From contig CAZNEH010000003.1 of assembly GCA_964572175.1 (NCBI GenBank), positions 7,488 to 68,384 on the forward strand: 60,897 nucleotides of DNA. Reading direction: 5' to 3'. A model generated the notes under the pieces. That model searched no databases, was not told the DNA's origin, and saw nothing but the letters and a program-made list of their open reading frames with translations. This document shows positions 1 through 60,897 of the stretch, piece after piece. How positions within the stretch are numbered: position 1 is the first letter of the stretch; every line of letters starts with the position of its first letter. Made by a program: the position numbers and the translations under genes. Source of the DNA: an uncultured Gammaproteobacteria bacterium. Its GTDB lineage: Bacteria > Patescibacteriota > Patescibacteriia > UBA9570 > CAZNEH01.

Positions 1-1406
1 TTTTTTTTAGGTCTAAGCAATGGAAATAAAACACATTCACGAACTGGTTTATCCACAAAGAAAGCAAAGACACGTTCGGAAAGTCCAAATCCGCAAGTTG
101 GAGGCATAGCGTGTTTTAAGGCTTCGACAAATTCTTCATCGTGCATTTGGGCTTCGGCGTCTCCAGCTTCACGAAGTTTAGCTTGTTCTTCAAATCGTGA
201 TTCTTGATCAATGGGGTCGTTTAACTCGGAGTAGCCATTACCAAGCTCAGAGCCAGCAATAATAATTTGGAAACGTTCAACTAATTCTGGGTTATCTTCT
301 TTTCGTTTAGCTAAAGGTGAAACTTCAACTGGATGATTAATTAAGAAGGCTGGTCCAGCGATTTCTTTTCTAATTTGTTTCCATAAGTGATCGATCATTC
401 GGCCACGACCAATAATATCTTGGTCTAAGCACTTAGCTTTTATTTCTTTATCAGTAGCTTTTAAAATATCGATATCAAATTTTTCTTGGATGGCGGCTTT
501 GTAATCAATTATCCCCCACTCTTGATCTAGATCCACATCAAAGCCTTTGATTTTAAATTTAAGAGTGCCAAAAGTTTCTCCAAGTACTTTTTTATATAAT
601 TCTTCAGTTAGCTTCATGCCATCTTCGTAATTAGCATAAGCCATGTAGAACTCCATTTGGGTATAGTCTTGAAGGTGTTCAGCATCGATGCCTTCGTTTC
701 TAAATTGGCGGCCGATTTCAAAAGTTCGTTCTAGGCCAGCGACCATTAAACGTTTTTGCCAAAGTTCGCCCATAGAGATGCGGAGGTAAAGGTCGATGTC
801 TAAGGCGTTGTGATGAGTGGTAAATGGTTCAGCGTCGGCGCCGCCAGGAGTAGCTTCTAAGACAGGGGTTTCTACTTCTTGGAAATTGTTATCAATTAAA
901 AATTGACGCATGGTTTGCCAGAAAATAGTTTTTTTACGAAACATTTCTTGAAGCTCAGGGTTCATAGCTATGTCTAAATAGCGTTTTCGATATCTAGTTT
1001 CTTCGTCTTTGATGCCGTGCCATTTTTCTGGTAAAGGTTCTAAGGCTTTAGATAATAATTTAAAGTTTTCTACTAAAACAGAGTTTTCACCTTTTTTAGT
1101 AACAAAAGTTTGTCCGTGAATTTCAATAATGTCGCCACTGTCTATTTTTTTAAGGTTTTGGTTTTCAAAAACTAGTTGAATGGTTCCGGTTTTGTCTTGA
1201 AGTTTGCCAAAGGCTAATTTACCAAAAGATCTTAAAATCATTAAGCGTCCAGCCAGGATTAGGTCTTGACCTTCTAGTTTATCGAATTCATCTAAAATGT
1301 TTTTAGCAAAATGAGTTTGAGTTCCCTTAGAAGGATAAGGATTAGTTCCCTCTTCTTTTAATTTTTTTAGCTTATCCAGCCTCATTTGTTGTTCAGTTTG
1401 ACTCAT
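1..1406 (-). CDS. lysS: lysine--tRNA ligase (class II), 3' end runs off the window
   Basis: Own translation of the minus strand from ATG 1406: MSQTEQQMRLDKLKKLKEEGTNPYPSKG. It continues through LERTFEIGRQFRNE, AGSELGNGYSELNDP and AMPPTCGFGLSERV...LFPLLRPKK with no stop before position 1. It is absent from the ORF track because it is open at the window edge. Confidence 0.9.
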   Translation of the reverse strand, partial: MSQTEQQMRLDKLKKLKEEGTNPYPSKGTQTHFAKNILDEFDKLEGQDLILAGRLMILRSFGKLAFGKLQDKTGTIQLVFENQNLKKIDSGDIIEIHGQTFVTKKGENSVLVENFKLLSKALEPLPEKWHGIKDEETRYRKRYLDIAMNPELQEMFRKKTIFWQTMRQFLIDNNFQEVETPVLEATPGGADAEPFTTHHNALDIDLYLRISMGELWQKRLMVAGLERTFEIGRQFRNEGIDAEHLQDYTQMEFYMAYANYEDGMKLTEELYKKVLGETFGTLKFKIKGFDVDLDQEWGIIDYKAAIQEKFDIDILKATDKEIKAKCLDQDIIGRGRMIDHLWKQIRKEIAGPAFLINHPVEVSPLAKRKEDNPELVERFQIIIAGSELGNGYSELNDPIDQESRFEEQAKLREAGDAEAQMHDEEFVEALKHAMPPTCGFGLSERVFAFFVDKPVRECVLFPLLRPKK

Positions 1407-1478
1407 AGAATAAAAATTAGTTTGTGATTTATGAGGTGATTTTAACATAAAACATAAAAAAAATAAAGCCCTTGCAAC

Positions 1479-1508
1479 AAAAAACCGCGGGTACAGGGCC
1501 CCACGGTT
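1479..1508 (-). terminator. intrinsic terminator after greA (CCGCGGG-type hairpin)
   Basis: On the minus strand, hairpin ACCGTGGGGCCCTGTACCCGCGGT is followed by T6, 20 nt past the greA stop. Same hairpin family as 54964-54988 and 57428-57451. Confidence 0.6.
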
Positions 1509-1528
1509 ATTGATATATAGAAGTTGTA

Positions 1529-1999
1529 TTACTCAACAGATAAAATTTCGAATTTCATGACTCCGGCTGGAACTTGAACATCAACGGTGTCGCCTTTTTT
1601 AGCGCCTAGGAAAGATTGGCCCATTGGAGAGGCATTAGAGATTTTTCCTTCACTAGGATTTGCCTCAGAAGAGCCAACAATAGTATAAGTGAAATCTTTA
1701 CCCATTTTTTCGTTTTTAACCTTGATGGTAGAACCTACTTGAACTGCGCCGCCTTTTTTGGTTTTTTTAATAACTTCAACATTAAGAATCAGGTTGTCTA
1801 ATTCCATGATGCGTCGTTCAATAAAGCCTTGTTCGTCTTTAGCTTCTTGATATTCGGCGTTTTCAGATAAATCACCTAGTTCTTTAGCTTCTTTAATACG
1901 TTCGGCGATTTCCTTTCTTTTGGTTGTTTTTAGTTCGTTTAACTCCTGTTCTAGTCTTTTTAGACCTTCAGCAGTAACGTAGGTTGTATCGGCTGTCAT
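1529..1999 (-). CDS. greA: transcription elongation factor GreA
   Basis: 156 aa. N-terminal coiled coil (YVTAEGLKRLEQELNELK...LSENAEYQEAKDEQ) and C-terminal globular domain typical of GreA. Confidence 0.95.
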   Translation of the reverse strand: MTADTTYVTAEGLKRLEQELNELKTTKRKEIAERIKEAKELGDLSENAEYQEAKDEQGFIERRIMELDNLILNVEVIKKTKKGGAVQVGSTIKVKNEKMGKDFTYTIVGSSEANPSEGKISNASPMGQSFLGAKKGDTVDVQVPAGVMKFEILSVE

Positions 2000-2144
2000 A
2001 TAGTTGTGTTGAGACGAGGCATGCCTCGTCTTTACTTATTTTTTTGATTAATACAATACCAGCTAACGATTTTGTAGTTATTTGTAATTTTAATTTAAAG
2101 TTTATTTAAAGGTGTAAAACGCTTTTTAAGAATTGGTATTACTC

Positions 2145-2173
2145 ATCTTAATATAGATTGCTATTTGTGTCAA
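2145..2173 (-). promoter_or_regulatory. sigma70-type promoter for greA
   Basis: Minus strand TTGACA (2168-2173), 17 nt spacer, TAAGAT (2145-2150). It lies directly downstream of the cassette terminator and implies a greA leader of about 140 nt. Confidence 0.5.
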
Positions 2174-2181
2174 CCCCTAAT

Positions 2182-2229
2182 AAAAAAAGCGCCCAGGCCA
2201 AGTATCGAAGTACGAGGCGAGGGCTTGGT
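2182..2229 (-). terminator. intrinsic terminator of GC-rich cassette 1c
   Basis: GC-rich imperfect hairpin (GCCCTCGCC...GGCCTGGGC on the minus strand) followed by T7. Near-identical copy at 2924-2974. Confidence 0.6.
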
Positions 2230-2865
2230 CTAGGGGTGGCTGCCGTAGAGGGTCTGGATATTGATTCCTCGGCGTTCGGGGTACAGGAGCCAGATGTGGC
2301 GGATGACCTGGCGGCTGACCGGGTTGGATTCTTCGATCCGGGGGTGGTAGCTCACCAGCTTGACCCAGGCTTGTTCTCCGTCGCGAACTAGCTCTGGAGC
2401 TTCGGCGAAGACTCGGTGCTGGCCGTCTGGACCACGGTGGGTGGTCATGGGGAAGACGCGGTGAGCCATCTGGATGAACTGGCAGGCTCGCCACAGGCCG
2501 GGGTTGACATCGATGGATCCAGTTGTGTCCTTGTCATCGATGTGGTAGTTGATGCCCTGGTGATCTTGGGAAATCTGCTCGATCTGGCGGCGAAGACGGC
2601 GGATGCCCGAGGATCCGGTAGGGCCAGCCAGGACCAGGGTGGTCTGGTTGGGTTCGGTCTCGAAGCTGACGACCTGGTAGTCGGGGTGGCACTGGACCAC
2701 GACGTCGGCGGCCATGTAGTAGTCGCGCTTGAAGTTCCAGGGGTCTTCGGGGGAGACTCGGTGCCAGGAGCCGGTGAAGACGATGGTGACCAGGGTGAGA
2801 CCACTTTCGGACTGAAGAGTCTCGGGCTGGTTGGGAATGCGGATGGAACGAACGATGTAGGGCAT
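2230..2865 (-). CDS. GC-rich cassette protein of unknown family, paralog A (211 aa)
   Basis: Start moved to ATG 2865 (MPYIVRSIRIPNQ), 4 nt after AAGGAGG. The longer track ORF (to 2943) would read through its own promoter. It shares the blocks HRVFPMTTHRGPD.QHRVF and LVSYHP.IE..NPVSRQ with 2975-3622. No family recognised. Confidence 0.75.
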   Translation of the reverse strand: MPYIVRSIRIPNQPETLQSESGLTLVTIVFTGSWHRVSPEDPWNFKRDYYMAADVVVQCHPDYQVVSFETEPNQTTLVLAGPTGSSGIRRLRRQIEQISQDHQGINYHIDDKDTTGSIDVNPGLWRACQFIQMAHRVFPMTTHRGPDGQHRVFAEAPELVRDGEQAWVKLVSYHPRIEESNPVSRQVIRHIWLLYPERRGINIQTLYGSHP

Positions 2866-2891
2866 GAAGCCTCCTTGTGGGTTGTGGTCAT

Positions 2892-2919
2892 ACCTTACTA
2901 TAAATAATAATAATGTCAA
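2892..2919 (-). promoter_or_regulatory. promoter of cassette 1c
   Basis: Minus strand TTGACA (2914-2919), 16 nt spacer, TAAGGT (2892-2897). An AT-rich stretch between two GC-rich ORFs. Confidence 0.6.
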
Positions 2920-2923
2920 ATAT

Positions 2924-2974
2924 AAAAAAAGCGCCCAGGCCAAGTACCGTGAGGGTACGAGGCGAGGGCTTGGG
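2924..2974 (-). terminator. intrinsic terminator of cassette 1b
   Basis: Same GC hairpin plus T7 as 2182-2229. It begins right after the stop at 2975. Confidence 0.6.
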
Positions 2975-3622
2975 CTAGAAGCGACCGCTGTAGAAGGTGC
3001 GAACTTCGAACTGCATCTGATCGTGTCTGGGGGGCTCGATGAGTCTGATCTGGCGTCGGAGTTGGCGGCTGACCGGGTTGGCTTTCTCGATCTGGGGGTG
3101 GTAGCTCACCAGCTCGAGGCTGACCAGGTCGGGGCGCGGCAGTTCCGGGACCTTGCTGAAGACGCGGTGTTGGGCGTCCGGACCGCGGTGCGTGGTCATG
3201 GGGAAGACGCGGTGGATCATGATGATGAACTTGGCGGCTTCCTTCAGGCCAGGGTGTTCTTCGATGGATCCGGCGTGTCTCTGTGCCTGTACCTCGGGGG
3301 TGACGCCGTCGTGATCGCGGATGATCTGGTAGACCTTTTGCTGGAAGCGTCGGAGGGCGGACGAATCTTGGGATTCCGTGGCCAGGACCAGGGTGGTCTG
3401 ACTAGCGTTGCCCTCGAAGCTGATGACCCGGAACTCGGGGTAGCACTGGATGACCACGTCTGCGCCAGCGTAGTAGCTGGGGTGCCAGTCCTCGGCTGAG
3501 TCGTTGGTCGGGTCGGACTGGTTGCTGGTGAAGACAACAGTGACCAGAGTCAGCATGCCGGACTCGGACTTGTAGATCTGAGGCTTGGCGGTGATGCTGA
3601 GGGAGTGCGTGACGGTGGGCAT
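2975..3622 (-). CDS. GC-rich cassette protein of unknown family, paralog B (215 aa)
   Basis: Start moved to ATG 3622 (MPTVTHSLSITAK), 4 nt after AAGGAGG. By-eye alignment to 2230-2865 gives somewhat under half identical residues. Confidence 0.75.
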   Translation of the reverse strand: MPTVTHSLSITAKPQIYKSESGMLTLVTVVFTSNQSDPTNDSAEDWHPSYYAGADVVIQCYPEFRVISFEGNASQTTLVLATESQDSSALRRFQQKVYQIIRDHDGVTPEVQAQRHAGSIEEHPGLKEAAKFIIMIHRVFPMTTHRGPDAQHRVFSKVPELPRPDLVSLELVSYHPQIEKANPVSRQLRRQIRLIEPPRHDQMQFEVRTFYSGRF

Positions 3623-3648
3623 GGGGCCTCCTTGTAGGTTGTGATAGT

Positions 3649-3676
3649 ACCTTACTATAAATAAGAATAATGTCAA
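3649..3676 (-). promoter_or_regulatory. promoter of cassette 1b
   Basis: Minus strand TTGACA (3671-3676), 16 nt spacer, TAAGGT (3649-3654). Confidence 0.6.
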
Positions 3677-3680
3677 ATAT

Positions 3681-3730
3681 AAAAAAAGCGCCCTGGGGTT
3701 GTACCGAAGTACAGGGGTCCCAGGGACTTG
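3681..3730 (-). terminator. intrinsic terminator of cassette 1a
   Basis: Minus strand long hairpin CCCTGGGACCCCTGTAC-TTCG-GTACAACCCCAGGG followed by CGC and T7. Confidence 0.6.
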
Positions 3731-3782
3731 GGGCGCGCCAGGTGTGGCGCTAAGCGTTCGTTCTTGTTCTAGGGGTCAGCAG

Positions 3783-4970
3783 CTAGGCCGGGACCCAGAT
3801 GCCGTCGCGGACCACGATCTCCTGCTGGTCGAAGAACACGCGCTTGCCGCAGCCGCCGGGGCGGAAGTCGATCACCACGTCCACGTGCTGCTTGGAGTCG
3901 TTGTACACGCCCTCATCCTTGAGCTGCTTGATGCGGGCCTTGGCTTCCGCGCTCTCGTCGTCGCCGACGAAGGAGTAGGTGTAGCTTTCTCCGATGGCGA
4001 TGTGCAGGGTGCCGCCGACCTTCTCCACGAACAGGGGGTGCTTGAGGACGCGCTTGATGTGGGGGTTCATGCCCAGGGCGATCTCACCCAGACGATGGGA
4101 GCCCTCGTCGGTCTCGATGATCGAGGTGAGCTCGTCCATGCCCTGATCGGCCTTGTACTCCACGATCTTGCCGTCCACGAAGCGCAGGTAGATGCCCTGG
4201 ATGTCGGTGCCGGAGAAGTGGACGGGCAGGTCGACGAAGATCTCGCCTTCGACCGTGTTGGCGTCGGGGCTGGTGAAGATCTCGCCGTCGATCCAGTTCT
4301 TCTCGCCGGTGCACATGTAGCCCTTGCCCTGAGCGATGCTCATGGTGAGGGTGAGCTCGCGACCATCCGGATGCTCGGTGACGATGGTGACCTGGGAGGC
4401 CTCGTCGAAGAGCGGCTTGAGGGTCTTCTGGGGTTCGACCAGGATGTTGGGGTCCATGGTGGCTGCGGAGACCAGGAAGTCGGAGTACTCCTGAAGATCC
4501 ATGCCTTCCATGTCGGCGAAGCCCTGGGTCGGGAACAGGGTCAGAGTCCAGGGCTTGACCTTGAGGATGTCGCTGAGCCGCTTGTAGGCGGTCATGATCG
4601 CGGCAGTCCTCTCGGCCGGGAGTCCGGCGTAGAGCGAGGGGTCTTCCGAGCCCAGGACTTCGATGTACTTGTCGGCCCTCTCCCAGCGCTTGATCATGTA
4701 CTCCGGGGTTTCTTCGAGGGTCTCGAGGGGCAGGATGCGAGCGGCGGTGCCGGACCAGACGCGGGAGCGCTCCAGGTCGGGCGGGCAGAGGTAGATGTCC
4801 GGGATGCCGCCGGCTTCGAGAACCCTGTCCTGAAGGGCGCTCATCAGATCCCAGCAGCCGTATTCGCCGCGGATCATGATGACCTGGCCGGGCTCGACGC
4901 CTCCGATGCTGTGGTTGATGATGATGTCGGTCCAGGCGTTGAGGGCTTCGGGGCTGATGGTGGGCTGCAT
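3783..4970 (-). CDS. M29-family aminopeptidase (AmpS/PepS/aminopeptidase T type), GC-rich
   Basis: 395 aa. Family blocks recognised: GEIFTSP..VEGEIF, ETDEGSHRLGEIALGMN, VEKVGGTLHIAIGESY and HVDVVIDF. GGAGG lies 9 nt before ATG 4970. Confidence 0.8.
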   Translation of the reverse strand: MQPTISPEALNAWTDIIINHSIGGVEPGQVIMIRGEYGCWDLMSALQDRVLEAGGIPDIYLCPPDLERSRVWSGTAARILPLETLEETPEYMIKRWERADKYIEVLGSEDPSLYAGLPAERTAAIMTAYKRLSDILKVKPWTLTLFPTQGFADMEGMDLQEYSDFLVSAATMDPNILVEPQKTLKPLFDEASQVTIVTEHPDGRELTLTMSIAQGKGYMCTGEKNWIDGEIFTSPDANTVEGEIFVDLPVHFSGTDIQGIYLRFVDGKIVEYKADQGMDELTSIIETDEGSHRLGEIALGMNPHIKRVLKHPLFVEKVGGTLHIAIGESYTYSFVGDDESAEAKARIKQLKDEGVYNDSKQHVDVVIDFRPGGCGKRVFFDQQEIVVRDGIWVPA

Positions 4971-5066
4971 GGTGACAGGCCTCCGTTGGATGTGTCCCCC
5001 CTGAAGGAGACGGGTGGTTGAAGAACGAAAAGAGAGAGGCTCGGAAGCCTTCCTCTTTTACGCGGT

Positions 5067-5096
5067 TAGGTTATAAGAAAATGGGTATTTTGTCAA
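5067..5096 (-). promoter_or_regulatory. promoter of cassette 1a
   Basis: Minus strand TTGACA (5091-5096). The best -10 is TAACCT (5067-5072) at 18 nt. The -10 assignment is less certain than for the other cassettes. The leader is about 90 nt. Confidence 0.45.
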
Positions 5097-5100
5097 TATA

Positions 5101-5149
5101 AAAAAGCTCCCTCTCCACGGAGGTGGAGAGGGCGGGGGGAGAGGAGGGA
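5101..5149 (-). terminator. terminator after mrdA; copy A of the CCCTCTCCAC repeat
   Basis: Minus strand TCCTCTCCCCCCG-CCCTCTCCAC-CTCC-GTGGAGAGGG-AGC followed by a T-run. It matches the inverted copy at 24379-24425 at about 41 of 42 positions. Confidence 0.65.
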
Positions 5150-7093
5150 TTATCGAGTGTAATAATAATTTAGCATTTCTCGAGCAACTGGCAGGGCAGC
5201 GTCGGTACCGCCGCCAGCTTCTTCAACTAAAACAGTGATGACAATTTCAGGGCTATCGTATGGAGCAAAGCAAGTAAACCAAGAATGAGTTCGGTCTGTG
5301 CCAGGGGCTTGAGCAGTCCCGGTTTTTCCACCAGAAGAAACAGGTAAAGATTGCATCATTTGGCTAGATCCAGAAGCCACGGCTTGTCCCATTCCTTCTT
5401 TAACTACTTGGACATTATAAGAGTTAAGAAAATCTTTGTTCAAGACTTCAGGTTCATTATGCTGAACAACTTCGTTGTACTCGTTATTGATGGATCTTAA
5501 TAAGTGAGGTTTGTATAAAATTCCGCCGTTAGCAAAAACAGAAGTAGTGGCGGCAATATGTAAAGGAGTGACTAAAGCGTCACCTTGGCCAATAGCATAA
5601 TGATAAGTGTCACCGATATACCACATCTCACCTTTAACTTCTTCTTTCCATTCTTTAGTTGGTAGAAACCCGGATTTTTCACCAGGTAGGTCGATGCCTA
5701 AGGCTTGGTCAATATAAAATTCTTTAGCGTATTGATTAATTTTATCTACGCCCAGGCCTCCTTCGATCTCTCTTTCTTCTTCATTATAAATTCCACCGCC
5801 GGCAACATAAAAATAAGTGTTGACTGATTCAGCAATGGCTTTACGCACATCAGTGGCACCGTGTCCCCCGCCTTTCCAATCTGGGAACCACCAATCGCCA
5901 ATGCGAATTCCACCAGTCGAGCTAATTGTTGTAGAAGGAGTAACTTCGCCTTCTTCTAGGGCTGCGGCGGCAACGATTAATTTAAAGGTTGATCCTGGTG
6001 GATAAGTTCCACCAAAGGCGCGGTTAAAAAGAGGCTTGTTTTCATTTTCTAGTAAGGCAGAATATTCTTCTTGCGTTAAGCCTTGAATAAATTTGTTGTT
6101 ATCATAAGAAGGTAGGGTAGCGATGGTTAAAATTTCACCAGTGCGTGGGTCCATGGCGATAACTATTCCGCCTGGAGCTTGGGTTTTTTCAATATAGCTT
6201 TGTAAAGACTCAGTAGCTTTTTGCTGTAAGCCTAAGTCTAAGCCAAGAACAAGGTTTTTTCCAGGAGCTTGTTTTTTTTCAGCTACTACTTCTTTTTCCT
6301 TGCCTTGGGAGTTAACTTCGATTTGTTTTTTACCGTCTTCTCCTTTAAGGAGGTCCTCATAAGTGTATTCTAAGCCAGCTTTTCCTAAATAATCAGTCAT
6401 AAGGTATTCTCCTAGGCCTTCTTCCAGTTCTTGTTCGTCTATTTTGCCGATATAGCCCATAAATGGAGACATGCTTTGAGGATGAAGGTATTCACGAATA
6501 GCGGCTGTTTTTAGCTCGATTCCAGGCCATTCTCTGGCTGCAGAGATTAGAACTAAAGCTTGTTCATAAGGAAGTTGTTCTAAAAGAGTGTAAGTTTGAT
6601 AAGTGCTAGAAGGAACTTCGGAAATTTTTTGTTTTATTTCTTCTTTAGAGATCTTAGTGATTTGATTGATTTCAGAAATTATTATTTCTTGCTTTTGTTC
6701 GTCTGAAGGAAAATCTTGAGGAGAAATATTTAACATGAAGTTAGGAATGTTTTTTACCAATGGCTCTTGATTGCGATCGTAAATAATTCCTCGACTAGCT
6801 TTAGTAGTTTGGATGCGTAAACGGTTTTCTTCAGCTACTGCTCTATAATGATCTCCGGCTGAGATTTGTAAATAAAATAATCTAATAAATAAAATAGCTA
6901 AACAAGTAGCAATAAAAATTCCTAAGTAGTTGGCTTTTTTTAAATTAACGCCTAATCTAGAAAAACGGGCCTTAAAAGACGTTGACGAATCGATAATGTC
7001 TACTGTTTTTTTCTCATAATCTGTATTGATTTTTTCAGGACTAGATTGAGAATATATTTCAAAGGGATTTTTGGAGCTCATAACGATTAACAA
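5150..7093 (-). CDS. mrdA: penicillin-binding protein 2 (elongasome transpeptidase)
   Basis: 647 aa with an N-terminal TM anchor. Motifs: SxxK (PGSTFKL), SxN (AESVNTY) and KTG (GGKTGTA). It follows mreBCD. Confidence 0.9.
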   Translation of the reverse strand: MLIVMSSKNPFEIYSQSSPEKINTDYEKKTVDIIDSSTSFKARFSRLGVNLKKANYLGIFIATCLAILFIRLFYLQISAGDHYRAVAEENRLRIQTTKASRGIIYDRNQEPLVKNIPNFMLNISPQDFPSDEQKQEIIISEINQITKISKEEIKQKISEVPSSTYQTYTLLEQLPYEQALVLISAAREWPGIELKTAAIREYLHPQSMSPFMGYIGKIDEQELEEGLGEYLMTDYLGKAGLEYTYEDLLKGEDGKKQIEVNSQGKEKEVVAEKKQAPGKNLVLGLDLGLQQKATESLQSYIEKTQAPGGIVIAMDPRTGEILTIATLPSYDNNKFIQGLTQEEYSALLENENKPLFNRAFGGTYPPGSTFKLIVAAAALEEGEVTPSTTISSTGGIRIGDWWFPDWKGGGHGATDVRKAIAESVNTYFYVAGGGIYNEEEREIEGGLGVDKINQYAKEFYIDQALGIDLPGEKSGFLPTKEWKEEVKGEMWYIGDTYHYAIGQGDALVTPLHIAATTSVFANGGILYKPHLLRSINNEYNEVVQHNEPEVLNKDFLNSYNVQVVKEGMGQAVASGSSQMMQSLPVSSGGKTGTAQAPGTDRTHSWFTCFAPYDSPEIVITVLVEEAGGGTDAALPVAREMLNYYYTR

Positions 7094-7559
7094 CTAAGGC
7101 TAAGATAAGTATATTTATAATTAATTGCAAAATAAATTCTTTCCAAGACCAAGGAGAAAAATAATTACTTAGATTTATTAAGTAAATTATTTTAGTAGAT
7201 AAGTAAATAAATAAATTAAATAAAATTGTTCCTAAGGCAACTAGACTTAAAAAAGAAAATAAAGAATAATGAGTTAAAATATGCTTTAGTAATAAATAAG
7301 GTAAGAAGATGGCTAGAGTAAAAGCAATTAAATAAATACCAAAAGGAAATTGAGAAAATAGATCAAAGATTAGGCCAGCGCTTAAAACATAAAGAAGTAA
7401 ATAATAAGGAGAAAAAATTAATAAGAAAGCAAATAATATTATCAGAACTAAATTAAAATAACTTTGCATCCATAAGGAGTTGTTTAAAAAACTGATTTGA
7501 AAAATAATTAATCCTAAAAAAGCAAGGTATAAAAATATTTTTAGGTAAATTAGTTTCAT
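7059..7559 (-). CDS. mreD: rod shape-determining protein MreD (polytopic membrane protein)
   Basis: 166 aa and very hydrophobic. The call rests mainly on its position between mreC and mrdA. Confidence 0.6.
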   Translation of the reverse strand: MKLIYLKIFLYLAFLGLIIFQISFLNNSLWMQSYFNLVLIILFAFLLIFSPYYLLLYVLSAGLIFDLFSQFPFGIYLIAFTLAIFLPYLLLKHILTHYSLFSFLSLVALGTILFNLFIYLSTKIIYLINLSNYFSPWSWKEFILQLIINILILALVVNRYELQKSL

Positions 7560-7565
7560 ATAATC

Positions 7566-8357
7566 TTAAGAAGGAAGAATTATATTAACCACGTCTACTT
7601 GGCGTAGATCAAATAAGATGTTTAGAATTGCAGTTTGCCAAAGTTCGCCTGGAGGGTTATCTATTTTTTCTATTTCTCCGACAATCAATCCAGCTGGAAT
7701 ATTTTCTTCTAAGCCAGCAGTGACGACTATTTCTTGCTCTTGAATTTCTTCGGTTTTAGGAATTAATTCTAGGTTTAAACTAAGGCCATGTTGGCCACGA
7801 GTGATACCAGCAGCGTTTTCTTTTTCTTGGACTTTGGCAGTGAATTGGCAAAAGTTGTCTGTGGTTAATACTACGGTAGCTCTATTTTTTTCAACGCTGT
7901 CTATTTTACCGATTAAGTATCCTTTTTCAACAATAACTGCTAAGCCCTCAACTAAGCCTTGGTCAGAGCCTTGATTTATAATTAATGATTGAGAGGCTTG
8001 GTCGGTAGATTGAGCGATAATGCGAGCTGGAACAGAGTTGTATTCTTTTTCTTCAATGTACTTTAATTGTTCGTTTAATTCTTGATACTCATCAACTAAG
8101 CTTTTTAATTTATTATTTTCATTAAGAAGTTGAGTTATTCTTTGGCTTAGTTCTTTGTTTTCTTCTTTTAATTCTTCTAAATTTTGCTCTTGTTCTTTGT
8201 TGAATATTTTTTGGCTTAGATTATAAAGAGGCTGTTGAATGGGCTTGGTTACACTAAAAAATGCATTTTCAAAAGGCCCTAATAATCCAAAGTTATGAGC
8301 TAATATTAAGACTATAATTATTAATAGAACTATGATTGATGGTTTTATGAATTTCAT
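7566..8357 (-). CDS. mreC: rod shape-determining protein MreC
   Basis: 263 aa with an N-terminal TM, a coiled coil (LEELKEENKELSQRITQLLNENNKLK) and a beta-rich C-terminal domain. It lies downstream of mreB. Confidence 0.85.
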   Translation of the reverse strand: MKFIKPSIIVLLIIIVLILAHNFGLLGPFENAFFSVTKPIQQPLYNLSQKIFNKEQEQNLEELKEENKELSQRITQLLNENNKLKSLVDEYQELNEQLKYIEEKEYNSVPARIIAQSTDQASQSLIINQGSDQGLVEGLAVIVEKGYLIGKIDSVEKNRATVVLTTDNFCQFTAKVQEKENAAGITRGQHGLSLNLELIPKTEEIQEQEIVVTAGLEENIPAGLIVGEIEKIDNPPGELWQTAILNILFDLRQVDVVNIILPS

Positions 8358-8363
8358 CAGTCT

Positions 8364-9419
8364 TTAAATTTCTATTCTATCGTCGGCAGTGCTTAAAACA
8401 AATAAGTCTTTAAGGTTTTCTAAGTCTTCTAAAATAAATCCAGTTCCTCGAGCTACCGTGGTTAGAGGGTCGTCAGCAGCGCGGACTGGAATATTAGTCG
8501 CTTGAGCAATTTTTTTATCTAAGCCTCGAAGCATGGCTCCGCCACCAGAAAGAATAATACCTCGTTCGTAAATATCAGAAACTAATTCAGGAGGGGTTTC
8601 TTCTAAGGTAGATTTAATATTATCTATAAATAAACTAACAGTTTTAGAAATAGCCTCGTTAACGTGTTCACTATTAATGACCACTTCTCTAGGAAGACCA
8701 GTGTTCATGTCTCTGCCTTTTACCTTGGCTTCTAGATTATCTTCTTTAGTGGCAGAGCTCATTTTAATTTTAAGTTCTTCAGCAGTATGTTCACCTAATA
8801 AGAAATTAAATTCTTCTCGGCAGTAATTAATAATATTTTGGTTTAGTTCGTCTCCGGCAACTCTTAAGGATCTCCAGGTAACGATTCCACCTAAAGAGAT
8901 AACTGCAATTTCAGTGCTGCCTCCGCCAATATCAACAACCATATTACCAGTAGAGTCTTGGATTGGTAAGCGGGCGCCAATAGCGGCAGCCATTGGTTCT
9001 TCGATTAAGTAGACTTTTCGAGCTCCAGCATTCATGGCCGCATCTTCTACGGCTTTTTTTTCTACTTCAGTAACGCCCATGGGAATAGCAATAACAATTC
9101 GAGGACGAGGTAAAATAGTAAAAGTTTCTCTATGAACCTTATCTATGAAATACTTAAGCATTTTTTCAGTAACTTCGAAATCAGAAACAACCCCTTGATG
9201 CAAGGGTCTGGAAGTGGTGATGTGTGGCGGGGTTTTACCAATCATGCGTTTGGCTTGTTGACCCACAGCTAAGATTTGATCAGTGTTGTTATTAAGAGCA
9301 ACTACTGAAGGTTCGTTAATAACAATGCCCCGGTCTTTTACATAAACCAGTGTATTAGCAGTTCCTAAATCTATTCCTAAATCTTTGGAAAATTTTCCTA
9401 AGATATTATTAAATACCAT
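8364..9419 (-). CDS. mreB: rod shape-determining protein MreB
   Basis: 351 aa actin-fold ATPase with motifs DLGTANTLVY and VVDIGGGSTEIAVISLGG. Confidence 0.95.
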   Translation of the reverse strand: MVFNNILGKFSKDLGIDLGTANTLVYVKDRGIVINEPSVVALNNNTDQILAVGQQAKRMIGKTPPHITTSRPLHQGVVSDFEVTEKMLKYFIDKVHRETFTILPRPRIVIAIPMGVTEVEKKAVEDAAMNAGARKVYLIEEPMAAAIGARLPIQDSTGNMVVDIGGGSTEIAVISLGGIVTWRSLRVAGDELNQNIINYCREEFNFLLGEHTAEELKIKMSSATKEDNLEAKVKGRDMNTGLPREVVINSEHVNEAISKTVSLFIDNIKSTLEETPPELVSDIYERGIILSGGGAMLRGLDKKIAQATNIPVRAADDPLTTVARGTGFILEDLENLKDLFVLSTADDRIEI

Positions 9420-9425
9420 TTGAAG

Positions 9426-11120
9426 TTACTTTTTTACCTTATTAATAACTTCCTCCAAAGTGATAAGCTCGGTTTCATCTTCTTTACGAAGCTTGTATTC
9501 GATTTTATCACCAGTTTTTTTAGACACGACTAAGCGTACGGGAATTCCGATGAGGTCGGCATCATTAAATTTGGTGCCAGCGCTTTCGTCCCGGTCGTCA
9601 TATAGTACCTCAATCCCCTGTTTTTGTAAAGAGGCGTAAATTTCGTCTGATTGAGTACTTTCTTTGTTCAGGTTAATTAGGTGGACTTGGAAAGGAGCGA
9701 TTTCTTCTGGCCAGGCCATTCCATTGTCGTCACTGTGTTTTTCAATAATAGTCGCTAGGGTTCGACCAACACCAATTCCATAGCAGCCCATATAGTAGAA
9801 TTTTTCTTTACCATCTTTGTCCATGAAAGTAGCTTTCATTTTTTCACTGTAATATTCTCCTAATTGAAATATATTACCCACTTCTATCCCCTTACCTTCT
9901 TTTAATTTTTCACCACTTTCAGAAGTATATTCGTTTTTAGCTAAGGCAATATCTCCTTCGATATTAGGAGTATAATCTCTATCTATGTTTACGTTTAATA
10001 AATCAGTATTTTTTTTATTAGCTCCGCCATAAGCGTTTTTAATAGTTTGTAGAGAATCATCAGCGACGATTTGTACTTTTTTGTCCATGTTTACTGGAGA
10101 GATAAATCCAGGTTCACTTCCTAATTCGCGGATTTCTTCATCAGTAGCATGTCTTAAACTATTAGCGCCAGTTAAATTTTGAAGCTTAGTTTCATTAACT
10201 TCAAAATCACCACGAATAACAGCTAAAATGAATTTACCTTTGTCGTCAACAAACATAACGTCTTTGATTTGCTGCCATAAAGGCATATCATGAAACTTTA
10301 CTCCATCCTCCATACTATTTCCCCGTTTAGCTTCTACTTCTTTAAGTTCTTGCTCTGCTTCATCTAGGTTTTTTTCTTCTTTGGTAAATTTAGCGACATC
10401 TTCATGAGCGGCATACTTACCATCTTCGGAAATTAAGAATTTGCTTTCTCCAGCTTCACTTTCTACAACAAATTCATGAGAATAATCTCCGCCAATATAG
10501 CCATTGTCTGCTTCCACGACTACTGTTTCTAATCCTAGGCGAGAAAAGATACGAGTGTAAGTTTCCCACATTTTTTGATACTCAGTTTTAAAGTCTTCTT
10601 CGTCAACATGAAAAGAGTAAGCGTCTTTCATTAAGAATTCTCTAACTCGAAGCAATCCTCCACGAGCTCTCATTTCGTCTCTAAATTTTTGAGAAAACTG
10701 ATAAATGTTAAAAGGAAGGTTTTTATAACTTAAATTAAAGTCTCGAACAACATCAACCATCATTTCTTCAGCAGTTCCGCCTAAAGCAAATTCTGATTCA
10801 GAACGATCTTTAACAGTCATTAATTCAAAGCCTACAGAATCTGTTCGGCTAGTTTCTTTCCAAAGTTCAATAGGATGAAGAACAGGAGTGATCATTTTAT
10901 GAGCGCCAGTAGAATCCATTTCTTGTTCAATAACTTTTACTATTTTGTCTCGAACTTTGATTCCAAGTGGTAAATAATAATATCTTCCAGCTGCGGATTC
11001 ACGAATAAAGCCAGCTTGGTATAAAAGTTTATGACTAGTTAATTTTATGTCTTTAGGTATTGTTTTTGTTGTTTGAGCAAACAGATTTGATTGTTTCATA
11101 TGTTTAAAATAATTTTCCAA
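9426..11120 (-). CDS. proS: proline--tRNA ligase
   Basis: 564 aa bacterial-type class II ProRS (HKLLYQAGFIRESAAGRYYYLPLG). The true start may be MKQSNLF at 11099. Confidence 0.9.
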   Translation of the reverse strand: MENYFKHMKQSNLFAQTTKTIPKDIKLTSHKLLYQAGFIRESAAGRYYYLPLGIKVRDKIVKVIEQEMDSTGAHKMITPVLHPIELWKETSRTDSVGFELMTVKDRSESEFALGGTAEEMMVDVVRDFNLSYKNLPFNIYQFSQKFRDEMRARGGLLRVREFLMKDAYSFHVDEEDFKTEYQKMWETYTRIFSRLGLETVVVEADNGYIGGDYSHEFVVESEAGESKFLISEDGKYAAHEDVAKFTKEEKNLDEAEQELKEVEAKRGNSMEDGVKFHDMPLWQQIKDVMFVDDKGKFILAVIRGDFEVNETKLQNLTGANSLRHATDEEIRELGSEPGFISPVNMDKKVQIVADDSLQTIKNAYGGANKKNTDLLNVNIDRDYTPNIEGDIALAKNEYTSESGEKLKEGKGIEVGNIFQLGEYYSEKMKATFMDKDGKEKFYYMGCYGIGVGRTLATIIEKHSDDNGMAWPEEIAPFQVHLINLNKESTQSDEIYASLQKQGIEVLYDDRDESAGTKFNDADLIGIPVRLVVSKKTGDKIEYKLRKEDETELITLEEVINKVKK

Positions 11121-12198
11121 TGTCTCTAAACGTGACCAGGATTAGTAAGATAATTAATAAACCGAATCCTAGATTGTGCGCCAGGTTTTCAATTTTTTGA
11201 CTAACTGGTTTACGTTTTATTTTTTCGATGATTAAAAAGATTACACGGCCGCCGTCCAGGGCCGGAAATGGTAGGAAATTAAAGATGGCTAAGTTCAAAG
11301 ATAATAAAGCAGTAAATTGTAAGACATAGATAAAGCCCATTTGAGCGGCTTGACTAGTAAGAACGGCGATGCCAACAGGACCGGCAATGCTTTCAGAAAC
11401 TTGGCCAGCAAAGATTAAGTCTTTTAATAAATAGTAAAAGGCTTGAACAATATAAACCAACAAGACAAAAGTCTTTTTAGTTCCTTCATAAATAGCTAGA
11501 TACCAAGGGTAAGAAACAGTTCCAGTTTGAGATAATAATACTCCCATGCCCTTTTTATCTGTTTCCTCTAAAGTTTCTAGGGTTAAAGCAGTGTTTATTT
11601 GTTCAGCGTTTCTTTTGACAGTTAAATTGATTTCTGAATTTTCTAAAGAGTTATTGTAAGTGTTTAATTCTTCTATATTAGAAAAAGTTTGGTTATTAAT
11701 GCCTAGAATAATATCTCCAGGTTTAAGCTTGGCTTGAGAAGCTGGAGAGTCTTCTAAGATGTAGGAAATCATTAATTGCTCCTCACTAATTCTAGCTTTT
11801 GAAGAGATGTCTTCAGTGGAGTCTGGTAAACCGATCATGTAGCCCAGGCTTAAAAGCATGGCGCATAAAATAATATTCATGACTACGCCAGCAGATAGAA
11901 TTACAAAGCGTTTCCAAATAGCTTGACCAATAAAACTGTCTTGGCCGTCTTCTGCTTCTCCTTCTTGGTCTCCGCCAACAACGCCTTTGATTTTACAAAA
12001 GCCGCCTAAAGGAATCCAGTTTAAAGAATATAAAGTCTTGCCTTTTTTTAGGCCGAATATTCTAGGAGGATAGCCAAAACCAAACTCCTCTACCCCGACT
12101 TTAAAAAGACGGGATGCTCCAAAGTGTCCGAGTTCATGAACAAATATGCATAGGCCAAGAACAAGAACTAAAACGATTATAGTAATGAGTATAGTCAT
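11104..12198 (-). CDS. rseP: RIP site-2 metalloprotease RseP (M50)
   Basis: 364 aa with HELGHF near the N-terminus, a central PDZ-like segment and multiple TM helices. Confidence 0.85.
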   Translation of the reverse strand: MTILITIIVLVLVLGLCIFVHELGHFGASRLFKVGVEEFGFGYPPRIFGLKKGKTLYSLNWIPLGGFCKIKGVVGGDQEGEAEDGQDSFIGQAIWKRFVILSAGVVMNIILCAMLLSLGYMIGLPDSTEDISSKARISEEQLMISYILEDSPASQAKLKPGDIILGINNQTFSNIEELNTYNNSLENSEINLTVKRNAEQINTALTLETLEETDKKGMGVLLSQTGTVSYPWYLAIYEGTKKTFVLLVYIVQAFYYLLKDLIFAGQVSESIAGPVGIAVLTSQAAQMGFIYVLQFTALLSLNLAIFNFLPFPALDGGRVIFLIIEKIKRKPVSQKIENLAHNLGFGLLIILLILVTFRDIGKLF

Positions 12199-12209
12199 GT
12201 AATATTTTT

Positions 12210-12746
12210 TTAAACAGTCATTATTTCTTTTTCTTTATTTTCCCCTATTTCGTCTATCTCTTTAGTGGTGGTGTTAACCTGTTCTTGAACATCTTTTTCT
12301 TGAGTATGATAATCGTCTTCAGAGATGGCGCCTTCTTTTTCTTGAGCTTTTAATTTTTTAAGAGTATCTTCTCTAAGTCGGCGAATAGCAATACGTGATT
12401 CTTCTACTTTTTCTTTCATAATTTTTACTAGTTCTACTCTTTTTTCTTCAGTTAAAGCAGGTAGAGTTAAACGAATTACGTCTTGGTCTACTATGGGGTT
12501 AATTCCTAAGTTAGATTTTTCAATGGCGGTAGAAATAGCTTTTAACTGAGTCTTGTCCCAAGGCTGAATAACTAGAGTCTTTGGTTCTGGAGCGCTAATA
12601 CTGGCTAATTGATTTAAAGGGGTCATTACTCCGTAAGCGTCAACCATAATATTTTCTACTAAAGTAGGAGTAGCTCGATTAGTTCTTAGGTTGGCGAGCT
12701 CTTTTTGTAAGTGCTCAATAATTTTATTGATTTCTTCTTGATTCAT
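12210..12746 (-). CDS. frr: ribosome recycling factor
   Basis: 178 aa with typical RRF sequence (LANLRTNRATPTLVENIMVDAYG...). Confidence 0.95.
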   Translation of the reverse strand: MNQEEINKIIEHLQKELANLRTNRATPTLVENIMVDAYGVMTPLNQLASISAPEPKTLVIQPWDKTQLKAISTAIEKSNLGINPIVDQDVIRLTLPALTEEKRVELVKIMKEKVEESRIAIRRLREDTLKKLKAQEKEGAISEDDYHTQEKDVQEQVNTTTKEIDEIGENKEKEIMTV

Positions 12747-12752
12747 ATGTTT

Positions 12753-13940
12753 TTAACTAGGAAAGAAACTATTACCCTCTTCATCAAAGGTTTTAGTTCC
12801 TACGTAAATAACAGCGGGGTTAACTGGGTCAACGTACATAACTTTAACTTCTCTTTGAGAAGGGAAAGTTTCTAAGACGCGCCAAGTTATTCCACCGTCG
12901 TCACTTTTATGGATTAAATTTTTAATTGAAAAATATATTACCTCTGGCTTACTAGGAGTGACTAGAATATTTTTAATTTCAGTATTAGTACTATCTTCAG
13001 CCGCGATCAAAGTGTTGATTTGATGCCAATTATTTCCTAAATCATTACTTCGCATTAGGCCTTGTTTGGTGGCCATTAAGATAGTTGAAGAATTATTAGG
13101 GTCTAGGAAAAAGTCGTTAACTATTTTTCCTTGAGGCCATAATTCTCGGTGTTCTTTAGTGTCTAGTGGTTCATCCCAGTTGGCTCCGGCGTCTGTGGTT
13201 CTGTATAGCTTACCCTCTTCGTCTCTGACAAAAATAATTCGAGAATCTAGGGCACTCATTTGAGCGTCTTTGGGATAATCTTCAGTGGTATGGATTAGGT
13301 GCCAGTTGGCTCCAGCGTCTTCTGATTTTAAGACAGTTTTTACAGAAGTAAAAGCATAGATAGTATTAGGGTTGTAATGGTCGATTAAGAGCTTCATGAT
13401 TAATCCACCTTGGGTTTCGGTGTAAACATTTTCCCAAGTTTGACCACCGTCATAGCTTTTATAAATAATATTTTGTGAACAAGTATAAATAGTGTCTGGT
13501 TCTTGAGAGTTAATAACTAGATCTACGAAAAGACCGCTTTGGAAATTAGTTGGATACCAGGAATCTGCGGCATTATCTGTTTTGTAAACACCGTTTTCGT
13601 AAGTGGTAGTATATAAAACAGCGGTTTTAGAAAAGTCTTCGTTTTCAGTAGTGATTATTTCTTGAGGATGAAAAGCAATTCGTCTAACATTGGCTGCGGA
13701 GATGCTGAGGGTTTTTCGACCATCTTGACCAACATAAGTTTTTTGCTCCCAGTTTTCTCCATAGTCTTCAGACATAAAAATTCCGCCATCAACATAGCTA
13801 GTTCCGCAAGCTTGACCAGTCAATAATACAGCAAAGATTATTAAGATAAGAGGGAGAATTTTTTTTCCCGATTTTATCTTTGATAAAATCGAGGATCCTC
13901 GATCGCTTTGCGATCGGGACATATTATTGATTTTAATCAT
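12753..13940 (-). CDS. membrane-anchored BNR/Asp-box repeat beta-propeller protein (Ycf48/sortilin-like)
   Basis: 395 aa with an N-terminal TM. Repeated S/T-x-D-x-G-x-x-W boxes: SYDGGQTWENV, SEDAGANWHLI, TTDAGANWDEP, SNDLGNNWHQI and SDDGGITWRVL. Confidence 0.65.
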   Translation of the reverse strand: MIKINNMSRSQSDRGSSILSKIKSGKKILPLILIIFAVLLTGQACGTSYVDGGIFMSEDYGENWEQKTYVGQDGRKTLSISAANVRRIAFHPQEIITTENEDFSKTAVLYTTTYENGVYKTDNAADSWYPTNFQSGLFVDLVINSQEPDTIYTCSQNIIYKSYDGGQTWENVYTETQGGLIMKLLIDHYNPNTIYAFTSVKTVLKSEDAGANWHLIHTTEDYPKDAQMSALDSRIIFVRDEEGKLYRTTDAGANWDEPLDTKEHRELWPQGKIVNDFFLDPNNSSTILMATKQGLMRSNDLGNNWHQINTLIAAEDSTNTEIKNILVTPSKPEVIYFSIKNLIHKSDDGGITWRVLETFPSQREVKVMYVDPVNPAVIYVGTKTFDEEGNSFFPS

Positions 13941-14899
13941 ATGTTTATAATGATATTTTCTAAAATTAATTTTGGTTGAACGTTTTGTTTTAGTAATTCT
14001 TGAGCTTTTTCTATTTGATTAATTTTTTTAGTTATATTTTGGGTTTTGTTATTTGGACTTTGGATTTGATTAACAGTGTATTTTTCTAAATTGTGTTGAT
14101 TTAAAATCTGATCTCTAAGGTAGGAAGTGGCTAGGTCTAGAAGGAGGGATAATTCTTGAGAAGATTTTTTAGAACGGTGTATTTTATCGGCTAGTTTAAA
14201 TTTTTCTTTTTGTGAGCCAGATAATAAAGTATTAACAGTATCTATTTTTTCTTGGTGTTTTTTTAGGGCGTTTTTTTTGTTTAGAAATTCTACAGCTAGA
14301 CCAGGTTTACCATGGGCTAGGCGGGTAATTTTCAAAGCTTGGTCTCGATCAGTTTCGGTTTGCAGATAATCATAAATATCTTTTTGACTAACTGGTAAAA
14401 AGCGAATGATTTGGCAGCGAGAAGTGATGGTTTCTGGGATAGTAGATAAATCTTCAGCTAAAAGGACTAAAACTGTTTTTTGAGCGGGTTCTTCTAAAGT
14501 TTTTAAAAGGGCGTTGCTAGCGCTTAGAGTTAAGCTAGAAGCTTGTTTGATTAAGACTACTTTGTAGCCCTGGTGTAAGGATTTTTTTTGTAACTTGGCA
14601 ATTAACTCTCGGACTTGCTTGATAGAAGTGTTCTTTTTGTCTGCTTCTGGCTCTAACCAATGAACGTCTGGGTGGATGTTTTTGCGTATTTGAGCGCAGT
14701 TTTGGCAACGCCCACAAGGACGAGCCTTGGTTTCAGATACACAAAACAAGCTAAAAAGAAAACTTTCGGCAATTTTCTTTTTACCTAGATGTTCAGGCCC
14801 ATAAAATAAATAGGCGTGATTTATTTTACCATTTTCTATGGAGTTTTGCAAATATTGAACTTGGCGCTGATGGCCAATAATGTCCCACTGGTATTGCAT
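13937..14899 (-). CDS. holB: DNA polymerase III delta' subunit
   Basis: HAYLFYGPEHLGKK plus a zinc module (CGRCQNCAQI). Start set at MQYQWDIIGHQ (14899). The track ORF extends to 14932 but would overlap the small ORF 14904-14999. Confidence 0.8.
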   Translation of the reverse strand: MQYQWDIIGHQRQVQYLQNSIENGKINHAYLFYGPEHLGKKKIAESFLFSLFCVSETKARPCGRCQNCAQIRKNIHPDVHWLEPEADKKNTSIKQVRELIAKLQKKSLHQGYKVVLIKQASSLTLSASNALLKTLEEPAQKTVLVLLAEDLSTIPETITSRCQIIRFLPVSQKDIYDYLQTETDRDQALKITRLAHGKPGLAVEFLNKKNALKKHQEKIDTVNTLLSGSQKEKFKLADKIHRSKKSSQELSLLLDLATSYLRDQILNQHNLEKYTVNQIQSPNNKTQNITKKINQIEKAQELLKQNVQPKLILENIIINI

Positions 14900-14903
14900 G
14901 AAG

Positions 14904-14999
14904 TTATAAAACGCCGAATTGGGTAAGACCAAAGATGATGGCGGCGCTAATGATTAGAAATATACCTAACCCTATTATCCCCTTGTTTAAATGTTTCAT
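14904..14999 (-). CDS. candidate 31-aa small membrane protein (below track cutoff)
   Basis: Own translation: MKHLNKGIIGLGIFLIISAAIIFGLTQFGVL, a single TM helix. Its ATG overlaps the TGA stop of the upstream GT4 gene (ATGA coupling). It ends 5 nt before the preferred holB start. Confidence 0.35.
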   Translation of the reverse strand: MKHLNKGIIGLGIFLIISAAIIFGLTQFGVL

Positions 15000-16084
15000 A
15001 TATTTTTGTTAATTATTTTCCACGTCTCTTGAGCGCATTTTGACCAAGAGAATTTTTTAATTTGAGCAAAGCCTTTTTCTTTTAAGGCAGTATTATTAAT
15101 ATTTTTGGTAATAGTCTGGGCCATGTCTTCGATGCTGTAGGGGTCAAAGTAGAAGGCGGCTTGGCCAGCTACTTCTTTTAACGGAGGGATATGAGAGCAA
15201 ATTACTGGGGTACCAGCAGACATGGCTTCTAAAACTGGGATACCAAAGCCTTCATATAAAGAAGGAAAGATGAATGCTTCTGCTTGATTCATTATAGCAT
15301 TAATATCTTCTTGGTCTACATAGCCGGGTTCTATTATTCTGTTTTCTAGATTATGTTTTTTAATATTGGCTTGAACTTGTTCATACTTATAGCCCTCTCC
15401 TCCGACTAAGACTAGGTTGTATTCTTTGGGTAGTAAAGCAAAAGCATTGATTAACCGAGGAATATTTTTCTTTTCTTCTTTACGGCCAATAAATAATAAA
15501 TAAGGTTTTTTAATATTGTATTTATTTAATATTTCAGGGTTGGGTTGAGGTAGGGGGAAGAAATCTTTAGAAGTAAAGCCATTGTGAACAAAAGAAATTT
15601 TAGATTCTGGAATTTTGTAAAATTTAATTATTTCGTTTTTGGAGAATTCAGAAACAGAGATCAGGTGATGAGCTTTTTTAATGGCGTAGTTCATGGCCCA
15701 ACGGTGATAACCTAGTTCTTTGTCGCTATATAATTCTTTATGAGTAGCAAAGCCAATATCATGAGCGACTAGAATTGTTTTTTTGGGATGAATTAATGGA
15801 ATAGTGTGAGCAGGGATAAATAAAACATCAGGACGTTTGAAAAGCATTTCTAAAGAAAGGCGTATTTGAGTCCAGAGAAATTTTGGAGGCCAGTTTAAAA
15901 CTTTTGATTGCCAATTACTAGGTAAGTCCTCTAGCCCGCCCTGCAAAGGTTCTTTGGAATACAAAATCACCCTGATGTTATCAGGGATAATTTTTTTGAG
16001 TTCTTGAATAAGGTGGTAAGAGTACCACTCAGTACCAGTTTTTTGGATTTTATTGGCGCGGGAAGCGTCTATTCCAATAACCAT
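14996..16084 (-). CDS. glycosyltransferase family 4 (GT-B)
   Basis: 362 aa with an EX7E-type C-terminal motif (PSLYEGFGIPVLEAMSAGTPVI). Confidence 0.85.
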   Translation of the reverse strand: MVIGIDASRANKIQKTGTEWYSYHLIQELKKIIPDNIRVILYSKEPLQGGLEDLPSNWQSKVLNWPPKFLWTQIRLSLEMLFKRPDVLFIPAHTIPLIHPKKTILVAHDIGFATHKELYSDKELGYHRWAMNYAIKKAHHLISVSEFSKNEIIKFYKIPESKISFVHNGFTSKDFFPLPQPNPEILNKYNIKKPYLLFIGRKEEKKNIPRLINAFALLPKEYNLVLVGGEGYKYEQVQANIKKHNLENRIIEPGYVDQEDINAIMNQAEAFIFPSLYEGFGIPVLEAMSAGTPVICSHIPPLKEVAGQAAFYFDPYSIEDMAQTITKNINNTALKEKGFAQIKKFSWSKCAQETWKIINKNI

Positions 16085-17091
16085 TATCTATTTTCCATTA
16101 CAGATCGTTTATAGGACTCAAGGTTTTCTAAGGCAACCCCAGTTCCGCGAACAACGTTAAGCATAGGATCGTTAGCTAGGTAAGCAGGAACTTGAATAGC
16201 TTGGCTTAAAAGCTCATCTAGATTTCTAAGTTGACCAGTACCCCCAGAAATAACCATTCCTTTATCAATAACATCAGCAGCTAATTCAGGAGGGGTTTCT
16301 TGTAATACGTCTTTGGCGGCTTGAATAATTCCTTGAAGTTCGTCGTGAATGGCTTCGGTTACATCTTCAGAGCTAACAGTAACTGTTCGAGGGAGGCCAG
16401 TAATAACATCACGACCACGAACATCCATATTTAAGCTTTCTTCTAAAGGAAGGGCGGAGCCAATTTTAATTTTAAGTTCTTCTGCAGAGCGTTCACCAAT
16501 AGAGAGGCTATATTTTTTACGAACAAATTCAGCAATGGCATGATCAAATTTTGTTCCACCGATACGAACAGAAGTATTAGCTACGATTCCACCAAGGGAG
16601 ATAACCGCGATTTCAGTTGTTCCTCCGCCAATTTCAATAATCATGTGGCCAGATGGAGAGCCAATAGGAATGCCAGCTCCAATAGCAGAAGCAACGGGCT
16701 GTTTAATAATAAAGGCAGCTTTAGCGCCAGCTTGGATAGTAGCGTCGATAACAGCCCTGCGTTCAGTAGAGGTAATTCCAGCTGGAACGGCAATCATAAC
16801 TTCTGGACGGAATAGTCTAATTCCGCCTAAAGCTTTATTAATGAAGTAGCGCAGCATGGATTCTGTGGTGCGGTAATCGGCAATAACACCGTCTTTTAAT
16901 GGGCGGCGAGCAACGATGGTGTCGGGAGTTCGGCCAAGCATGTCGCGGGCCTCGTTTCCAACGGCTAAAACTTTTTTATCTTGTAAGGATATAGCAACAA
17001 CTGATGGTTCATTAATATGAATCCCTTTTTTTGGTACATAAACAAGCGTGTTTACAGTGCCTAGATCAATTCCGATTTGCTTAACAAACAT
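16084..17091 (-). CDS. second MreB/Mbl-like actin homolog
   Basis: 335 aa with motifs IDLGTVNTLVY and IIEIGGGTTEIAVISLGG. Paralog of 8364-9419. Confidence 0.9.
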   Translation of the reverse strand: MFVKQIGIDLGTVNTLVYVPKKGIHINEPSVVAISLQDKKVLAVGNEARDMLGRTPDTIVARRPLKDGVIADYRTTESMLRYFINKALGGIRLFRPEVMIAVPAGITSTERRAVIDATIQAGAKAAFIIKQPVASAIGAGIPIGSPSGHMIIEIGGGTTEIAVISLGGIVANTSVRIGGTKFDHAIAEFVRKKYSLSIGERSAEELKIKIGSALPLEESLNMDVRGRDVITGLPRTVTVSSEDVTEAIHDELQGIIQAAKDVLQETPPELAADVIDKGMVISGGTGQLRNLDELLSQAIQVPAYLANDPMLNVVRGTGVALENLESYKRSVMENR

Positions 17092-17099
17092 GATTTTGG

Positions 17100-18998
17100 T
17101 TATTTGAGGTTAATTTCGAATTCTCGATCAATTCTTAGATTGGTTTGATAGAGTACCTTATTATTACCATCTTTTGAGCCAATGTCAAGGGGGGTGTAAG
17201 ATTTGATGCCTTGACCAGTGTCGTAAGTGAAATTTAGGGAGTGACCCTCTGTTCCAGCTTGTTTCTGAACATATAATTTATACACCTCTTGATCTTTAAG
17301 CCAATCTGGTAATTTATACTTATAATGTAAAGAATTTTCCATTTGAGGCTCAGTAGAAATAAATCCGCCAATAACAGTTTTTCCTAATTCGTCGTAAACA
17401 TCTGGAGCTTTTGGATCGTCGCCTAAAAGTTTGTCGTTTTGAGTAGTTCCAGACCATTCTAGTAATTCTAATCCTTGAGGAACGTAAGCCCTGGTGTAAG
17501 TTCGGTAGCGAGTACTTTTCCAATTAAAAGTTCCTTCGTTTTTGTAGTTTATGTCTAGGGTGGCTACTAGGTCTCCCCCTTCTTCAGCCACGGAATAATT
17601 AATAGTTCGTTTAACACCAGGATCGGTTTTTAAGCTAGCCATGTTAGCATCGACAACCATTAAGAAGTCGCTATCGGTTGGAGATTTTAATTCTCCAGCC
17701 CAGTTTTGTTCTTCAACTAAGTCTTGAATGTCTTCGTCTTTTAGATAAATTAAGATTTGTTTTTCATCAACGTCTTTAGTAAAGGTTTGCCATAAAGTAG
17801 CCCATTCGTCTTTAGGAAGTTCTAGAATTTGGTCCATAATTTGATCAGCTAAAACGCCTATGATTTCTTTGCGATCATCATCAGAAATTCCTTTTTCATA
17901 ATAAGCTTTTTCAACTTCGTATTGTAAGACGTCAACTAAATTTTCAGAAGTAAATTCAATACCCTCAACAGTGATCGCCCCGGTAATATCTAATAAAGAA
18001 GCGATGAAGGTAGGAGTTACCGCAATTACGCCGTCGATGTTTTCTTCAGGTCCATTCTCTAGGTGATAGAATTCTTCGGCTTTTTGGGCAGCAGTTGGAA
18101 AATCTGGAGACCAATTGGAATCACGCATTAACCATTGAGTAGAAGATAGGTAAACAGCTAATGGTTCAGGTGGGTTAATAAATAAATAGTCTTTAGCTGG
18201 AGTGTCTAAGTTATAAATGTTATCAGTTTTAAATTCAACTATTTCTCCATTTTTAACTTTTAAGATTCCGTAAGTTCCGATGAATCCACCAGTTGGGCGA
18301 AGCTCAGTGTTGTTTTGCAATAAGAATAAATAAGTTTGTTCTTGAGGGTAGCCAACAATAGTAGGAATGGTTTCTACGGCTGGAACAGCTTGGTCGATCA
18401 CTTCTTTGATTAAAGGTAAATATTCTTGGATAGGTTGAACAGCTTGGTCTAATTGTTTTAATAATCCTCGGGACGGGATTTGTTCCATGGCAAGAACAGC
18501 TAAGTCTATTTCAGATTTAGCTCCTTGTAGTTCTGGTGGAGCTTGGTACAGTTTTTCAAAAATAGCTTCTTTTTCTTCAGGGCCGATGTTTCTATAAGTA
18601 ATATCTCCGTCGTTTTGAACAATTGCAAAAACCTCTTCACCCAAAGAAGAAACTTTTTGTAAGGCTAAGGAGATGTTATAACCAGCAGTTAAGATTCCAT
18701 CAACTGCTTTTAATTGACGGCCGATTACAGGAACGTATTTTAAGCCAACTATTTTATTAGAGTATTCTTGAGCTTGATAAAAATCTTCTTCAGCTTGTTC
18801 TAGGGCTAGAGTGGCTGCTTCGAAGTCTTGGGCTAAGATAGCAGTTTGAGCATCTTCAAAAGCAGTTTTACCCTCTAATGACTCAGCGTACAAGGCTTTG
18901 CCGTTTTTATAGTTTAATAAGCCTAGGATTACTAGGATTATTACTAAGCCGATAATAACTCCGACTACGGAAAGAATAATTTTGTTTCTTTTTGACAT
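17100..18998 (-). CDS. N-terminally anchored extracytoplasmic protein, DUF4012-like
   Basis: 632 aa with a single N-terminal TM and a large extracytoplasmic domain. The DUF4012 assignment is from memory of the family architecture and has not been searched. Confidence 0.45.
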   Translation of the reverse strand: MSKRNKIILSVVGVIIGLVIILVILGLLNYKNGKALYAESLEGKTAFEDAQTAILAQDFEAATLALEQAEEDFYQAQEYSNKIVGLKYVPVIGRQLKAVDGILTAGYNISLALQKVSSLGEEVFAIVQNDGDITYRNIGPEEKEAIFEKLYQAPPELQGAKSEIDLAVLAMEQIPSRGLLKQLDQAVQPIQEYLPLIKEVIDQAVPAVETIPTIVGYPQEQTYLFLLQNNTELRPTGGFIGTYGILKVKNGEIVEFKTDNIYNLDTPAKDYLFINPPEPLAVYLSSTQWLMRDSNWSPDFPTAAQKAEEFYHLENGPEENIDGVIAVTPTFIASLLDITGAITVEGIEFTSENLVDVLQYEVEKAYYEKGISDDDRKEIIGVLADQIMDQILELPKDEWATLWQTFTKDVDEKQILIYLKDEDIQDLVEEQNWAGELKSPTDSDFLMVVDANMASLKTDPGVKRTINYSVAEEGGDLVATLDINYKNEGTFNWKSTRYRTYTRAYVPQGLELLEWSGTTQNDKLLGDDPKAPDVYDELGKTVIGGFISTEPQMENSLHYKYKLPDWLKDQEVYKLYVQKQAGTEGHSLNFTYDTGQGIKSYTPLDIGSKDGNNKVLYQTNLRIDREFEINLK

Positions 18999-19000
18999 TT

Positions 19001-19804
19001 TTATTTGGTTTTTTTAATTTTAAGATAAGTCATCCAATCTTTAATATGGATTCTGGCGACATAATTAAATAATGAGCCTAAGCCGCCCCAGATAGAGCCT
19101 TTAGCAGAGGCACGGTTGTGGTAGTGAATAATACTGTTTACGTCTGCATAATAATAAACTTTTAAACTTTCGGCGCGAACGCGATCGCAAAGTTCGTAGT
19201 CGGCAAAGTATAAGAAGAATTTTTCTTCTAAACCGCCGTAAGTATCTAAAAAGTCTTTTCTAATAAACATGCAAGCTCCGAGCAGCCATTCTACTTCCCT
19301 GCTTTCTTTACGGTCAAAGTCCCACATTAAGTGGTTTTGTAAATCTTTTTTAGCAAAAGAAAGTTTTCCTAATGGAGTTCGGCGGTAAATAGGAGTAAAG
19401 GCAGTGTATGGTCTAAAGCAAGAGGTTTGGATTGATAAGTCGCCGTTTAATAGTTTTGGGCCAAGCATTCCAATTTCTGGGTGCTGGTCTAGATAGGAAA
19501 TAATTTTATTGAAATCTTCAGAGCTTTTGAAAATAATATCTGTGTTTAAGATTAAAACATAGTCGCCCTTAGCTTCTTTAATTCCAATGTTGTTTCCTTT
19601 AGCGTGACCCCAGTTTGTTTTTTCAGCGATTAACTTTATTTGCGGAAATTGTTCGCGCATTATTTTTACAGAATCGTCTTTAGAGGCGTTGTCTACAACA
19701 ATGATTTCGTAGTCAAAATTTAAGTCCAATTTCAATAAATTCTGCAGGCATAAGCGCAGCAGATTTGAAGTATTATAATTTAGAATTACTATTGATAATT
19801 TCAT
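19001..19804 (-). CDS. glycosyltransferase family 2
   Basis: 267 aa with LSIVILNYN...VDNASKDDS and a DxD-like region. Confidence 0.85.
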   Translation of the reverse strand: MKLSIVILNYNTSNLLRLCLQNLLKLDLNFDYEIIVVDNASKDDSVKIMREQFPQIKLIAEKTNWGHAKGNNIGIKEAKGDYVLILNTDIIFKSSEDFNKIISYLDQHPEIGMLGPKLLNGDLSIQTSCFRPYTAFTPIYRRTPLGKLSFAKKDLQNHLMWDFDRKESREVEWLLGACMFIRKDFLDTYGGLEEKFFLYFADYELCDRVRAESLKVYYYADVNSIIHYHNRASAKGSIWGGLGSLFNYVARIHIKDWMTYLKIKKTK

Positions 19805-19820
19805 ACTATTTTGAGACTAT

Positions 19821-19849
19821 ATTATAACAAACCATTCAATGTTTGGCAA
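19821..19849 (-). promoter_or_regulatory. promoter for GT2 gene 19001-19804
   Basis: Minus strand TTGCCA (19844-19849), 17 nt spacer, TATAAT (19821-19826). Confidence 0.5.
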
Positions 19850-19867
19850 GTTATGTAAACAGATATA

Positions 19868-20218
19868 TTAACAAGCTATTTTAGCTATTTCTTTGTCATG
19901 TCTTTTAAGCCAATCAATAGCAGCTAAGCGTTCAGTATCTAGGTCATCTACTTTTTTAGCTAATTTTTCTATAGATCCTATCACATCTCGAAGCTCTTCT
20001 TTCGTAGCCATGTTTTTTCTAATATCTGTAATGTCTTCCGAGTTTTTCACTACTTGGACAGCAATATTATCTATGGTTTTATCTTGAGCATCAAAACGTT
20101 TGTCGATTTGATCGAATCTTTTATCAATAGATTTAAAAACTTCATCGTTTTTATCGAAGCGTTGGTCGATAGCTTCGAACTTTTTATCAAGATGTTTTAC
20201 TAATTGTTGGTTGTTCAT
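19868..20218 (-). CDS. small coiled-coil protein with IDxRFD-type repeats
   Basis: Start set at MNNQQLVKHLDKKFEAIDQRFDK (20218), downstream of promoter 20228-20256. The longer track ORF begins right at the upstream terminator. Confidence 0.55.
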   Translation of the reverse strand: MNNQQLVKHLDKKFEAIDQRFDKNDEVFKSIDKRFDQIDKRFDAQDKTIDNIAVQVVKNSEDITDIRKNMATKEELRDVIGSIEKLAKKVDDLDTERLAAIDWLKRHDKEIAKIAC

Positions 20219-20227
20219 AGTTATTTT

Positions 20228-20256
20228 ATTATAAGTCCTGAGCACATTATTGTAAA
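20228..20256 (-). promoter_or_regulatory. promoter, near-leaderless, for 19868-20218
   Basis: Minus strand TTTACA (20251-20256), 17 nt spacer, TATAAT (20228-20233). The ATG lies 9 nt after the -10. Confidence 0.5.
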
Positions 20257-20284
20257 GTTGTGTTTTGCGACGGCGCAAAGACAT

Positions 20285-20306
20285 AAAAACAGTACTTGAG
20301 TACTGC
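20285..20306 (-). terminator. intrinsic terminator after 20350-21885
   Basis: Minus strand GCAGTACTCAAGTACTG hairpin followed by T5. Confidence 0.55.
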
Positions 20307-20349
20307 TTTTACGATTTAAGATTGTTGTGTTAGATTGTGGATAACCGTA

Positions 20350-21885
20350 TTACGCGACGGCCCGCCTCGACTCGCTGTCGCTTGTCGACGCGAGGCTGGC
20401 GCTGTATTTTTGAGTAAAGTAAAGACTACAAAACATGATCCAGCCCAAGCCTAAAGGATGATTAAGGTATGGAGTGAAAAAGTGAATAGCCATGATGGCG
20501 AGTAATCCAAAGAGTGATCCGAGAATAATTGGGTTTTTGGTAGATTTAAATGATTTATAGCCGTTTTTAAGGATTTCGTAGAGTAACCACCCATAAATAA
20601 TAACGCCCCAGAGGCCTAATTTGAGCCATAGATCAAGGTATCCCCACTCAAAGGCATAAGTAGTGTAATTACCGCCTGGATTGGCTTCTAAGGCCCGAGG
20701 ATCTTGAGTTTTATAAGTTACAGTAGTGCCAAAGCCAGAGCCGATTACTGGGGTTTCTAGGTTTTTATCTAGTAATGGGTCTAGTAGTTCCATACGAGAA
20801 GAACCAGCTGCTTCTTGAGTTGGGTCTTTGGTTCGCTCAGTTACTAAAGACGAGGCAGAGATAGAAGTATTTCCAGGCATTGGGAAATTTACTATTCCCA
20901 AGATTAAAGCGTAATCAATAACAAAAGCTAAAGCCAAGATCACTCCCAGGGTTAGAATTTTTTTCCATTTTAGTTTTAAAATAAATACAGAGGCTAGAAG
21001 AGCGACAAATAATATTCCAGCAGTGCCAACCCAAAAACTTCGAGAGTATCCTAAGAAAATAACTAAAAGAGACAAGGCAAATAAGATCCATTCATGCTTT
21101 TTTACTTCTTCACCCGAGGCGTTTTGCTTTGCAAACCGCACGGGCACGTATTTTTTTATAGCAATAATAGAGAAGAAGATAAAAAAGGCGACGACAATAA
21201 ATATATGAGACTGGATGAAGATTCTATAGAATCCGTTTTCCATAAGAGTGATTTCTCCTACTCCAGTATCACGAACCCATTTATAAATAGCAGTAACTAC
21301 ATCTCCAAAAAAATCTTTTTGAGAAAAGATAAATAGCAATAATAAAGTTTTAGAAATCAGAGCCGTGATGCCGGCGTAGATTGTTTCGAGTAATTCTTTT
21401 ATTTTAAATTTGCCTTGAGTTAAAGGAAAAATTAATCCTAAATATAAATAGCCGTTGGCGTCTAGGAAAATGTTTTTTAGTTCATTGTTATTTAGGTAAC
21501 CAATTACTACGGCGATAGCTAGAGCGGCGATAAAAGCAGTATATGGTTTCCATAATTTGCTTTTGAAGAATTTTATTTCACGGTCTCTAATAACCCAGAC
21601 TAAGAAAGCTAAGAAAACTACTAAAAATAATCCCAGACGTAGAGACAAAGAAAACTCTCCTAAAGGCCAGTGCAATAAATAACCCTTAGAGCCCATGATA
21701 AGCTCGGCTAAGATAATGTAAATCCCCCATTCTAGTTTGTAGATAGCTAGGCCCAGAGTAATTAAAAGAATGGCAGTAAAAAAGATTTGGTTAAGATCTT
21801 GAGTGCTCCAAGCTATCCAAGAAAGAAGCTCAAGAGCAATAATCCCGATTAAAACTAGTTTAAAGGTTTTTATTTTTTTTAACAT
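20350..21885 (-). CDS. O-antigen ligase/polymerase-like polytopic membrane protein (Wzy_C-like)
   Basis: 511 aa with at least 10 TM helices and a central loop (GYSRSFWVGTAG). The last ~18 codons run into a GC-rich hairpin (20350-20405), so the true C-terminus is uncertain. Confidence 0.55.
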   Translation of the reverse strand: MLKKIKTFKLVLIGIIALELLSWIAWSTQDLNQIFFTAILLITLGLAIYKLEWGIYIILAELIMGSKGYLLHWPLGEFSLSLRLGLFLVVFLAFLVWVIRDREIKFFKSKLWKPYTAFIAALAIAVVIGYLNNNELKNIFLDANGYLYLGLIFPLTQGKFKIKELLETIYAGITALISKTLLLLFIFSQKDFFGDVVTAIYKWVRDTGVGEITLMENGFYRIFIQSHIFIVVAFFIFFSIIAIKKYVPVRFAKQNASGEEVKKHEWILFALSLLVIFLGYSRSFWVGTAGILFVALLASVFILKLKWKKILTLGVILALAFVIDYALILGIVNFPMPGNTSISASSLVTERTKDPTQEAAGSSRMELLDPLLDKNLETPVIGSGFGTTVTYKTQDPRALEANPGGNYTTYAFEWGYLDLWLKLGLWGVIIYGWLLYEILKNGYKSFKSTKNPIILGSLFGLLAIMAIHFFTPYLNHPLGLGWIMFCSLYFTQKYSASLASTSDSESRRAVA

Positions 21886-22729
21886 TTATTCCTAATGATT
21901 TAATAGTTTGAACTAATAAGGCTAAGTACATGCTTAAAGGATTGAATAATACTAGGATTGCGTATTGCCAAAAAGGTTTGTGTTTTCGGAAATAATAGCG
22001 CATGCTGTGATTAAGAACGCTTTGGTTTTTAAGAGCCATGACTTTACCAAAGCTAGCGCCTTTAACATGGGTAATTTCTGCCATTGGGGTGTACATTATT
22101 TTGTAGCCGGCGTCTTTGATTCGTTTTTGCAAGTCTACTTCTTCGTACCAATTGAAAAAGGTTTCGTCGAATACTCCAACCTCGTCTAAAACTTTTTTAG
22201 GAGACAACATAAAGGCACCCATAACTTGGTCGCACTCTTGTTGTTTATTGTAGTCAAAATCTTTGGCAAGGTACTTTTTTATTAAGCCAGGAAAAAAGTT
22301 ATGAGTCTTAGTAAGAATTATTAACTGGTCTTTTAGGCTGGGGTAGCGGCGGATAGAGTCTTGTAAGCTTCCGTCAATATTTAATAATTTGCATCCGACC
22401 ATTCCGGCATCCTGAGGATAATTATCTATTAACTTTTTAAAGATGTTTGAGTTTATTTCTGTGTCGTCGTTTAAAAATAAAATGTACTTTCCTTTTGCTT
22501 TGGTATATCCCCTGTTATTTGCTGAGCCAAAGCCGATGTTGGCTTTGTTTTCTATGACTTGTACTTGAGGGAATTCTTTTTTAACCATTTCTACGGTGCC
22601 GTCAGTAGAGCCGTTGTCACTAACAAAAACCTCGAACTCTAAGTCTTGGGTGTGCTTATAAAGCGAGGTTAAGTTTTTTTTGATGTAGTCCTTGTTGTTC
22701 CAAGAGACTGTAATTATTGATAAATCCAT
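21860..22729 (-). CDS. glycosyltransferase family 2
   Basis: 289 aa with LSIITVSWNN...SDNGSTDGT. Confidence 0.85.
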   Translation of the reverse strand: MDLSIITVSWNNKDYIKKNLTSLYKHTQDLEFEVFVSDNGSTDGTVEMVKKEFPQVQVIENKANIGFGSANNRGYTKAKGKYILFLNDDTEINSNIFKKLIDNYPQDAGMVGCKLLNIDGSLQDSIRRYPSLKDQLIILTKTHNFFPGLIKKYLAKDFDYNKQQECDQVMGAFMLSPKKVLDEVGVFDETFFNWYEEVDLQKRIKDAGYKIMYTPMAEITHVKGASFGKVMALKNQSVLNHSMRYYFRKHKPFWQYAILVLFNPLSMYLALLVQTIKSLGINVKKNKNL

Positions 22730-22754
22730 GTGATTATAATATCAAAAAATAGGT

Positions 22755-22812
22755 AAAAAAACAAGCCGCAGAGCCCAGGAATGGGGTGCGACTTGGGGTG
22801 ACCGCGAGCGGC
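22755..22812 (-). terminator. intrinsic terminator of GC-rich cassette 2
   Basis: Minus strand GCCGC...GCGGC GC-rich hairpin followed by TTGTTTTTTT. Confidence 0.55.
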
Positions 22813-22814
22813 GG

Positions 22815-23027
22815 TCATGGCGCGATCTTCTTGCTGGACATGACCAGGAAGATCACGCTGCCGACCAGGCAGACCAGGCCGAAGAAGGCGTTCCAGCCCG
22901 CGGTGACGGGCTCGCTCTGGTAGAGGTTGACACCACAGGCCGTGAAGAGGCCGGCGGCGAGCAGGAAGGCCAGGATACAGGGGATCATGGCCCAGGCAGG
23001 GTCGTTACGGATGACGGGGTGAAGCAT
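22815..23027 (-). CDS. GC-rich cassette: 70-aa two-TM membrane protein
   Basis: MLHPVIRNDPAWAMIPCILAFLLAAGLFTACG...FGLVCLVGSVIFLVM, two hydrophobic helices. GGAG lies 6 nt before the ATG. It has its own promoter and terminator. Confidence 0.65.
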   Translation of the reverse strand: MLHPVIRNDPAWAMIPCILAFLLAAGLFTACGVNLYQSEPVTAGWNAFFGLVCLVGSVIFLVMSSKKIAP

Positions 23028-23067
23028 GGTGTCTCCGGGGAAGGTGCAGGGTGGTACGGTTCAAATT

Positions 23068-23096
23068 ATCCTATCATAAAACAGGGATTTTGTCAA
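23068..23096 (-). promoter_or_regulatory. promoter of cassette 2
   Basis: Minus strand TTGACA (23091-23096), 17 nt spacer, TAGGAT (23068-23073). Confidence 0.6.
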
Positions 23097-23143
23097 CCAG
23101 TGGCGTTTTTATTGCATAAAACCGCCCTGGCAAGTCCCTAAAT

Positions 23144-23190
23144 AAAAAAGCCCCTCTTCAGGAGTGGAGAGGGGTATGGGGAGAGGATGA
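23144..23190 (-). terminator. terminator after 23194-24339; divergent copy B of the CCCTCTCCAC repeat
   Basis: Minus strand CCTCTCCCCATA-CCCCTCT-(loop)-AGAGGGG followed by a T-run. Confidence 0.6.
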
Positions 23191-23193
23191 TTT

Positions 23194-24339
23194 TTATTTT
23201 GTGTATATATTTCCTCCAGAATCTGAGAAGTAGAAGTAGCTGCCAGTTTTTAGGTAGTCGATAATAGTATAAGAGTTGCTTTTCATAGAAGAGGTTTTAG
23301 GAATAACTTTCTTACTAGCGATTTTTTTAACATTTTTAGTTACCTTCCATAAAACATCTCTTTGCTTAACGTAATTTTTAACATAAATATAAGGCTTGCC
23401 GTCAGAGTCATTACGGAAATAGACCAACTCACCGCCAGTTATTGATTTGTCACTTAGTTTTTTACTAGCCCAAGTATCCCCGTTAGTACTGGATTTTATT
23501 TTTAAAGTATATTCATAGCCTAGGTCATTTGTGGTAGTAATGCCTCTTTGTTGCATGTCCTTGGCCTTGGTTAAGTTATTATAGGTATAAGTTTCAGTGG
23601 TGATATAAATTTTATTTTGATAATTAGTTAAGCCATTGATATAGTTGTACTCTAAATCATTATTAAGCTCAGTGATGTCATATTTTTTACTCCAAAATCC
23701 AGAAGCGCGGCGTAAATATAAATAACTAGAATTATAGGCATAAAGCTTGCCTTTGTTTAAGGTAATTCCAGTTATATTTTTAGGAGTGTTGTTACGTTTA
23801 ATTTTAGACCAATTATCTCCGTTAGAAGTTTTGTAAATTAGGTTTACATCTGGATTAGTGTCATAGCGTTTTATAACTATGTATAAGTTATCTTCATCTT
23901 GAGTGCTGTCGATATAATAAGCACTGTTGTTGGCATAGGACAAAACTCTTGCCCAAGAAGCGTCTTTATATTTCCAAACTTCAACTGTGTCAGTATCGTT
24001 GTTAGAGTTGGTAGAGATTCCACGGTCAACAATAAAGTATAATTCGTTTTTAAAAGTTATTACTTCGTCTAAGCCGATGAACTCTGCGTCTGAGTCTGTT
24101 AAAGTTAGGTCAGATTTATCAGACCAAGATGTAGAGCCTAAAGAGGCACATTTAACTTTAATTTCATTTCCATAGGGACCAGCGGCACAGACTTGATTAT
24201 TATATTCAAAAACATTGGCGTCGTAATGATTGTCGACGTCGGTTTGTTTGTCTAGATTATAGGTAGAAGTAGCGGCTTGCCCTAGAAATGGGATTAGAAG
24301 AGCTGAGGCCACTATTAAACTGATGATGTTTTTATTCAT
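23194..24339 (-). CDS. secreted protein of unknown function (signal peptide, beta-rich)
   Basis: 381 aa with an N-terminal signal-like MNKNIISLIVASALLIPFLGQAA. Asn/Tyr/Thr-rich. No family recognised. Confidence 0.6.
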   Translation of the reverse strand: MNKNIISLIVASALLIPFLGQAATSTYNLDKQTDVDNHYDANVFEYNNQVCAAGPYGNEIKVKCASLGSTSWSDKSDLTLTDSDAEFIGLDEVITFKNELYFIVDRGISTNSNNDTDTVEVWKYKDASWARVLSYANNSAYYIDSTQDEDNLYIVIKRYDTNPDVNLIYKTSNGDNWSKIKRNNTPKNITGITLNKGKLYAYNSSYLYLRRASGFWSKKYDITELNNDLEYNYINGLTNYQNKIYITTETYTYNNLTKAKDMQQRGITTTNDLGYEYTLKIKSSTNGDTWASKKLSDKSITGGELVYFRNDSDGKPYIYVKNYVKQRDVLWKVTKNVKKIASKKVIPKTSSMKSNSYTIIDYLKTGSYFYFSDSGGNIYTK

Positions 24340-24347
24340 ATAATATC

Positions 24348-24376
24348 ATCTTAGCATAAAATAAGGGTTTTGTCAA
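24348..24376 (-). promoter_or_regulatory. promoter, apparently leaderless, for 23194-24339
   Basis: Minus strand TTGACA (24371-24376), 17 nt spacer, TAAGAT (24348-24353). The ATG at 24339 is only 8 nt after the -10. Confidence 0.55.
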
Positions 24377-24378
24377 TG

Positions 24379-24425
24379 CCTGTCCTCTCCCCCCGCCCTC
24401 TCCACCTTCGTGGAGAGGGAGCTAT
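24379..24425 (+). repeat. copy C of the CCCTCTCCAC hairpin repeat (inverted relative to copy A)
   Basis: TCCTCTCCCCCCGCCCTCTCCACCTTCGTGGAGAGGGAGCT. It matches the reverse complement of 5106-5149 with one mismatch in the loop. Confidence 0.8.
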
Positions 24426-25402
24426 TTTGTTTGAGTAAATATATCTCTAATTATATCGTCGATGCTTTTTTCGTTGATGAGGATGTCGTCGACTGGAAGG
24501 TCTTGTAAAATTTTAGCAGCTATTTTTTTGTGTTCAGCAATCGGGACTTGTAAGACGACTCTTTTTTTGGAGAATTCTTTGATCTTGCCCATTCCTTTAA
24601 AGGTGTCTTTAGTCATTACCTCAGTAAAAGTAATTTCTAGAATTTTTTCGTCAACATACTTATCCATTAAATCTTTCATAGTCCCGTCGTAAATGATTTC
24701 TCCTTTATCAATAATGATTAAGCGTTTAGCTAAAGCAACTACATCTTCCATGTAATGAGAGGTTAACAAGATGGTAGTTTTGTATTTAGTATTATGCTCT
24801 TTAATAAATTCGCGGATTTTTTGTTGGGAAACTACGTCTAAACCAATAGTTGGTTCATCTAGGAATAAGATTTTTGGTTTATGCAGTAAAGCAGCCACTA
24901 GTTCGCATTTCATTCGTTGACCAAGAGATAATTTTCTAACTTGAACATTTAAAATGTCTTTGATGTCTAAAAGCTCGGTTAGTTCATCTAAGGTTTTTTT
25001 AAATTCGTCGTCTGGGACTTCGTAAATTTCTTTGTTTAAAATAAAACTTTCCATGGCTGGTAAATCCCACCAAAGTTGATTTTTTTGTCCCATTACCAAG
25101 GCAAACTGTTTTTGAAATTCGGGTTTACGATCCCAGGGAGTGTGGCCTAATACTTTAGCCTCACCTTCGGAAGGATATAAAATCCCAGAAAGCATTTTTA
25201 AGGTAGTAGTTTTTCCAGCTCCGTTTGGCCCTAGGAAGCCAACTAGCTCCCCTTCTTTGACTTCTAAGTTAACTTTTTTAACCGCATGGTTGTAAAGTTT
25301 TTTTCGTTTGAACAATGATTTGATTGAACCTTTTAAACCAGGTTCTTTTTTGTGGAAAGAATAGGTTTTAGATAGGTTTTTTGTGGAGATAATGTTTTTC
25401 AT
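24422..25402 (-). CDS. ABC transporter ATP-binding protein (ABC-2 exporter type)
   Basis: 326 aa with Walker A (GPNGAGKTT), signature (LSLGQRMK) and Walker B (ILFLDEPT). Confidence 0.9.
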   Translation of the reverse strand: MKNIISTKNLSKTYSFHKKEPGLKGSIKSLFKRKKLYNHAVKKVNLEVKEGELVGFLGPNGAGKTTTLKMLSGILYPSEGEAKVLGHTPWDRKPEFQKQFALVMGQKNQLWWDLPAMESFILNKEIYEVPDDEFKKTLDELTELLDIKDILNVQVRKLSLGQRMKCELVAALLHKPKILFLDEPTIGLDVVSQQKIREFIKEHNTKYKTTILLTSHYMEDVVALAKRLIIIDKGEIIYDGTMKDLMDKYVDEKILEITFTEVMTKDTFKGMGKIKEFSKKRVVLQVPIAEHKKIAAKILQDLPVDDILINEKSIDDIIRDIFTQTK

Positions 25403-25419
25403 ATATTTATATTAGCATA

Positions 25420-26223
25420 TTATGATGAGGCTGAGGAGTAGCGTTTAATGGTGGCGTTCCAAAATAAGCGACTTCCGACAGTAAAGATTATAGTGAGCCC
25501 AAAGAAGGTGAAAATCCAAGGCCAGTCGAAAATTCCTAGCATGGCTTCGGCTGGGATAGCGAATAGTAATAAGAAGGGCCAGAAAGTGCTGAGAACATAT
25601 TTTAAGGTTCCGCTAAAAAGGTTTCGAGGGTAAAGACTCATGGTATTAGACTGAAAATAGATTTGATTTAAAGAGTTGGCGCGGATAAAGATAAAAATAA
25701 GTCCAGCGAAAAGATAGAAAATAGAAAAAGTGATTAAGATGGAGCAGATAAATAAGAATATGCCAAATAATACTCCGCTAAAAGTAATGATATTAGGAAT
25801 TTGAATTAAGGCATAGATTAATAATCCGATGACAGCTAAAAAAGAAATCATGACGGAGAAAGTAAAGCGTTGAGTGGCAGTAAAAAATTGTGCATCAATA
25901 GGCTTAGTAATAATCCAATCAAAGTCCCCTTTTCTAACTTGGTCTTGGAATTGTCGCAGAGACGGAAAGATAAACATGTAAAGTAAATAAAAACTGAGTT
26001 GTTGCATACAGAAGATAACGATGATTTGCCAGAAGTTCCAACCAGCGAGCATGTCGGTAAAATTAAAAACAATACTTAAAAAAGCAAATTGGATCAAGGT
26101 CCAAATAATAGTGCTCATAGTATCAGACCAAAAATCGGTGCGGTACATTAAACTAGCCATTAAGTCGCGCTTAATGAGGGTGATCCAAACTCGATAGTAT
26201 TTTTTAATTTCCGACCGCTTCAT
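25420..26223 (-). CDS. ABC-2 family permease, type B copy 2
   Basis: 267 aa, about 6 TM. It ends in KRYSSASS, like 27008-27811. Confidence 0.7.
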   Translation of the reverse strand: MKRSEIKKYYRVWITLIKRDLMASLMYRTDFWSDTMSTIIWTLIQFAFLSIVFNFTDMLAGWNFWQIIVIFCMQQLSFYLLYMFIFPSLRQFQDQVRKGDFDWIITKPIDAQFFTATQRFTFSVMISFLAVIGLLIYALIQIPNIITFSGVLFGIFLFICSILITFSIFYLFAGLIFIFIRANSLNQIYFQSNTMSLYPRNLFSGTLKYVLSTFWPFLLLFAIPAEAMLGIFDWPWIFTFFGLTIIFTVGSRLFWNATIKRYSSASS

Positions 26224-27007
26224 ATCTTTTGACGCCTAGTTTAAAGACTAAATTAGTTAATAAATAACAAATAATTATCCAGACACAAGTAACTATTCCA
26301 CCGACAATCATTTCTTGAACAGAAGCTTGGGCTTGTAAAACTCTAATCGGAAAATAAATTAAATAACTAAATGGCAGGTAAACAAATATATCTTGGATTA
26401 TTTGAGGAAAGAAAACTAGAGGGACGACTGCTCCACTTAAAAAGGAAATAATATATTTAATGCTGCGATAAAAACGTCGAGATTCAGTGATCCAAAAAGC
26501 AGAGAAAGCAAAAATTATTTTTATCCAATAAGAAAGAATAAAGGCTAAGGCAAAAAATACAAAAAATAATAATAAATTAATTAAACTAGGAATAGCTAGG
26601 TAAGAGTTAAAGAATAAAAAGATTCCTAAAATAAATAGACCATTGAATAAAGTACGCATTAGACCATGGGAAAGTTCGTAATAGAAATAAGCCCAGATGT
26701 AGCTATATGGTTTTACTAAGTTAAAAGATAAAGAGCCCTCTTTGATGTCCCAAATAACTGGCTCGGCACTGAAAACAGAAGTGGCCTGATTGATAAGCCG
26801 AGCAAAAATATAATAAGTTATCATTCCAGCTAAAGTGTAACCCTTGATAGTCTCTTGGCCAGGGATTTGGAAAAGGGCTGTCCATAAGACAATGTAAACT
26901 ATTAATGGGTAAAGCTCTGAAAAAACATCAATAAAAAAATTGAACTTATATTGTAAGCTGTCTTGCCACATCATTTTTGCAAAAGAGGTATAGTTTTTGA
27001 TTTTCAT
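26204..27007 (-). CDS. ABC-2 family permease, type A copy 2
   Basis: 267 aa, polytopic. Its N-terminus resembles that of 27792-28586. Confidence 0.7.
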   Translation of the reverse strand: MKIKNYTSFAKMMWQDSLQYKFNFFIDVFSELYPLIVYIVLWTALFQIPGQETIKGYTLAGMITYYIFARLINQATSVFSAEPVIWDIKEGSLSFNLVKPYSYIWAYFYYELSHGLMRTLFNGLFILGIFLFFNSYLAIPSLINLLLFFVFFALAFILSYWIKIIFAFSAFWITESRRFYRSIKYIISFLSGAVVPLVFFPQIIQDIFVYLPFSYLIYFPIRVLQAQASVQEMIVGGIVTCVWIIICYLLTNLVFKLGVKRYEAVGN

Positions 27008-27811
27008 TTACGAGGAAGCTGAGGAATAATGTTTAAGCGCAAATCGCCAAAAAGAAATGGCGATTACGAGTAATATTATACTGAAAAATAAGGCAAATGT
27101 AAAATAGGGCCAGTTATTTTGTCCTAATAAGACTTGGGAAGGGAAAGTGGCAATGATAGTAATAGGAAGAATATAGTCAAAGCCTAGCTTTACTCCTCTA
27201 CTGTAAATAGTGGTTGGATAACGAGAAGTTTGGAGTAGGTTTTCGAAGAATCTACCTAAGCCAGTGGAGTTAATGGTCCAGAAACTGGTAGAGGCAATGA
27301 TTAAAGTGATTGCGTAAATAAAGACAACTGAATTTAATAGTAATAAAATAAATAATAAAATATTTTGCCAGGCAAAAACTAAAGAAGTATTAACAAAGAT
27401 ATAGTACCAGAAATAAATTAAGGGCAGATGAGAAAATAAATCAAAAACGTCAAACACCTTAAAAGAAGTGATGAATAAAGTATTAACTGGTTTAACTAAA
27501 GAAAAATCAAAGTCTCCCCTTTTTACATCACGAGGAAAATAATAAAATAAGTTGCGGTGGAAGGTCATGACAATAATAGCTTCTATAGTTAAGTAAGTAG
27601 CTATTAAAACTAGGATTTCATTAAAGTTCCACTCGCCTATGGCTGGAATGTTTAAGTAAATGGCGTAGAAAAATACGATTAAGATTAGACCACGAAGAAT
27701 TTTACCGATTAAGGCAGTAAAAAAACTTAAGCGGTACATGGTATGTAAAAAGAAATGTACCCTAATAAAGTATTTTGAGATTCGTAGATATTTAAATACC
27801 TTCGCCAGCAT
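27008..27811 (-). CDS. ABC-2 family permease, type B copy 1
   Basis: 267 aa. It ends in KHYSSASS. Confidence 0.7.
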   Translation of the reverse strand: MLAKVFKYLRISKYFIRVHFFLHTMYRLSFFTALIGKILRGLILIVFFYAIYLNIPAIGEWNFNEILVLIATYLTIEAIIVMTFHRNLFYYFPRDVKRGDFDFSLVKPVNTLFITSFKVFDVFDLFSHLPLIYFWYYIFVNTSLVFAWQNILLFILLLLNSVVFIYAITLIIASTSFWTINSTGLGRFFENLLQTSRYPTTIYSRGVKLGFDYILPITIIATFPSQVLLGQNNWPYFTFALFFSIILLVIAISFWRFALKHYSSASS

Positions 27812-28586
27812 ATCGTTTTATTCCTCGTTTATAAACTATGTAAACTACTAACAATAATCCTAAGATCCATAAGCAGGCTTCTCCGGCATAGAATAATATT
27901 TCAGCATAGGTTAATTTATCTAAATATATTTGCATGGGTAGCCAGTTAACAAATTTAAACGGTAAAGCAAAAAATATTTTTTGAAGTGACCCTGGGAATA
28001 AGGTTAGCGGGATTAAAGCACCGGAAGCGATTTCCATAACTCGACGCACTACAAAACGGGGTCCCCAAGTTTGTTCAAACCAAAAAGCAATAATAGAGCC
28101 TAGGTAAAAGATTAGGAAGTGAATCAAGGCGGCGACTATGATAGCTAGGATTACTAGGATAATATTTTGAGGAGCTATTAGAAAGTCGAATAAGAATATA
28201 ACAATAAAGATAAAAGAGATTAACCCTAGTAAAAGAGTGATTACTCTACGGCATAGGTCGCGAGTGAGCCACCACATTGTTGGGTTTACTGGGCGGACTA
28301 GGTTTATGGAAAGGAGTCCTTGATTGATGTCGTCGTTTATTTCGTCTCCTTGAGCGGTTAGGAGGATGAAGCTATTGATTAGCCCGGCCCCGAGTAAGTA
28401 GGTAATCATTTGCTTGAGGGTGTATCCGCCAATAATGTCTAGGGCTTGGGATTGGTAGATGTAATACCACAAAGCAATGGTGATTAACATGGTGATTAAT
28501 CCCCCGATTATTTCTAACCAAAAATTCATCCGGTAAGCCAGATATTCTTGCCAAGTAAGTTTTGCTACTAGCCAGTATTTTTTCAT
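27792..28586 (-). CDS. ABC-2 family permease, type A copy 1
   Basis: 264 aa, polytopic. First gene of the operon. Confidence 0.7.
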   Translation of the reverse strand: MKKYWLVAKLTWQEYLAYRMNFWLEIIGGLITMLITIALWYYIYQSQALDIIGGYTLKQMITYLLGAGLINSFILLTAQGDEINDDINQGLLSINLVRPVNPTMWWLTRDLCRRVITLLLGLISFIFIVIFLFDFLIAPQNIILVILAIIVAALIHFLIFYLGSIIAFWFEQTWGPRFVVRRVMEIASGALIPLTLFPGSLQKIFFALPFKFVNWLPMQIYLDKLTYAEILFYAGEACLWILGLLLVVYIVYKRGIKRYAGEGI

Positions 28587-28624
28587 TTTTTAGCTAATTT
28601 TAGGCTATTTTAAGGTGTTAATAT

Positions 28625-28653
28625 TGACAAAAGTGTATTTATATGATATCATA
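28625..28653 (+). promoter_or_regulatory. promoter of the structured RNA candidate
   Basis: TTGACA (28625-28630), 17 nt spacer, TATCAT (28648-28653). Confidence 0.6.
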
Positions 28654-28659
28654 TTATGT

Positions 28660-29035
28660 TGTTTACTGTAAGAGACGCTGGATGATTCCCTCAGGGACAA
28701 AGGGGTGCACCTTTTGAGCCTGATAAGATCCTAGCGTGAGTAATACAATCTCCTGAGAAGTCGGCATACAAATAAGTCCTGCGGAGGAGAGAGTACTGAT
28801 CATTAATGGCCATGGGTTCTAAAGTAACTGGGCCCATTGATGGTAAGCAGAGCGAATGACAAAGCCGCTGCCAAGTGCCGCCCGGGGAAAACTATCGAGT
28901 CCCTGGGTTGCCGGTAGCCCACCGCGTCGCGCTGTGGACCCTGGTATCGTCTGGGAGTACCGCTTGCGAGAGACCACTTTTGCATGAACAACTTGGGGCC
29001 TGCTATAGCACTACAGCAGCCCCTTCTTTTTTTTG
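28660..29035 (+). ncRNA. candidate structured RNA of unknown class (~375 nt); the 5' end is estimated
   Basis: A GC-enriched block in an AT-rich intergenic region with its own promoter. Nested helices can be drawn: 28675-28683/28728-28737, 28699-28703/28710-28714, 28749-28754/28785-28790, 28805-28811/28830-28838 and 28881-28887/28901-28907. It ends in a strong terminator (28995-29023 hairpin plus T-run to 29035). There is no SD-led ORF. Confidence 0.5.
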
Positions 29036-29047
29036 TTTAATTTTTTG

Positions 29048-29056
29048 TGTTATAAT
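29048..29056 (+). promoter_or_regulatory. extended -10 promoter, leaderless, for 29065-29529
   Basis: TGTTATAAT. The ATG lies 8 nt after the -10. Confidence 0.5.
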
Positions 29057-29064
29057 CTAAGTAT

Positions 29065-29529
29065 ATGAAATTTTTAACAAAAATACAACTTAGTAAATGG
29101 TGGTTTTTATTCTTTATTATTTGGATTATTGTTTTTATAACCCTGGGAATAGAGTCTGGAGAGGGTTCTCAGCCAACTGAGGATAGCTCTCCATTGTTAG
29201 ACACTATTTACATTATCTCTAGTCCATTTGTTTTGGGCTTTTTGTATTATTATCTTTATCGTCGGGTTAATAAGTGGATCGTCTTTTTATCAGCTCCTTT
29301 TATTGGAATGTTGATGGAATGGTTCTTGTTTCGGCCAGCGGACGTGCTTAATGAAAGTACTACGGTAGAGGCGCTTTGGTTTTTTGCTTGGATCTGGACA
29401 GTTATTTTGATTCCTCCTTATTTCTTAACTCGGATCGCGGATCGGTCTAAGAAGCACTTGTTGGGAGTAATTGCTTTTGTAGTAGTTTGTTTTGCGGCCG
29501 CGATTGTTAACCTAGTAATTGGATTCTAA
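29065..29529 (+). CDS. polytopic membrane protein, unknown function
   Basis: 154 aa with about 4 TM helices. No family recognised. Confidence 0.6.
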   Translation: MKFLTKIQLSKWWFLFFIIWIIVFITLGIESGEGSQPTEDSSPLLDTIYIISSPFVLGFLYYYLYRRVNKWIVFLSAPFIGMLMEWFLFRPADVLNESTTVEALWFFAWIWTVILIPPYFLTRIADRSKKHLLGVIAFVVVCFAAAIVNLVIGF

Positions 29530-30027
29530 TTCCTTAATTACTTTATTATAAACTTCTTCCCTGTTTTCTTCAGTTATTTCAAAAATAGTCACGTCACTTC
29601 TATTTTTTATTTGCTCAGTAAATTCGTCGCTGTAAATTTTAGAAATTCCAGCTAAGCAAGTATTTTCAGAGTCTAAATATTTAAGAGTTAACTCTTTAAA
29701 TTTGTCAGAGAATAGTTCCATTTCCCCTATTTCATCTAAATACAAGAAATCATTTGGTTGAAAATTTTCTACTTCTGGTAAAATGCTTTCAAAATTTTCT
29801 AAGTCTACAGAATAACTAGAGACCTTGTAAGGAGTATTTATTTTTTTACTAGAGAGTAATTGTTTTCCTCTAGAGTGAGTTTCTACTTCAAAACCAGTTC
29901 GTTCTCCTTGTTCTCTAATTTCATTAGTTACAAAACCAACTTTATTTTTAATATCAGAAATAACCTTGTTTATTAAGGTGCTTTTTCCGCTTCTAGGCAT
30001 GCCGGTTATCAAGATATTTTTAGGCAT
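29512..30027 (-). CDS. THEP1-type nucleoside-triphosphatase (NTPase_1)
   Basis: 171 aa with Walker A (ITGMPRSGKSTL), GFVTNEIREQGERTGFEV and Walker B (LYLDEIGEMEL), as in the THEP1 family. Confidence 0.7.
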   Translation of the reverse strand: MPKNILITGMPRSGKSTLINKVISDIKNKVGFVTNEIREQGERTGFEVETHSRGKQLLSSKKINTPYKVSSYSVDLENFESILPEVENFQPNDFLYLDEIGEMELFSDKFKELTLKYLDSENTCLAGISKIYSDEFTEQIKNRSDVTIFEITEENREEVYNKVIKELESNY

Positions 30028-30499
30028 ATTCTTCTAATTCCTTAAATATTTTGTCCTCTGTTTTATATCGCAACACAGCAGCCGCGTTTTTGGCACAGTA
30101 CTCTAATTCTGGCTGGTTTTGGGTCTTGGTATAGTGTTTAAAGCTATCTAAGGTGTCTGCGGCTTTAACGATAAGGGCGTCTTTCCCTAGCTCGGCGCAG
30201 CGGCGGCAAAGGTCTTGGATTCTTTCATCTTTGTCATCGATAGAGCGGTCCTTAGAGTTGGCTTGGATGATCTCTAGGACTCTGGGGCCGAATTGGTCAG
30301 AGATTATCTGAGGGTTGATGTCTGACCATTCTATCATATCGTGAAGATACCCGGCTAAAACAATGTCTTCGGAGTAACCATTTTCTTGGAGGTATTCGCC
30401 TACTCTGGTGACGTGGGGTAACATTTGTTTTTTTGAATGCGCTTCAGAAGGCGGGCAATATTTTTTGATTAGTTTAATTGCTTGGGTTATTTTGGACAT
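30020..30499 (-). CDS. HD-domain phosphohydrolase (small, SpoT/Mesh1-like HD_4 type)
   Basis: 159 aa with H...HD signature (LPHVTRVGEYL...LAGYLHDMIEWS). Confidence 0.6.
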   Translation of the reverse strand: MSKITQAIKLIKKYCPPSEAHSKKQMLPHVTRVGEYLQENGYSEDIVLAGYLHDMIEWSDINPQIISDQFGPRVLEIIQANSKDRSIDDKDERIQDLCRRCAELGKDALIVKAADTLDSFKHYTKTQNQPELEYCAKNAAAVLRYKTEDKIFKELEEYA

Positions 30500-30515
30500 A
30501 TAAGATTTTATTTGT

Positions 30516-30542
30516 GCTGTTGTGATCTAGCTTGTCTAGATC
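30516..30542 (+). repeat. 3'-half copy of the triple-hairpin repeat
   Basis: GCTGTTGTGATCTAGCTTGTCTAGATC is identical to the right halves of 51818-51884 and 53820-53888. It overlaps the stop of the GT4 gene. Confidence 0.75.
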
Positions 30543-31570
30543 AGCAATTTTTTCAATTTTTCCGCTTGTAACTTCCAAGTGAATTCGTTAGCGACGCGGT
30601 TTTTGCCTTGTTCACCAAGGCGGTCAGCTAAGTCTTGGTTGTATAAAAGTTGAATGATGGCTTTGGCGATCATGTGAGGGTCTTCGGGGTCAACTAGGAA
30701 GCCGGTTTTGCCGTCGACAACAGCATCAGGGACGCCGCCAGAGTTACCAGCAATGACAGGTTTGCCGAAAGAATTAGCTTCGAGAAATACTAAGCCGAAA
30801 CCTTCGACGTCTTGGTCTGGTAAGGCGCGGGAAGGCATGATGAAAAGATTACAGCCAGCGTACAAGCGAGCGATTTCTTCTTCTGGAACGCGGCCCATGA
30901 ACTCGACGTTTTTTTCTAACTTATGTTTTTTTACAAAATCTTCAAGTGTGTCGCGGTAAGGACCGTCGCCAGCAATAAGATATTGGGCTTTAGGAAATTT
31001 TTTGATTACGGCAGGCATGGCGCGCAAGACCATGTCGTGGCCCTTGCGTTTTACAAGGCGACCCACAGAAAGGATTGTTGGTTGTTCAGGGCTAGAGGGT
31101 AGATCAGGGTACTTGGCTGGAGTGAGGTTGGGGCCAGGAGGAATAATGGAAATTTTATATTGATTACGGCCAGTTAAAAGTTTTTGTAATTCCCGTTTAG
31201 TGTAATTAGAAACAGTAGTGACTCGTTCACTAGCGTTTAATATTTTGGTCATGAGCCATTTTTTGCGAGGATATTTTAAAGGATAAGTAATATCCATGGC
31301 ATGAGTCATGGTAATGTATTTAATCGGCAGGACTTTACTAAGGAGCCAAACTACGGTGCCTAAAGGTAAAACTTGGCCGACTAAAACTAGTTCTATTTTT
31401 TCTTTCTTTATGGTTTTAGTTATAGTTAAAAAAGATCTGAGCCAGTGTTTTTTAATAACCAGAACAGATATCTTAGTGGACGGTAAATTTTGGACCATGT
31501 TAGCGTAGTAGTTGGCTACGCCTCCTACTTGAGGTGGGTATTCTAAAGTGACTAGCAATGTTTTTCTCAT
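30536..31570 (-). CDS. glycosyltransferase family 4
   Basis: 344 aa with EGFGLVFLEANSFGKPVIAGNSGGVPDAV. Confidence 0.85.
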   Translation of the reverse strand: MRKTLLVTLEYPPQVGGVANYYANMVQNLPSTKISVLVIKKHWLRSFLTITKTIKKEKIELVLVGQVLPLGTVVWLLSKVLPIKYITMTHAMDITYPLKYPRKKWLMTKILNASERVTTVSNYTKRELQKLLTGRNQYKISIIPPGPNLTPAKYPDLPSSPEQPTILSVGRLVKRKGHDMVLRAMPAVIKKFPKAQYLIAGDGPYRDTLEDFVKKHKLEKNVEFMGRVPEEEIARLYAGCNLFIMPSRALPDQDVEGFGLVFLEANSFGKPVIAGNSGGVPDAVVDGKTGFLVDPEDPHMIAKAIIQLLYNQDLADRLGEQGKNRVANEFTWKLQAEKLKKLLI

Positions 31571-31571
31571 A

Positions 31572-33035
31572 TTAAGCCTTTCCTCTTTTTAATAATGCTT
31601 TTAAATCACTGGTTGAGACAGCAGTTGTTAATAAAATTAAAGCTAGGTAACTGAATCCAGCTAAGACGATCAGGATTATTAAATGTAAAGAGTCTCGAAG
31701 TAAATAAGTTACTACGCCCATGCCTAAAGCAGAGATTAGAACTAAAATGAATTTTTTTAGCAAGAAGAGCTTACTAAATTTAGTGATTTTATAAACCCAA
31801 GGAAGACCAAGGCCAACTAAGACAATACTAGAAGCAAGGGCTGCGGCGCTGGCGCCTAAGTAAGTGTATTTTGGAATTAAGATAAAATTTAAAACAACAT
31901 TAACCATTAAGGCAATGCCCATGTTTAAAGTATTTAAAGTTTGGCGGTTGCAGGCATTTAATAGATTGCCAATTGGATAGTTGAAGAACAAGAAGAATAA
32001 GCTAAGCATTAATATTTGCAAGGCTTGAATAGAAGCTTCAAAGGCAGGTCCCCAAACAGTTAGAATGATTTTATCAGCTAAGACTAAGGTACCAACAACG
32101 ATTGGCAAGCTAAGAATCAACATGTAAAAGGATCCGTTTTCGAAAAGTTTTTTAACTTTAGATATTTCGTGTTTAAACCAATAACTTACTTCTGGGAAAT
32201 AAGAGGTAGCAAATGATCCAGGTAAAACAGTTAAGGCAAAAGTAAGTTTAAAAGCCAAAGCATACCAACCAACATAACGATCACCAGCTAAAAGTTTTAA
32301 CATTACGCTATCTACAGAACCGTTTAATTTATAAAAAATTCCAGCAATAGCAAAAGGCGCGGAAAGTTTTAACATTTTCCAGAAAAATCCACCAGATATT
32401 TTGAAACGAAATTTTAGGTCTGTTTTTTTGAATATTAAAGTAGAAGCATAAATAATATTAAAGGAGCTGCCGATAATTAAGGCTCCAATAATGTATTCTA
32501 AAGGCATATTTAGCCATAAAGCTAAAATACCAGTTCCGACTACTAAGGATTGGTAGATTATTACACTTAAGGCCTCGAACTTCATCTGCTTTAGAGCTCG
32601 GAACACAGAAAAGAATGTATAAGTTAAAGTGTCGAGTAAAATAACTACCCCGCCTAAGTAAACTAGTTGAACGTCATAGGTAGTGATATTTTGATAGCCA
32701 AGCCAGTTAAATAAATTAATAGTTATAGCCATTCCTAAAAGAGAAACAACTATTAAGATTGTTTTTATGCTTAAAGTGTTTTGGAAAAAAGTTTGTAGCT
32801 TTTCTTTGTCTTTACTTCCCTCTCTAGTAAGGATTGGGCCAAGGCCGAAATCCATAAAAATGATAAAGATAGAAGTAAAAGTGAGAACAAAAGTATATTT
32901 ACCCAGATTTTCTGGGCCGAGACAAGCAGCAAGATAGGAGTAATAACCAAAAGAAATGATCTTTTGGATTAAAGATGCTAAAGTAAGATAAGTAGTATTT
33001 TTAGTAAGACTAGATTGTTTTAACGTTTTGACCAT
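31572..33035 (-). CDS. polysaccharide/oligosaccharide flippase (MOP/Wzx-like)
   Basis: 487 aa, about 12-14 TM, typical Wzx/polysaccharide-biosynthesis-protein layout. Confidence 0.75.
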   Translation of the reverse strand: MVKTLKQSSLTKNTTYLTLASLIQKIISFGYYSYLAACLGPENLGKYTFVLTFTSIFIIFMDFGLGPILTREGSKDKEKLQTFFQNTLSIKTILIVVSLLGMAITINLFNWLGYQNITTYDVQLVYLGGVVILLDTLTYTFFSVFRALKQMKFEALSVIIYQSLVVGTGILALWLNMPLEYIIGALIIGSSFNIIYASTLIFKKTDLKFRFKISGGFFWKMLKLSAPFAIAGIFYKLNGSVDSVMLKLLAGDRYVGWYALAFKLTFALTVLPGSFATSYFPEVSYWFKHEISKVKKLFENGSFYMLILSLPIVVGTLVLADKIILTVWGPAFEASIQALQILMLSLFFLFFNYPIGNLLNACNRQTLNTLNMGIALMVNVVLNFILIPKYTYLGASAAALASSIVLVGLGLPWVYKITKFSKLFLLKKFILVLISALGMGVVTYLLRDSLHLIILIVLAGFSYLALILLTTAVSTSDLKALLKRGKA

Positions 33036-33448
33036 TGTGGTGCACGTCGGGCTTTTTTCAAACCTGGTTTCTTTCGTTCTTTGATTCGTGCATCACGGGT
33101 TAATAGCCCAGCTTTTTTAAGAGGAGGTCTTAGAGTTTCGTCCACAAGCAATAATACTCTGGCAATTCCATGAGCAGATGCTTCAGCTTGGCCTTTGCTT
33201 CCTCCGCCAACGACTTTAATAGAAATGTCGCCAGCTAGTTGGTGATTAGATTTGTCTAAAGGAGAGAAAACAATTCGTTGTAACTCTTTAGTTGGGAAAT
33301 ATTCGGTATAATCTTTTTCGTTAACAATGATTTTACCTTCTCCTTTTTTAATATAACGAACTCTGGCAGAGGCAGATTTTCTGCGTCCAACAGCGTAATG
33401 ATAATTTTTTCTAGTAGTAGCCATATTTATGTGGACAAGCCGAGGCAT
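33020..33448 (-). CDS. rpsI: 30S ribosomal protein S9
   Basis: YAVGRRKSASARV...GGGSKGQAEA...LTRDARIKERKKPGLKKARRAPQWSKR. The true start may be MATTRK at 33424. Confidence 0.95.
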   Translation of the reverse strand: MPRLVHINMATTRKNYHYAVGRRKSASARVRYIKKGEGKIIVNEKDYTEYFPTKELQRIVFSPLDKSNHQLAGDISIKVVGGGSKGQAEASAHGIARVLLLVDETLRPPLKKAGLLTRDARIKERKKPGLKKARRAPQWSKR

Positions 33449-33452
33449 GTCC

Positions 33453-33791
33453 TTACTTAATTGTTAATCTTTTCATCATTCCGCTTCTAAGCTTGTTTTT
33501 TGGAAGCATTCCATAAACAGCTTTTTCTAAACGCTTTGCAGGAGTAAGCTCTCTAGCAGTTTTCTTTTTAAGACCACTTGGGTAACCAGAATAACTAGTG
33601 TATTCTTTTTGTTCCATTTTTTTACCACTAAGAGTAGCCTTGGCGACGTTTTCTACAGTTACTTTAGGGCCTTTATCTTGGTGATAAACAAAATCAGGAT
33701 TGTCTTTACCACGAAGTTTAACAGATACTTCAGAAGCTAAGCGTCCTAAAGCTTTGCCGGTAGCGTCGATTGTAATTTCTTTATTTTCCAT
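33453..33791 (-). CDS. rplM: 50S ribosomal protein L13 (short form)
   Basis: 112 aa with IDATGKALGRLASEVSVKLRGK and MLPKNKL. Shorter than the E. coli L13 sequence I aligned it against from memory. Confidence 0.9.
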   Translation of the reverse strand: MENKEITIDATGKALGRLASEVSVKLRGKDNPDFVYHQDKGPKVTVENVAKATLSGKKMEQKEYTSYSGYPSGLKKKTARELTPAKRLEKAVYGMLPKNKLRSGMMKRLTIK

Positions 33792-33792
33792 A

Positions 33793-34143
33793 TTATACTA
33801 ATTCAATTTGAGCGATATCTGCTCCGTCTCCTTGGCGAGATCCTAGCTTGATGATTCTAGTGTATCCACCTTCGCGTTCTTTGTAGTTAGGGGCAATATC
33901 TTTAATTAATTTATCAACGGCTTTTTTGTCGTTTAAACGAGCTAAAAGATAACGGCGAGTAGCTAAATCGTCTTTGCGAGCTCTAGAGATTAAACGTTCG
34001 ATCATTGGTTGAACCGCTTTAGCCTTGGCTTGAGTGGTTTTCATCTTTTTATGTAAAAAGAAATTAACCATTAATCCTCTAAATAATGCTTTACGAGGAC
34101 CTCTAGCTCGGTCTAAAGTTTTTTTCTTTTTTTGGTGTCTCAT
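33793..34143 (-). CDS. rplQ: 50S ribosomal protein L17
   Basis: 116 aa with MRHQKKKKTLDRARGPRKAL...TTQAKAKAVQPMIERLI. Confidence 0.95.
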   Translation of the reverse strand: MRHQKKKKTLDRARGPRKALFRGLMVNFFLHKKMKTTQAKAKAVQPMIERLISRARKDDLATRRYLLARLNDKKAVDKLIKDIAPNYKEREGGYTRIIKLGSRQGDGADIAQIELV

Positions 34144-34145
34144 AA

Positions 34146-34904
34146 TTATTCTTCCTCTTCTTTAGTTTCTTCTTTAACTTCTTCTGCTTCTTCTTTTAGG
34201 TCTTCAGGTGTTCCGCTGAAGTCGGTGTTATTTAGTAAGTCAAAATGGTCAACTAAAATTTTAGCACTGTCTTTAAAAGCTTCTTCTGGAGATAAAGTTC
34301 CATCAGTAACAATGTCTAAAGTAAGCTTGTCGTAGTTAGTTTGTTTACCAACACGAACATGTTCAGATTTAAAGTTAACGTTTTTAACCGGGGTATAAAT
34401 AGCGTCGATAGAAATATAACCAACGTCTAATTTTTCCTTTTCTCTGTTTTCTACAGGAACATAACCCATTCCTTTATTAACCATTACGCTCATTTCAAAT
34501 TCAGTGCTTTTATCAGTGATAGTGGCTAAGTGTAATTTTGGGTTAGTTACTTCTACTTCGCTGTTTTTGTCGAAGTCACCAGCGGTTACTTTTTTGTCGC
34601 CTTTAACTTTTAAGGTTAATTCTTGAGGTTCGTCTGAGTGCATTTTTAAAGTAACTTGTTTTAAGTTCAAGATAATTTCTACGATATCTTCTTTAATATT
34701 TTCTAAGCTAGAAAATTCGTGGTCAACGCCTTTAATTTTCACCGCAGTAATAGCTCCACCTGGTAAAGATGATAGCAATACTCTTCGTAAGGCATTCCCT
34801 AAAGTAGTACCGTAACCTGGGTAACATGGGCTAACGATGATCTCAGAATGATTTTTCTCAATCTCGTTAGTGGTAATTTGATTAGGTAAAGTGATGTTTT
34901 CCAT
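34146..34904 (-). CDS. rpoA: RNA polymerase alpha subunit, N-terminal domain only with an acidic tail
   Basis: 252 aa with GYGTTLGNALRRVLLSS and the rest of the alpha NTD. It ends ...FDLLNNTDFSGTPEDLKEEAEEVKEETKEEEE, with no helix-hairpin-helix CTD. Confidence 0.9.
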   Translation of the reverse strand: MENITLPNQITTNEIEKNHSEIIVSPCYPGYGTTLGNALRRVLLSSLPGGAITAVKIKGVDHEFSSLENIKEDIVEIILNLKQVTLKMHSDEPQELTLKVKGDKKVTAGDFDKNSEVEVTNPKLHLATITDKSTEFEMSVMVNKGMGYVPVENREKEKLDVGYISIDAIYTPVKNVNFKSEHVRVGKQTNYDKLTLDIVTDGTLSPEEAFKDSAKILVDHFDLLNNTDFSGTPEDLKEEAEEVKEETKEEEE

Positions 34905-34915
34905 ATGTTTTTTAT

Positions 34916-35545
34916 TTATCTTGAATAGAATTCAATGATTAAGTTTAAGGCAAATGGAGGTTGAATGATCTCGGTAGTTGGCCGAGCAGTAGCCTCGCAA
35001 GTTAATGTTTTCTTATCAACTTTTAGCCAAGATGGAATTTCTTTTTTTTCAATAGTTTTTAAAGTGTTAGCAAACTCTGGGCCAGCTAAGCTTTTTTCTC
35101 TAACTGTAATTTTTTCTCCAGGAACAATTTGGTAAGAAGGAATGTTTACTTTTTTACCATTTATTAAGAAATGACCATGAGAAACTAATTGACGAGCTTT
35201 AGCTCTAGATGTAGCTAAGCCAGCTCGGTAAATTACGTTGTCGAATCTCATTTCTAAGAATTGTAAAAGAGTTTCCGCAGTGTTATCAGATTTTTGAGTT
35301 GCTTTTTCGTAATAATTTCTAAATTGTTTTTCTAATAAGCCATAAGACTTTTTAGCTTTTTGCTTTTCTTTTAACTGAATTCCGTATTCAGTTAGTCTAG
35401 GATATCCTTTTTGAGCGTGTTGCCCAGGAGGAAAGTTACGTTTAACCATTGCGCACTTTGCAGAATCACAACGTTCGCCTTTAAGCATTAGTTTTTCACC
35501 AGCTCGACGACATAGTTTACATTTAGGTCCAATATATTTTGCCAT
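34916..35545 (-). CDS. rpsD: 30S ribosomal protein S4
   Basis: 209 aa with MAKYIGPKCKLCRRAGEKL and an S4 domain. Confidence 0.95.
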   Translation of the reverse strand: MAKYIGPKCKLCRRAGEKLMLKGERCDSAKCAMVKRNFPPGQHAQKGYPRLTEYGIQLKEKQKAKKSYGLLEKQFRNYYEKATQKSDNTAETLLQFLEMRFDNVIYRAGLATSRAKARQLVSHGHFLINGKKVNIPSYQIVPGEKITVREKSLAGPEFANTLKTIEKKEIPSWLKVDKKTLTCEATARPTTEIIQPPFALNLIIEFYSR

Positions 35546-35548
35546 ATT

Positions 35549-35950
35549 TTATACTCTTCTAGGTTTTTTAGGTCGACAACCATTATGAGGAATAGGAGTC
35601 ATGTCTTTGATTGAAGTGATATTAAAACCAGCGGCGTTTAATGCGCGTAAGGCGCCGTCACGTCCGCTGCCAATTCCTTTGATGAAAACATTGATGTCTT
35701 TTAAGCCCATATCTTTTACTTTGTCTGCAGCATGTTTAGCAATTACACCAGCTGCGTATGGGGTTGCTTTTTTTGGTCCTTTAAATCCGCATTGTCCAGC
35801 TGAAGAAGTAGCTAAAGGATTACCATTTTGGTCTGTAAAGGTAAGAATGGTGTTGTTGTAGGTTGCTTTAATATAAGCATTACCACGAGTGATTTGCTTC
35901 TTGGCTTTCTTTTTTGGTTTAGCGATTGTTTTATTGGGTTTTTCTGTCAT
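35549..35950 (-). CDS. rpsK: 30S ribosomal protein S11
   Basis: 133 aa ending in PIPHNGCRPKKPRRV. Confidence 0.95.
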   Translation of the reverse strand: MTEKPNKTIAKPKKKAKKQITRGNAYIKATYNNTILTFTDQNGNPLATSSAGQCGFKGPKKATPYAAGVIAKHAADKVKDMGLKDINVFIKGIGSGRDGALRALNAAGFNITSIKDMTPIPHNGCRPKKPRRV

Positions 35951-35962
35951 ATATTATTTATA

Positions 35963-36355
35963 TTAAGTCTTTTGAGCGGCGGCTTTACGACCAGAGCCAA
36001 CAGTTTTACGGGTATTACCTCGGATAGTACGAGTATTGGTCTTAGTTCTTTGACCACGAGCAGGAAGGCCTTTAGCATGGCGAGAGCCACGGTAAGAACC
36101 AGTTTCTTTAAGCCGTTTAATATTAGATAAAACTTCACGTTTTAATTCACCTTCGATACGATGACCTTTTTCGATGTGGTTTCTAAGAGTGTTAACTTGT
36201 TCAGAAGTTAAGTCTTTAGTTCTGGTATTAGGGTCAATTTTAGTCTCCTTTAAAACTTTTTTTGAAGTAGTTAAGCCAATACCATAAATGTAGGTTAATG
36301 CTACTTCAATTCTTTTTTCGTTTGGGAGGGTTACTCCTGATATTCTTGCTGCCAT
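35963..36355 (-). CDS. rpsM: 30S ribosomal protein S13
   Basis: 130 aa with [27 protein letters not shown]. Confidence 0.95.
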
Positions 36356-36360
36356 AATTT

Positions 36361-36474
36361 TTATCCTTGACGTTGTTTATGTTTAGGGTTTTTACAAATT
36401 ACGTAAACTCGACCTTTGCGACGGATTACTTTGCAATCCTTACAAATTTTTTTTACTGATGTTCGTACTTTCAT
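36361..36474 (-). CDS. rpmJ: 50S ribosomal protein L36 (below track cutoff)
   Basis: Own translation: [37 protein letters not shown] (37 aa). It lies in the canonical slot between infA and rpsM. Confidence 0.9.
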
Positions 36475-36526
36475 AAATAAATATATATCCTTTTATCTTC
36501 CCTCGTCGGGAGACTCGGGGTATTAG

Positions 36527-36745
36527 TTAGTTTCTATAGGTTATGCGGCCCTTTGTTAAATCGTAAGGTGACATTTCTACGGTTACTTTGTCTCCGGTTA
36601 AGATGCGGATTTTGTACATACGCATTTTACCAGATAAATGGGCGGTGATAATGTGACCGTTTTCTAATTTAATTTTAAACGTAGTATTAGGAAGTAAATC
36701 CTCTACTACTCCGGTCATTTCGATGAAATCTTTTTTTGCTGACAT
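36527..36745 (-). CDS. infA: translation initiation factor IF-1
   Basis: 72 aa with an S1-like fold sequence ([24 protein letters not shown]...). Confidence 0.95.
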
Positions 36746-36824
36746 TAAAATATTATCTGACCCAGTTAAAGGCCAGAATTTCTCCTTAATTAGCTTATTT
36801 TTTCAAGGACTAGTCTAAATCTTG

Positions 36825-36872
36825 TTGACATCAGTTATGCGATTATTATAACAGGATTTATATTTATGTCAA
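36825..36872. promoter_or_regulatory. face-to-face overlapping promoter pair sharing one -10 region
   Basis: Minus strand: TTGACA (36867-36872), 16 nt, TATAAT (36845-36850), driving infA-rpmJ-rpsM and downstream genes. Plus strand: TTGACA (36825-36830), 16 nt, TATAAC (36847-36852), pointing at cassette 4. Confidence 0.45.
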
Positions 36873-36918
36873 ATGTTTTAGGGTATAAATGTGGAAAACC
36901 CCTAAAATTAGGTAAATA

Positions 36919-36945
36919 TTGACAATAAAGGATAATTGTTATAAA
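36919..36945 (+). promoter_or_regulatory. promoter of GC-rich cassette 4
   Basis: TTGACA (36919-36924). The -10 is TATAAA (36940-36945) at only 15 nt, so the -10 register is uncertain. Confidence 0.45.
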
Positions 36946-36987
36946 AATAAAGGGCCTATATACATGCGCAGTGCGCGGGAGGGTGTG

Positions 36988-37236
36988 ATGACTGTCAGCG
37001 GAAAAAAGCCTAGCCCCAAGGACCTGATGGTGGCGATTCTGGTGATTCTGACCATGGTCCTGGTGGTCGGCATCCACAATCTGGGGAAGCAGCTCGAAGA
37101 GGCTCAGCAGGGCCTGGAGACGGCTCGAGCGAAGCACGCGGCCTGCGAGATGGAGGTGATGATGATCAGTGATATGCTCACTGACACCGAAGTCGCCTGG
37201 GCAGACTACACCGAAGAAGTGGTCTATGGTGAGTAG
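36988..37236 (+). CDS. GC-rich cassette: 82-aa single-pass membrane protein with a helical acidic tail
   Basis: Start chosen at ATG 36988 (MTVSGKKPSPKDLMVAILVILTMVLVVGI...), 4 nt after GGGAGGG. An in-frame ATG at 36964 is the alternative. The rest of the longer track ORF (from 36919) overlaps the promoter. Confidence 0.6.
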   Translation: MTVSGKKPSPKDLMVAILVILTMVLVVGIHNLGKQLEEAQQGLETARAKHAACEMEVMMISDMLTDTEVAWADYTEEVVYGE

Positions 37237-37256
37237 CCTCTGTTCGTGGGGGCAGA

Positions 37257-37303
37257 CCCTGTTTAGCGAGTTCCTTTGGGAGTTTGCGAGGCAGGGCTTT
37301 TTT
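37257..37303 (+). terminator. terminator of cassette 4
   Basis: CCCTGTTTAGC...GCGAGGCAGGG stem (10 of 11 positions pair, including two G-U) followed by CTTTTTT. Confidence 0.5.
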
Positions 37304-37311
37304 ATTCCTTA

Positions 37312-39066
37312 TTATTCTAAGATGGCTTTAATTCTACGAACGCCTTGAGAAGAAGACTGTTCTTTTTTTATTTTGAAGTGGCCGAGTTGGCTGGTTGATT
37401 CTACATGAGGACCGCCGCAGACTTCTTTAGAAAAGTCTCCGACAGTGTAAACTTTTACTTTTTCAGCGTATTTGTCTCCGAAAAAGGCTAAAGCGCCTTC
37501 GGTTTTAGCTTCTTCTAAGCTTTTTTCTTCACAGTTTATAGCAAGATCTTTTTTAATTTGTTGGTTGACTAAGTCTTCGACTTGTTGTTTTTGGTCGTCA
37601 GTAAGCTTGTCTGGGTGGGTAAAGTCGAATCTTAAACGTTCAGCATTAATATTAGAACCTTTTTGTTCAACATGATCACCCAAGACTTGGCGTAAGGCTT
37701 GGTGTAGTAAATGAGTAGTAGTATGGTATTTTTTGCTCATTTGCGAGTCGTCGCCCAGACCGCCTTTGAATTTGCCAGCAGAGGCAGTTCGAGATTTGTC
37801 TTGATGTTCTTTTAATTTAGCTTCAAAGCCTTCAACATCTACTTTAATCCCCTTTTTCTTAGCTTCTTCAACAGTCATTTCTATTGGAAAGCCATAGCTT
37901 TGATATAAATCAAAAGCAGTTTGAGCAGAGATTTTTTCTGGGCGAACAGAGATAGATTGTTCGAGTTTACTTAGTCCTTTGTTTAAAGTGTTGCGGAATT
38001 TTTTTTCTTCTTTTTTAAGTTCTAGTAAAATAGCGTCTTTGTTTTTGTCTAGCTCAGAGTATTCTATAGAATATTCGTTGATTACTACCTCAGCGATTTG
38101 TTTAGTAAAATTTTCTTCTATTTTTAGAGTGTGGCCATGGCGAATAGCGCGACGGATAAGGCGGCGCAAAATATAACCTTGGTCTACATTGGAAGGAGTG
38201 ATGCCTTCGGCTAATAAGAAAGTAGCGGCTCTTAAGTGATCAGCAATAATTCTAAAAGATTTTTCTTCTTTTTGGTCAGTTAAATTTTTAATGGCTTCGA
38301 TGATGTGTTCGAATTGATCAGTATCAAAGACATTTGATTTTTTTTGTAAAATAGCGGCCACGCGTTCAAGGCCCATGCCAGTGTCGACGTTTTTATTTTT
38401 TAAAGGAATAAATTGGCCATCTTTGGTTTTTTCGAATTCCATGAAGACATTGTTCCAGATTTCAGAGTATTTACCGCAATCACAAGAAGGGTCACAGTCT
38501 GGGCCGCAAGGTTCTTTGCCGGTGTCGTAGAAAATTTCTGTGTCTGGGCCGCAGGGTCCGGTAGCGCCAACAGGTCCCCACCAGTTTTCTTCTTTGCCAA
38601 ATTTATAAAGGTGTTTTTCGGAAACTCCTTGTTTGCGCCAAAGTTTTTTAGTTTCTTCGTCTTCTTCGTAATAAGTAATGTGGATTTTTTTAGGGTCGAT
38701 GTTGAGCCACTTGTCTGAGGTTAAGAATTCCCAAGACCATTTAATGGATTGCTCTTTAAAGTAATCGCCTAAAGACCAGTTGCCAAGCATTTGGAAAAAA
38801 GTTAAGTGCCAGTTGTCACCTACTTCGTCGATATCGTTGGTGCGAATACAAAGTTGGCAATTAGCTAAGCGTTTTCCACTGGGATGGGACTCACCCATTA
38901 AGTATGGGATTAGGGGTTGCATTCCAGCAGTGATGAATAAGGCAGTAGGATCGTTTTCTGGAAGTAAAGAAGCGCTAGGAATGATAGCGTGTTTTTTTTC
39001 TTTAAAAAATTCTAAGTACTTGGCTTTAAGTTGTCTTGCGGTCATAGGTTTTAATAATACCTCCAC
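37312..39066 (-). CDS. alaS: alanine--tRNA ligase, short form without a C-Ala domain
   Basis: 584 aa with a catalytic core (FITAGMQP, WNNVFMEF) and an editing-domain metal ligands (HTTTHLLHQA, CGGPHV). It ends right after the editing domain. Confidence 0.9.
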   Translation of the reverse strand: MEVLLKPMTARQLKAKYLEFFKEKKHAIIPSASLLPENDPTALFITAGMQPLIPYLMGESHPSGKRLANCQLCIRTNDIDEVGDNWHLTFFQMLGNWSLGDYFKEQSIKWSWEFLTSDKWLNIDPKKIHITYYEEDEETKKLWRKQGVSEKHLYKFGKEENWWGPVGATGPCGPDTEIFYDTGKEPCGPDCDPSCDCGKYSEIWNNVFMEFEKTKDGQFIPLKNKNVDTGMGLERVAAILQKKSNVFDTDQFEHIIEAIKNLTDQKEEKSFRIIADHLRAATFLLAEGITPSNVDQGYILRRLIRRAIRHGHTLKIEENFTKQIAEVVINEYSIEYSELDKNKDAILLELKKEEKKFRNTLNKGLSKLEQSISVRPEKISAQTAFDLYQSYGFPIEMTVEEAKKKGIKVDVEGFEAKLKEHQDKSRTASAGKFKGGLGDDSQMSKKYHTTTHLLHQALRQVLGDHVEQKGSNINAERLRFDFTHPDKLTDDQKQQVEDLVNQQIKKDLAINCEEKSLEEAKTEGALAFFGDKYAEKVKVYTVGDFSKEVCGGPHVESTSQLGHFKIKKEQSSSQGVRRIKAILE

Positions 39067-40066
39067 CCAGGAGTTGTTTACCTTTGTAAAAAACAGCAGA
39101 TTGGCCTGGAGTTGGGGCGGTAACTGGTTTTAATAATGTAACTTTGTTTTTGTCTAAAATACAAGGGGTATCGGGATAGTGATACCGGATTTGTACTTTA
39201 CATTTTACTGGAAATTTAAGGTTTTGTCTATTGATCCAGTTAGTCTCGGTTAAGGTTAGCTCATCTTGTAATAAGTCTTTTTTATTATTACTTACTAATA
39301 ATATATTTTTTTTAAAGTCTTGCTTAACCACAAACCATGGCCCTGATCCGCCAATAGGAGTTCGTTGGCCAATAGTATATAAAGGAACTCCTTCATGCTC
39401 CCCTATTTTTTCTTTACTATTTATATCAATAATATCTCCTGATTTAACAGAGAGGTGTTTTTTTAAGAAGTTATTATATTGTTTGTCTGGAATAAAACAA
39501 ATATCTTGAGATTCGCTTTTAGTAGTAACAGGTAGCTTTAATTTTTTAGCTATTTTTCTGACTTGGGGCTTAGTGTAATCTCCTAAAGGAAAGATTAAAT
39601 TTTCTAGTTGGGATTCTTTCAGGTTGTATAAGAAATAGCTTTGGTCTTTGGTTTTGTCCTTGGCTTTGTATAATTTATTGTTTTTGAGCTTGATATAATG
39701 GCCAGTAGCTAAATATTCGGCGCCTAAAGATTTTGCTTTTTTTAATAAGGTGTCGAATTTGATGAATTTATTACATTGAACGCAAGGGTTTGGGGTCAGC
39801 CCTTTCTTGTAGTCGCTAATAAAACGATCGACAACGTGTTCTTTAAAAGGTTGGTCGAAGTTTACGGTGTATAAGGGAAAATCTAAGAACTGGGCGATTT
39901 TGCGGGCGTCTTGCTGGGATTCTAGGGAGCAGCAACGATTAGAGTCGCTCCAAAAGTGCATAAAAAGACCGATTACTTTGTAACCTTGTTTTTGTAATAA
40001 GGCCGCGCTGACGGAAGAGTCTATTCCTCCGCTCATAGCGACAGCTACGGTTTTTTGTTTAGGCAT
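39026..40066 (-). CDS. mnmA: tRNA-specific 2-thiouridylase MnmA
   Basis: 346 aa with a PP-loop (VAMSGGIDSS) and the conserved cysteine context (NPCVQCN). Confidence 0.95.
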   Translation of the reverse strand: MPKQKTVAVAMSGGIDSSVSAALLQKQGYKVIGLFMHFWSDSNRCCSLESQQDARKIAQFLDFPLYTVNFDQPFKEHVVDRFISDYKKGLTPNPCVQCNKFIKFDTLLKKAKSLGAEYLATGHYIKLKNNKLYKAKDKTKDQSYFLYNLKESQLENLIFPLGDYTKPQVRKIAKKLKLPVTTKSESQDICFIPDKQYNNFLKKHLSVKSGDIIDINSKEKIGEHEGVPLYTIGQRTPIGGSGPWFVVKQDFKKNILLVSNNKKDLLQDELTLTETNWINRQNLKFPVKCKVQIRYHYPDTPCILDKNKVTLLKPVTAPTPGQSAVFYKGKQLLGGGIIKTYDRKTT

Positions 40067-40072
40067 AGATAT

Positions 40073-40081
40073 ATTATAGCA
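40073..40081 (-). promoter_or_regulatory. extended -10 promoter, leaderless, for mnmA-alaS
   Basis: Minus strand TGCTATAAT. The ATG at 40066 is 6 nt after the -10. There is no -35 match because the position falls in the cassette terminator. Confidence 0.5.
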
Positions 40082-40117
40082 AAAAAATCACCCGCCGTCG
40101 CATAAAGCTATGGCGGG
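40081..40117 (-). terminator. terminator of cassette 5a
   Basis: Minus strand CCCGCC...GGCGGG hairpin followed by TGATTTTTTT. Confidence 0.6.
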
Positions 40118-40128
40118 CAAGCCCGCGG

Positions 40129-40401
40129 TCACTCGAGAGTGACGCACGGGATGGATTTGGGCCGGAGGATGTTGGTCCAGACCTGGCCGGAGCCCTGCTG
40201 GAAGTGGACGATGATGTTGGCGGCCATGGTGGTGGCATCGATGGCCCTGATCTGGGTGCGGTTGAGGTCGAGTTGGGCCAGGACCAGGTCGATGATTTCG
40301 GCGTCGGTGAGGCTGTTGCGGTCCTGGACGACCAGATAGGCTCGGGAGATGTGAGTGGCACTGTAGGAAATGAGAAGAGCGGTGTTGTGAGTTGCGGACA
40401 T
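40129..40401 (-). CDS. GC-rich cassette: 90-aa protein, unknown function
   Basis: MSATHNTALLISYSATHISRAYLVVQDRNSLTDAEIIDLVLAQLDL... AAAGGAGG lies 5 nt before ATG 40401. This frame is chosen over the two overlapping minus-strand ORFs because of the SD. Confidence 0.6.
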   Translation of the reverse strand: MSATHNTALLISYSATHISRAYLVVQDRNSLTDAEIIDLVLAQLDLNRTQIRAIDATTMAANIIVHFQQGSGQVWTNILRPKSIPCVTLE

Positions 40402-40422
40402 GGAGACCTCCTTTGTGGACCA

Positions 40423-40473
40423 ACCTTAGTAAGGAGGGTATAGGTTGTCAAATGATTTTAACTAAGGTAAGGT
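40423..40473. promoter_or_regulatory. back-to-back divergent promoters sharing the -35 (TTGTCAA)
   Basis: Minus strand: TTGACA (40446-40451), 17 nt, TAAGGT (40423-40428). Plus strand: TTGTCA (40445-40450), 17 nt, TAAGGT (40468-40473). Confidence 0.55.
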
Positions 40474-40502
40474 AAATATGAACAAATGATGAGGAGGGTC
40501 TC

Positions 40503-40706
40503 ATGGCCAAGAGAAAAGTTATCGTACAAAAAGATCGCCACTGCCATACTAGCGGTTGTGAGTGGGTCGACTACGAGGACTGCGGCATGAGGTGTCAGCA
40601 GAGTCGCCTGGCCAGGGATTACTTCAATCGTGATCGAGGAATGGAGGGTTGCCGGGCTACTGGCGGTGGTCACATCCGGCTTCCGTCAGGCGCGGCCAAG
40701 TATTGA
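40503..40706 (+). CDS. GC-rich cassette: 67-aa Cys/His-rich basic protein (possible zinc-binding)
   Basis: MAKRKVIVQKDRHCHTSGCEWVDYEDCGMRCQQSRLARDYF... GAGGAGG lies 5 nt before the ATG. It is followed by a terminator. Confidence 0.6.
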   Translation: MAKRKVIVQKDRHCHTSGCEWVDYEDCGMRCQQSRLARDYFNRDRGMEGCRATGGGHIRLPSGAAKY

Positions 40707-40721
40707 GAGGGCTGACGTGTT

Positions 40722-40758
40722 CGAAGGGGTTCCCCAAGGGGCACCCCGTATTTTTTTT
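40722..40758 (+). terminator. terminator of cassette 5b
   Basis: GGGGT...ACCCC GC hairpin followed by GTATTTTTTTT. Confidence 0.55.
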
Positions 40759-40763
40759 ATTTA

Positions 40764-40896
40764 AAAAAGACCCACCGGTGTTCCGAACTGGTCGGAACTG
40801 GGTGGGCGGACCTGTAGGTCACTCGATGGGTCGTACCCAGTAGAGCTGGGTGTGGACTTCTACCGTGGGGTGTCTCCGTGGGCGGTTTGTGATTCT
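40764..40896 (-). ncRNA. candidate ~130-nt small RNA (cassette 5c), no ORF; the 5' end is estimated
   Basis: It has its own promoter (40903-40932) and a strong terminator (minus strand CCCACCCAGTTCCGACCAGTTCGGAACACCGGTGGG plus T6). There is no ATG/SD-led ORF. It contains CGGAGACACC, the same 10-mer that precedes the ATG of cassette 2. Confidence 0.45.
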
Positions 40897-40902
40897 AAGC
40901 CA

Positions 40903-40932
40903 ACCTTAGCAAATAGAGGCATGGTTTGTCAA
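40903..40932 (-). promoter_or_regulatory. promoter of cassette 5c
   Basis: Minus strand TTGACA (40927-40932), 18 nt, TAAGGT (40903-40908). It abuts a plus-strand extended -10 (TGTTATAAT, 40933-41) for 41007-41318. Confidence 0.55.
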
Positions 40933-41006
40933 TGTTATAATTTTAGGATATAATAAGATAGAAAATAGTTTAGGACTTCCCTAATTAAAAATTAAAGTCT
41001 ATAACT

Positions 41007-41318
41007 ATGACTAAAAAACAGCAAAAAACTAAAAAGGTAACCACTGATCAAAAAGTTGATCAGGTCTTGGGAATTGTTAAAAAATCAGCTAAAAGACAAG
41101 AAGAATTAGCGGAAAATCAAGAATTAATTTTAAAGACAATGAATGAATTCTCCTCTAGAATAGAGGAAAAGATAGATAATATTGATATTAAAGTAGATAA
41201 AGTAGAAGATTCTTTAAAGAAAGGAATGAAAGGAATGGAAAATAGAATGGTTAATAAAGACTACTTAGATAGAAAGTTTGCCGCAGCTGGAATTAAAACA
41301 TCAACAATTCCGGTTTAA
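41007..41318 (+). CDS. small Lys/Glu-rich coiled-coil protein
   Basis: 103 aa with IEEKIDNIDIKVDKVEDSLKK repeats. It loosely resembles 19868-20218. Confidence 0.55.
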   Translation: MTKKQQKTKKVTTDQKVDQVLGIVKKSAKRQEELAENQELILKTMNEFSSRIEEKIDNIDIKVDKVEDSLKKGMKGMENRMVNKDYLDRKFAAAGIKTSTIPV

Positions 41319-42015
41319 AGATAAATAAGAAACCTAAAATTATCATAAGTACTCCACCGATAAGACCGGTGTAGTAAGAAATTTTTTCGTTTAAGTGAAC
41401 CATCTTCATAGCAGAAACAGCGATAATAAAAACAATGAAGTCGTCTAGCATAAAGAAGAAGATGTATCCAAGAATATATAAGTAATATTGCCAGGTAGGA
41501 ATTTCAGCCACAGTTAAAGCAGCTGTATAGATAGCTGGAAAACCAGCAGAGCATAACAATTCGATTAAGTTAACGCTAAAAGCTAAAAAGATAACTCCCA
41601 ATACAGAGGCGGGTAAAGTTCGCGGATTAGCGAACTCTTTTATTTTTTCAATAGTTTTAAAGCGAGATTTAGTGCCAGTGACTTTGCATTGGCCTTTGTA
41701 CTTGATGGCATCACGAGTATTGTAAATTCCAAATCCAATAGCTAGAGCCCCAATGATCCAGCGAGCAACTTCAATATAGCTTAAGAATAAAAAGGCATTG
41801 AGCCAAGCGGCCATGAATAAATAATAAACAATTCCAGAAACAATAATAAAAGTTCCGCCGATCCACCAGATTTTTTTGCGATCTTTAGTATTAAGTAAAA
41901 GAGTTAGTAAAAAAACCAAGACCCACATGGCGCAAGGATTAAAGCCATCGAGGATTCCTAAAACAACAGTTAAGGCTGGTAAGGATAAATTAAGATTTAG
42001 TAGTTGATCGACCAT
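41293..42015 (-). CDS. CcdA/DsbD-like thiol-disulfide transfer membrane protein
   Basis: 240 aa, about 6 TM, with LDGFNPCAMWVL in TM1. It is coupled to the upstream thioredoxin-fold gene. Confidence 0.5.
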   Translation of the reverse strand: MVDQLLNLNLSLPALTVVLGILDGFNPCAMWVLVFLLTLLLNTKDRKKIWWIGGTFIIVSGIVYYLFMAAWLNAFLFLSYIEVARWIIGALAIGFGIYNTRDAIKYKGQCKVTGTKSRFKTIEKIKEFANPRTLPASVLGVIFLAFSVNLIELLCSAGFPAIYTAALTVAEIPTWQYYLYILGYIFFFMLDDFIVFIIAVSAMKMVHLNEKISYYTGLIGGVLMIILGFLFIFKPELLMF

Positions 42016-42490
42016 TAAATAAGAAAATAATTACTAAAAATGTAGCAATGATTGCGACAGCTACTAAAATATACATTGCTTTTTGTTGCTGCGGGTCGGT
42101 ATATTCATGAGCGGCTATTTTTTCACTTGGTGATTCGCATTCGCTAACAGAACATATTTCTATTTGAGATTCTATTTCATTAATAGTAGAGCTAGCGCTT
42201 CCAGACAAGGCTTTGTCGTTGATTAAAACTACGGGAACGCCGTTGATATTTTTTTCGTAGATATCTGAAAGCTGAAGAAAGATTTTATTCCCCTCTTCTT
42301 CAGTGACATTGTATTCAGTGATATCGAGTTGAGGATATGTTTCTTTAAAGGTGTTTAACTCAGCTTCTACCTCGTGGCAATGCGGACAAGTAGGGCTATA
42401 GAAAAATAATAGCTCTACAGGATTTTCTTGAGCAAAAACAGGAAACGCAAAAAACGTTAATAATAAAACAAGTAAATATTTTTTAAACAT
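41990..42490 (-). CDS. secreted thioredoxin-fold thiol:disulfide oxidoreductase
   Basis: 166 aa with a signal peptide, a CPHC active site (FYSPTCPHCHEV) and a C-terminal TM. Confidence 0.7.
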   Translation of the reverse strand: MFKKYLLVLLLTFFAFPVFAQENPVELLFFYSPTCPHCHEVEAELNTFKETYPQLDITEYNVTEEEGNKIFLQLSDIYEKNINGVPVVLINDKALSGSASSTINEIESQIEICSVSECESPSEKIAAHEYTDPQQQKAMYILVAVAIIATFLVIIFLFNGRSTTKS

Positions 42491-42499
42491 GATATAAAA

Positions 42500-43162
42500 T
42501 TACTTTAACATCCCTTCTCCTAAAGGGTTGTATCCTGATTCGATTTCATCCCCATCATTGTATCCGTCACCGTCAGTGTCTTTTTTTAAGGGGTCAGTAC
42601 CATAAGTGGCCTCTTCTTCGTCTGTAAGGCCGTCACCGTCTGAATCTACAGCAACTGGAGTAGTATTAGTATTTTCGTTTGTGTTTGTGTTGGTGTTAGT
42701 GACTGTAGTATTAACGACATTAGTATTAGTAGTAGGAGTGGTTTCAGGAGTTTGGTTTAAGTAAAAATATAACCAAATTCCACCAGCAGCTAAAGCAGCG
42801 ATAACAATAATAGCCACAATAATTAAAATAGTTTTTTGCATCATAGAAAGACCTTCTCGACCAAATAGTTCAGCTTCGTCTTCAGTAGAAAGAGCGGCTT
42901 GCTCAGCAGTTGGAGGAGCAGCTTGAGGAGGGGTCATTTTTGGAGCTGGCTGAGGAGGGGTTAGCGGGGCAACTTGAGGTCTGGGAGCAGGGGTCGGAGC
43001 TGGAGCGGCTGGCTGCGGAGTAGGTGCTTTGGGAACGGGTCGAGGTTGAGGTTGTTGGGCAGGAAGATTTGGAGGAGTTGGCCCGCCTAGACTTGGCGAG
43101 GCTGGCCCGGCTGGAGTTTTAGGTTGAGGGGTTTGTTGAGGTTGTTGTACGTCGTCGAACAT
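42500..43162 (-). CDS. single-pass membrane protein: Pro-rich N-terminus, Thr/Asn-rich linker, thrombospondin-type-3-like Asp repeats
   Basis: 220 aa with PQQTPQPKTPAGP..., a TM (IILIIVAIIVIAALAAGGIWLYFY), NTNTNTNENTNT and DSDGDGLTDEEE...DTDGDGYNDGDE. Confidence 0.55.
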   Translation of the reverse strand: MFDDVQQPQQTPQPKTPAGPASPSLGGPTPPNLPAQQPQPRPVPKAPTPQPAAPAPTPAPRPQVAPLTPPQPAPKMTPPQAAPPTAEQAALSTEDEAELFGREGLSMMQKTILIIVAIIVIAALAAGGIWLYFYLNQTPETTPTTNTNVVNTTVTNTNTNTNENTNTTPVAVDSDGDGLTDEEEATYGTDPLKKDTDGDGYNDGDEIESGYNPLGEGMLK

Positions 43163-43223
43163 ATACTAGTTTTTAGTTTGTTAGTATTTAGTTGTTAGTA
43201 TTATACCATAATATAAAAAACTA

Positions 43224-43232
43224 TGCTATAAT
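43224..43232 (+). promoter_or_regulatory. extended -10 promoter, leaderless, for the histidine kinase
   Basis: TGCTATAAT. The ATG at 43241 is 8 nt after the -10. Confidence 0.5.
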
Positions 43233-43240
43233 ATATTTAT

Positions 43241-44872
43241 ATGTGGAAAATATTTAAAGATTTAAAGCTTAAGTATAAGCTATTTATTATTTTAGCGGTT
43301 TTACTTTATTTAGCCGTTAGTTCTTGGATTTTTAGTTTTTCAACTTTAAAAGACATTGATGATAGTTATTCTAGGTTAGAAAGTTACTCTTTGCCTAGTT
43401 TATTGGTTACCTCAGACTTAAAAGATAGTTTAAGTTTGTCTTTTGCTCAAGCGGCAGATTATGTGACTACTGGAAATCAAGAGTTTAAAACTCAGTTTAC
43501 AGAGAATTTTAAACAAGCTGTGGCTGCGGAGATTGATTTATTTGAGTTAGCCCAAACTGATGCGGATTTTGAGTTTACCCAGTTATTTGAAGAAGAGATT
43601 AATGAGATTAATCAAGGCTTAACTGGAATTATTGATAAATACGAAAAAGACCCAGAAAATTTTGCGGCTCAACAAGAATTAGCTAATTTAGGAGAGTTGC
43701 GAGATGATTTTGATATGTTTTTGGAAGAACAAGTGACTGTAAAAGCTCAGGCCCAGATTAATGAAGCTTCTAGTAAGATTGATAGCACTGTGAGCAGAGT
43801 TATTATTTATACTTGGTTTGTGGTAGCGGGAGTATTAATTATTACGGTAATTATTTTGTTTTTAATTCGACACAATATTACTAAGCCTGTAGAGATTTTA
43901 ACCGTGGCGGCCAAGAAAATGGGTAAAGGTAAATTTGAGCCCACTGGTTTAAAGCGTAATGATGAACTTGGTTTATTTGCGCAAACTTTTGATAAAATGG
44001 GAGTAGACATTACTAAAGCACGGGAAGACCTAGAAGCAGAATTAGTAAAAACTAAAGAACTTGATAAACAAAAAAGTGAGTTTTTATCTATTGCCGCCCA
44101 TCAATTAAGAACTCCAATGGCCGGAGTTAAATGGGTTATGGACATGTTGGTTGAGGGTGATATGGGGCCATTAACTGAAGAGCAAAAACATCATTTAAAA
44201 AATGGCGTAGATAATAGCACTAGAATGATCAAGTTGATTAATGACTTACTTGATGTGACTAAAATAGAAGCGCAAAAGTTTCAATATCAAATTGCTAAAG
44301 TAAACTTGGTAGAAGTAATTGATGAAGTTTTAGCAGAGTTCTCCGCCAATATAGAAAAGAAAAAGTTAAAAGTTGATCTACAAGTAGAAAAAGTAGTAGA
44401 GATAAATGTAGATCGTAAGAAGATTAATATTGCTTTATCTAATTTAATTGATAACGCGATTAAATATTCTCCAGAAGGAAAGACTATTACGGTTAGATTA
44501 GTTAAAGAAAAAGATGGTTTATTAATTACAGTGGCTGATCAAGGTTATGGGATTCCTGAAAAGCAACAAAATCAAGTATTTGATAAATTTTTTAGAGGAG
44601 CGAATATTTTAAAGATTGAAACAGACTACTCTACCATTGGAACTGGCTTAGGACTTCATTTAACTAAGGATATTATTGAAAAACATGAAGGTAAGATTTG
44701 GTTTGAGTCTGCAGAAAACAAAGGTACTAAATTCTTTATTAAACTTCCTTTAAATTTAAAAGTAGTAAAACAAGTTAAGACTAAAAAAGATATTCAAAGT
44801 CAGAAACAAAAAGTTTTAACTCCAGAAGAAATTGAAGAACTTAAGAAGAAGATACAAGATAAACAAAAATAA
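43241..44872 (+). CDS. sensor histidine kinase (periplasmic sensor-TM-HAMP-HisKA-HATPase)
   Basis: 543 aa with an H-box (SIAAHQLRTPM), an N-box (LIDNAIKYS) and G-boxes (DQGYGIP, GTGLGLHL). No response regulator is adjacent. Confidence 0.9.
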   Translation: MWKIFKDLKLKYKLFIILAVLLYLAVSSWIFSFSTLKDIDDSYSRLESYSLPSLLVTSDLKDSLSLSFAQAADYVTTGNQEFKTQFTENFKQAVAAEIDLFELAQTDADFEFTQLFEEEINEINQGLTGIIDKYEKDPENFAAQQELANLGELRDDFDMFLEEQVTVKAQAQINEASSKIDSTVSRVIIYTWFVVAGVLIITVIILFLIRHNITKPVEILTVAAKKMGKGKFEPTGLKRNDELGLFAQTFDKMGVDITKAREDLEAELVKTKELDKQKSEFLSIAAHQLRTPMAGVKWVMDMLVEGDMGPLTEEQKHHLKNGVDNSTRMIKLINDLLDVTKIEAQKFQYQIAKVNLVEVIDEVLAEFSANIEKKKLKVDLQVEKVVEINVDRKKINIALSNLIDNAIKYSPEGKTITVRLVKEKDGLLITVADQGYGIPEKQQNQVFDKFFRGANILKIETDYSTIGTGLGLHLTKDIIEKHEGKIWFESAENKGTKFFIKLPLNLKVVKQVKTKKDIQSQKQKVLTPEEIEELKKKIQDKQK

Positions 44873-44886
44873 ATAAATTTAAAACA

Positions 44887-44917
44887 GTCCCCCGGCTAAA
44901 GCCGAGGGACATTTTTT
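44887..44917 (+). terminator. terminator after the histidine kinase
   Basis: GTCCCCCGGC-TAAA-GCCGAGGGAC followed by ATTTTTT. Confidence 0.65.
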
Positions 44918-44960
44918 ATACTCAAGTTTAATGTCCTGCCCCTTTAGGGGTAGGACTGAC

Positions 44961-45392
44961 CTAACTGAGTAATTGAAGAACAGTTTTGCAAGCTTGGGCG
45001 CCGAGATGGCGGCGGCGGTCAGCTTGGTCGTAAGTAGTGCAAGTGGAAATGCCAAAGCCAACTGGTTTTTCGAGATCTATAGAAAGTTTCATTAAATAGT
45101 GGCTTAAAGGTTCACAGATATATTCAAAATGCATGGTTTCCCCTTTTATTAGGCAGCCCATAGCTACAAAGCCATCAAAGTCTTGATGGATTTTTTTAAT
45201 TTGATAAGGGATTTCGTAAGATCCAGGTACCTCGAAAACGCTATACTCTACTCCATATTTTTTTAATACTTCTTCGGCCTGCTTGAGCATGTCTGAAGTA
45301 ATATCTTCATTAAAAACAGCTCGCACTAAAGCGATTTTTTTATTTTTAATCCCCTCTTTATTGATTTTAAACTTTACTGATTCGGTGGACAT
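44961..45392 (-). CDS. ribH: 6,7-dimethyl-8-ribityllumazine synthase
   Basis: 143 aa with KIALVRAVFNEDIT...VPGSYEIP...GCLIKGETMHFEYI. Confidence 0.8.
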   Translation of the reverse strand: MSTESVKFKINKEGIKNKKIALVRAVFNEDITSDMLKQAEEVLKKYGVEYSVFEVPGSYEIPYQIKKIHQDFDGFVAMGCLIKGETMHFEYICEPLSHYLMKLSIDLEKPVGFGISTCTTYDQADRRRHLGAQACKTVLQLLS

Positions 45393-45966
45393 ATTTTCCT
45401 ATTAAGTCGAATTCTAGATTGACTTTGTCATTAATTTTTAGATTTCCTAAGTTAGTGTTTTCTAAAGTATGTTGAATTAAGGCTATTTTATTTTTGTCGA
45501 ATATAGTTAAGCTTACGCCGTTGATAGTGATTGAGCCCTTGTTGATAATAAATTTATTATATTTAGCTGGAAATTTTAGAGTGAATATTTTAGAGTCTTT
45601 GTCTTTTTTGATGTTAGAAATAGTTCCGGTGCAGTCGACATGGCCAGAGACTAGGTGTCCGCCGACTAGATCGTTTAATTTTAAAGATCTTTCTAGATTT
45701 ACCAGTGGCATTTCGCTTTGCGAACTGCTCTGGCAAGCGGGAATGTTTTTATTAAAGGCAGTTAGGCGGATTGTTTCGGGCATGTGCTCGAAAGTGAAGC
45801 TAGTTTTAGTTTGTTTACAAATCGTAGAACAAATTCCGTTTAGGCAAATGCTTTCGCCTAGTTTTGTTTTCCAGGAGCTAGGTTTTTTTACAGTTATAAA
45901 AAGATGGCCGTTTTTTTCTTCGGTTTTGGTAATGGGTTTAAGAGATTGAACTATTCCGGAAAACAT
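45367..45966 (-). CDS. ribE: riboflavin synthase alpha chain
   Basis: 199 aa with MFSGIVQ and duplicated lumazine-binding halves (GESICLNGICST / GSITINGVSLT). Confidence 0.9.
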   Translation of the reverse strand: MFSGIVQSLKPITKTEEKNGHLFITVKKPSSWKTKLGESICLNGICSTICKQTKTSFTFEHMPETIRLTAFNKNIPACQSSSQSEMPLVNLERSLKLNDLVGGHLVSGHVDCTGTISNIKKDKDSKIFTLKFPAKYNKFIINKGSITINGVSLTIFDKNKIALIQHTLENTNLGNLKINDKVNLEFDLIGKYVHRISKV

Positions 45967-46309
45967 TTAGATCTTTTTTAATTTGTTTAATAAGAGCTTG
46001 TTTGTTTGGGAATTTTTTATTAGCTCTTATTTTCTTAATTAACTTAACAGAAATGTACTGATTGTACAAGTTTTTTTTAAAATTTGGGATATAAACTTCT
46101 AGTCTTTCTTGAGGGTCGTTAAAAGTTTTGGGTGAGCCAATAAAGGCAAGGGCTTTGTATTGCTTACCATGGATGCGAGTGAGAGTAATATAAACGCCCC
46201 GCGGAACGGGGCGATGTATATTTAAGTTAGCAGTAGGAAAACCTAGTTTTCTACCTCTTCCAGAAAATTTTCTTACTTTACCTATAATTCTTTTTTTACT
46301 TGAGTCCAC
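45938..46309 (-). CDS. riboflavin kinase (stand-alone RibF C-terminal domain)
   Basis: 123 aa with GRGRKLGFPTANL and a C-terminal E..IR...F-type motif region. Confidence 0.8.
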   Translation of the reverse strand: MDSSKKRIIGKVRKFSGRGRKLGFPTANLNIHRPVPRGVYITLTRIHGKQYKALAFIGSPKTFNDPQERLEVYIPNFKKNLYNQYISVKLIKKIRANKKFPNKQALIKQIKKDLNVFRNSSIS

Positions 46310-46617
46310 TTTTTCTTTAGCTCGGTTTTTACTTTTTTAGCTTCTCCTTCAGCTAATTTCTTTTTAGCTGCATATTCTTTAACAACATCATCAACAATAT
46401 CGTCGTATTTTTTCTTAGTTAAAGTTTTTACTTTACTTGCTTTTTTAGCAACTTCTTTACCTAGATGGGTTGCTTCTTTTTTAACGTCTTTAACCATTTT
46501 TTTACCAGCTTTGGTTTGGGTAAAGAATAAAGCGGCGCTAGTGGCGACAACTGCTCCTAAAGCAGCTCCCACAGCGAAAGGATGTTTTTTAGCCATAGTT
46601 TTTATAAAGTTAATCAT
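46282..46617 (-). CDS. small Lys-rich membrane-anchored protein (YtxH-like)
   Basis: Start set at MINFIKTMAKKHPFAVGAALGAVVATSAALFF (46617). The longer track ORF would read through a 5' hairpin. Confidence 0.4.
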   Translation of the reverse strand: MINFIKTMAKKHPFAVGAALGAVVATSAALFFTQTKAGKKMVKDVKKEATHLGKEVAKKASKVKTLTKKKYDDIVDDVVKEYAAKKKLAEGEAKKVKTELKKKWTQVKKEL

Positions 46618-46669
46618 ATTTTTATTTTTGCGGACCGCAGATTTGCGATCCTTACTATTATAACACAAA

Positions 46670-48019
46670 CTATAATTCGACGCTATCGCCTTCTTCTGGG
46701 ACTAGGGATTCGATGCCCAGGTCTTGGGTGATGGTTTTTGCTAGAGATTGGGCTTGATCTGCTTCACCATGGGTGACAAATATTTTTTTAGGTTTTTTCT
46801 CTATACCAGAAATTAATTTTAAAAGTTTTGGTTTATCAGCATGGGCAGAATAAGCACCGATAGCTCGGACTTTGGCTTTTACTTCTACGTCTTGGCCCAT
46901 GATTTTTACTCTCTTCTCGCCTTCTAATAATTTACGACCTAGAGTTCCCCTAACCTGGTAGCCGACGATTAAGAGTTGGCTGCGCCAGTCTGGTAAATAA
47001 CGCTGTAAGTGAAAGCCAATGCGGCCACCCACGCACATTCCAGAACCAGCTAAAATTATTTTAGGTGGACGAACGTTGTTAATTTGTTTTGACTCTCGGC
47101 TAGAGCGAGTCATTTTTAGTCCAGGAAAGTTAAAAACATCGTCGCCAGAGGCAATTAAGTCGTGAGCCTCTTTATTAAATAATTCCTCGTGCATTTTAAA
47201 TATATCAGTAGCCTTAATAGCCAAGGGACTGTCGACAAAAACTGGGACTGGAGGAACGTCTTTGTTTTCTATAAGCTGGTTAAGTTCGTATAAAAGTTCT
47301 TGGGTACGCTCTAAGGCAAAGGCAGGAATCATTAAGACGCCTTTGTTTTTAACAGTTTCGTAAATTGCAGATTGTAAAAGCAAGAGGCGTTCTTTAGAGT
47401 CTTCGTGGATGCGGTCGCCATAAGTAGATTCGATAATTAAGTAATCCGCATCTTTGATTTGTTCGGTGGCATGAAGTAATGGTACTGGAGGGTTTCCTAA
47501 ATCTCCGGAGAAAGTTATTTTTTTGCCATCTATTTTTAATTTTAAAATTCCTGAGCCTAGAATATGGCCAGCGTCTTTAAAAGTAAAGCTTAGTTTGTCA
47601 GATATTTTAGTAGTGTGATTGTAGTCTACGCCCTCAAATAAAGTTAAAACTTGTTCGACATCAAAATGAGTGTATAAAGGTGGGTAGCCTCCTTCACTAG
47701 CTTCGTTAGCTAAGACATGTTGAGAATCTTCGAGCATGACATTGCCAAAGTCTTTGGTGGCTTTAGTGCAAAATACTTTTCCTCTAAAACCCTCTTTGTA
47801 TAACCTGGGAACACGGCCGCAATGATCTAAATGGGCGTGAGTTAAAAAAACATAATCTATGTCCGCCGGGTTATAAGGAAAAGGATTGTAGTTTTTGTTT
47901 TCTGAAAATTTACTTCCTTGAAAAATGCCGCAGTCAACTAGAATTTTAATGTCCCCTGCTTCTAATAAGTAATTAGAGCCGGTTACCTCTTGGGCTGCGC
48001 CGTAAAAAGATAGTTTCAT
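46670..48019 (-). CDS. MBL-fold beta-CASP RNA-metabolising hydrolase
   Basis: 449 aa with HAHLDHCG, beta-CASP motifs and a C-terminal HGE. Confidence 0.8.
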   Translation of the reverse strand: MKLSFYGAAQEVTGSNYLLEAGDIKILVDCGIFQGSKFSENKNYNPFPYNPADIDYVFLTHAHLDHCGRVPRLYKEGFRGKVFCTKATKDFGNVMLEDSQHVLANEASEGGYPPLYTHFDVEQVLTLFEGVDYNHTTKISDKLSFTFKDAGHILGSGILKLKIDGKKITFSGDLGNPPVPLLHATEQIKDADYLIIESTYGDRIHEDSKERLLLLQSAIYETVKNKGVLMIPAFALERTQELLYELNQLIENKDVPPVPVFVDSPLAIKATDIFKMHEELFNKEAHDLIASGDDVFNFPGLKMTRSSRESKQINNVRPPKIILAGSGMCVGGRIGFHLQRYLPDWRSQLLIVGYQVRGTLGRKLLEGEKRVKIMGQDVEVKAKVRAIGAYSAHADKPKLLKLISGIEKKPKKIFVTHGEADQAQSLAKTITQDLGIESLVPEEGDSVEL

Positions 48020-48021
48020 AT

Positions 48022-49104
48022 TTATATTTTTATTATTTCAAATTCTGCGTCCCTTAATAATTCATCTAAGCCAATTTCGTTTTCTATTTTTTCTAGGTCT
48101 ATGGGTTTGCTGGAAATGGCAACTTGTTTAGGGATTAAGAACGAGCAGCAGTCGTCGTAAGGAAGGATGGAGATTTCGTAGGTGCCGATTTTTTTAGCTA
48201 AGTCGATAATTTCTTGTTTGTCATAAGAAATTAAAGGACGATATATAGGAAGGTCTACAGCCATAGAGGTGGTGTGCATGTTGGGTAGAGTTTGGGAGGC
48301 GACCTGGCCAATGCTTTCGCCAGTAACTATGCCGCGGACTTTTTCTCTACGAGCAATGTTGGCGGCTAGTTTGAGCATTAAGCGGCGATATAAAAGAATG
48401 CGGTATTTGGCTGGAGCTAAAGTGACTATTTTCTTTTGAATATCCCCTATTCCAATGGAGTATAGCTTGGCGTTGCCCTGATAAGTGTTTAGTTGTTTAA
48501 CTATTTTTTTGACGTTTTCTACAGATTGTTTAGAAGTATGAGGATAGCTATGAAAATGAGTGTAAACCATCTTACAACCGCGTTTCATGGCCAAATAAGA
48601 CGATACTGGAGAGTCTATCCCAGAAGAGATCATTGAAATAAGTGAGCCACTAGAGCTTAAAGGAAGGCCGCCTGGGCCTTTTATTTTTTCAGTATAAAAG
48701 TATATTTTTTCTTCGACTATGTCTAAGTTGATGGTTAGCTCGGGATTATCTAGGTCGACTTTAGAGTCGATCATGTTGCCGACTTTAATATTTACTTCTT
48801 GAGAGGTTAAAGGATATTTTTTATCAGAACGTTTTGTTCTAACGGCAAAGGTTTTAAATTTTTTAGGAAGTAAACTAGGAATTTCTTCTAAGGTTTTTAT
48901 TTCTTTAACTATGGCATAATTAGTGATGCCGAAAATAGTGTGAAGCTCGTCGGGAGACTCGCTTTCCACTAAAAAGCCGCCAGAGATTTTTTTAAGAGTT
49001 TTTGGCTTTAGCTTAGTTTTAATTTGAGCTTTTAATTTATCCTCAAAAAAAGTTCTGTTTTTTCCTTTAAGAGTTATTTCAGAAAATCTAACTAGAATGA
49101 GCAT
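48022..49104 (-). CDS. thiI: tRNA 4-thiouridine synthase ThiI (THUMP + PP-loop, no rhodanese domain)
   Basis: 360 aa with LISMISSGIDSPVSSYL and an N-terminal ferredoxin-like/THUMP region. Confidence 0.8.
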   Translation of the reverse strand: MLILVRFSEITLKGKNRTFFEDKLKAQIKTKLKPKTLKKISGGFLVESESPDELHTIFGITNYAIVKEIKTLEEIPSLLPKKFKTFAVRTKRSDKKYPLTSQEVNIKVGNMIDSKVDLDNPELTINLDIVEEKIYFYTEKIKGPGGLPLSSSGSLISMISSGIDSPVSSYLAMKRGCKMVYTHFHSYPHTSKQSVENVKKIVKQLNTYQGNAKLYSIGIGDIQKKIVTLAPAKYRILLYRRLMLKLAANIARREKVRGIVTGESIGQVASQTLPNMHTTSMAVDLPIYRPLISYDKQEIIDLAKKIGTYEISILPYDDCCSFLIPKQVAISSKPIDLEKIENEIGLDELLRDAEFEIIKI

Positions 49105-49772
49105 AGGCGGGCGGGAGTTTTAGATTTGTTAATATAAATATTTTGACCAGTTTTTAGTTCAATATATTTTTGATTGTTGTCGTCGACTAAAACAGCTGGG
49201 CCGCGAGTTAGGTGGACTTTTATCTTAGCGTCTTCTTTTAAGACTAAGTGCTGGATTAAAGAAATGGCGTTGTTAAAAGCCAGGCCCAAGCCGTCAGAAA
49301 AATTACTGCGGGTAACGCTTTGGTAATAAGCAGTACTGCCAAAAGGAGTGGCTACGATTATTCCGTCGCCTAAAATTTCTTGTTCATATAATTTGTCATC
49401 AATATAAACTTCAAAACGAATGGCTTTGTTGTAGTGTTTATGCATAACCACTACGTCGTTTAAGGCAGTGATAGTTTTTTGGCCTACTCGAGCCTCGACT
49501 TTATTATATTCTTTAATAGTAAATTTATTGGTGAGTAATTTTTTAAGGATTTGTTTTTTAGGTAGATCAATACAGTTTTTGCAGATTTGACTGTTTTTTA
49601 TTACTACTTTAGGGATTCCTGGGTAAACTCTTTCCGCCCTTAAAAGAGTGCCATCACCGCCATAGCAAATAATTATTTCTGGGTTTTTTTGGACTATTTC
49701 AAAACCAGGGTAGTTTTTTTTGAGATCTTTAATAAGCTCGGCTTTTTTTAAGCCAGTAACGATAATTTTCAT
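49092..49772 (-). CDS. nadK: NAD kinase (short)
   Basis: 226 aa with the GGDGT motif (ICYGGDGTLLRA). TATAAT (49779-49784) lies 6 nt before the ATG, so the gene looks leaderless. Confidence 0.8.
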   Translation of the reverse strand: MKIIVTGLKKAELIKDLKKNYPGFEIVQKNPEIIICYGGDGTLLRAERVYPGIPKVVIKNSQICKNCIDLPKKQILKKLLTNKFTIKEYNKVEARVGQKTITALNDVVVMHKHYNKAIRFEVYIDDKLYEQEILGDGIIVATPFGSTAYYQSVTRSNFSDGLGLAFNNAISLIQHLVLKEDAKIKVHLTRGPAVLVDDNNQKYIELKTGQNIYINKSKTPARLCSF

Positions 49773-49854
49773 ATAGTTATTATACCTGGAATTAAGTTTG
49801 ACGGCAAGCTATTTTTTTGGTTTAATTAAGGGGTAATAATTAAATTTAAAAAAT

Positions 49855-50877
49855 ATGACAGAGCCAGGAGCTAACCCTCGAATTGATCGACCAACTGCCG
49901 GAGCTAATTTTTATGTGCCAGATAAAATTAAAGAAGTTCCAGAAAAAATTAGAGAAGAGGTTAAGGGTGAGTACAGAAAGTTAATGGTGGCTACCCTAAA
50001 AAGATATGATCGTAATCAGACTCCAGTTGATGTGGCCATGCCTGCCTTTTTAAGTTTACAGGAATCTCATTTTGAAAGAGCTATAGAAAGAGTTCGTTTA
50101 AAAAGAGAGGCTCAAACAGATGAGTTAACTGGTCTTTTAAAAGTGACGGCCATGACTAATCAATATGAGATTACTCGAAAGAGATTATCTAATGAAAGTA
50201 CTCCAGAAGATCAGTGTGCAGTAGTTATTACTTTTGATTTAGACTTTTTTAGACAGATAAATGATAAAATAGGACATCCAGGAGCAGATACTATTTTAGC
50301 AGAGATTGGTCAAAAATTAGGAGATGAGTCTAACAATTTAAGACCTGGTGATATTGCTGGTCGGGTAGGTGGAGACGAGTTTGCAATGATTTTAAGCAAC
50401 ATAAAAAAATCTGAAGTAGAAACAGCTATTCAAAGAATTCATCAAATAGTTGGGTCTATTTCTAGACCAGAAATTGGAGAAGTAAAAAGTAGTTTTGGAG
50501 CTTTGATTATTAATAAGGGAGATACTAGGCTTTTTGATGATGTGCGAACAGCAAGTGACGAGGCGACCTATGGAGTTAAAGACTATGGTCGTAATGGATA
50601 TGCTATTGTTGATGGGGATCAAGTAAAGATTGTTAATAGAGATGAGAATGGTGAATATCAAGAAAGTTACCAAGGGACTGAAATGCCTAAACCAGATGAG
50701 GCTCATCGAATAAAAGAAGTTGGTAATGCAATACAAAGAATTACCGAGGAAATGGATAAAGCTAAAGAAAAGCCTTGTTTTGATAAAGCTAAAATGACTG
50801 AAGTGGAGTCAGCTGTAGAAACTATTGGTAAAGCTTATTTTGAAGCTAAGAATTGTAACGAGAGTATTACAGAGTAG
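49855..50877 (+). CDS. GGDEF-domain protein (putative diguanylate cyclase)
   Basis: 340 aa with RVGGDEFAMIL and upstream FDLDFFRQINDKIGHPGAD. The N- and C-terminal extensions are of unknown function. Confidence 0.8.
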   Translation: MTEPGANPRIDRPTAGANFYVPDKIKEVPEKIREEVKGEYRKLMVATLKRYDRNQTPVDVAMPAFLSLQESHFERAIERVRLKREAQTDELTGLLKVTAMTNQYEITRKRLSNESTPEDQCAVVITFDLDFFRQINDKIGHPGADTILAEIGQKLGDESNNLRPGDIAGRVGGDEFAMILSNIKKSEVETAIQRIHQIVGSISRPEIGEVKSSFGALIINKGDTRLFDDVRTASDEATYGVKDYGRNGYAIVDGDQVKIVNRDENGEYQESYQGTEMPKPDEAHRIKEVGNAIQRITEEMDKAKEKPCFDKAKMTEVESAVETIGKAYFEAKNCNESITE

Positions 50878-51808
50878 TGATTGGACGAGATTGAGTAATG
50901 TAAAACTTAGATTTATATAAAGCCCATTCGATATCTTGAGGGGAGCCATAGTGCTCCTCTATTTTTTGACAGATAATAGAAAGTTTTTTGATTTGAGCGT
51001 CAGTAAGTTTTTGTTTGCTGGCCTTAGTTTTAGGAACCTTCTTCTCCTCTACTCCAGCAGTTTTAGTTTTTACGATCATCATGTTTTGTTCAGAAATGTT
51101 TTTGTCTAAAATTCGAGGAATGTTTCCTTTGGCGATAACATAGGTGTCTGGAGTAACTAAGCCACCAACAATAGCCTCTCCTAACCCGTAGCCAGCTTCT
51201 AAAACTATTTGGTCAAGATCGCGGGTAACAGGATGAGCAGTAAAGGTTATGCCAGAGATTTCGGATTGAACCATGGTTTGGATGACGACCGCCACAGAGA
51301 CTTTAGCGTCTTGTAAGTTTTTTTCGTAGCGGTAGAAGATGGCGCGCGGAGTAAATAAAGAGGACCAGCATTTTTTGACGCTGTCTAGTAAATCTTTATT
51401 GGTTACGTTTAAATATGTTTCTAACTCACCAGCCCAAGAAGCAACTTTAGAATCTTCGGCTGTGGCAGAAGAACGAATAGCTACGAACTTGGCTTTTAGT
51501 TTTTTAAAGTCAGCTTCGATTTCTTTGGCAATGTCTTTTGGGAATTCTACGTCGGCAATAAGATCTCTGATTACATTAGAAGCTTTGTCAACGGAATTAA
51601 TATCTTCAAAGTTTACTTTTTTTAATTGAGTAATAATTTCGACATTAAGGTCGGTCTCTTCTAAGAAACGGTCAAAGGCATTGGCCGTAACTACAAAGCC
51701 AGGAGGAACCGGGATTTTAGCTTGAGTCATCTCGCCCAAAGAAGCGCCTTTTCCCCCAGCCTCGTTCACGCTTTTTTTATTAATTTTTTTGAAGTTTTTA
51801 CAATACAT
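50867..51808 (-). CDS. stand-alone PpsA/PPDK-type N-terminal ATP-grasp (nucleotide-binding) subunit
   Basis: Start set at MYCKNFKK (51808). The track start is a GTG inside repeat 51818-51884. Motifs: AGGKGASLGEM, VAIRSSATAEDS, and an end at YITQSRPITTL, the usual end of the PPDK_N domain. There is no swivel or TIM-barrel domain. Confidence 0.85.
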   Translation of the reverse strand: MYCKNFKKINKKSVNEAGGKGASLGEMTQAKIPVPPGFVVTANAFDRFLEETDLNVEIITQLKKVNFEDINSVDKASNVIRDLIADVEFPKDIAKEIEADFKKLKAKFVAIRSSATAEDSKVASWAGELETYLNVTNKDLLDSVKKCWSSLFTPRAIFYRYEKNLQDAKVSVAVVIQTMVQSEISGITFTAHPVTRDLDQIVLEAGYGLGEAIVGGLVTPDTYVIAKGNIPRILDKNISEQNMMIVKTKTAGVEEKKVPKTKASKQKLTDAQIKKLSIICQKIEEHYGSPQDIEWALYKSKFYITQSRPITTL

Positions 51809-51817
51809 AGTTTCGAG

Positions 51818-51884
51818 GACCGAGATAAACTCGGTCACAACAGCCCATCCTAACAGTGCTGTTGTGATCTAGCTTGTCTAGATC
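51818..51884 (+). repeat. triple-hairpin intergenic repeat, full copy
   Basis: Three consecutive hairpins: GACCGAG-ataaa-CTCGGTC, ACAACAGC-loop-GCTGTTGT and GATCTAG-cttgt-CTAGATC. Confidence 0.85.
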
Positions 51885-51893
51885 TATAAAGAT

Positions 51894-52901
51894 TTATTTG
51901 ATTATTTTTATTATACCCTTATCAGCATTAATTTCAACCTTGTCTCCGTCTTTGAGGGCTTGAGTGGCGATTTTAGTAGCGACGATGCAAGGTTTTTTTA
52001 GTTCGCGGGCGACGATAGCGGCGTGGCAAGTGATACCGCCTTCGTCTGTGATAATAGCTGCGGCGCGCTTCATGGCTGGTAAATAACGAGGATCGGTCAT
52101 AGAAGCGACTAGGATGTCCCCTTCTGTTATGTTTTTAGCTTGGTCAACTTTGGTTATTATTTTAACCGGGCCCTCTACTTTTCCAGGATAAGCAGATTGT
52201 CCTTTAATCTCTTTAATGTTTTTTACATCATCAAAAAAATGTTTGATTAATTCAGGATTATAAAATATTTCTTCGCCTTGACCACTGTGTTTTATGAGAA
52301 TAAATTTTTTTCTGGGTGAGATATCTGGTATTATGCCTGTTTTTAAAAAATTATTAAATTCATCAATGGTTAAATAAAAAAGAGTGTCTTTTTCTAAGTC
52401 TAATTCTTGTTCTACTTTTGGTAAAAGATTTCTTTCTAAGGTAAAGCATTGTTTATGAACGTTTTCATATTTTTTTCTGATAGTAAAAGCAAAATCGCGG
52501 ACGTCTTTATTTTGATGGTGTTCAGGGGCTTCGTAACCGATCATGATAATATTACTAAAATTAACAAAGTATTTAATTAATTCTTGTAGAGCATTTAAAT
52601 TATTTGAATGTTTTTTGTTATAGAATAATTCAAATTCTTTTTTCTTTTGACTATATTGAGATTCTATTTTTTTTAGTTTATTTAAATCTAGATGTTTGTA
52701 TAAATTTTCATGTCTTAAAAGAGCATCTTTTTTGGGCATGAAATGATAAAAAGTGTCTTCTTTAAGGATAAGGTAGAAAGGATTTGGGGAGCAGTTAAAG
52801 AATTTTTTGTTTTCATTAAAAAGTCCTTGAATAACAATAGAGGCTCCTAAAATGGAATAGTCCCTTTGGTGTTTTTCGTAGTCTAAGTCTTTATTTAACA
52901 T
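51894..52901 (-). CDS. swivel-domain protein 1: unknown N-terminal domain + PEP-utilising-enzyme mobile (phosphohistidine) domain
   Basis: 335 aa. C-terminus: GQSAYPGKVEGPVKII...GDILVASMTDP...TDEGGITCHAAIVARELKKPCIV...DGDKVEINADKGII. Confidence 0.85.
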   Translation of the reverse strand: MLNKDLDYEKHQRDYSILGASIVIQGLFNENKKFFNCSPNPFYLILKEDTFYHFMPKKDALLRHENLYKHLDLNKLKKIESQYSQKKKEFELFYNKKHSNNLNALQELIKYFVNFSNIIMIGYEAPEHHQNKDVRDFAFTIRKKYENVHKQCFTLERNLLPKVEQELDLEKDTLFYLTIDEFNNFLKTGIIPDISPRKKFILIKHSGQGEEIFYNPELIKHFFDDVKNIKEIKGQSAYPGKVEGPVKIITKVDQAKNITEGDILVASMTDPRYLPAMKRAAAIITDEGGITCHAAIVARELKKPCIVATKIATQALKDGDKVEINADKGIIKIIK

Positions 52902-52907
52902 GGTTTT

Positions 52908-52916
52908 ATTATATCA
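52908..52916 (-). promoter_or_regulatory. extended -10 promoter, leaderless, for 51894-52901
   Basis: Minus strand TGATATAAT. The ATG at 52901 is 6 nt after the -10. Confidence 0.5.
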
Positions 52917-52963
52917 CAAATGGTTTTTTTGCCTAATTTTAGCCTATTTAAGGGGGTTATATC

Positions 52964-52992
52964 TTGACAAGGGGGTGAAAGTGTGTTATCCT
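52964..52992 (+). promoter_or_regulatory. promoter of GC-rich cassette 6a
   Basis: TTGACA (52964-52969), 17 nt, TATCCT (52987-52992). Confidence 0.6.
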
Positions 52993-53075
52993 ACTATGAT
53001 CGTAGCGCAAGGCAAATTCAGCCTTAGCGGACGTGAATCGACACGCTCTTCCCCCACCCTCCACCAGGAGAAACG

Positions 53076-53744
53076 ATGAACCCTATCGTCAACACCCCCT
53101 CCCCGGCCTACATGGCCTTCCTGTCCCTCCTCATCAGCCAGACCATCCAGTCCGGCAACCGCATCGTCGTGACCGTGTGCCACGGTGACAAGCGCAAGCG
53201 TGAGAGCGATGGCGTCGAGGAGCTCACCGAGCTCGGTCACGCCCAGGGCGGCGTGGACGCCATGTTCATCAAGAGCGTCGTGCCCCAGGGCATCAAGCTC
53301 GAGATCCTCTGGTCCGGCCATCACCGGACGGATCAGATGGCCAAGATCCACGCGGGCGTCTTCCCCGAGGCCGAGGTCATCAAGGACGAGGAGCTGGACT
53401 TCGTGCCCGCCTACGAGGCTCACCTGGATGGTGATCTCGACAAGTTCAAGGCCGAGGTCGCGGCGATCAACAGCGCCGGCGGCACGGTGGGCAATGCCCG
53501 GATCCTCGCGGCCAAGCACGAGATCTCCGGCTACGCCTCCCAGATGACCGATGACGTGTCTGGCTGGGTGACGAAGCAGCGGGCCCAGATCGTCCTCGGC
53601 ATGGGGCACCGCTGCTGGGCCAACGGCGCGGCTCACCACGACACGCCCTTCATGCCGAACGTGGGCGACATGTACTTCCACCTGGTCTCCGCCGATGGCG
53701 AGATCATGGACGTGATCTACGTGCCCTGCCCGCTCTCGGCCTAG
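53076..53744 (+). CDS. GC-rich cassette: divergent histidine-phosphatase-superfamily-like protein (CHG in place of RHG)
   Basis: 222 aa with AGGAG 5 nt before the ATG. Blocks align by eye to the PGAM/SixA-type pattern: IVVTVCHGDK...LTELGHAQ (RHG...LT..G..QA), ILWSGHHRTDQMA (SS..RA.QTA) and QIVLGMGHRCW (late His). Confidence 0.45.
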   Translation: MNPIVNTPSPAYMAFLSLLISQTIQSGNRIVVTVCHGDKRKRESDGVEELTELGHAQGGVDAMFIKSVVPQGIKLEILWSGHHRTDQMAKIHAGVFPEAEVIKDEELDFVPAYEAHLDGDLDKFKAEVAAINSAGGTVGNARILAAKHEISGYASQMTDDVSGWVTKQRAQIVLGMGHRCWANGAAHHDTPFMPNVGDMYFHLVSADGEIMDVIYVPCPLSA

Positions 53745-53766
53745 CGACGACGGCCTCACGGCCAAG

Positions 53767-53819
53767 CCCCCTCCTCTTCATTCCCTCACGGGAGTGCGGA
53801 GGACGGGGCGCTTTTTTTT
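53767..53819 (+). terminator. terminator of cassette 6a
   Basis: CCCCCTCCTC...GAGGACGGGG stem (9 of 10 paired) followed by CGC and T8. Confidence 0.6.
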
Positions 53820-53888
53820 GACCGAGATAAACTCGGTCACAACAGCACAAATTAAAAAAGTACTGTTGTGATCTAGCTTGTCTAGATC
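53820..53888 (+). repeat. triple-hairpin intergenic repeat, full copy inside GC-rich patch 6
   Basis: Same arms as 51818-51884; the middle loop differs (cacaaattaaaaaagta) and the middle stem is one bp shorter. It lies exactly between the 6a terminator and the 6b promoter. Confidence 0.85.
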
Positions 53889-53898
53889 ATCAACTAGG

Positions 53899-53927
53899 TT
53901 GACAAGCACGGTGAAATGCGGTTAGAT
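53899..53927 (+). promoter_or_regulatory. promoter of GC-rich cassette 6b
   Basis: TTGACA (53899-53904), 17 nt, TTAGAT (53922-53927). Confidence 0.6.
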
Positions 53928-53963
53928 AAAAGGGAATTCAAGCGTCCGAAGGAGGGTAAGAAA

Positions 53964-54890
53964 ATGAGTGTGATTCCGTTCAGTGAGACTGTGGCTACGC
54001 GTTTGGCTGGTGGTGAGCATCTGATGATCCTGGTGCAGCCGGGCGAGAGGGTCGATGGCAAGCTGACCAACATCGGAATGCGGAGAAGTCGGTGGGCGGC
54101 CGAAGTTCTCAAGGGATTGATACCTGATCGGTTGGTGCCTCAGGTATTCTATGACCCCAGTGATCCAGTGGCTCGTTGTACGGCCGAGGTCATCGTCGAG
54201 GGCACTGACGGGCATCTGATGGGTACGCACAGCTCTCTGGATTCTGGAGGCTTGCCCCAGAATACGACCGAATGGGTTCAGAGCCCTCATCGTCAGTCTG
54301 GCACCGTGAACATCGGAGTGAGCGTCACGACCAAGGTTCTGGCTGGAGGTAAGCACGAGAACTTTGGTCCGGGATGCCTGATCTATTACTTCGTCTCCTC
54401 TGGGGGGAGGATCGTGAGCACGATCTACGGTTACCCCGGCCTGGAAGAAGAGCGTGCTGATCGTCGGCGAGAGGGTTACAACTCGGCTGAGAGCCATGTG
54501 GCTGTGGTCTTCATTCGTGACCTGGAAGCAGCCGTGGAGATGGTTGCTAACCCTAAGATCCATGGTCGGCTTCGAGAGTTGAGCTACCAGACCGTGAGGA
54601 TCTACGCCCCAGGACCTGCGATACTAGAGTTCATGGAGGCTGCAGATCAGTTCCACCGGCTCCTGGAGGATACTCGGATCGAGCTTGACACCAGGTTGAC
54701 TCACGCTGACTCGATGGACACGCCGATCCACCTGGCCTGGGGTATCGGTTGGAACCTGAAGCTGGGCCAGGCAGCAATTGTACTTGGTCAGTGGGAGTGG
54801 CGTTGGTTTGGTCCGAAGGTCAAGGCCGTGATCTATTTCATCGACCAGAAGACCCTGCGGGTCTGCGACCACGAGACTATCGAGGTCTAA
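53964..54890 (+). CDS. GC-rich cassette: 308-aa protein with a degenerate histidine-phosphatase-like N-terminal half (QPG in place of RHG)
   Basis: Start set at MSVIPFSETVAT (53964), 8 nt after GAAGGAGG. LMILVQPGERVDGKLTNIGMRRSRWAAEVL and VFYDPSDPVARCTAEVI follow the same spacing as the RHG...LT..G and S...RA.QTA blocks. The C-terminal half is of unknown function. Confidence 0.4.
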   Translation: MSVIPFSETVATRLAGGEHLMILVQPGERVDGKLTNIGMRRSRWAAEVLKGLIPDRLVPQVFYDPSDPVARCTAEVIVEGTDGHLMGTHSSLDSGGLPQNTTEWVQSPHRQSGTVNIGVSVTTKVLAGGKHENFGPGCLIYYFVSSGGRIVSTIYGYPGLEEERADRRREGYNSAESHVAVVFIRDLEAAVEMVANPKIHGRLRELSYQTVRIYAPGPAILEFMEAADQFHRLLEDTRIELDTRLTHADSMDTPIHLAWGIGWNLKLGQAAIVLGQWEWRWFGPKVKAVIYFIDQKTLRVCDHETIEV

Positions 54891-54908
54891 GCGGTGGAGG
54901 ACCGCTGT

Positions 54909-54953
54909 CAGCGCAAGGAGTTCTCTGCGGAGAGCTCTGAGCGCTGTTTTTTT
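54909..54953 (+). terminator. terminator of cassette 6b
   Basis: CAGCGC...GAGTTCTC-TGCG-GAGAGCTC...GCGCTG hairpin followed by T7. Confidence 0.6.
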
Positions 54954-54963
54954 CTGCTTTAAG

Positions 54964-54988
54964 ACCGCGGGTATGGGACCCCGCGGGT
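54964..54988. repeat. CCGCGGG hairpin repeat copy
   Basis: ACCGCGGGTATGGGACCCCGCGGGT, between cassette 6b and the stop of 55002-56021. Confidence 0.75.
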
Positions 54989-55001
54989 ATTGATAATAGG
55001 A

Positions 55002-56021
55002 TTATGAAGTATAAGATTGCTTAATGATTTTAACGATACCGTGGTTGGCTTTGACTTCTACGAGCATGCCGTCGCGAAGGACCTTGGTGGCTACTTGAGT
55101 GCCGATGACGCAGGGTTTTTTAAGCTCTCGGGCTAGGATGGCGGCGTGGCAAGTAATACCCCCTTCATTAGTAATAAAACCGGCTGATTTTTTCATTAAA
55201 CTTAAATATTCAGGACGAGTCATGCCAGTAACAAGAATGTCTCCTTGGTTAAAGTTTTTAACTTTACGAGGATTTAGAATTATTTTTACTCTACCTTTAA
55301 CCTTGCCCGGATAAGCAGTTTGCCCTTGAATAAGGTTTTTATTTTTTTTGGGCTGAAGCTGTTTTTCTATAGCCAAAGCTTTTTTACCAGAGAATATTTT
55401 AATTTGACCCTTTTCAACTACTACGGCACCGTTTTTATAACGAGCTTGGAGAATTTTTTTAGGCGGGAGCTGGCCGGTTTGCCAGTAATTATCAAGTTCT
55501 TCTGGAGTCATATTTAAAGCGTCGGGTGAGATTTGTTTGCCCATGACAACCATAAATTTTTCTATTTCAGTATAAACTGGCTCGGCGTATACTCTAGCCT
55601 CTTCTAATTTAGGTAAAAGTTTCTTTAGTTTTTGCGGAGACAGATAATCAGTGACGAATTTCATTCCCCGATGCGGACCGCCGTAGACATGCATTAGCTC
55701 AAGGAACTGATTAAATTTTTCCTGGTCTATTTTACGGCGTTTATTTTTTTTAATAAAATCTATGATTTCATCGCTAGCTTTGATAATATCTTTGCACCAC
55801 TTAAGATGATTTTGTTTGAGAAGGTATTTTCCTAAAGAGTCTTTGTCGGCTTTATCGTAATAACAAGTACTATGACCTTGATGTGAGACCATAATTGCTC
55901 TTTTAAGATTTTTGCCCAAATAGGGTTTTAGAAAAGTAATATATTCTTGTCCTAAGTAGCCGCAGGTTAAAATACTCCACTGGCCAGACCAATTTTTTTC
56001 CCAAGTTTTGTTTTTTATCAT
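55002..56021 (-). CDS. swivel-domain protein 2 (unknown N-terminal domain + PEP-utilising mobile domain)
   Basis: 339 aa. C-terminus: GQTAYPGKVKGRVKII...GDILVTGMTRPE...TNEGGITCHAAILARELKKPCVIGT. The N-terminal region is related to that of 51894-52901. Confidence 0.85.
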   Translation of the reverse strand: MIKNKTWEKNWSGQWSILTCGYLGQEYITFLKPYLGKNLKRAIMVSHQGHSTCYYDKADKDSLGKYLLKQNHLKWCKDIIKASDEIIDFIKKNKRRKIDQEKFNQFLELMHVYGGPHRGMKFVTDYLSPQKLKKLLPKLEEARVYAEPVYTEIEKFMVVMGKQISPDALNMTPEELDNYWQTGQLPPKKILQARYKNGAVVVEKGQIKIFSGKKALAIEKQLQPKKNKNLIQGQTAYPGKVKGRVKIILNPRKVKNFNQGDILVTGMTRPEYLSLMKKSAGFITNEGGITCHAAILARELKKPCVIGTQVATKVLRDGMLVEVKANHGIVKIIKQSYTS

Positions 56022-57415
56022 AGCTTTGTAATAATTCCTTTAGTAGCGTCCACCTCAACTAAGTCCCCGTCTTTTAGGCTGGACAAGGCGGATTGGACGC
56101 CGACGATGCAGGGTTTTTTAAGCTCTCGAGAAACAATGGCGGCATGAGAAGTGACTCCACCCTCAGCGCTGACGATAGCTCCGGCAATTTTCATCAAGGG
56201 GACGAATTCCGGGCGGGTGTTAGGGGCGACTAGGATGTCCCCAGGTTCTAGTTTTTTAAAGTCTTTACGGCCCTTGATTATTTTTACCTTTCCTCTAACT
56301 ATTCCAGGATAAGCAGTACCTCCTTGAAGTTTATTTTTTTTATTTATACTATCTTGAACGCTTTGTTGCATTTTGTTTCCCCTTTTTCCAGAATAAGCCT
56401 TGTACTTAAAAACATCTTTGTTAAAAATATAAAAAGCTCCTAAGTACCTATTTTCGGCTTCAGTTAAAAGACTTTGCTTCGGTTTGTTGAAAATATTTTC
56501 TATTTCCCAGTAAAAGAAGTTTTCAATTGTTTTTAAAGGAAGGCCAGTTCTAATGCTGAATTGCTGAGCAATTTTTTTAAGGGATTCGGCAGACATTTGC
56601 TGATATGATTTACGAGCGTCTCTAAAATTACTAAGTAAAGCCAGGAGTTCGATGGTGGTTATCAATTCCGAAGAGAGTTTATATTTTTGGTATACTTTTT
56701 TCTTTTGCTGTTTTAAATTATTAAAGGTATTTTTTAATTTTTGAATTTCTTTTTTATCTAAGGACTTAAGTCTTTTTGAAAAATATTCTTTGGTTAGCGG
56801 CTTTATGGTAGCATAATCATTATGCATCCAATAATATTTTTGTTGGTGTTGGTCTAGATTTTTGGTAGTACTTAGATCCATTTCTTCTTGTTGAATAAAA
56901 GATGGTTCAGGAGGAGTGAGGATTGTTTCTAGATCTTTCTCATTAATATTTTTACTTTCTTTGTTTAGTTTTTTCTGTAAAATTATTTCCCCATAATAAT
57001 CAAAATTGTCTAAAAAGATTGAATTAGTCCAAACCTGAAGATAGATTTTATTAAATTCTTTAAATAATTTTAATAATTCTTCGTTAGTGTATTTAGAAAG
57101 ATTGGCTTCTAATATTTTAGAAACTATTTTTAAATAGGGTTTTATGTACTTGGTCTGCCAATTAGAATATAATTTAGGAATAAATTTTTTATCTTTTAAT
57201 TGCCGTTGGTAATAATATTGAGCACATTTTTTAAGCCCTCTTTTAGAAAGGTAAGCGTACATGAAATTGTCTTTTAAATAAACAACAATTTCGTATTGTA
57301 AAGGAGTTTGGCGATTATTTATTTTATAATTAAAGCAACTATGCAAAGGATAAGAAATATAAAAAGGTTTTACATCCGCAGCTTGTTGGTACCAGTTTAT
57401 TTTTTTTATATTCAT
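56018..57415 (-). CDS. swivel-domain protein 3 (long N-terminal domain + PEP-utilising mobile domain)
   Basis: 465 aa. C-terminus: GGTAYPGIVRGKVKII...GDILVAPNTRPE...SAEGGVTSHAAIVSRELKKPCIVG. The N-terminal block HQQKYYWMHNDYA is shared with 57459-58802. Confidence 0.85.
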   Translation of the reverse strand: MNIKKINWYQQAADVKPFYISYPLHSCFNYKINNRQTPLQYEIVVYLKDNFMYAYLSKRGLKKCAQYYYQRQLKDKKFIPKLYSNWQTKYIKPYLKIVSKILEANLSKYTNEELLKLFKEFNKIYLQVWTNSIFLDNFDYYGEIILQKKLNKESKNINEKDLETILTPPEPSFIQQEEMDLSTTKNLDQHQQKYYWMHNDYATIKPLTKEYFSKRLKSLDKKEIQKLKNTFNNLKQQKKKVYQKYKLSSELITTIELLALLSNFRDARKSYQQMSAESLKKIAQQFSIRTGLPLKTIENFFYWEIENIFNKPKQSLLTEAENRYLGAFYIFNKDVFKYKAYSGKRGNKMQQSVQDSINKKNKLQGGTAYPGIVRGKVKIIKGRKDFKKLEPGDILVAPNTRPEFVPLMKIAGAIVSAEGGVTSHAAIVSRELKKPCIVGVQSALSSLKDGDLVEVDATKGIITKL

Positions 57416-57427
57416 ATATTCTCTAGT

Positions 57428-57451
57428 GCCGCGGGTGCAGGGCCCCGCGGC
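57428..57451. repeat. CCGCGGG hairpin repeat copy
   Basis: GCCGCGGGTGCAGGGCCCCGCGGC, between two swivel-domain genes. Confidence 0.75.
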
Positions 57452-57458
57452 TATATAT

Positions 57459-58802
57459 TTAATGTAATTTTTTTACTATTCCTTTCTCTGTGTCTACCTC
57501 CACTAAATCTCCGTCTTTCAAGATTTTTGTAGCGATGCGGGTAGAAACAATGCAAGGTATATTTAATTCGCGGGAAACAATGGCAGCGTGGCAGGTCATT
57601 CCTCCTTCGTCAGTGATTAAAGCGCTGGCTTTTTTAATAGCCATGATATAGTCTGGGCTAGTCATAGAAGCGACTAAAATTTCTCCCCTTTTTAATTTAC
57701 TTACTTGCTTAGGTGAGGTTAATATTTTTACCCTACCCCTTATTTTAGGACCTTGGCTAACAACAGTGCCTTTTAACCGCTTTGTTTTAGGGTTTATTTT
57801 TTGTTCTAAGTAAGGCTTAATCGCTTGCTTAGCTTTTTGTCCGGATAGATAGTGAAGTTTATTTGTTTTTTCATCAAAGTAAAAGAAAGTATGAGCGAGG
57901 CGTTTTTTGATTTCAGAAGTTTTTACTTTTTTGTTTTTAGTAACTAAGTCTAGAACTTTTTGGCAATTGTAGTAACAAGCGTGTTCGTATGGAATGGGCA
58001 GTTGTTTTAAAAATAGATCAATATAATGATTGGCTAAAAAGATATAAAATTTACGGTAGTCTTGCCACCAAATAGAAAAACTTAACACATCAGCCAGGTC
58101 TTTTATTTCTTTTGATAAGTTATATTTTTTGGCTATTTGTTTTTTATTTATTCTGGGCCTGGAAATTGGTTTTAATTTTTTCTTTCTCTTGGCGAAATAA
58201 CTAACTGGCAGGACTCGAGTGTGGTGATAGCTGTTCAAGAGACAGAAATATTTTTGCTGGTGTTTTTTTAGGTCTTTGGTCTTAGATAGATCTAGTTCTT
58301 CTTGTTGGTAAAAAGAAAGTTTTTCTGGAGCTGAGAGGCGCTCAAATACGTGAACAAAATCTGTGCTCGGTACAGCTTTAGCTAGTTTTTGTTTTAGAAG
58401 TTCTTCCATTCCCCAATTAGCTAGTTCTGGTAGTAAAACAATGCCCCAGAATTTAAGATAAGCCTCATGCCACTCGGGATATAGCTCTAAGGCGTTTTGC
58501 TTGGTGATCTTAGCTTGGATCTTTAAAAGATCCTGCAAGTCTTTTTTCCAGAGTTTAAAGTATTTCAGGGAGTCTTTTTTTAGGTATTTTTGGTAATTTT
58601 TTATACCGGCGTTAATTAATTCTTCGCGGTCTACAATAAACATGACTTTTTCGTCATGCCAATACCCTATTGAATTTGGCCAGGGGTAAAATTTTTGATT
58701 AAAGTAAGAAAATCCTAAATTAAAATAGTCTGGGTAAATTAGCTTACCGTCAATTGGCCCCCATTTAAAAAGTTCTTTTTTAGGATTGATTTTTACCTGC
58801 AT
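57459..58802 (-). CDS. swivel-domain protein 4
   Basis: 447 aa. C-terminus: RGRVKILTSP...GEILVASMTSPD...TDEGGMTCHAAIVSRELNIPCIVST. Confidence 0.85.
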   Translation of the reverse strand: MQVKINPKKELFKWGPIDGKLIYPDYFNLGFSYFNQKFYPWPNSIGYWHDEKVMFIVDREELINAGIKNYQKYLKKDSLKYFKLWKKDLQDLLKIQAKITKQNALELYPEWHEAYLKFWGIVLLPELANWGMEELLKQKLAKAVPSTDFVHVFERLSAPEKLSFYQQEELDLSKTKDLKKHQQKYFCLLNSYHHTRVLPVSYFAKRKKKLKPISRPRINKKQIAKKYNLSKEIKDLADVLSFSIWWQDYRKFYIFLANHYIDLFLKQLPIPYEHACYYNCQKVLDLVTKNKKVKTSEIKKRLAHTFFYFDEKTNKLHYLSGQKAKQAIKPYLEQKINPKTKRLKGTVVSQGPKIRGRVKILTSPKQVSKLKRGEILVASMTSPDYIMAIKKASALITDEGGMTCHAAIVSRELNIPCIVSTRIATKILKDGDLVEVDTEKGIVKKLH

Positions 58803-59376
58803 CTTTCTTTAATTTTTCAAGATTATTTAAAGCCAGTTCCCTAAATTCATCAAAGAAAAAATTGTTTGTTAGCTTTTCTAGCATAACAAGTAATTTGTCT
58901 AAGTTTTTGTATTTATCTTTAATGTTGTTTATGCGGGTTAAGGTGTATCGATCTAGAGAGTCAAAATCGTGGAATATTTTTTTCTGTTCAGTGTCGTAAT
59001 AATCTGCCCAATTTTTTATATCTAATTGATCAAAGTCGTGAATAGAAATAATTTCGACTATCTCGGCTGATTTTTTTGGGTTGTAATTTACTTGCTCTAA
59101 AATGTTTTTAGCGATTTTTGCGCCGCTAAGCATATGAACAAGTTTGCCGTTCACAAGCTTGTCTGGGCCAGTAACGTGCTTAAAATGCTCTGGAAGGATG
59201 GCAGAGTGGCCAATATCGTGCATAATAGCAGCGGGAATTAGTACTTCTAAATCTAGGTCTAATTCTCCTTGGTAATTTTCTAGAGATTTAACAGTTTCTT
59301 GGGCATGGGTATAGTCATCAGGACGACCTTTTTTTAGTAATGGCGTGGCTAATTTCCAGATTTGATCATAGTTCAT
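58780..59376 (-). CDS. HD-domain metal-dependent phosphohydrolase
   Basis: 198 aa with H...HD (THAQETVKSL...AAIMHDIGHS) and later H/D residues (HMLSGAKIA, ISIHDFD). It is embedded in the swivel array with overlapping stops and starts. Confidence 0.75.
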   Translation of the reverse strand: MNYDQIWKLATPLLKKGRPDDYTHAQETVKSLENYQGELDLDLEVLIPAAIMHDIGHSAILPEHFKHVTGPDKLVNGKLVHMLSGAKIAKNILEQVNYNPKKSAEIVEIISIHDFDQLDIKNWADYYDTEQKKIFHDFDSLDRYTLTRINNIKDKYKNLDKLLVMLEKLTNNFFFDEFRELALNNLEKLKKDAGKNQS

Positions 59377-60797
59377 AGTATTGTGACGATTCCTTTATTA
59401 GCGTCTACTTCAACTAAGTCGTTATCTTTAATAATTTGAGTGCCAGTAGTAGTTCCAACAACGCAAGGTTTTTTTAGCTCTCTAGAAATAATAGCGGCAT
59501 GGGAAATTATTCCCCCGGTATCTGTAACAAAGGCCCCGGCTTTTTTCATGGCTACAATCAAATCTGGATTAGTGGCTGAAGAAACAAGGATGTCTCCTTT
59601 TTTTACTTTTTTGACGTCGTTTTCTACTAAAACTATCTTGGCTTGGCCCCGAACTTTGCCAGCATAAGCAGTCATTCCCTTGAGAATTTTTTGTTTACTT
59701 ACTTTCTTTTTTGTTTTTTTGGTGCGTTTTTTGATTTGCTTTTCACATTCTGAGCCCTGGTAAATTTTTACTTGGCCCCTAGTAATATAAAAACAGCATT
59801 TTTTAAGACGAGTTTTAGTAACATTACGGTATAATTCAGCATTACTATTTAATAAAGCGTCTTTTAGTTCAGGGAAAATTAAGTATTTTAGGTTTTTAAC
59901 AGGAATGTCTAAGCGATGAGAAAATTCGGCAAAGACCTTGTCCATGGCTACATAAGATTTTTGATAAGCGCCCTTGCGATAATCTTTGATATGCATGAAT
60001 TCTGAAGAGACTTCTAGTAAATATACTAAATTTCTTGGAAGATTAAATTTTTTAATGATTTCTTGTTTTTGCTTGGTAATATCTTTGTAATGCCGTAATA
60101 TTTTTTGCTTTTGTTTTTTAGGGTCTCCGGATTTTTTATCTTCGGCTAATAGTTTTTTAAGAAGTTTTTTATCCATGATTGGGCCAGAGTAAGCATAAGT
60201 AAGCCAAGAATATTTTTTTAAATAATTATCTAACGAGCCCTTATTAATTAATAAGTTTAAGCGAGCGATTTGAGCTTTTTGGACCTCAGATTGTTTTTCA
60301 GAAGAACTTAAAATAGAATAGTATTTGCTAGTGTTTTTAGGGATGTTTTTTTTGAGCTGTTTATTAATTTCATCAGATAAAAAGTTTTTTTCTAAACCAT
60401 CAACAAAAACTGGAATCCATCCCCAGGCTCTAGTTTTTCTGAGGATTTTGCGATAATCTTGATATAGTTTTAATAATTCTTTGTCGCTAAGCTTGTCTAC
60501 TCTTTTAACTGAATTGCTAAAATCTATTAATTGCTGGCTATATTTATAAATATTTCTTAGGCAGCGTTGATAGAATTTTTTGTCTTTTTTGATTTTGTTA
60601 AATAAAAAACGACCTACTTTTAAGGTCGATTCTGAATCAAAATAAAAACTAAGATGATCTTTTTCAATAATGCCCATGGTTTGCTTAACTACTGGGCCCT
60701 TGGTGATTTTAGCCATATCTTTGGTTGCAACAAGATCAGATATATACCAAGGATATACGTACATTTTTTTACGATCAAAAAAGAATTTTAACGCCAT
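59373..60797 (-). CDS. swivel-domain protein 5
   Basis: 474 aa. C-terminus: GMTAYAGKVRGQAKIV...GDILVSSATNPD...TDTGGIISHAAIISRELKKPCVVGT. Confidence 0.85.
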   Translation of the reverse strand: MALKFFFDRKKMYVYPWYISDLVATKDMAKITKGPVVKQTMGIIEKDHLSFYFDSESTLKVGRFLFNKIKKDKKFYQRCLRNIYKYSQQLIDFSNSVKRVDKLSDKELLKLYQDYRKILRKTRAWGWIPVFVDGLEKNFLSDEINKQLKKNIPKNTSKYYSILSSSEKQSEVQKAQIARLNLLINKGSLDNYLKKYSWLTYAYSGPIMDKKLLKKLLAEDKKSGDPKKQKQKILRHYKDITKQKQEIIKKFNLPRNLVYLLEVSSEFMHIKDYRKGAYQKSYVAMDKVFAEFSHRLDIPVKNLKYLIFPELKDALLNSNAELYRNVTKTRLKKCCFYITRGQVKIYQGSECEKQIKKRTKKTKKKVSKQKILKGMTAYAGKVRGQAKIVLVENDVKKVKKGDILVSSATNPDLIVAMKKAGAFVTDTGGIISHAAIISRELKKPCVVGTTTGTQIIKDNDLVEVDANKGIVTIL

Positions 60798-60806
60798 AAT
60801 GTTAAT

Positions 60807-60836
60807 ATTTTACCACTTTTTAGATCGATTTGTCAA
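60807..60836 (-). promoter_or_regulatory. promoter of the swivel-domain operon, near-leaderless
   Basis: Minus strand TTGACA (60831-60836), 18 nt, TAAAAT (60807-60812). The ATG at 60797 is 9 nt after the -10. The promoter lies in the last codons of the upstream ORF. Confidence 0.5.
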
Positions 60837-60897
60837 TGATATTTGGATCTTCACCAATGAGGTTGAAGAGCTCGGTCTCTAGTTCTTTTAATAATTT
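60820..60897 (-). CDS. 3' end of an unidentified minus-strand ORF entering from the window edge
   Basis: Own translation: ...KLLKELETELFNLIGEDPNIIDKSI followed by TAA (60820-60822). Too short to identify. Confidence 0.3.
   Translation of the reverse strand, partial: KLLKELETELFNLIGEDPNIIDKSI

Follow-up and report, generated by a model that had tools for sequence, protein, structure and literature searches.

Split dikinases in which the ATP-grasp domain is a separate polypeptide are known as HpeHI from Rhodococcus, CreHI from Corynebacterium, and the phenylphosphate synthase PpsAB from Thauera. In the second polypeptide, the swivel His domain is C-terminal to an RPH-like substrate domain. The two subunits are encoded by neighboring genes, with a phosphatase or a downstream step encoded nearby. 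The split enzymes act in trans via a transient complex, and HpeH is likewise related to RPH (PMC12167813). The locus analyzed here lies on a stretch of 60,897 nt (the window) and shares this domain and gene arrangement and presumably also the reaction ATP + X-OH -> AMP + Pi + X-O-P via phospho-His. While HpeHI, CreHI, and PpsAB have one carrier per ATP-grasp protein, this locus has five, and related loci have up to 11. The carriers are 335-474 aa long, compared to about 570-630 positions in the carrier-only models of NCBIfam PRK08296. The known split enzymes act in aromatic catabolism, a context that the window array does not have, and the hosts, Patescibacteria and DPANN with their minimal metabolism, are also unlike those of HpeHI, CreHI, and PpsAB. 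To our knowledge, CPR bacteria lack the aromatic catabolism that is served by the known split dikinases.

RPH itself (PDB 5FBS/5FBT/5FBU and 5HV1) is a single chain of 867 aa, whereas the enzyme of the window is split. Identity to RPH was 14-20%, and scores with the NCBIfam model RIF_Ptrans_rph were ≤71 bits for the carriers (S proteins) and 308 bits for the ATP-grasp protein (A), compared to a cut-off of 999. With 428 residues, the RIF-binding domain of RPH exceeds the N-domains by 100-200 residues, and unlike for RPH, nothing in the locus points to rifamycin as substrate. RPH and HpeH have Met at position -2 of the swivel motif, while the alignment showed Thr at this position relative to the His in four of the five carriers and Ile in S-474. 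PpsA and PPDK are closest in sequence, with homologous ATP-grasp and swivel domains and a common GGxT[CS]H motif. However, they have a central swivel and a TIM barrel in one chain, whereas the system described here is split, has a C-terminal swivel and an unrelated substrate domain, and lacks the TIM barrel. VadK (Rv1127c) of M. tuberculosis is also a PPDK-derived enzyme without PEP-binding domain that undergoes autophosphorylation on a His (PMC13400623), but it is a single chain of ATP-grasp and swivel without an RPH-like substrate domain and without paralog arrays. The phosphotransferase system is similar in logic only, with one general energy-coupling protein for many substrate-specific modules and a phosphorylated small-molecule product. 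The His domain of its Enzyme I is homologous to the swivel domain. It uses PEP as donor, HPr, and membrane components, whereas the array has ATP as donor and neither HPr nor membrane components, and phosphate would pass directly from the His to a substrate on the same polypeptide.

All open reading frames listed in the initial annotation were found at the following positions:

59373-60797, minus strand: S-474, class 'b', divergent N-domain and C-terminal swivel phospho-His domain with GGIISHAAI (PF00391 at residues 399-469, E 8.5e-23)
58780-59376, minus strand: HD-domain phosphohydrolase, 198 aa (PF01966, E 1.1e-06)
57459-58802, minus strand: S-447, class 'a', RPH-like substrate-binding domain and swivel with GGMTCHAAI, His405 (PF00391, E 4.3e-26)
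56018-57415, minus strand: S-465, class 'd', GGVTSHAAI (PF00391, E 1.2e-25)
55002-56021, minus strand: S-339, short carrier, GGITCHAAI (PF00391, E 1.5e-23)
51894-52901, minus strand: S-335, short carrier, GGITCHAAI (PF00391, E 4.3e-26)
50867-51808, minus strand: subunit A, stand-alone ATP-grasp (nucleotide-binding), 313 aa (PF01326 PPDK_N, E 7e-102, no other domain)

The genes of the minus-strand array, five with a swivel domain (474, 447, 465, 339, and 335 aa), the lone ATP-grasp gene, and the HD gene, were all intact, and two independent assemblies from the same run agreed with the window sequence. Past the window end, the contig continues the gene run for about 1.3 kb; this part contains another HD-like gene and an ORF of 218 aa but no additional swivel gene. 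Profile searches with all seven proteins assigned PF00391 five times and PF01966 and PF01326 once each. PF00391, the PEP-utilizers mobile domain, was C-terminal in each of the five long proteins (E 8.5e-23 to 4.3e-26), and the alignment revealed a common C-terminal module of about 100 aa with GG(I/M/V)(T/I)(C/S)HAAI, in which the catalytic His and the glycine-rich motif are kept in all five. This established the common swivel module proposed before. The absence of a PEP/pyruvate-binding TIM barrel was also borne out, since PF02896 matched none of the seven array proteins in the Pfam search. The N-terminal regions had been described as divergent, and their identity among the five carriers was indeed only 23-30%, compared to 50-60% for the swivel domains. 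This strong difference in conservation fits a common partner and different substrates. An Arg within a WQDxRK motif is invariant in the carrier N-domains and is the putative counterpart of RPH Arg666.

The division of the carriers into a short pair (339 and 335 aa) and a long trio (474, 447, and 465 aa) is real, and S-335 belongs to the short form, a conserved subfamily of about 340 aa with homologs of 40-52% identity and 98-100% coverage. Full-length orthologs of S-339 are present in L049 (2906-3964, 41% identity), L077, L070, and L090, and those of S-465 in L023, L027, and L003 (32-37% identity). S-474 has end-to-end orthologs in L050 (1519-3060, 49% identity), L010 (6159-7664), and L036 (7301-8875). 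Class 'a', represented by S-447, is the best-conserved subfamily, with over 2800 homologs from Patescibacteria and DPANN.

One long and one short carrier were modeled with AF2 (S-447, pLDDT 94.5 and pTM 0.91; S-335, pLDDT 94.9). The best Foldseek matches of S-447 were the RPH-Lm structures 5FBU/5FBS/5FBT/5HV1 (E 8e-12, about 575 aligned columns), and RPH-Lm was also the best match of S-335 (E 6e-12, 264-304 columns). RPH-Lm was the only PDB fold that matched either model beyond the swivel domain. The fold search thus recovered RPH for the N-terminal domains of both modeled paralogs and agreed with the RPH-type order that had been suggested, a substrate domain followed by the C-terminal His domain. 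In the NCBIfam alignments, the matching part of the carriers also included sequence N-terminal to the swivel, which aligned with the central region of RIF_Ptrans_rph and of the RPH-like PRK06241 models.

The last gene of the array had been annotated as a PpsA/PPDK-type ATP-grasp without further domains, and the profile search led to the same result. Translation of A likely starts at the ATG at 51808 rather than at 51838, since the alignments with homologs and with RPH-Lm begin at residue 1-2. The protein aligned with RPH-Lm residues 4-316, terminates exactly at the boundary of the RPH ATP-grasp domain, and retains the equivalents of RPH Lys22, Arg117, Thr136, and Glu297 (key residues from PMC4844700). 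It matched HpeI (PDB 9GOJ) with E 1.6e-50 and PEP synthase 8A8E with E 4e-73; the swivel domain matched 8A8E with E 9e-25. Close relatives of A (55-67% identity) were all stand-alone proteins, and 31 of 36 adjoined 1-10 S genes. The boundary-exact end, the conserved key residues, and these relatives beside swivel genes ruled out that A is a remnant of a longer enzyme, and no full-length PpsA was detected among the window ORFs scanned or in the contig extension. The closest fused relatives of A by sequence were true PEP synthases (41-48% identity). Since the swivel motif is also PEP-synthase-like, the lineage is not simply "an RPH".

About 150 related loci with tandem arrays of 1-11 carrier genes were found in Patescibacteria and DPANN archaea. 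The copy number survey of 78 GTDB loci also gave 1-11 S genes per array (e.g., 11S+1A, 10S+1A, and 9S+1A), and a second complete ATP-grasp gene was absent from all arrays, also from those of the larger set. Both L003 (CPR) and L004 (Woesearchaeota) have five S genes and a single A gene, together with phosphatase-like genes. Some arrays have no A nearby, as seen for L001 with five S genes and no A within 10 kb. This implies that A is not always adjacent or that S proteins may sometimes act without it; many A-less loci end at contig edges. When present, A is often located directly beside a short S of about 340-365 aa (window, L050, L069, L079, L023, and L085). Single-chain fusions of 738-791 aa combine PPDK_N with the same N-domain and swivel, S-447 has fused relatives that carry PPDK_N ahead of the N-domain, and fusions of 1147 and 1213 aa contain PPDK_N and two swivel modules. 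Since ATP-grasp, N-domain, and swivel occur in natural fusions, these parts should be functionally linked, which is also supported by the biochemistry of HpeHI and PpsAB (PMC12167813). The split arrangement of ATP-grasp and carrier is itself not new, but its multiplexing appears to be undescribed, as we found no description of multi-carrier arrays in the literature.

We consider it likely that the product of the locus is a two-component dikinase of the RPH type that is multiplexed, with a single A serving five substrate-specific carriers. The assignment as a split RPH-type dikinase is based on the high-confidence models of S-447 and S-335, which match only RPH beyond the swivel. From the genomic data we infer that one A charges all five carriers in trans. 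A would bind ATP, and the swivel of any one carrier (S-474, S-447, S-465, S-339, or S-335) would dock on A. The carrier His would attack the beta-phosphate, with AMP leaving and then Pi after loss of the gamma-phosphate. The swivel would then return to its own RPH-like N-domain, where a hydroxyl of the bound substrate would receive the phosphate. The strong divergence of the N-domains suggests that each paralog has its own substrate, probably a small molecule. Like the phosphatases of related arrays, the HD hydrolase, the partner of S-474, may act downstream on the phosphorylated product or reset the carrier. The host is of the CPR type, with a tiny genome and almost no biosynthesis. Our best guess at the role of the system is the ATP-driven phosphorylation of several external metabolites for trapping, activation, or detoxification.

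The S proteins may instead be autophosphorylating His carriers that signal to proteins or other macromolecules or phosphorylate them, with the phosphatases resetting phospho-His or phospho-protein. VadK sets a precedent, as a PPDK-derived protein without PEP domain can be a regulatory histidine kinase (PMC13400623). The arrays repeatedly contain phosphatases from families with members that act on phospho-proteins or phospho-His (histidine-phosphatase/SixA-like, LMW-PTP-like, HD), and the Thr at -2 of most swivels is a regulatory phosphorylation site in PEP synthase/PPDK (PMC12167813). Nevertheless, action on proteins is unlikely: the modeled N-domains share the fold of the small-molecule-binding domain of RPH, and the characterized members with the same domain order all phosphorylate small molecules (PMC4844700, PMC12167813). 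With up to 11 paralogs of high divergence, an array resembles a substrate repertoire more than a signaling device, and our survey of array gene content revealed no consistently present regulator or DNA-binding partner genes. It is quite improbable that the S proteins are phosphate-exchange enzymes that work without ATP-grasp, from a donor metabolite to an acceptor, and that A serves only one neighbor, e.g., S-335. With 4-phosphoacetophenone as donor and acetovanillone as acceptor, HpeH does transfer phosphate on its own (PMC12167813), many arrays lack A in the available flanking DNA, and the frequent position of A beside a short S would also agree with such an exchange. However, many of the A-less loci are truncated by contig ends, the swivel domains are all similarly conserved, and A is fused not just to short forms but also to the class 'a' long N-domain and in A+S+S fusions.

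Public annotation of relatives as "phosphoenolpyruvate synthase/pyruvate phosphate dikinase" and the sequence similarity of A and the swivels to true PEP synthases could also suggest a fragmented or misassembled ppsA/ppdK, either as pseudogene debris or as a gluconeogenic enzyme in pieces. This is extremely improbable, as the PEP/pyruvate-binding domain is missing from all seven proteins, the N-domains are RPH-like and not PpsA fragments, the genes are all intact, the architecture is kept across two domains of life, and both independent assemblies match the window. Pseudogene debris in particular was excluded by the full-length orthologs of all five carriers (37-49% identity) and the high-confidence folds of the two modeled paralogs.

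Within the multiplexed dikinase that we favor, the assignment of the HD protein to the same pathway gained support from gene order. At its start, the HD gene shares 4 nt with the stop of S-474, and at its end it overlaps the start of S-447. In four of the five HD-bearing loci (L010, L036, L050, and the window) an HD gene lies directly 3' of a class 'b' S gene. The H..HD..H..D motifs are kept in five array-embedded HD orthologs. Phosphatase-type genes recurring within arrays are histidine phosphatase, HAD, HD, and LMW-PTP; inside 96 arrays we counted histidine phosphatase genes at 12 + 11 loci, HAD at nine, HAD-like at five, and HD at five.

The array is interrupted by the following elements:

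52921-55001 (patch extent also given to 55160), plus strand: foreign GC-rich insert of about 2 kb, splits the array and is not part of the system (GC 0.575 compared to about 0.35)
53076-53744 and 53916-54890, plus strand: insert ORFs with own promoter-like sites and foreign codon usage
57428-57451, no strand: GC-rich palindromic hairpin within the 43 nt that separate S-447 from S-465, with a similar palindrome at 54967-54990
51818-51884, no strand: triple-hairpin repeat element between S-335 and A, with copies at 53820-53888 and 30514-30547

The GC-rich patch noted in the initial annotation is thus real, and Logan contig L084 confirmed the insert junction. GC3 of the two insert ORFs was 0.92 and 0.66, compared to 0.27-0.34 in the flanking genes. 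Domain and family searches gave no matches for these ORFs, and no homolog was found for the 222-aa ORF. Promoter-like sites were present at 60836-60807 on the S-474 side of the array (TTGACA-18-TAAAAT) and at 52935-52908 ahead of S-335. The positions of these sites, of the insert, and of the hairpin at 57428-57451, a possible terminator or processing site, suggest that the array probably forms three transcription units and not a single operon. Since the foreign insert and the hairpins interrupt the array, co-expression is not assured. The S-339 start and the S-465 stop overlap by 4 nt, and one independent assembly contig ends at 57426, by the 57428-57451 hairpin.

The array at 50867-60797 of the window consists of seven ORFs on the minus strand, exactly those listed in the initial annotation. 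Pfam searches revealed the swivel phosphohistidine domain PF00391 at the extreme C-terminus of the ORFs of 474, 447, 465, 339, and 335 aa (E ~1e-23 to 1e-26), an HD domain in the 198-aa ORF (58780-59376), and PF01326 (PPDK_N) only in the product of 50867-51808 (E 7e-102). PF02896, the PEP/pyruvate-binding TIM barrel, was absent from all seven array proteins. The domain content that had been proposed from the sequence alone, five swivel paralogs with a detached ATP-grasp and an HD protein, was thus recovered. We refer to the swivel proteins as carriers and name them by their length in aa (S-474, S-447, S-465, S-339, and S-335); the stand-alone ATP-grasp protein is called A.

The catalytic His of the swivel domain, located near the C-terminus in the motif GG(I/M/V)(T/I)(C/S)HAAI, was invariant in an alignment of all five carriers and also across 49 orthologs. 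At position -2 from this His, four paralogs have Thr and S-474 has Ile; none has Met. While the swivel domains of the five carriers are 50-60% identical, their N-terminal 230-370 residues share only 23-30% identity. Such strong conservation of the swivel next to extremely divergent N-domains is in line with proteins that have one partner in common and act on many different substrates. Inspection of the translations revealed no N-terminal hydrophobic signal in the five carriers. The surrounding genes of the window (PBP2, ProRS, AlaRS, ThiI, NAD kinase, an RNase J-like protein, glycosyltransferases, and a GGDEF protein) form an ordinary neighbourhood for a small low-GC genome, and the closest homologs came from Kuenenbacteria, Buchananbacteria, and other Patescibacteria. 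No known RNAs or tRNAs were found in the window. The GGDEF diguanylate-cyclase gene (49855-50877, plus strand) converges on the gene for A, with an overlap of 11 nt at the 3' end of the latter. Beyond the window end, L083 harbors two further ORFs at 6728-7983, directly upstream of S-474. One encodes another, strongly diverged HD-domain protein (199 aa, E 5e-4), and the product of the other (218 aa) begins with a hydrophobic stretch; both may belong to the same gene run as S-474.

The most probable start codon of A is the ATG at 51808, which gives a protein of 313 aa, the C-terminus of which aligns with residue 316 of the rifampin phosphotransferase of Listeria (RPH-Lm). HpeI (PDB 9GOJ), the ATP-grasp subunit of a known two-component dikinase, matched A at E 1.6e-50. 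In the alignment A retains Lys22, Arg117, and Thr136, which were shown by mutagenesis to be important in RPH (PMC4844700), together with the Mg-binding Glu297. All 36 close relatives of A in JGI metagenomes (55-67% identity) were stand-alone proteins, most of them of ~310-360 aa where the gene was complete, and 31 of the 36 were adjoined by 1-10 carrier genes; the five without adjoining carriers were mostly on contigs <6 kb. Relatives with 41-48% identity were canonical three-domain PEP synthases with PF02896, and one relative with 35% identity was an RPH-like single chain. The initial annotation had considered that a full-length PpsA elsewhere might explain A as a remnant. The close relatives, stand-alone and mostly beside carriers, speak against this, and a contig of an independent assembly that reaches ~8 kb past the window end revealed no PpsA and no further carriers.

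Pseudogene debris from one degraded gene, the other explanation that had been raised for the carriers, was ruled out by full-length orthologs or homologs of all five. S-447 has >2800 full-length homologs of ~480 aa (40-56% identity), S-335 is a member of a conserved ~340-aa subfamily, and for S-474, S-465, and S-339 end-to-end orthologs with 37-49% identity were present in the fetched loci. The window sequence was reproduced on both sides of the array by two contigs of an independent assembly (run SRR8146440).

Structure models (AF2) were built for one long paralog, S-447 (48 homologs; pLDDT 94.5, pTM 0.91), and one short paralog, S-335 (47 homologs; pLDDT 94.9, pTM 0.89). The top Foldseek hits for both were RPH-Lm (E 6e-12 to 8e-12, 14-20% identity), with ~575 aligned columns for S-447 and 264-304 for S-335. 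Listeria RPH entries were the only solved structures that matched the models beyond the ~100-residue swivel; all other hits (PPDK, pyruvate kinase, Enzyme I) covered the swivel domain alone. The model of S-335 has the same topology as that of S-447 with fewer helices. Together with the C-terminal position of PF00391 in all five carriers, these hits bear out the RPH-type order of a substrate domain followed by the swivel, as initially proposed; for S-474, S-465, and S-339 this order was judged by alignment and orthology only. The NCBIfam alignments of the carriers were not confined to the swivel but reached, on its upstream side, the middle region of the RPH-like PRK06241 models and of the rifamycin phosphotransferase model, with scores far below the membership cut-offs. 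HpeH, the carrier subunit of a characterised split dikinase, is related to RPH in the same way (PMC12167813).

The phosphate-transfer residues in the substrate domain of RPH are Arg666/Glu667/Lys670. In a profile search (alignment A2 against PDB sequences), the homology to RPH began only at RPH residue 700. The carriers have a WQDxRK motif (D248/R250/K251 of S-447) ~25-30 residues upstream of the segment that aligns there, and its Arg was invariant in all five paralogs and 49 orthologs. Because of this position just upstream of the aligned stretch, R250 of S-447 is a candidate equivalent of the essential Arg666.

Similar arrays were present in other genomes. The CPR contig L003 combines five carriers with one ATP-grasp of 322 aa and a histidine-phosphatase-like gene, and L004, a Woesearchaeota contig, has five carriers, a LMW-phosphatase-like gene, one ATP-grasp of 310 aa, and a HAD hydrolase. 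On the 922-kb CPR contig L001 five carriers were found and the ATP-grasp was absent within 10 kb. With the S-447 profile, 78 loci were collected from GTDB species representatives, in which core genes were then identified by our own swivel and ATP-grasp HMMs; the JGI metagenomes served for a reverse survey anchored on the ATP-grasp. The 78 GTDB loci contained 1 to 11 carriers in tandem, none had more than one complete ATP-grasp gene, and this gene was usually located at the 3' end of the array. Combinations of carriers and ATP-grasp were, for example, 11+1 in Nealsonbacteria, 10+1 in L023, 9+1 in L049, 8+1 in L008 and L050, and 7+1 in Iainarchaeum. Many of the arrays without ATP-grasp run into contig ends. 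The carriers comprise at least twenty N-domain classes (120-bit threshold), which are freely mixed within arrays; in the window S-447 belongs to class a, S-474 to class b, and S-465 to class d. L003 carries conjugation/type IV secretion-like genes (PrgI, TraC-like, TraG P-loop) at 18625-21458 after the array and a DNA methyltransferase gene before it, a hint that some arrays may reside on mobile elements.

When the N-domain of S-447 was used by itself to search 1.8 billion cluster representatives, 373 relatives were found, 198 of them at E <= 1e-10. Several were single chains of 738-791 aa in which PPDK_N is followed by the same N-domain and a swivel, and two chains, P0265 (1147 aa) and P0346 (1213 aa), combine PPDK_N with two swivel modules. 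In view of these fusions, the conserved adjacency of the genes, and the biochemistry of HpeHI, CreHI, and PpsAB, which work in trans (PMC12167813), charging of the carriers by the detached ATP-grasp is likely. Judged by the gene counts, a single ATP-grasp would serve every carrier of an array. In several loci, among them L064, L065, and L067, the called ORFs cover many modules and have lengths of 1300-3700 aa; they may be genuine giant fusions, the result of a different genetic code, or ORF-calling artefacts.

Based on homology to RPH and the split dikinases, A would bind ATP, the swivel His of a carrier would attack the beta-phosphate, and AMP and Pi would be released. The phospho-His domain would then return to its own N-domain and phosphorylate the substrate bound there. 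We consider it probable that the array follows this enzymology. Within the reach of sequence, structure prediction, and comparative genomics, the initial interpretation, in which one ATP-grasp would charge several carriers, finds support.

Accessory genes were surveyed in 96 loci, each with at least two core genes. Two embedded families with the RHG motif of histidine phosphatases occurred in 12 and 11 loci, HAD hydrolases in 9, a HAD-like family in 5, and the HD family of the window also in 5. Small cytidylyltransferase-like proteins were embedded in 6 loci and DUF5674 in 5. No accessory gene was universal in the 96 arrays, which share just a recurring mix of phosphatase families, and the flanking genes varied between loci, so that the array appears to be a self-contained module. 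Targets of the embedded phosphatases would be the products or possibly phospho-His. The HD protein had been suggested to be a hydrolase of the same pathway. This was supported, specifically as a partner of S-474, since the HD gene directly follows the S-474 ortholog in four of the five HD-bearing loci; in the remaining locus the gene before it is a fragmentary carrier ORF. A search of PDB sequences with the HD protein gave nothing useful (best E 0.58).

The S-447 and S-335 models share the fold of RPH, which unites ATP-grasp, RIF-binding, and swivel domains in a single chain, whereas the array encodes separate polypeptides. Due to this split and to scores far below the cut-off of 999 for NF041857, the NCBIfam model of RPH (53-71 bits for the S proteins, 308 bits for A), the proteins do not belong to RPH proper. 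The sequences of A and of the swivel domains are nearest to true PEP synthases. PEP synthase and PPDK have the ATP-grasp, a central swivel, and a C-terminal PEP domain in one chain, while in the array the ATP-grasp has a gene of its own and the swivel is located at the C-terminus; lacking the PEP domain, the system is not a PEP synthase. It would work like HpeHI, CreHI, and PpsAB, with which it shares the separate ATP-grasp polypeptide. Those systems have one carrier per ATP-grasp, while the array has five (1-11 in related loci), and its N-domains are shorter than those of the described two-component dikinases. RPH, HpeH, CreH, and PpsA have Met at position -2 from the His, in contrast to Thr or, in S-474, Ile in the array. 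Thr at this position is the PEP synthase/PPDK state (PMC12167813). In the open-access literature we found no description of these CPR/DPANN arrays, and one may exist; the nearest match was a CPR resistome survey merely counting 'rph-like' genes. The split itself was already known, and the hub-and-spoke multiplexing and the wide CPR/DPANN distribution appear to be undescribed. If one ATP-grasp serves many carriers, the subfamily of two-component dikinases, itself defined only recently, would be extended from 1:1 pairs to a hub-and-spoke system.

A role in defence or in phages was argued against by the PADLOC-DB search, which gave no match among the nine proteins scanned, and by the IMG/VR viral contigs, which contained swivel-domain matches only and no full-length S relative. 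To our knowledge, the CPR/DPANN hosts lack aromatic catabolism, the setting of the known split dikinases. The carriers may trap or activate scavenged metabolites, detoxify host compounds, or perform regulatory phosphorylation as proposed for VadK (PMC13400623). A more far-reaching reading, which we regard as rather improbable, is that an ATP-driven counterpart of the PTS is shared by ultra-small symbionts of both domains, Patescibacteria and DPANN. In it, one general ATP-grasp would charge a large, fast-diversifying repertoire of substrate-specific phospho-His carriers, which would trap or activate many host-derived metabolites within the cell, and the embedded phosphatases and nucleotidyltransferases would further convert the products. 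In that case these organisms would obtain building blocks by a major route that has so far gone unrecognised, and the label 'PEP synthase' would be wrong for many genes in their metabolic reconstructions. For CPR and DPANN, which represent a large share of microbial diversity, the picture of metabolism is mostly based on the pathways that are absent. The public labels 'PEP-utilizing enzyme' and 'PEP synthase' can falsely suggest gluconeogenesis. By an RPH-type mechanism each phosphorylation would cost two phosphoanhydride bonds; a system that is conserved across domains, with up to 11 paralogs, is at this price unlikely to be marginal in such small genomes. The carriers would also provide a natural panel of divergent substrate domains for finding new phosphorylation chemistries.

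A GC-rich insert of 2.2 kb (52921-55160; GC 0.575 versus ~0.35) interrupts the array without damage to the flanking genes. The following features were found in the insert and between the genes:

53076-53744, plus strand: ORF of 222 aa, GC3 0.92 (neighbours 0.27-0.34), with a TTGACA-17-TATCCT promoter-like site and an AGGAGA RBS
53916-54890, plus strand: ORF of 324 aa, GC3 0.66, no family hit
51818-51884, 53820-53888, and 30514-30547: triple-hairpin repeat (GACCGAG..CTCGGTC, ACAACAGC..GCTGTTGT, GATCTAG..CTAGATC)
57428-57451: GC-rich palindrome (GCCGCGGG...CCCGCGGC) between S-447 and S-465; an independent contig ends at 57426
54967-54990: related GC-rich palindrome after S-339

For the 222-aa ORF, family searches gave no hit, and a search of 5.8 billion proteins returned no homolog. 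An assembly chimera is unlikely for the GC-rich patch, as the junction to S-335 is also contiguous in a second assembly from the same run. The short paralogs are also not truncations caused by the insert: the ~340-aa form is conserved and both short genes have full-length orthologs. One copy of the triple hairpin (51818-51884) sits between S-335 and the gene for A, and another (53820-53888) lies inside the insert, where a Logan contig ends. The two palindromes may be terminators or REP-like elements. Insert, triple hairpin, and palindrome between the genes suggest three transcription units: S-474/HD/S-447, S-465/S-339, and S-335/A.

The largest GC-rich patch of the window is located at 2121-5400 (GC 0.59), and smaller ones at ~22.7, 28.7, 30.1-31.2, 36.9, 40.0-41.0, and 42.8 kb. 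In the largest patch the ORF at 3783-4970 (minus strand, GC3 0.91) encodes a Peptidase_M29 aminopeptidase (E 4e-46), which indicates that the patches encode real proteins with a codon usage foreign to the genome. The segments 2180-2939 and 2922-3696 are direct repeats with ~70% identity, and their ORFs had no Pfam hit. A 60-nt inverted repeat with 90% identity is present at 5086-5145 and 24383-24441, 19 kb apart. Four tandem ABC2_membrane_6 paralogs (ABC-2 transporter permeases, 264-267 aa) with overlapping starts and stops occupy 25420-28586.

Follow-up and report, generated by a model that had tools for sequence, protein, structure and literature searches.

What are two GC-rich plus-strand genes doing in the middle of a minus-strand array of phosphohistidine-swivel genes, and are they connected with it? 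An earlier note on this locus had read both genes, by eye, as histidine-phosphatase-like and inserted in the array, and had guessed at a link between the two. We analyzed a stretch of 60,897 nucleotides, which we call the window, and its relevant features are collected in Table 1. The two open reading frames (P1 and P2) were confirmed in coordinates and strand, as was the GC-rich patch that holds them amid the swivel genes (52951-55050 at 56-61% GC, with values of 57-65% where the two genes lie, versus 38% for the window). GC content at the three codon positions (GC1/2/3) is 0.63/0.40/0.93 in P1, a textbook high-GC coding signature, and 0.62/0.43/0.67 in P2; the GC3 of the flanking swivel genes is 0.27-0.34. 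An antisense open reading frame at 52986-53765 is a shadow frame, because codon-position GC and homology put the gene on the plus strand. We also rejected a non-coding RNA interpretation, as the patch is coding; Rfam gave no match at gathering thresholds over the whole window and only chance miRNA and sRNA matches in the patch at E <= 1, and no tRNAs were found. An assembly chimera is ruled out: Logan contig SRR8146440_187756, assembled independently, shares 100% identity with window positions 53819-55128, runs from P2 across the junction to the AT-rich swivel gene, and has P2 called identically.

Table 1. Coordinates of genes and signals in and around the swivel array, in window positions.
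Feature	Position	Strand	Evidence
Triple-hairpin element, half copy	30506-30547		
PPDK_N protein (ATP-grasp, nucleotide-binding), presumed loader of swivel histidines	50867..51838	-	Pfam PF01326, 7e-102
Triple-hairpin element, second full copy, between PPDK_N gene and swivel gene 1	51818..51890	.	z = -5.2
Swivel protein 1, 335 aa, C-terminal PEP-utilizers domain, GGITCHAAI motif	51894..52901	-	Pfam 4e-26
P1 promoter-like site	52964..52992	+	TTGACA-17-TATCCT, TG before -10
P1, 222 aa, divergent member of a rare histidine-phosphatase subfamily	53076..53744	+	homology and GC signature
P1 terminator-like hairpins and T8	53781..53818	+	sequence and RNA fold
Triple-hairpin inverted-repeat element, 75 nt, between P1 and P2 cassettes	53819..53893	.	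RNA fold z = -6.3 (minus strand)
P2 promoter-like site	53899..53927	+	TTGACA-17-TTAGAT, weak -10 hexamer
P2, 308 aa orphan protein, N-terminal ~160 aa faintly P1-like	53964..54890	+	
P2 intrinsic-terminator-like hairpin (strong) and T7	54909..54953	+	region folds at -53.5 kcal/mol, z = -4.2
Swivel protein 2, 339 aa	55002..56021	-	Pfam 1.5e-23
Swivel protein 3, 465 aa	56018..57415	-	Pfam PF00391
Swivel protein 4, 447 aa	57459..58802	-	Pfam PF00391
HD-domain phosphohydrolase-like protein	58780..59376	-	Pfam HD, 1e-6
Swivel protein 5, 474 aa, first gene of minus-strand operon	59373..60797	-	Pfam PF00391
Promoter-like site of minus-strand operon, before swivel protein 5	60836-60807	-	

The array comprises one ATP-grasp protein, an HD hydrolase, and five proteins that each have a private N-terminal domain and a C-terminal swivel domain. 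All five swivel proteins match the PEP-utilizers profile (PF00391; E = 1e-23 to 1e-26, 80-91 bits against a cut-off of 23.1), and the histidine motif GG[IVM][TI][CS]HAAI is present in 5/5. The true start of the PPDK_N protein is probably an ATG near 51808; its GTG-extended N-terminus overlaps an inverted-repeat element (51818-51890). The HD protein has an ortholog (E = 4e-65) in one of the other loci described below, L002, and HD genes are found in L007 too. In its domain content, the array is related to PEP synthase and rifampin phosphotransferase, but in split form. The PPDK_N protein matches the ATP-grasp domain of these enzymes end to end (PEP synthase 8a8e at 3e-73; 5hv1/5fbs, deposited as PEP synthase and which we take to be rifampin phosphotransferases, at 1e-67), and the swivel domains match theirs at 4e-22 and 1e-11. 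However, ATP-grasp, substrate, and swivel histidine domains lie in a single chain in these enzymes, whereas the array has a loader and five carriers. The PEP/pyruvate-binding barrel was not seen in the array proteins, and the N-terminal domains of the carriers match nothing solved, giving only coiled-coil noise against known structures. PSRP/PDRP (DUF299), the known regulators of these enzymes, act on a threonine, and we know of no histidine-family phosphatase dedicated to them. Anti-phage defence profiles (PADLOC-DB) matched neither the array proteins nor P1 or P2, and nothing was found in the literature about Patescibacteria swivel arrays, the accessions, or GC-rich islands of such genomes.

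For P1, the fold and family assigned by eye turned out to be right. Profile searches place P1 within the histidine phosphatase superfamily, in a subfamily that is small and very rare, with about 14 relatives of P1 among billions of proteins. An exhaustive phmmer search returned five full-length relatives (E = 5e-9 to 1e-3), and a family HMM of 9 to ~14 relatives, built without P1, scores P1 at 82 bits (E = 2e-27). Pfam His_Phos_1 (PF00300) is matched by four of the five relatives (best E = 5e-5), and relative P0011 has PF00300 precomputed. The profile of P1 and the five relatives finds its best solved matches in 3EOZ (chain A; PGAM-type, a Plasmodium "putative phosphoglycerate mutase"), TIGAR, and PGAM5, at E = 7e-9, 0.018, and 0.59, respectively. 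These matches take in the RHG, LTxxGxxQ, and second-arginine motifs in the N-terminal half of the profile only; the matched proteins are eukaryotic, and their context and function are not common to the P1 family. The motifs quoted in the earlier note (IVVTV-CHG, LTELGHAQ, WSGHHRTDQMA, and GMGHR) are all present and were correctly matched: CHG stands for RHG and LTELGHAQ for LTxxGxxQ, HHRTDQMA is the second catalytic arginine motif, and GMGHR contains the second catalytic histidine. On its own, P1 matches 3eoz_A at E = 0.087 and the NCBIfam sixA profile (TIGR00249) at E = 0.026 over residues 35-101 only, with 14.4 bits against a curated cut-off of 74.5, which is far too low for a SixA equivalog. 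This faint match was the only one in NCBIfam; P1 alone gave none in Pfam, PHROGs, or PADLOC, and word-indexed homolog searches found no relatives. A single-sequence AlphaFold2 model of P1 (pLDDT 49) is too low in confidence to use, and the methyltransferases that Foldseek returned with it at TM ~0.23 are noise. The predicted strand-helix order is compatible with an alpha/beta/alpha sandwich, an observation that carries no evidential weight. Based on these profile matches, we regard P1 as a true member of the superfamily (branch 1).

The suspected link with the swivel array was borne out as a conserved association. At nine of ten loci (the window and eight of nine others), no more than 2 kb separates the P1-family gene from a swivel (PF00391) gene, and the two are encoded on opposite strands. 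The gap to the closest swivel gene measures 49-190 nt in the window, L002, L003, L004, L007, and L008, and 0.3-1.6 kb in L011-L013; the strands are opposed in every linked locus. The tenth locus, L010, is a 2.2-kb contig without an upstream flank. L009, a Proteobacteria contig that had been matched by pattern, is without a family gene and was discarded. PPDK_N and HD genes are recurrent in the arrays that adjoin P1-family genes, and no family members sited away from swivel genes were found among the loci. Hence, far from being absent or located elsewhere in related genomes, the P1 subfamily occurs almost only beside swivel arrays, in bacteria of the candidate-phyla-radiation type. This distribution suggests that the P1 family is an undescribed control part of the swivel phosphate-transfer system.

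The family is much rarer than swivel arrays seem to be; it is an accessory of the arrays and not a core part. Orthologs of swivel gene 1 in L004 and L008 are flanked by other swivel genes, with no insert. An exact-sequence look-up of swivel protein 2 for insert-free strains had nothing on record. Arrays elsewhere also contain accessory genes, toxin-antitoxin genes among them, so swivel arrays may be general landing sites.

Could both genes then be recent foreign passengers in a permissive intergenic spot, with no functional tie to the swivel system? Their GC3 values of 0.93 and 0.67 against about 0.3, the roughly eight other GC-rich self-contained units in the window, the accessory genes in arrays elsewhere, and the lack of relatives for P2 all speak for it. 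We nevertheless consider this very unlikely. For P1 it is contradicted by relatives that adjoin swivel genes at 9/10 loci in different genomes, and we found no transposon-like ends or target duplications around the patch, no flanking repeats, and no viral relatives of P1, P2, or the P1 family. A transposon- or integron-type cassette was likewise rejected: terminal inverted repeats and a target duplication are missing, the triple-hairpin element, which has further copies in the window, separates the two cassettes instead of bounding them, and the array region showed no recombinase gene. The description of the genes as "inserted" fits only in part, and a site inside or at the edge of an array is normal for the P1 family. 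P2 alone may be such a passenger. The P1-family gene has a GC3 above that of its host in 10/10 loci.

Expression signals are present for both genes. P1 has an AGGAGA Shine-Dalgarno sequence 5 nt before its ATG, and its type of promoter pattern occurs 13 times in the window versus 2.2 expected, with 7 of the 13 preceding GC-rich units. Read-through past the terminator-like hairpins of P1 is possible because the stem beside the T run is weak. In L002, too, the relative of P1 comes with a promoter-like site, a Shine-Dalgarno sequence, and a terminator of its own. P2 has an AGGAGG 8 nt before the ATG at 53964, which is the likelier start, since the alternative ATG at 53916 falls within the spacer of the P2 promoter-like site.

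The active site of P1 consists of C35-H36-G37, R84, and H178-R179-C180. Among these, H36, G37, R84, and H178 are invariant across the family (alignments A1 and A2). Of the catalytic tetrad, P1 thus keeps the nucleophile His36, Arg84 (in HHRTDQMA), and His178 (in GMGHR), but not the RHG arginine, which is Cys35 in P1 and arginine in all other members (about 15 members in total). Only P1 has GHRC where the family has SHSP, and it sits on the longest branch, with 20-32% identity to every other member. Four residues form the phosphate pocket, and all histidine-family phosphatases are described as conserving them (PMC12051542). As the lost arginine is one of these four, P1 may be weak or inactive; it is probably a slowed or re-tuned version of the family enzyme. 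Arg179 might make up for the missing arginine, and the two new cysteines might confer redox- or metal-sensitivity.

P2 is a different case. The motifs quoted for it (LMILV-QPG, LTNIGMRR, and YDPSDPVARCTAEV) are all present; the histidine-phosphatase pattern that they had been taken to form was not supported: hhalign gave a probability of 2.8%, and Pfam and NCBIfam gave no match. PHROG and PADLOC searches gave none either, and a word-indexed homolog search found P2 itself only. Against the family HMM, P2 scores 0.2-2.2 bits (shuffle p = 0.0005-0.01) and ranks 14th of 270 window open reading frames (E = 5.5). Its alignment with P1 is collinear by Smith-Waterman (p = 0.022) and partly in a different register by BLASTP (E = 0.14). 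The N-terminal likeness to P1 is weak, at p of about 0.01-0.05. None of the catalytic tetrad is kept in the best alignments, with QPG at the RHG position and no counterpart of the second arginine or second histidine. A single-sequence structure model (pLDDT 36) is unusable, and no internal duplication was found (p = 0.79). With relatedness to P1 not significant, a "catalytically dead paralog" is a possible but undemonstrated reading. P2 is a lineage-specific orphan with its own promoter, outside the conserved module; it may be a decayed P1 duplicate fused to an unfamiliar C-terminal half.

The altered residues raise a further explanation, namely that P1, and perhaps P2, are pseudo-phosphatases here that would bind or inhibit the swivel carriers or their loader, or act as decoys for them. 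P1 is the sole member of about 15 with both CHG for RHG and GHRC for SHSP, it is the most divergent, and P2, if related, is without all four catalytic residues. To our knowledge, there is no case of a catalytically altered binder in a bacterial phosphohistidine system. Ligand-binding dead members of the superfamily are documented, for example flea acid-phosphatase-like binders that have lost one or two catalytic residues (PMC10728186), a precedent for P1, and for P2 if related, although these belong to branch 2 and are secreted and eukaryotic. We judge this explanation improbable: P1 retains His36, Arg84, and His178, with Arg179 as a new neighbour of the second histidine, its open reading frame is unbroken and carries both a strong coding signature and signals for expression, and the relatedness of P2 is not significant.

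Taken together, we favor a reading, with a probability of roughly 0.45, in which the P1 family acts SixA-like on the swivel carriers of the array, P1 being a re-tuned copy and P2 an orphan. We infer the target, either the carriers or their products, from the gene neighbourhood. A loaded swivel histidine would give up its phosphoryl group to the RHG histidine of the family enzyme, which would then hand the group to water. The carriers would thereby be drained or reset independently of the array operon, with P1 transcribed from its own promoter-like site on the opposite strand. In the known system, His8 of SixA dephosphorylates the phosphocarrier NPr via a transient phosphohistidine (PMC7948535, PMC6282199), and SixA also acts on Ndk (PMC12934123). 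SixA and the P1 family share the superfamily, an RHG-type nucleophile histidine, and a small single-domain build; NPr is itself a phosphohistidine carrier, in a relay whose first enzyme has a PEP-utilizer swivel domain (PMC6282199, PMC7948535), and sixA is the best NCBIfam match of P1. In contrast to SixA, the P1 family is ~40-60 residues longer and has its own motifs (SGxxRTxQCA, FSHSP, and a C-terminal PCP), P1 is without the RHG arginine and is not a SixA equivalog, and the partners presumed for it are swivel proteins of a split PEP-synthase-like kind in place of HPr-type carriers.

The P1-family enzymes might instead act on a small-molecule phosphoester and not on phosphohistidine, for example on whatever compound the swivel proteins phosphorylate; the role of the gene would then be to undo or finish the chemistry of the array, not to regulate its carriers. 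We regard this as somewhat unlikely. Most characterized members of the superfamily have small phosphoesters as substrates, and rifampin phosphotransferase, the presumed identity of the 5hv1/5fbs matches of PPDK_N at 1e-67, phosphorylates rifampin. The best solved match of the family is also PGAM-type and not SixA, with P1 at 14 bits versus the SixA cut-off of 74.5. On the other hand, no solved substrate-binding domain was matched by the N-terminal domains of these swivel proteins, so a small-molecule target would itself be conjectural, and the family, at ~200 aa with modest insertions, would be near the minimal core of protein-directed members. One superfamily member that acts on a small phosphoester (PMC12051542) is a riboflavin-pathway (ARAPDP) phosphatase, and the P1 family as such an enzyme is a reading we find hardly credible. 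The family gene in L007 adjoins RibBA, and riboflavin-like open reading frames were seen by eye ~7 kb off in the window (44961-46309). However, a rib gene is adjacent in only 1/10 loci, the constant neighbour being a swivel gene, and the Aquifex enzyme (PDB 9MMH) is absent from the PDB matches of the family profile at E <= 1.

A SixA-like role for the P1 family would matter for several reasons. There are few phosphohistidine phosphatases, and what they act on is just beginning to emerge (NPr and Ndk for SixA). The genomic address of the P1 family points to a testable target class, free-standing swivel carriers. If the reading is correct, it would be the second example from bacteria in which an enzyme erases the phosphohistidine of a carrier, and P1 would offer a natural RHG-to-CHG active-site variant for probing the chemistry. 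The GC3 excess of the family in all ten host loci is an unusual compositional puzzle. In a wider picture, which we offer as a doubtful one, bacteria of the candidate phyla radiation would have a hitherto undescribed multi-carrier phosphohistidine system in which one ATP-grasp loader serves many swivel proteins with diversified N-terminal domains and a dedicated, separately transcribed histidine phosphatase acts as a "drain," its gene held GC-rich against the mutational bias of the host by mRNA selection or continual exchange; here the phosphatase, its pocket remade as Cys-His / His-Arg-Cys, would have become a redox- or metal-gated switch or an inhibitor that works with P2. The split PEP-synthase-like swivel system is itself uncharacterized and typical of candidate-phyla-radiation genomes, and a phosphatase that acts on its carriers would give a handle on what large swivel arrays do.

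The patch at 52951-55050 is conspicuous in the window for its 56-61% GC. The window as a whole is AT-rich (38% GC), and read by eye its gene content is bacterial and candidate-phyla-radiation-like, with ORFs that presumably encode ribosomal proteins, AlaRS, a penicillin-binding protein and others. An earlier note had placed two plus-strand ORFs here, P1 and P2, within a minus-strand array of genes for swivel proteins (PEP-utilizers, PF00391, phosphohistidine carriers); this observation was confirmed and the placement was exact. GC at codon positions 1, 2 and 3 was 0.63, 0.40 and 0.93 for P1 and 0.62, 0.43 and 0.67 for P2, and GC3 of the flanking minus-strand genes was 0.27-0.34. The long antisense ORFs of the patch were rejected as shadow frames typical of GC-rich genes. 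P1 and P2 each read as one self-contained unit, with a promoter-like site and a good Shine-Dalgarno sequence upstream and a hairpin leading into a T run downstream. The window has 13 instances of this promoter pattern (2.2 expected), ahead of native operons as well as GC-rich units. An assembly chimera was rejected, because an independently assembled public contig is identical over 53819-55128 and spans the P2/swivel junction. No RNA family or tRNA accounted for the patch, and no transposon ends flank it.

Coordinates of the features discussed (window coordinates unless a comparison locus, L002-L010, is named).
Feature	Position	Strand	Detail
P1	53076-53744	+	222 aa
P2	53964-54890	+	308 aa
Promoter-like site, P1	52964-52992	+	TTGACA-17-TAnnnT type
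Promoter-like site, P2	53899-53927	+	TTGACA-17-TAnnnT type
P1 C35-H36	53178-53183	+	substitution unique to P1
P1 H178-R179-C180	53607-53615	+	substitution unique to P1
Triple-hairpin element, full copies	53819-53893, 51818-51890		around first swivel gene plus P1
Triple-hairpin element, half copy	30506-30547		21 kb away
PPDK_N gene	50867-51838	-	listed start GTG
Largest GC-rich patch	2177-5100	-	three units
Small GC-rich units	22760-23130, 36919-37300, 40075-40930		
Promoter-terminator pair	28624-29030		TTGACA-17-TATCAT promoter, strong terminator
Terminator-like hairpins	5100-5145, 24383-24428		46 nt, 19 kb between
L010 broken family gene	1-586		two overlapping frames
L007 interrupting genes	7829-8441, 11997-12516		non-swivel
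L004 interrupting genes	3895-5148		non-swivel
L002 interrupting genes	12187-12870		non-swivel
L002 HTH_26-swivel fusion	3479-5182		567 aa
L003 HTH_26-swivel fusion	3524-6340		938 aa

The window holds other GC-rich units and repeats. Each unit of the largest patch has a TTGACA-type promoter and a ATAAAAAAAGCGCCC-type terminator; two are paralogs (237 and 233 aa, DNA identity about 76-80%) with no Pfam family, and the third encodes a Peptidase_M29 protein (Pfam, 4e-46; GC3 0.92). The small units are built the same way: a short GC-rich ORF is preceded by a consensus-like promoter and a strong Shine-Dalgarno sequence, and a hairpin with a T run comes after it. Among their products are a hydrophobic protein of 70 aa and two proteins of 90 aa, one of these beside two shorter units; none has a Pfam family. 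Between the paired promoter and terminator lie some 350 nt that are moderately GC-rich and lack a long ORF, possibly a small RNA or a gene for a very short peptide; Rfam gave no match. The triple-hairpin element (70-75 nt; z = -5 to -6; successive stems GATCTAG...CTAGATC, ACAACAGC...GCTGTTGT and GACCGAG...CTCGGTC) could be an operator, terminator or repeat element. The two terminator-like hairpins are mutually 96% complementary.

Searched alone, P1 gave two matches, faint yet agreeing in direction: NCBIfam sixA (E = 0.026) and the PGAM-type structure 3eoz_A (E = 0.087). Searching 1.84 billion representatives exhaustively with HMMER returned five full-length relatives (192-223 aa, E = 5e-9 to 1e-3); about nine more came from a profile search and two scans of sequence collections. 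An HMM of the relatives, with P1 left out, matched P1 at 82 bits (E = 2e-27). A profile built from P1 together with the first five relatives matched 3eoz_A at E = 7e-9, and TIGAR and PGAM5 weakly; four of those five match Pfam His_Phos_1. The phosphate pocket defined for the superfamily (PMC12051542) is visible in the family alignment as RHG, a second arginine (SGxxRTxQCA) and a second histidine (FSHSP). On sequence, then, we assign P1 to the histidine-phosphatase superfamily; given the agreement of relatives, HMM and pocket alignment, the motifs of P1 had been read correctly by eye in the earlier note.

P1 retains His36, Gly37, Arg84 and His178. No other family member has a cysteine where RHG has its arginine, and P1 also carries GHRC where other members have SHSP; there is thus a cysteine beside each catalytic histidine and an extra arginine after the second. 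Speculatively, these changes could have a compensating, disabling or re-gating effect on the active site, and the Cys2His2-like set could bind metal or form a disulfide. A rival reading is that P1 is a pseudo-enzyme in the window genome. On the family tree no branch is longer than that of P1 (20-32% identity to every other member); it adds a new and atypical member to a small, hitherto unnamed subfamily within a known superfamily.

The array runs, on the minus strand, PPDK_N ATP-grasp, swivel protein 1, the P1/P2 insert, swivel proteins 2, 3 and 4, an HD-domain protein and swivel protein 5. All five swivel proteins have a C-terminal PEP-utilizers domain and keep its histidine motif. Over its full length, the ATP-grasp protein aligns with PEP synthase and with two PDB entries, 5hv1 and 5fbs, which are deposited as PEP synthase and which we take to be rifampin phosphotransferases. 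The swivel proteins resemble these enzymes only in the His domain; their N-terminal domains matched no solved structure. Defence-system profiles matched no array protein, and we found no literature describing such arrays. The listed PPDK_N start traverses the triple-hairpin element, and an ATG near 51808 (MYCKNFKK...) is the likelier start.

We compared neighbourhoods at ten family loci: the window, L002, L003, L004 (whose family protein recurs identically in L005 and L006), L007, L008 (Candidatus Moranbacteria UBA2282), L010, L011, L012 and L013. A PEP-utilizers gene lies within 2 kb of the family gene in nine of the ten, with a gap of 49-190 nt in six of these, and the nearest swivel gene is on the opposite strand in every case. 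The exception, L010, is a 2.2-kb contig beginning within the family gene, which is broken across two frames there and may reflect a frameshift, sequencing error or pseudogene. L007 mirrors the window almost gene for gene (PPDK_N, opposite-strand phosphatase, four swivel genes interspersed with an HD gene), and the window HD protein has an ortholog in the L002 array (E = 4e-65). The family gene lies within the array in the window, L003 and L007, and at its edge beside gltX in L004, L005 and L008; swivel protein 1 orthologs in L004 and L008 are flanked by other swivel genes, without an insert. Hence the family belongs to the arrays as an accessory and movable part and is not a random passenger. 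The link between P1 and the array proposed in the earlier note is thus conserved, which contradicts, for P1, the rival that P1 and P2 are passengers unrelated to it. We found no literature on this link. RibBA adjoins the family gene in L007, and a riboflavin-pathway phosphatase has precedent (PMC12051542), but that rival is without wider support.

Genes other than swivel genes interrupt the related arrays; they encode toxin-antitoxin proteins (ParE, PhdYeFM), an AAA_14/DUF4143 ATPase and a DNA methyltransferase, so the arrays may lie in variable regions rich in accessory genes. In L002 and L003 the swivel gene divergent from the phosphatase encodes an HTH_26-swivel fusion, a hint that the output of some carriers may be a transcription factor.

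P2, suggested earlier to be a dead paralog of P1, is unproven as such. Among 5.8 billion proteins its only homolog was itself; four family libraries and the PDB gave no match, and none of the comparison loci holds a relative. A collinear alignment of its first ~160 residues with P1 and the family is possible, with weak statistics, pairing QPG with RHG, LTNIG with LTxxG and LIYYFVSSGGRIVSTIY with the family's last strands. The hhalign probability was 2.8%; the family HMM gave 0.2-2.2 bits (shuffle p = 0.0005-0.01); P2 ranked 14th of 270 window ORFs; Smith-Waterman against P1 gave p = 0.022, and BLASTP against P1 gave E = 0.14 in a partly different register. None of the four pocket residues is retained. 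The C-terminal half resembled nothing found, P2 has no internal duplication, and its structure model was too poor to use. We put the chance that its N-terminal domain is a decayed phosphatase copy at roughly one in three; P2 is outside the conserved module.

In each of the ten loci the family gene is richer in GC than its host locus at synonymous sites, with a GC3 excess of 0.04 to 0.60 (gene versus host: window, 0.93 and 0.33; L011, 0.84 and 0.30; L013, 0.76 and 0.24; L012, 0.72 and 0.32; L007, 0.84 and 0.54; L002, 0.71 and 0.50; L008, 0.44 and 0.30; L004, 0.42 and 0.30; L010, 0.47 and 0.35; L003, 0.49 and 0.45). The three highest-GC copies form the deepest branches and differ most among themselves, so that one recent donor cannot account for them. 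Unsampled GC-rich donors may have passed the gene on repeatedly, with partial amelioration afterwards, or selection or biased conversion may maintain the composition; we found no family member in a GC-rich genome and no viral relatives.

The analysis shows the domain make-up of the array, the family and active-site state of P1, the conserved neighbourhood, the opposite-strand arrangement and the separate expression signals of P1; the mechanism is a proposal. By analogy with PEP synthase and rifampin phosphotransferase, the ATP-grasp protein would charge the swivel histidines; the family phosphatase would strip that phosphate via its own histidine, as in SixA, giving a drain or reset under independent regulation. 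SixA dephosphorylates NPr (PMC7948535) and acts on Ndk (PMC12934123). A rival is that the family enzyme instead targets a small-molecule product of the swivel proteins. What is new here is the tie of the family to split swivel arrays and its persistent GC excess, and the prediction that the phosphatase acts on the swivel proteins is specific and testable in vitro.
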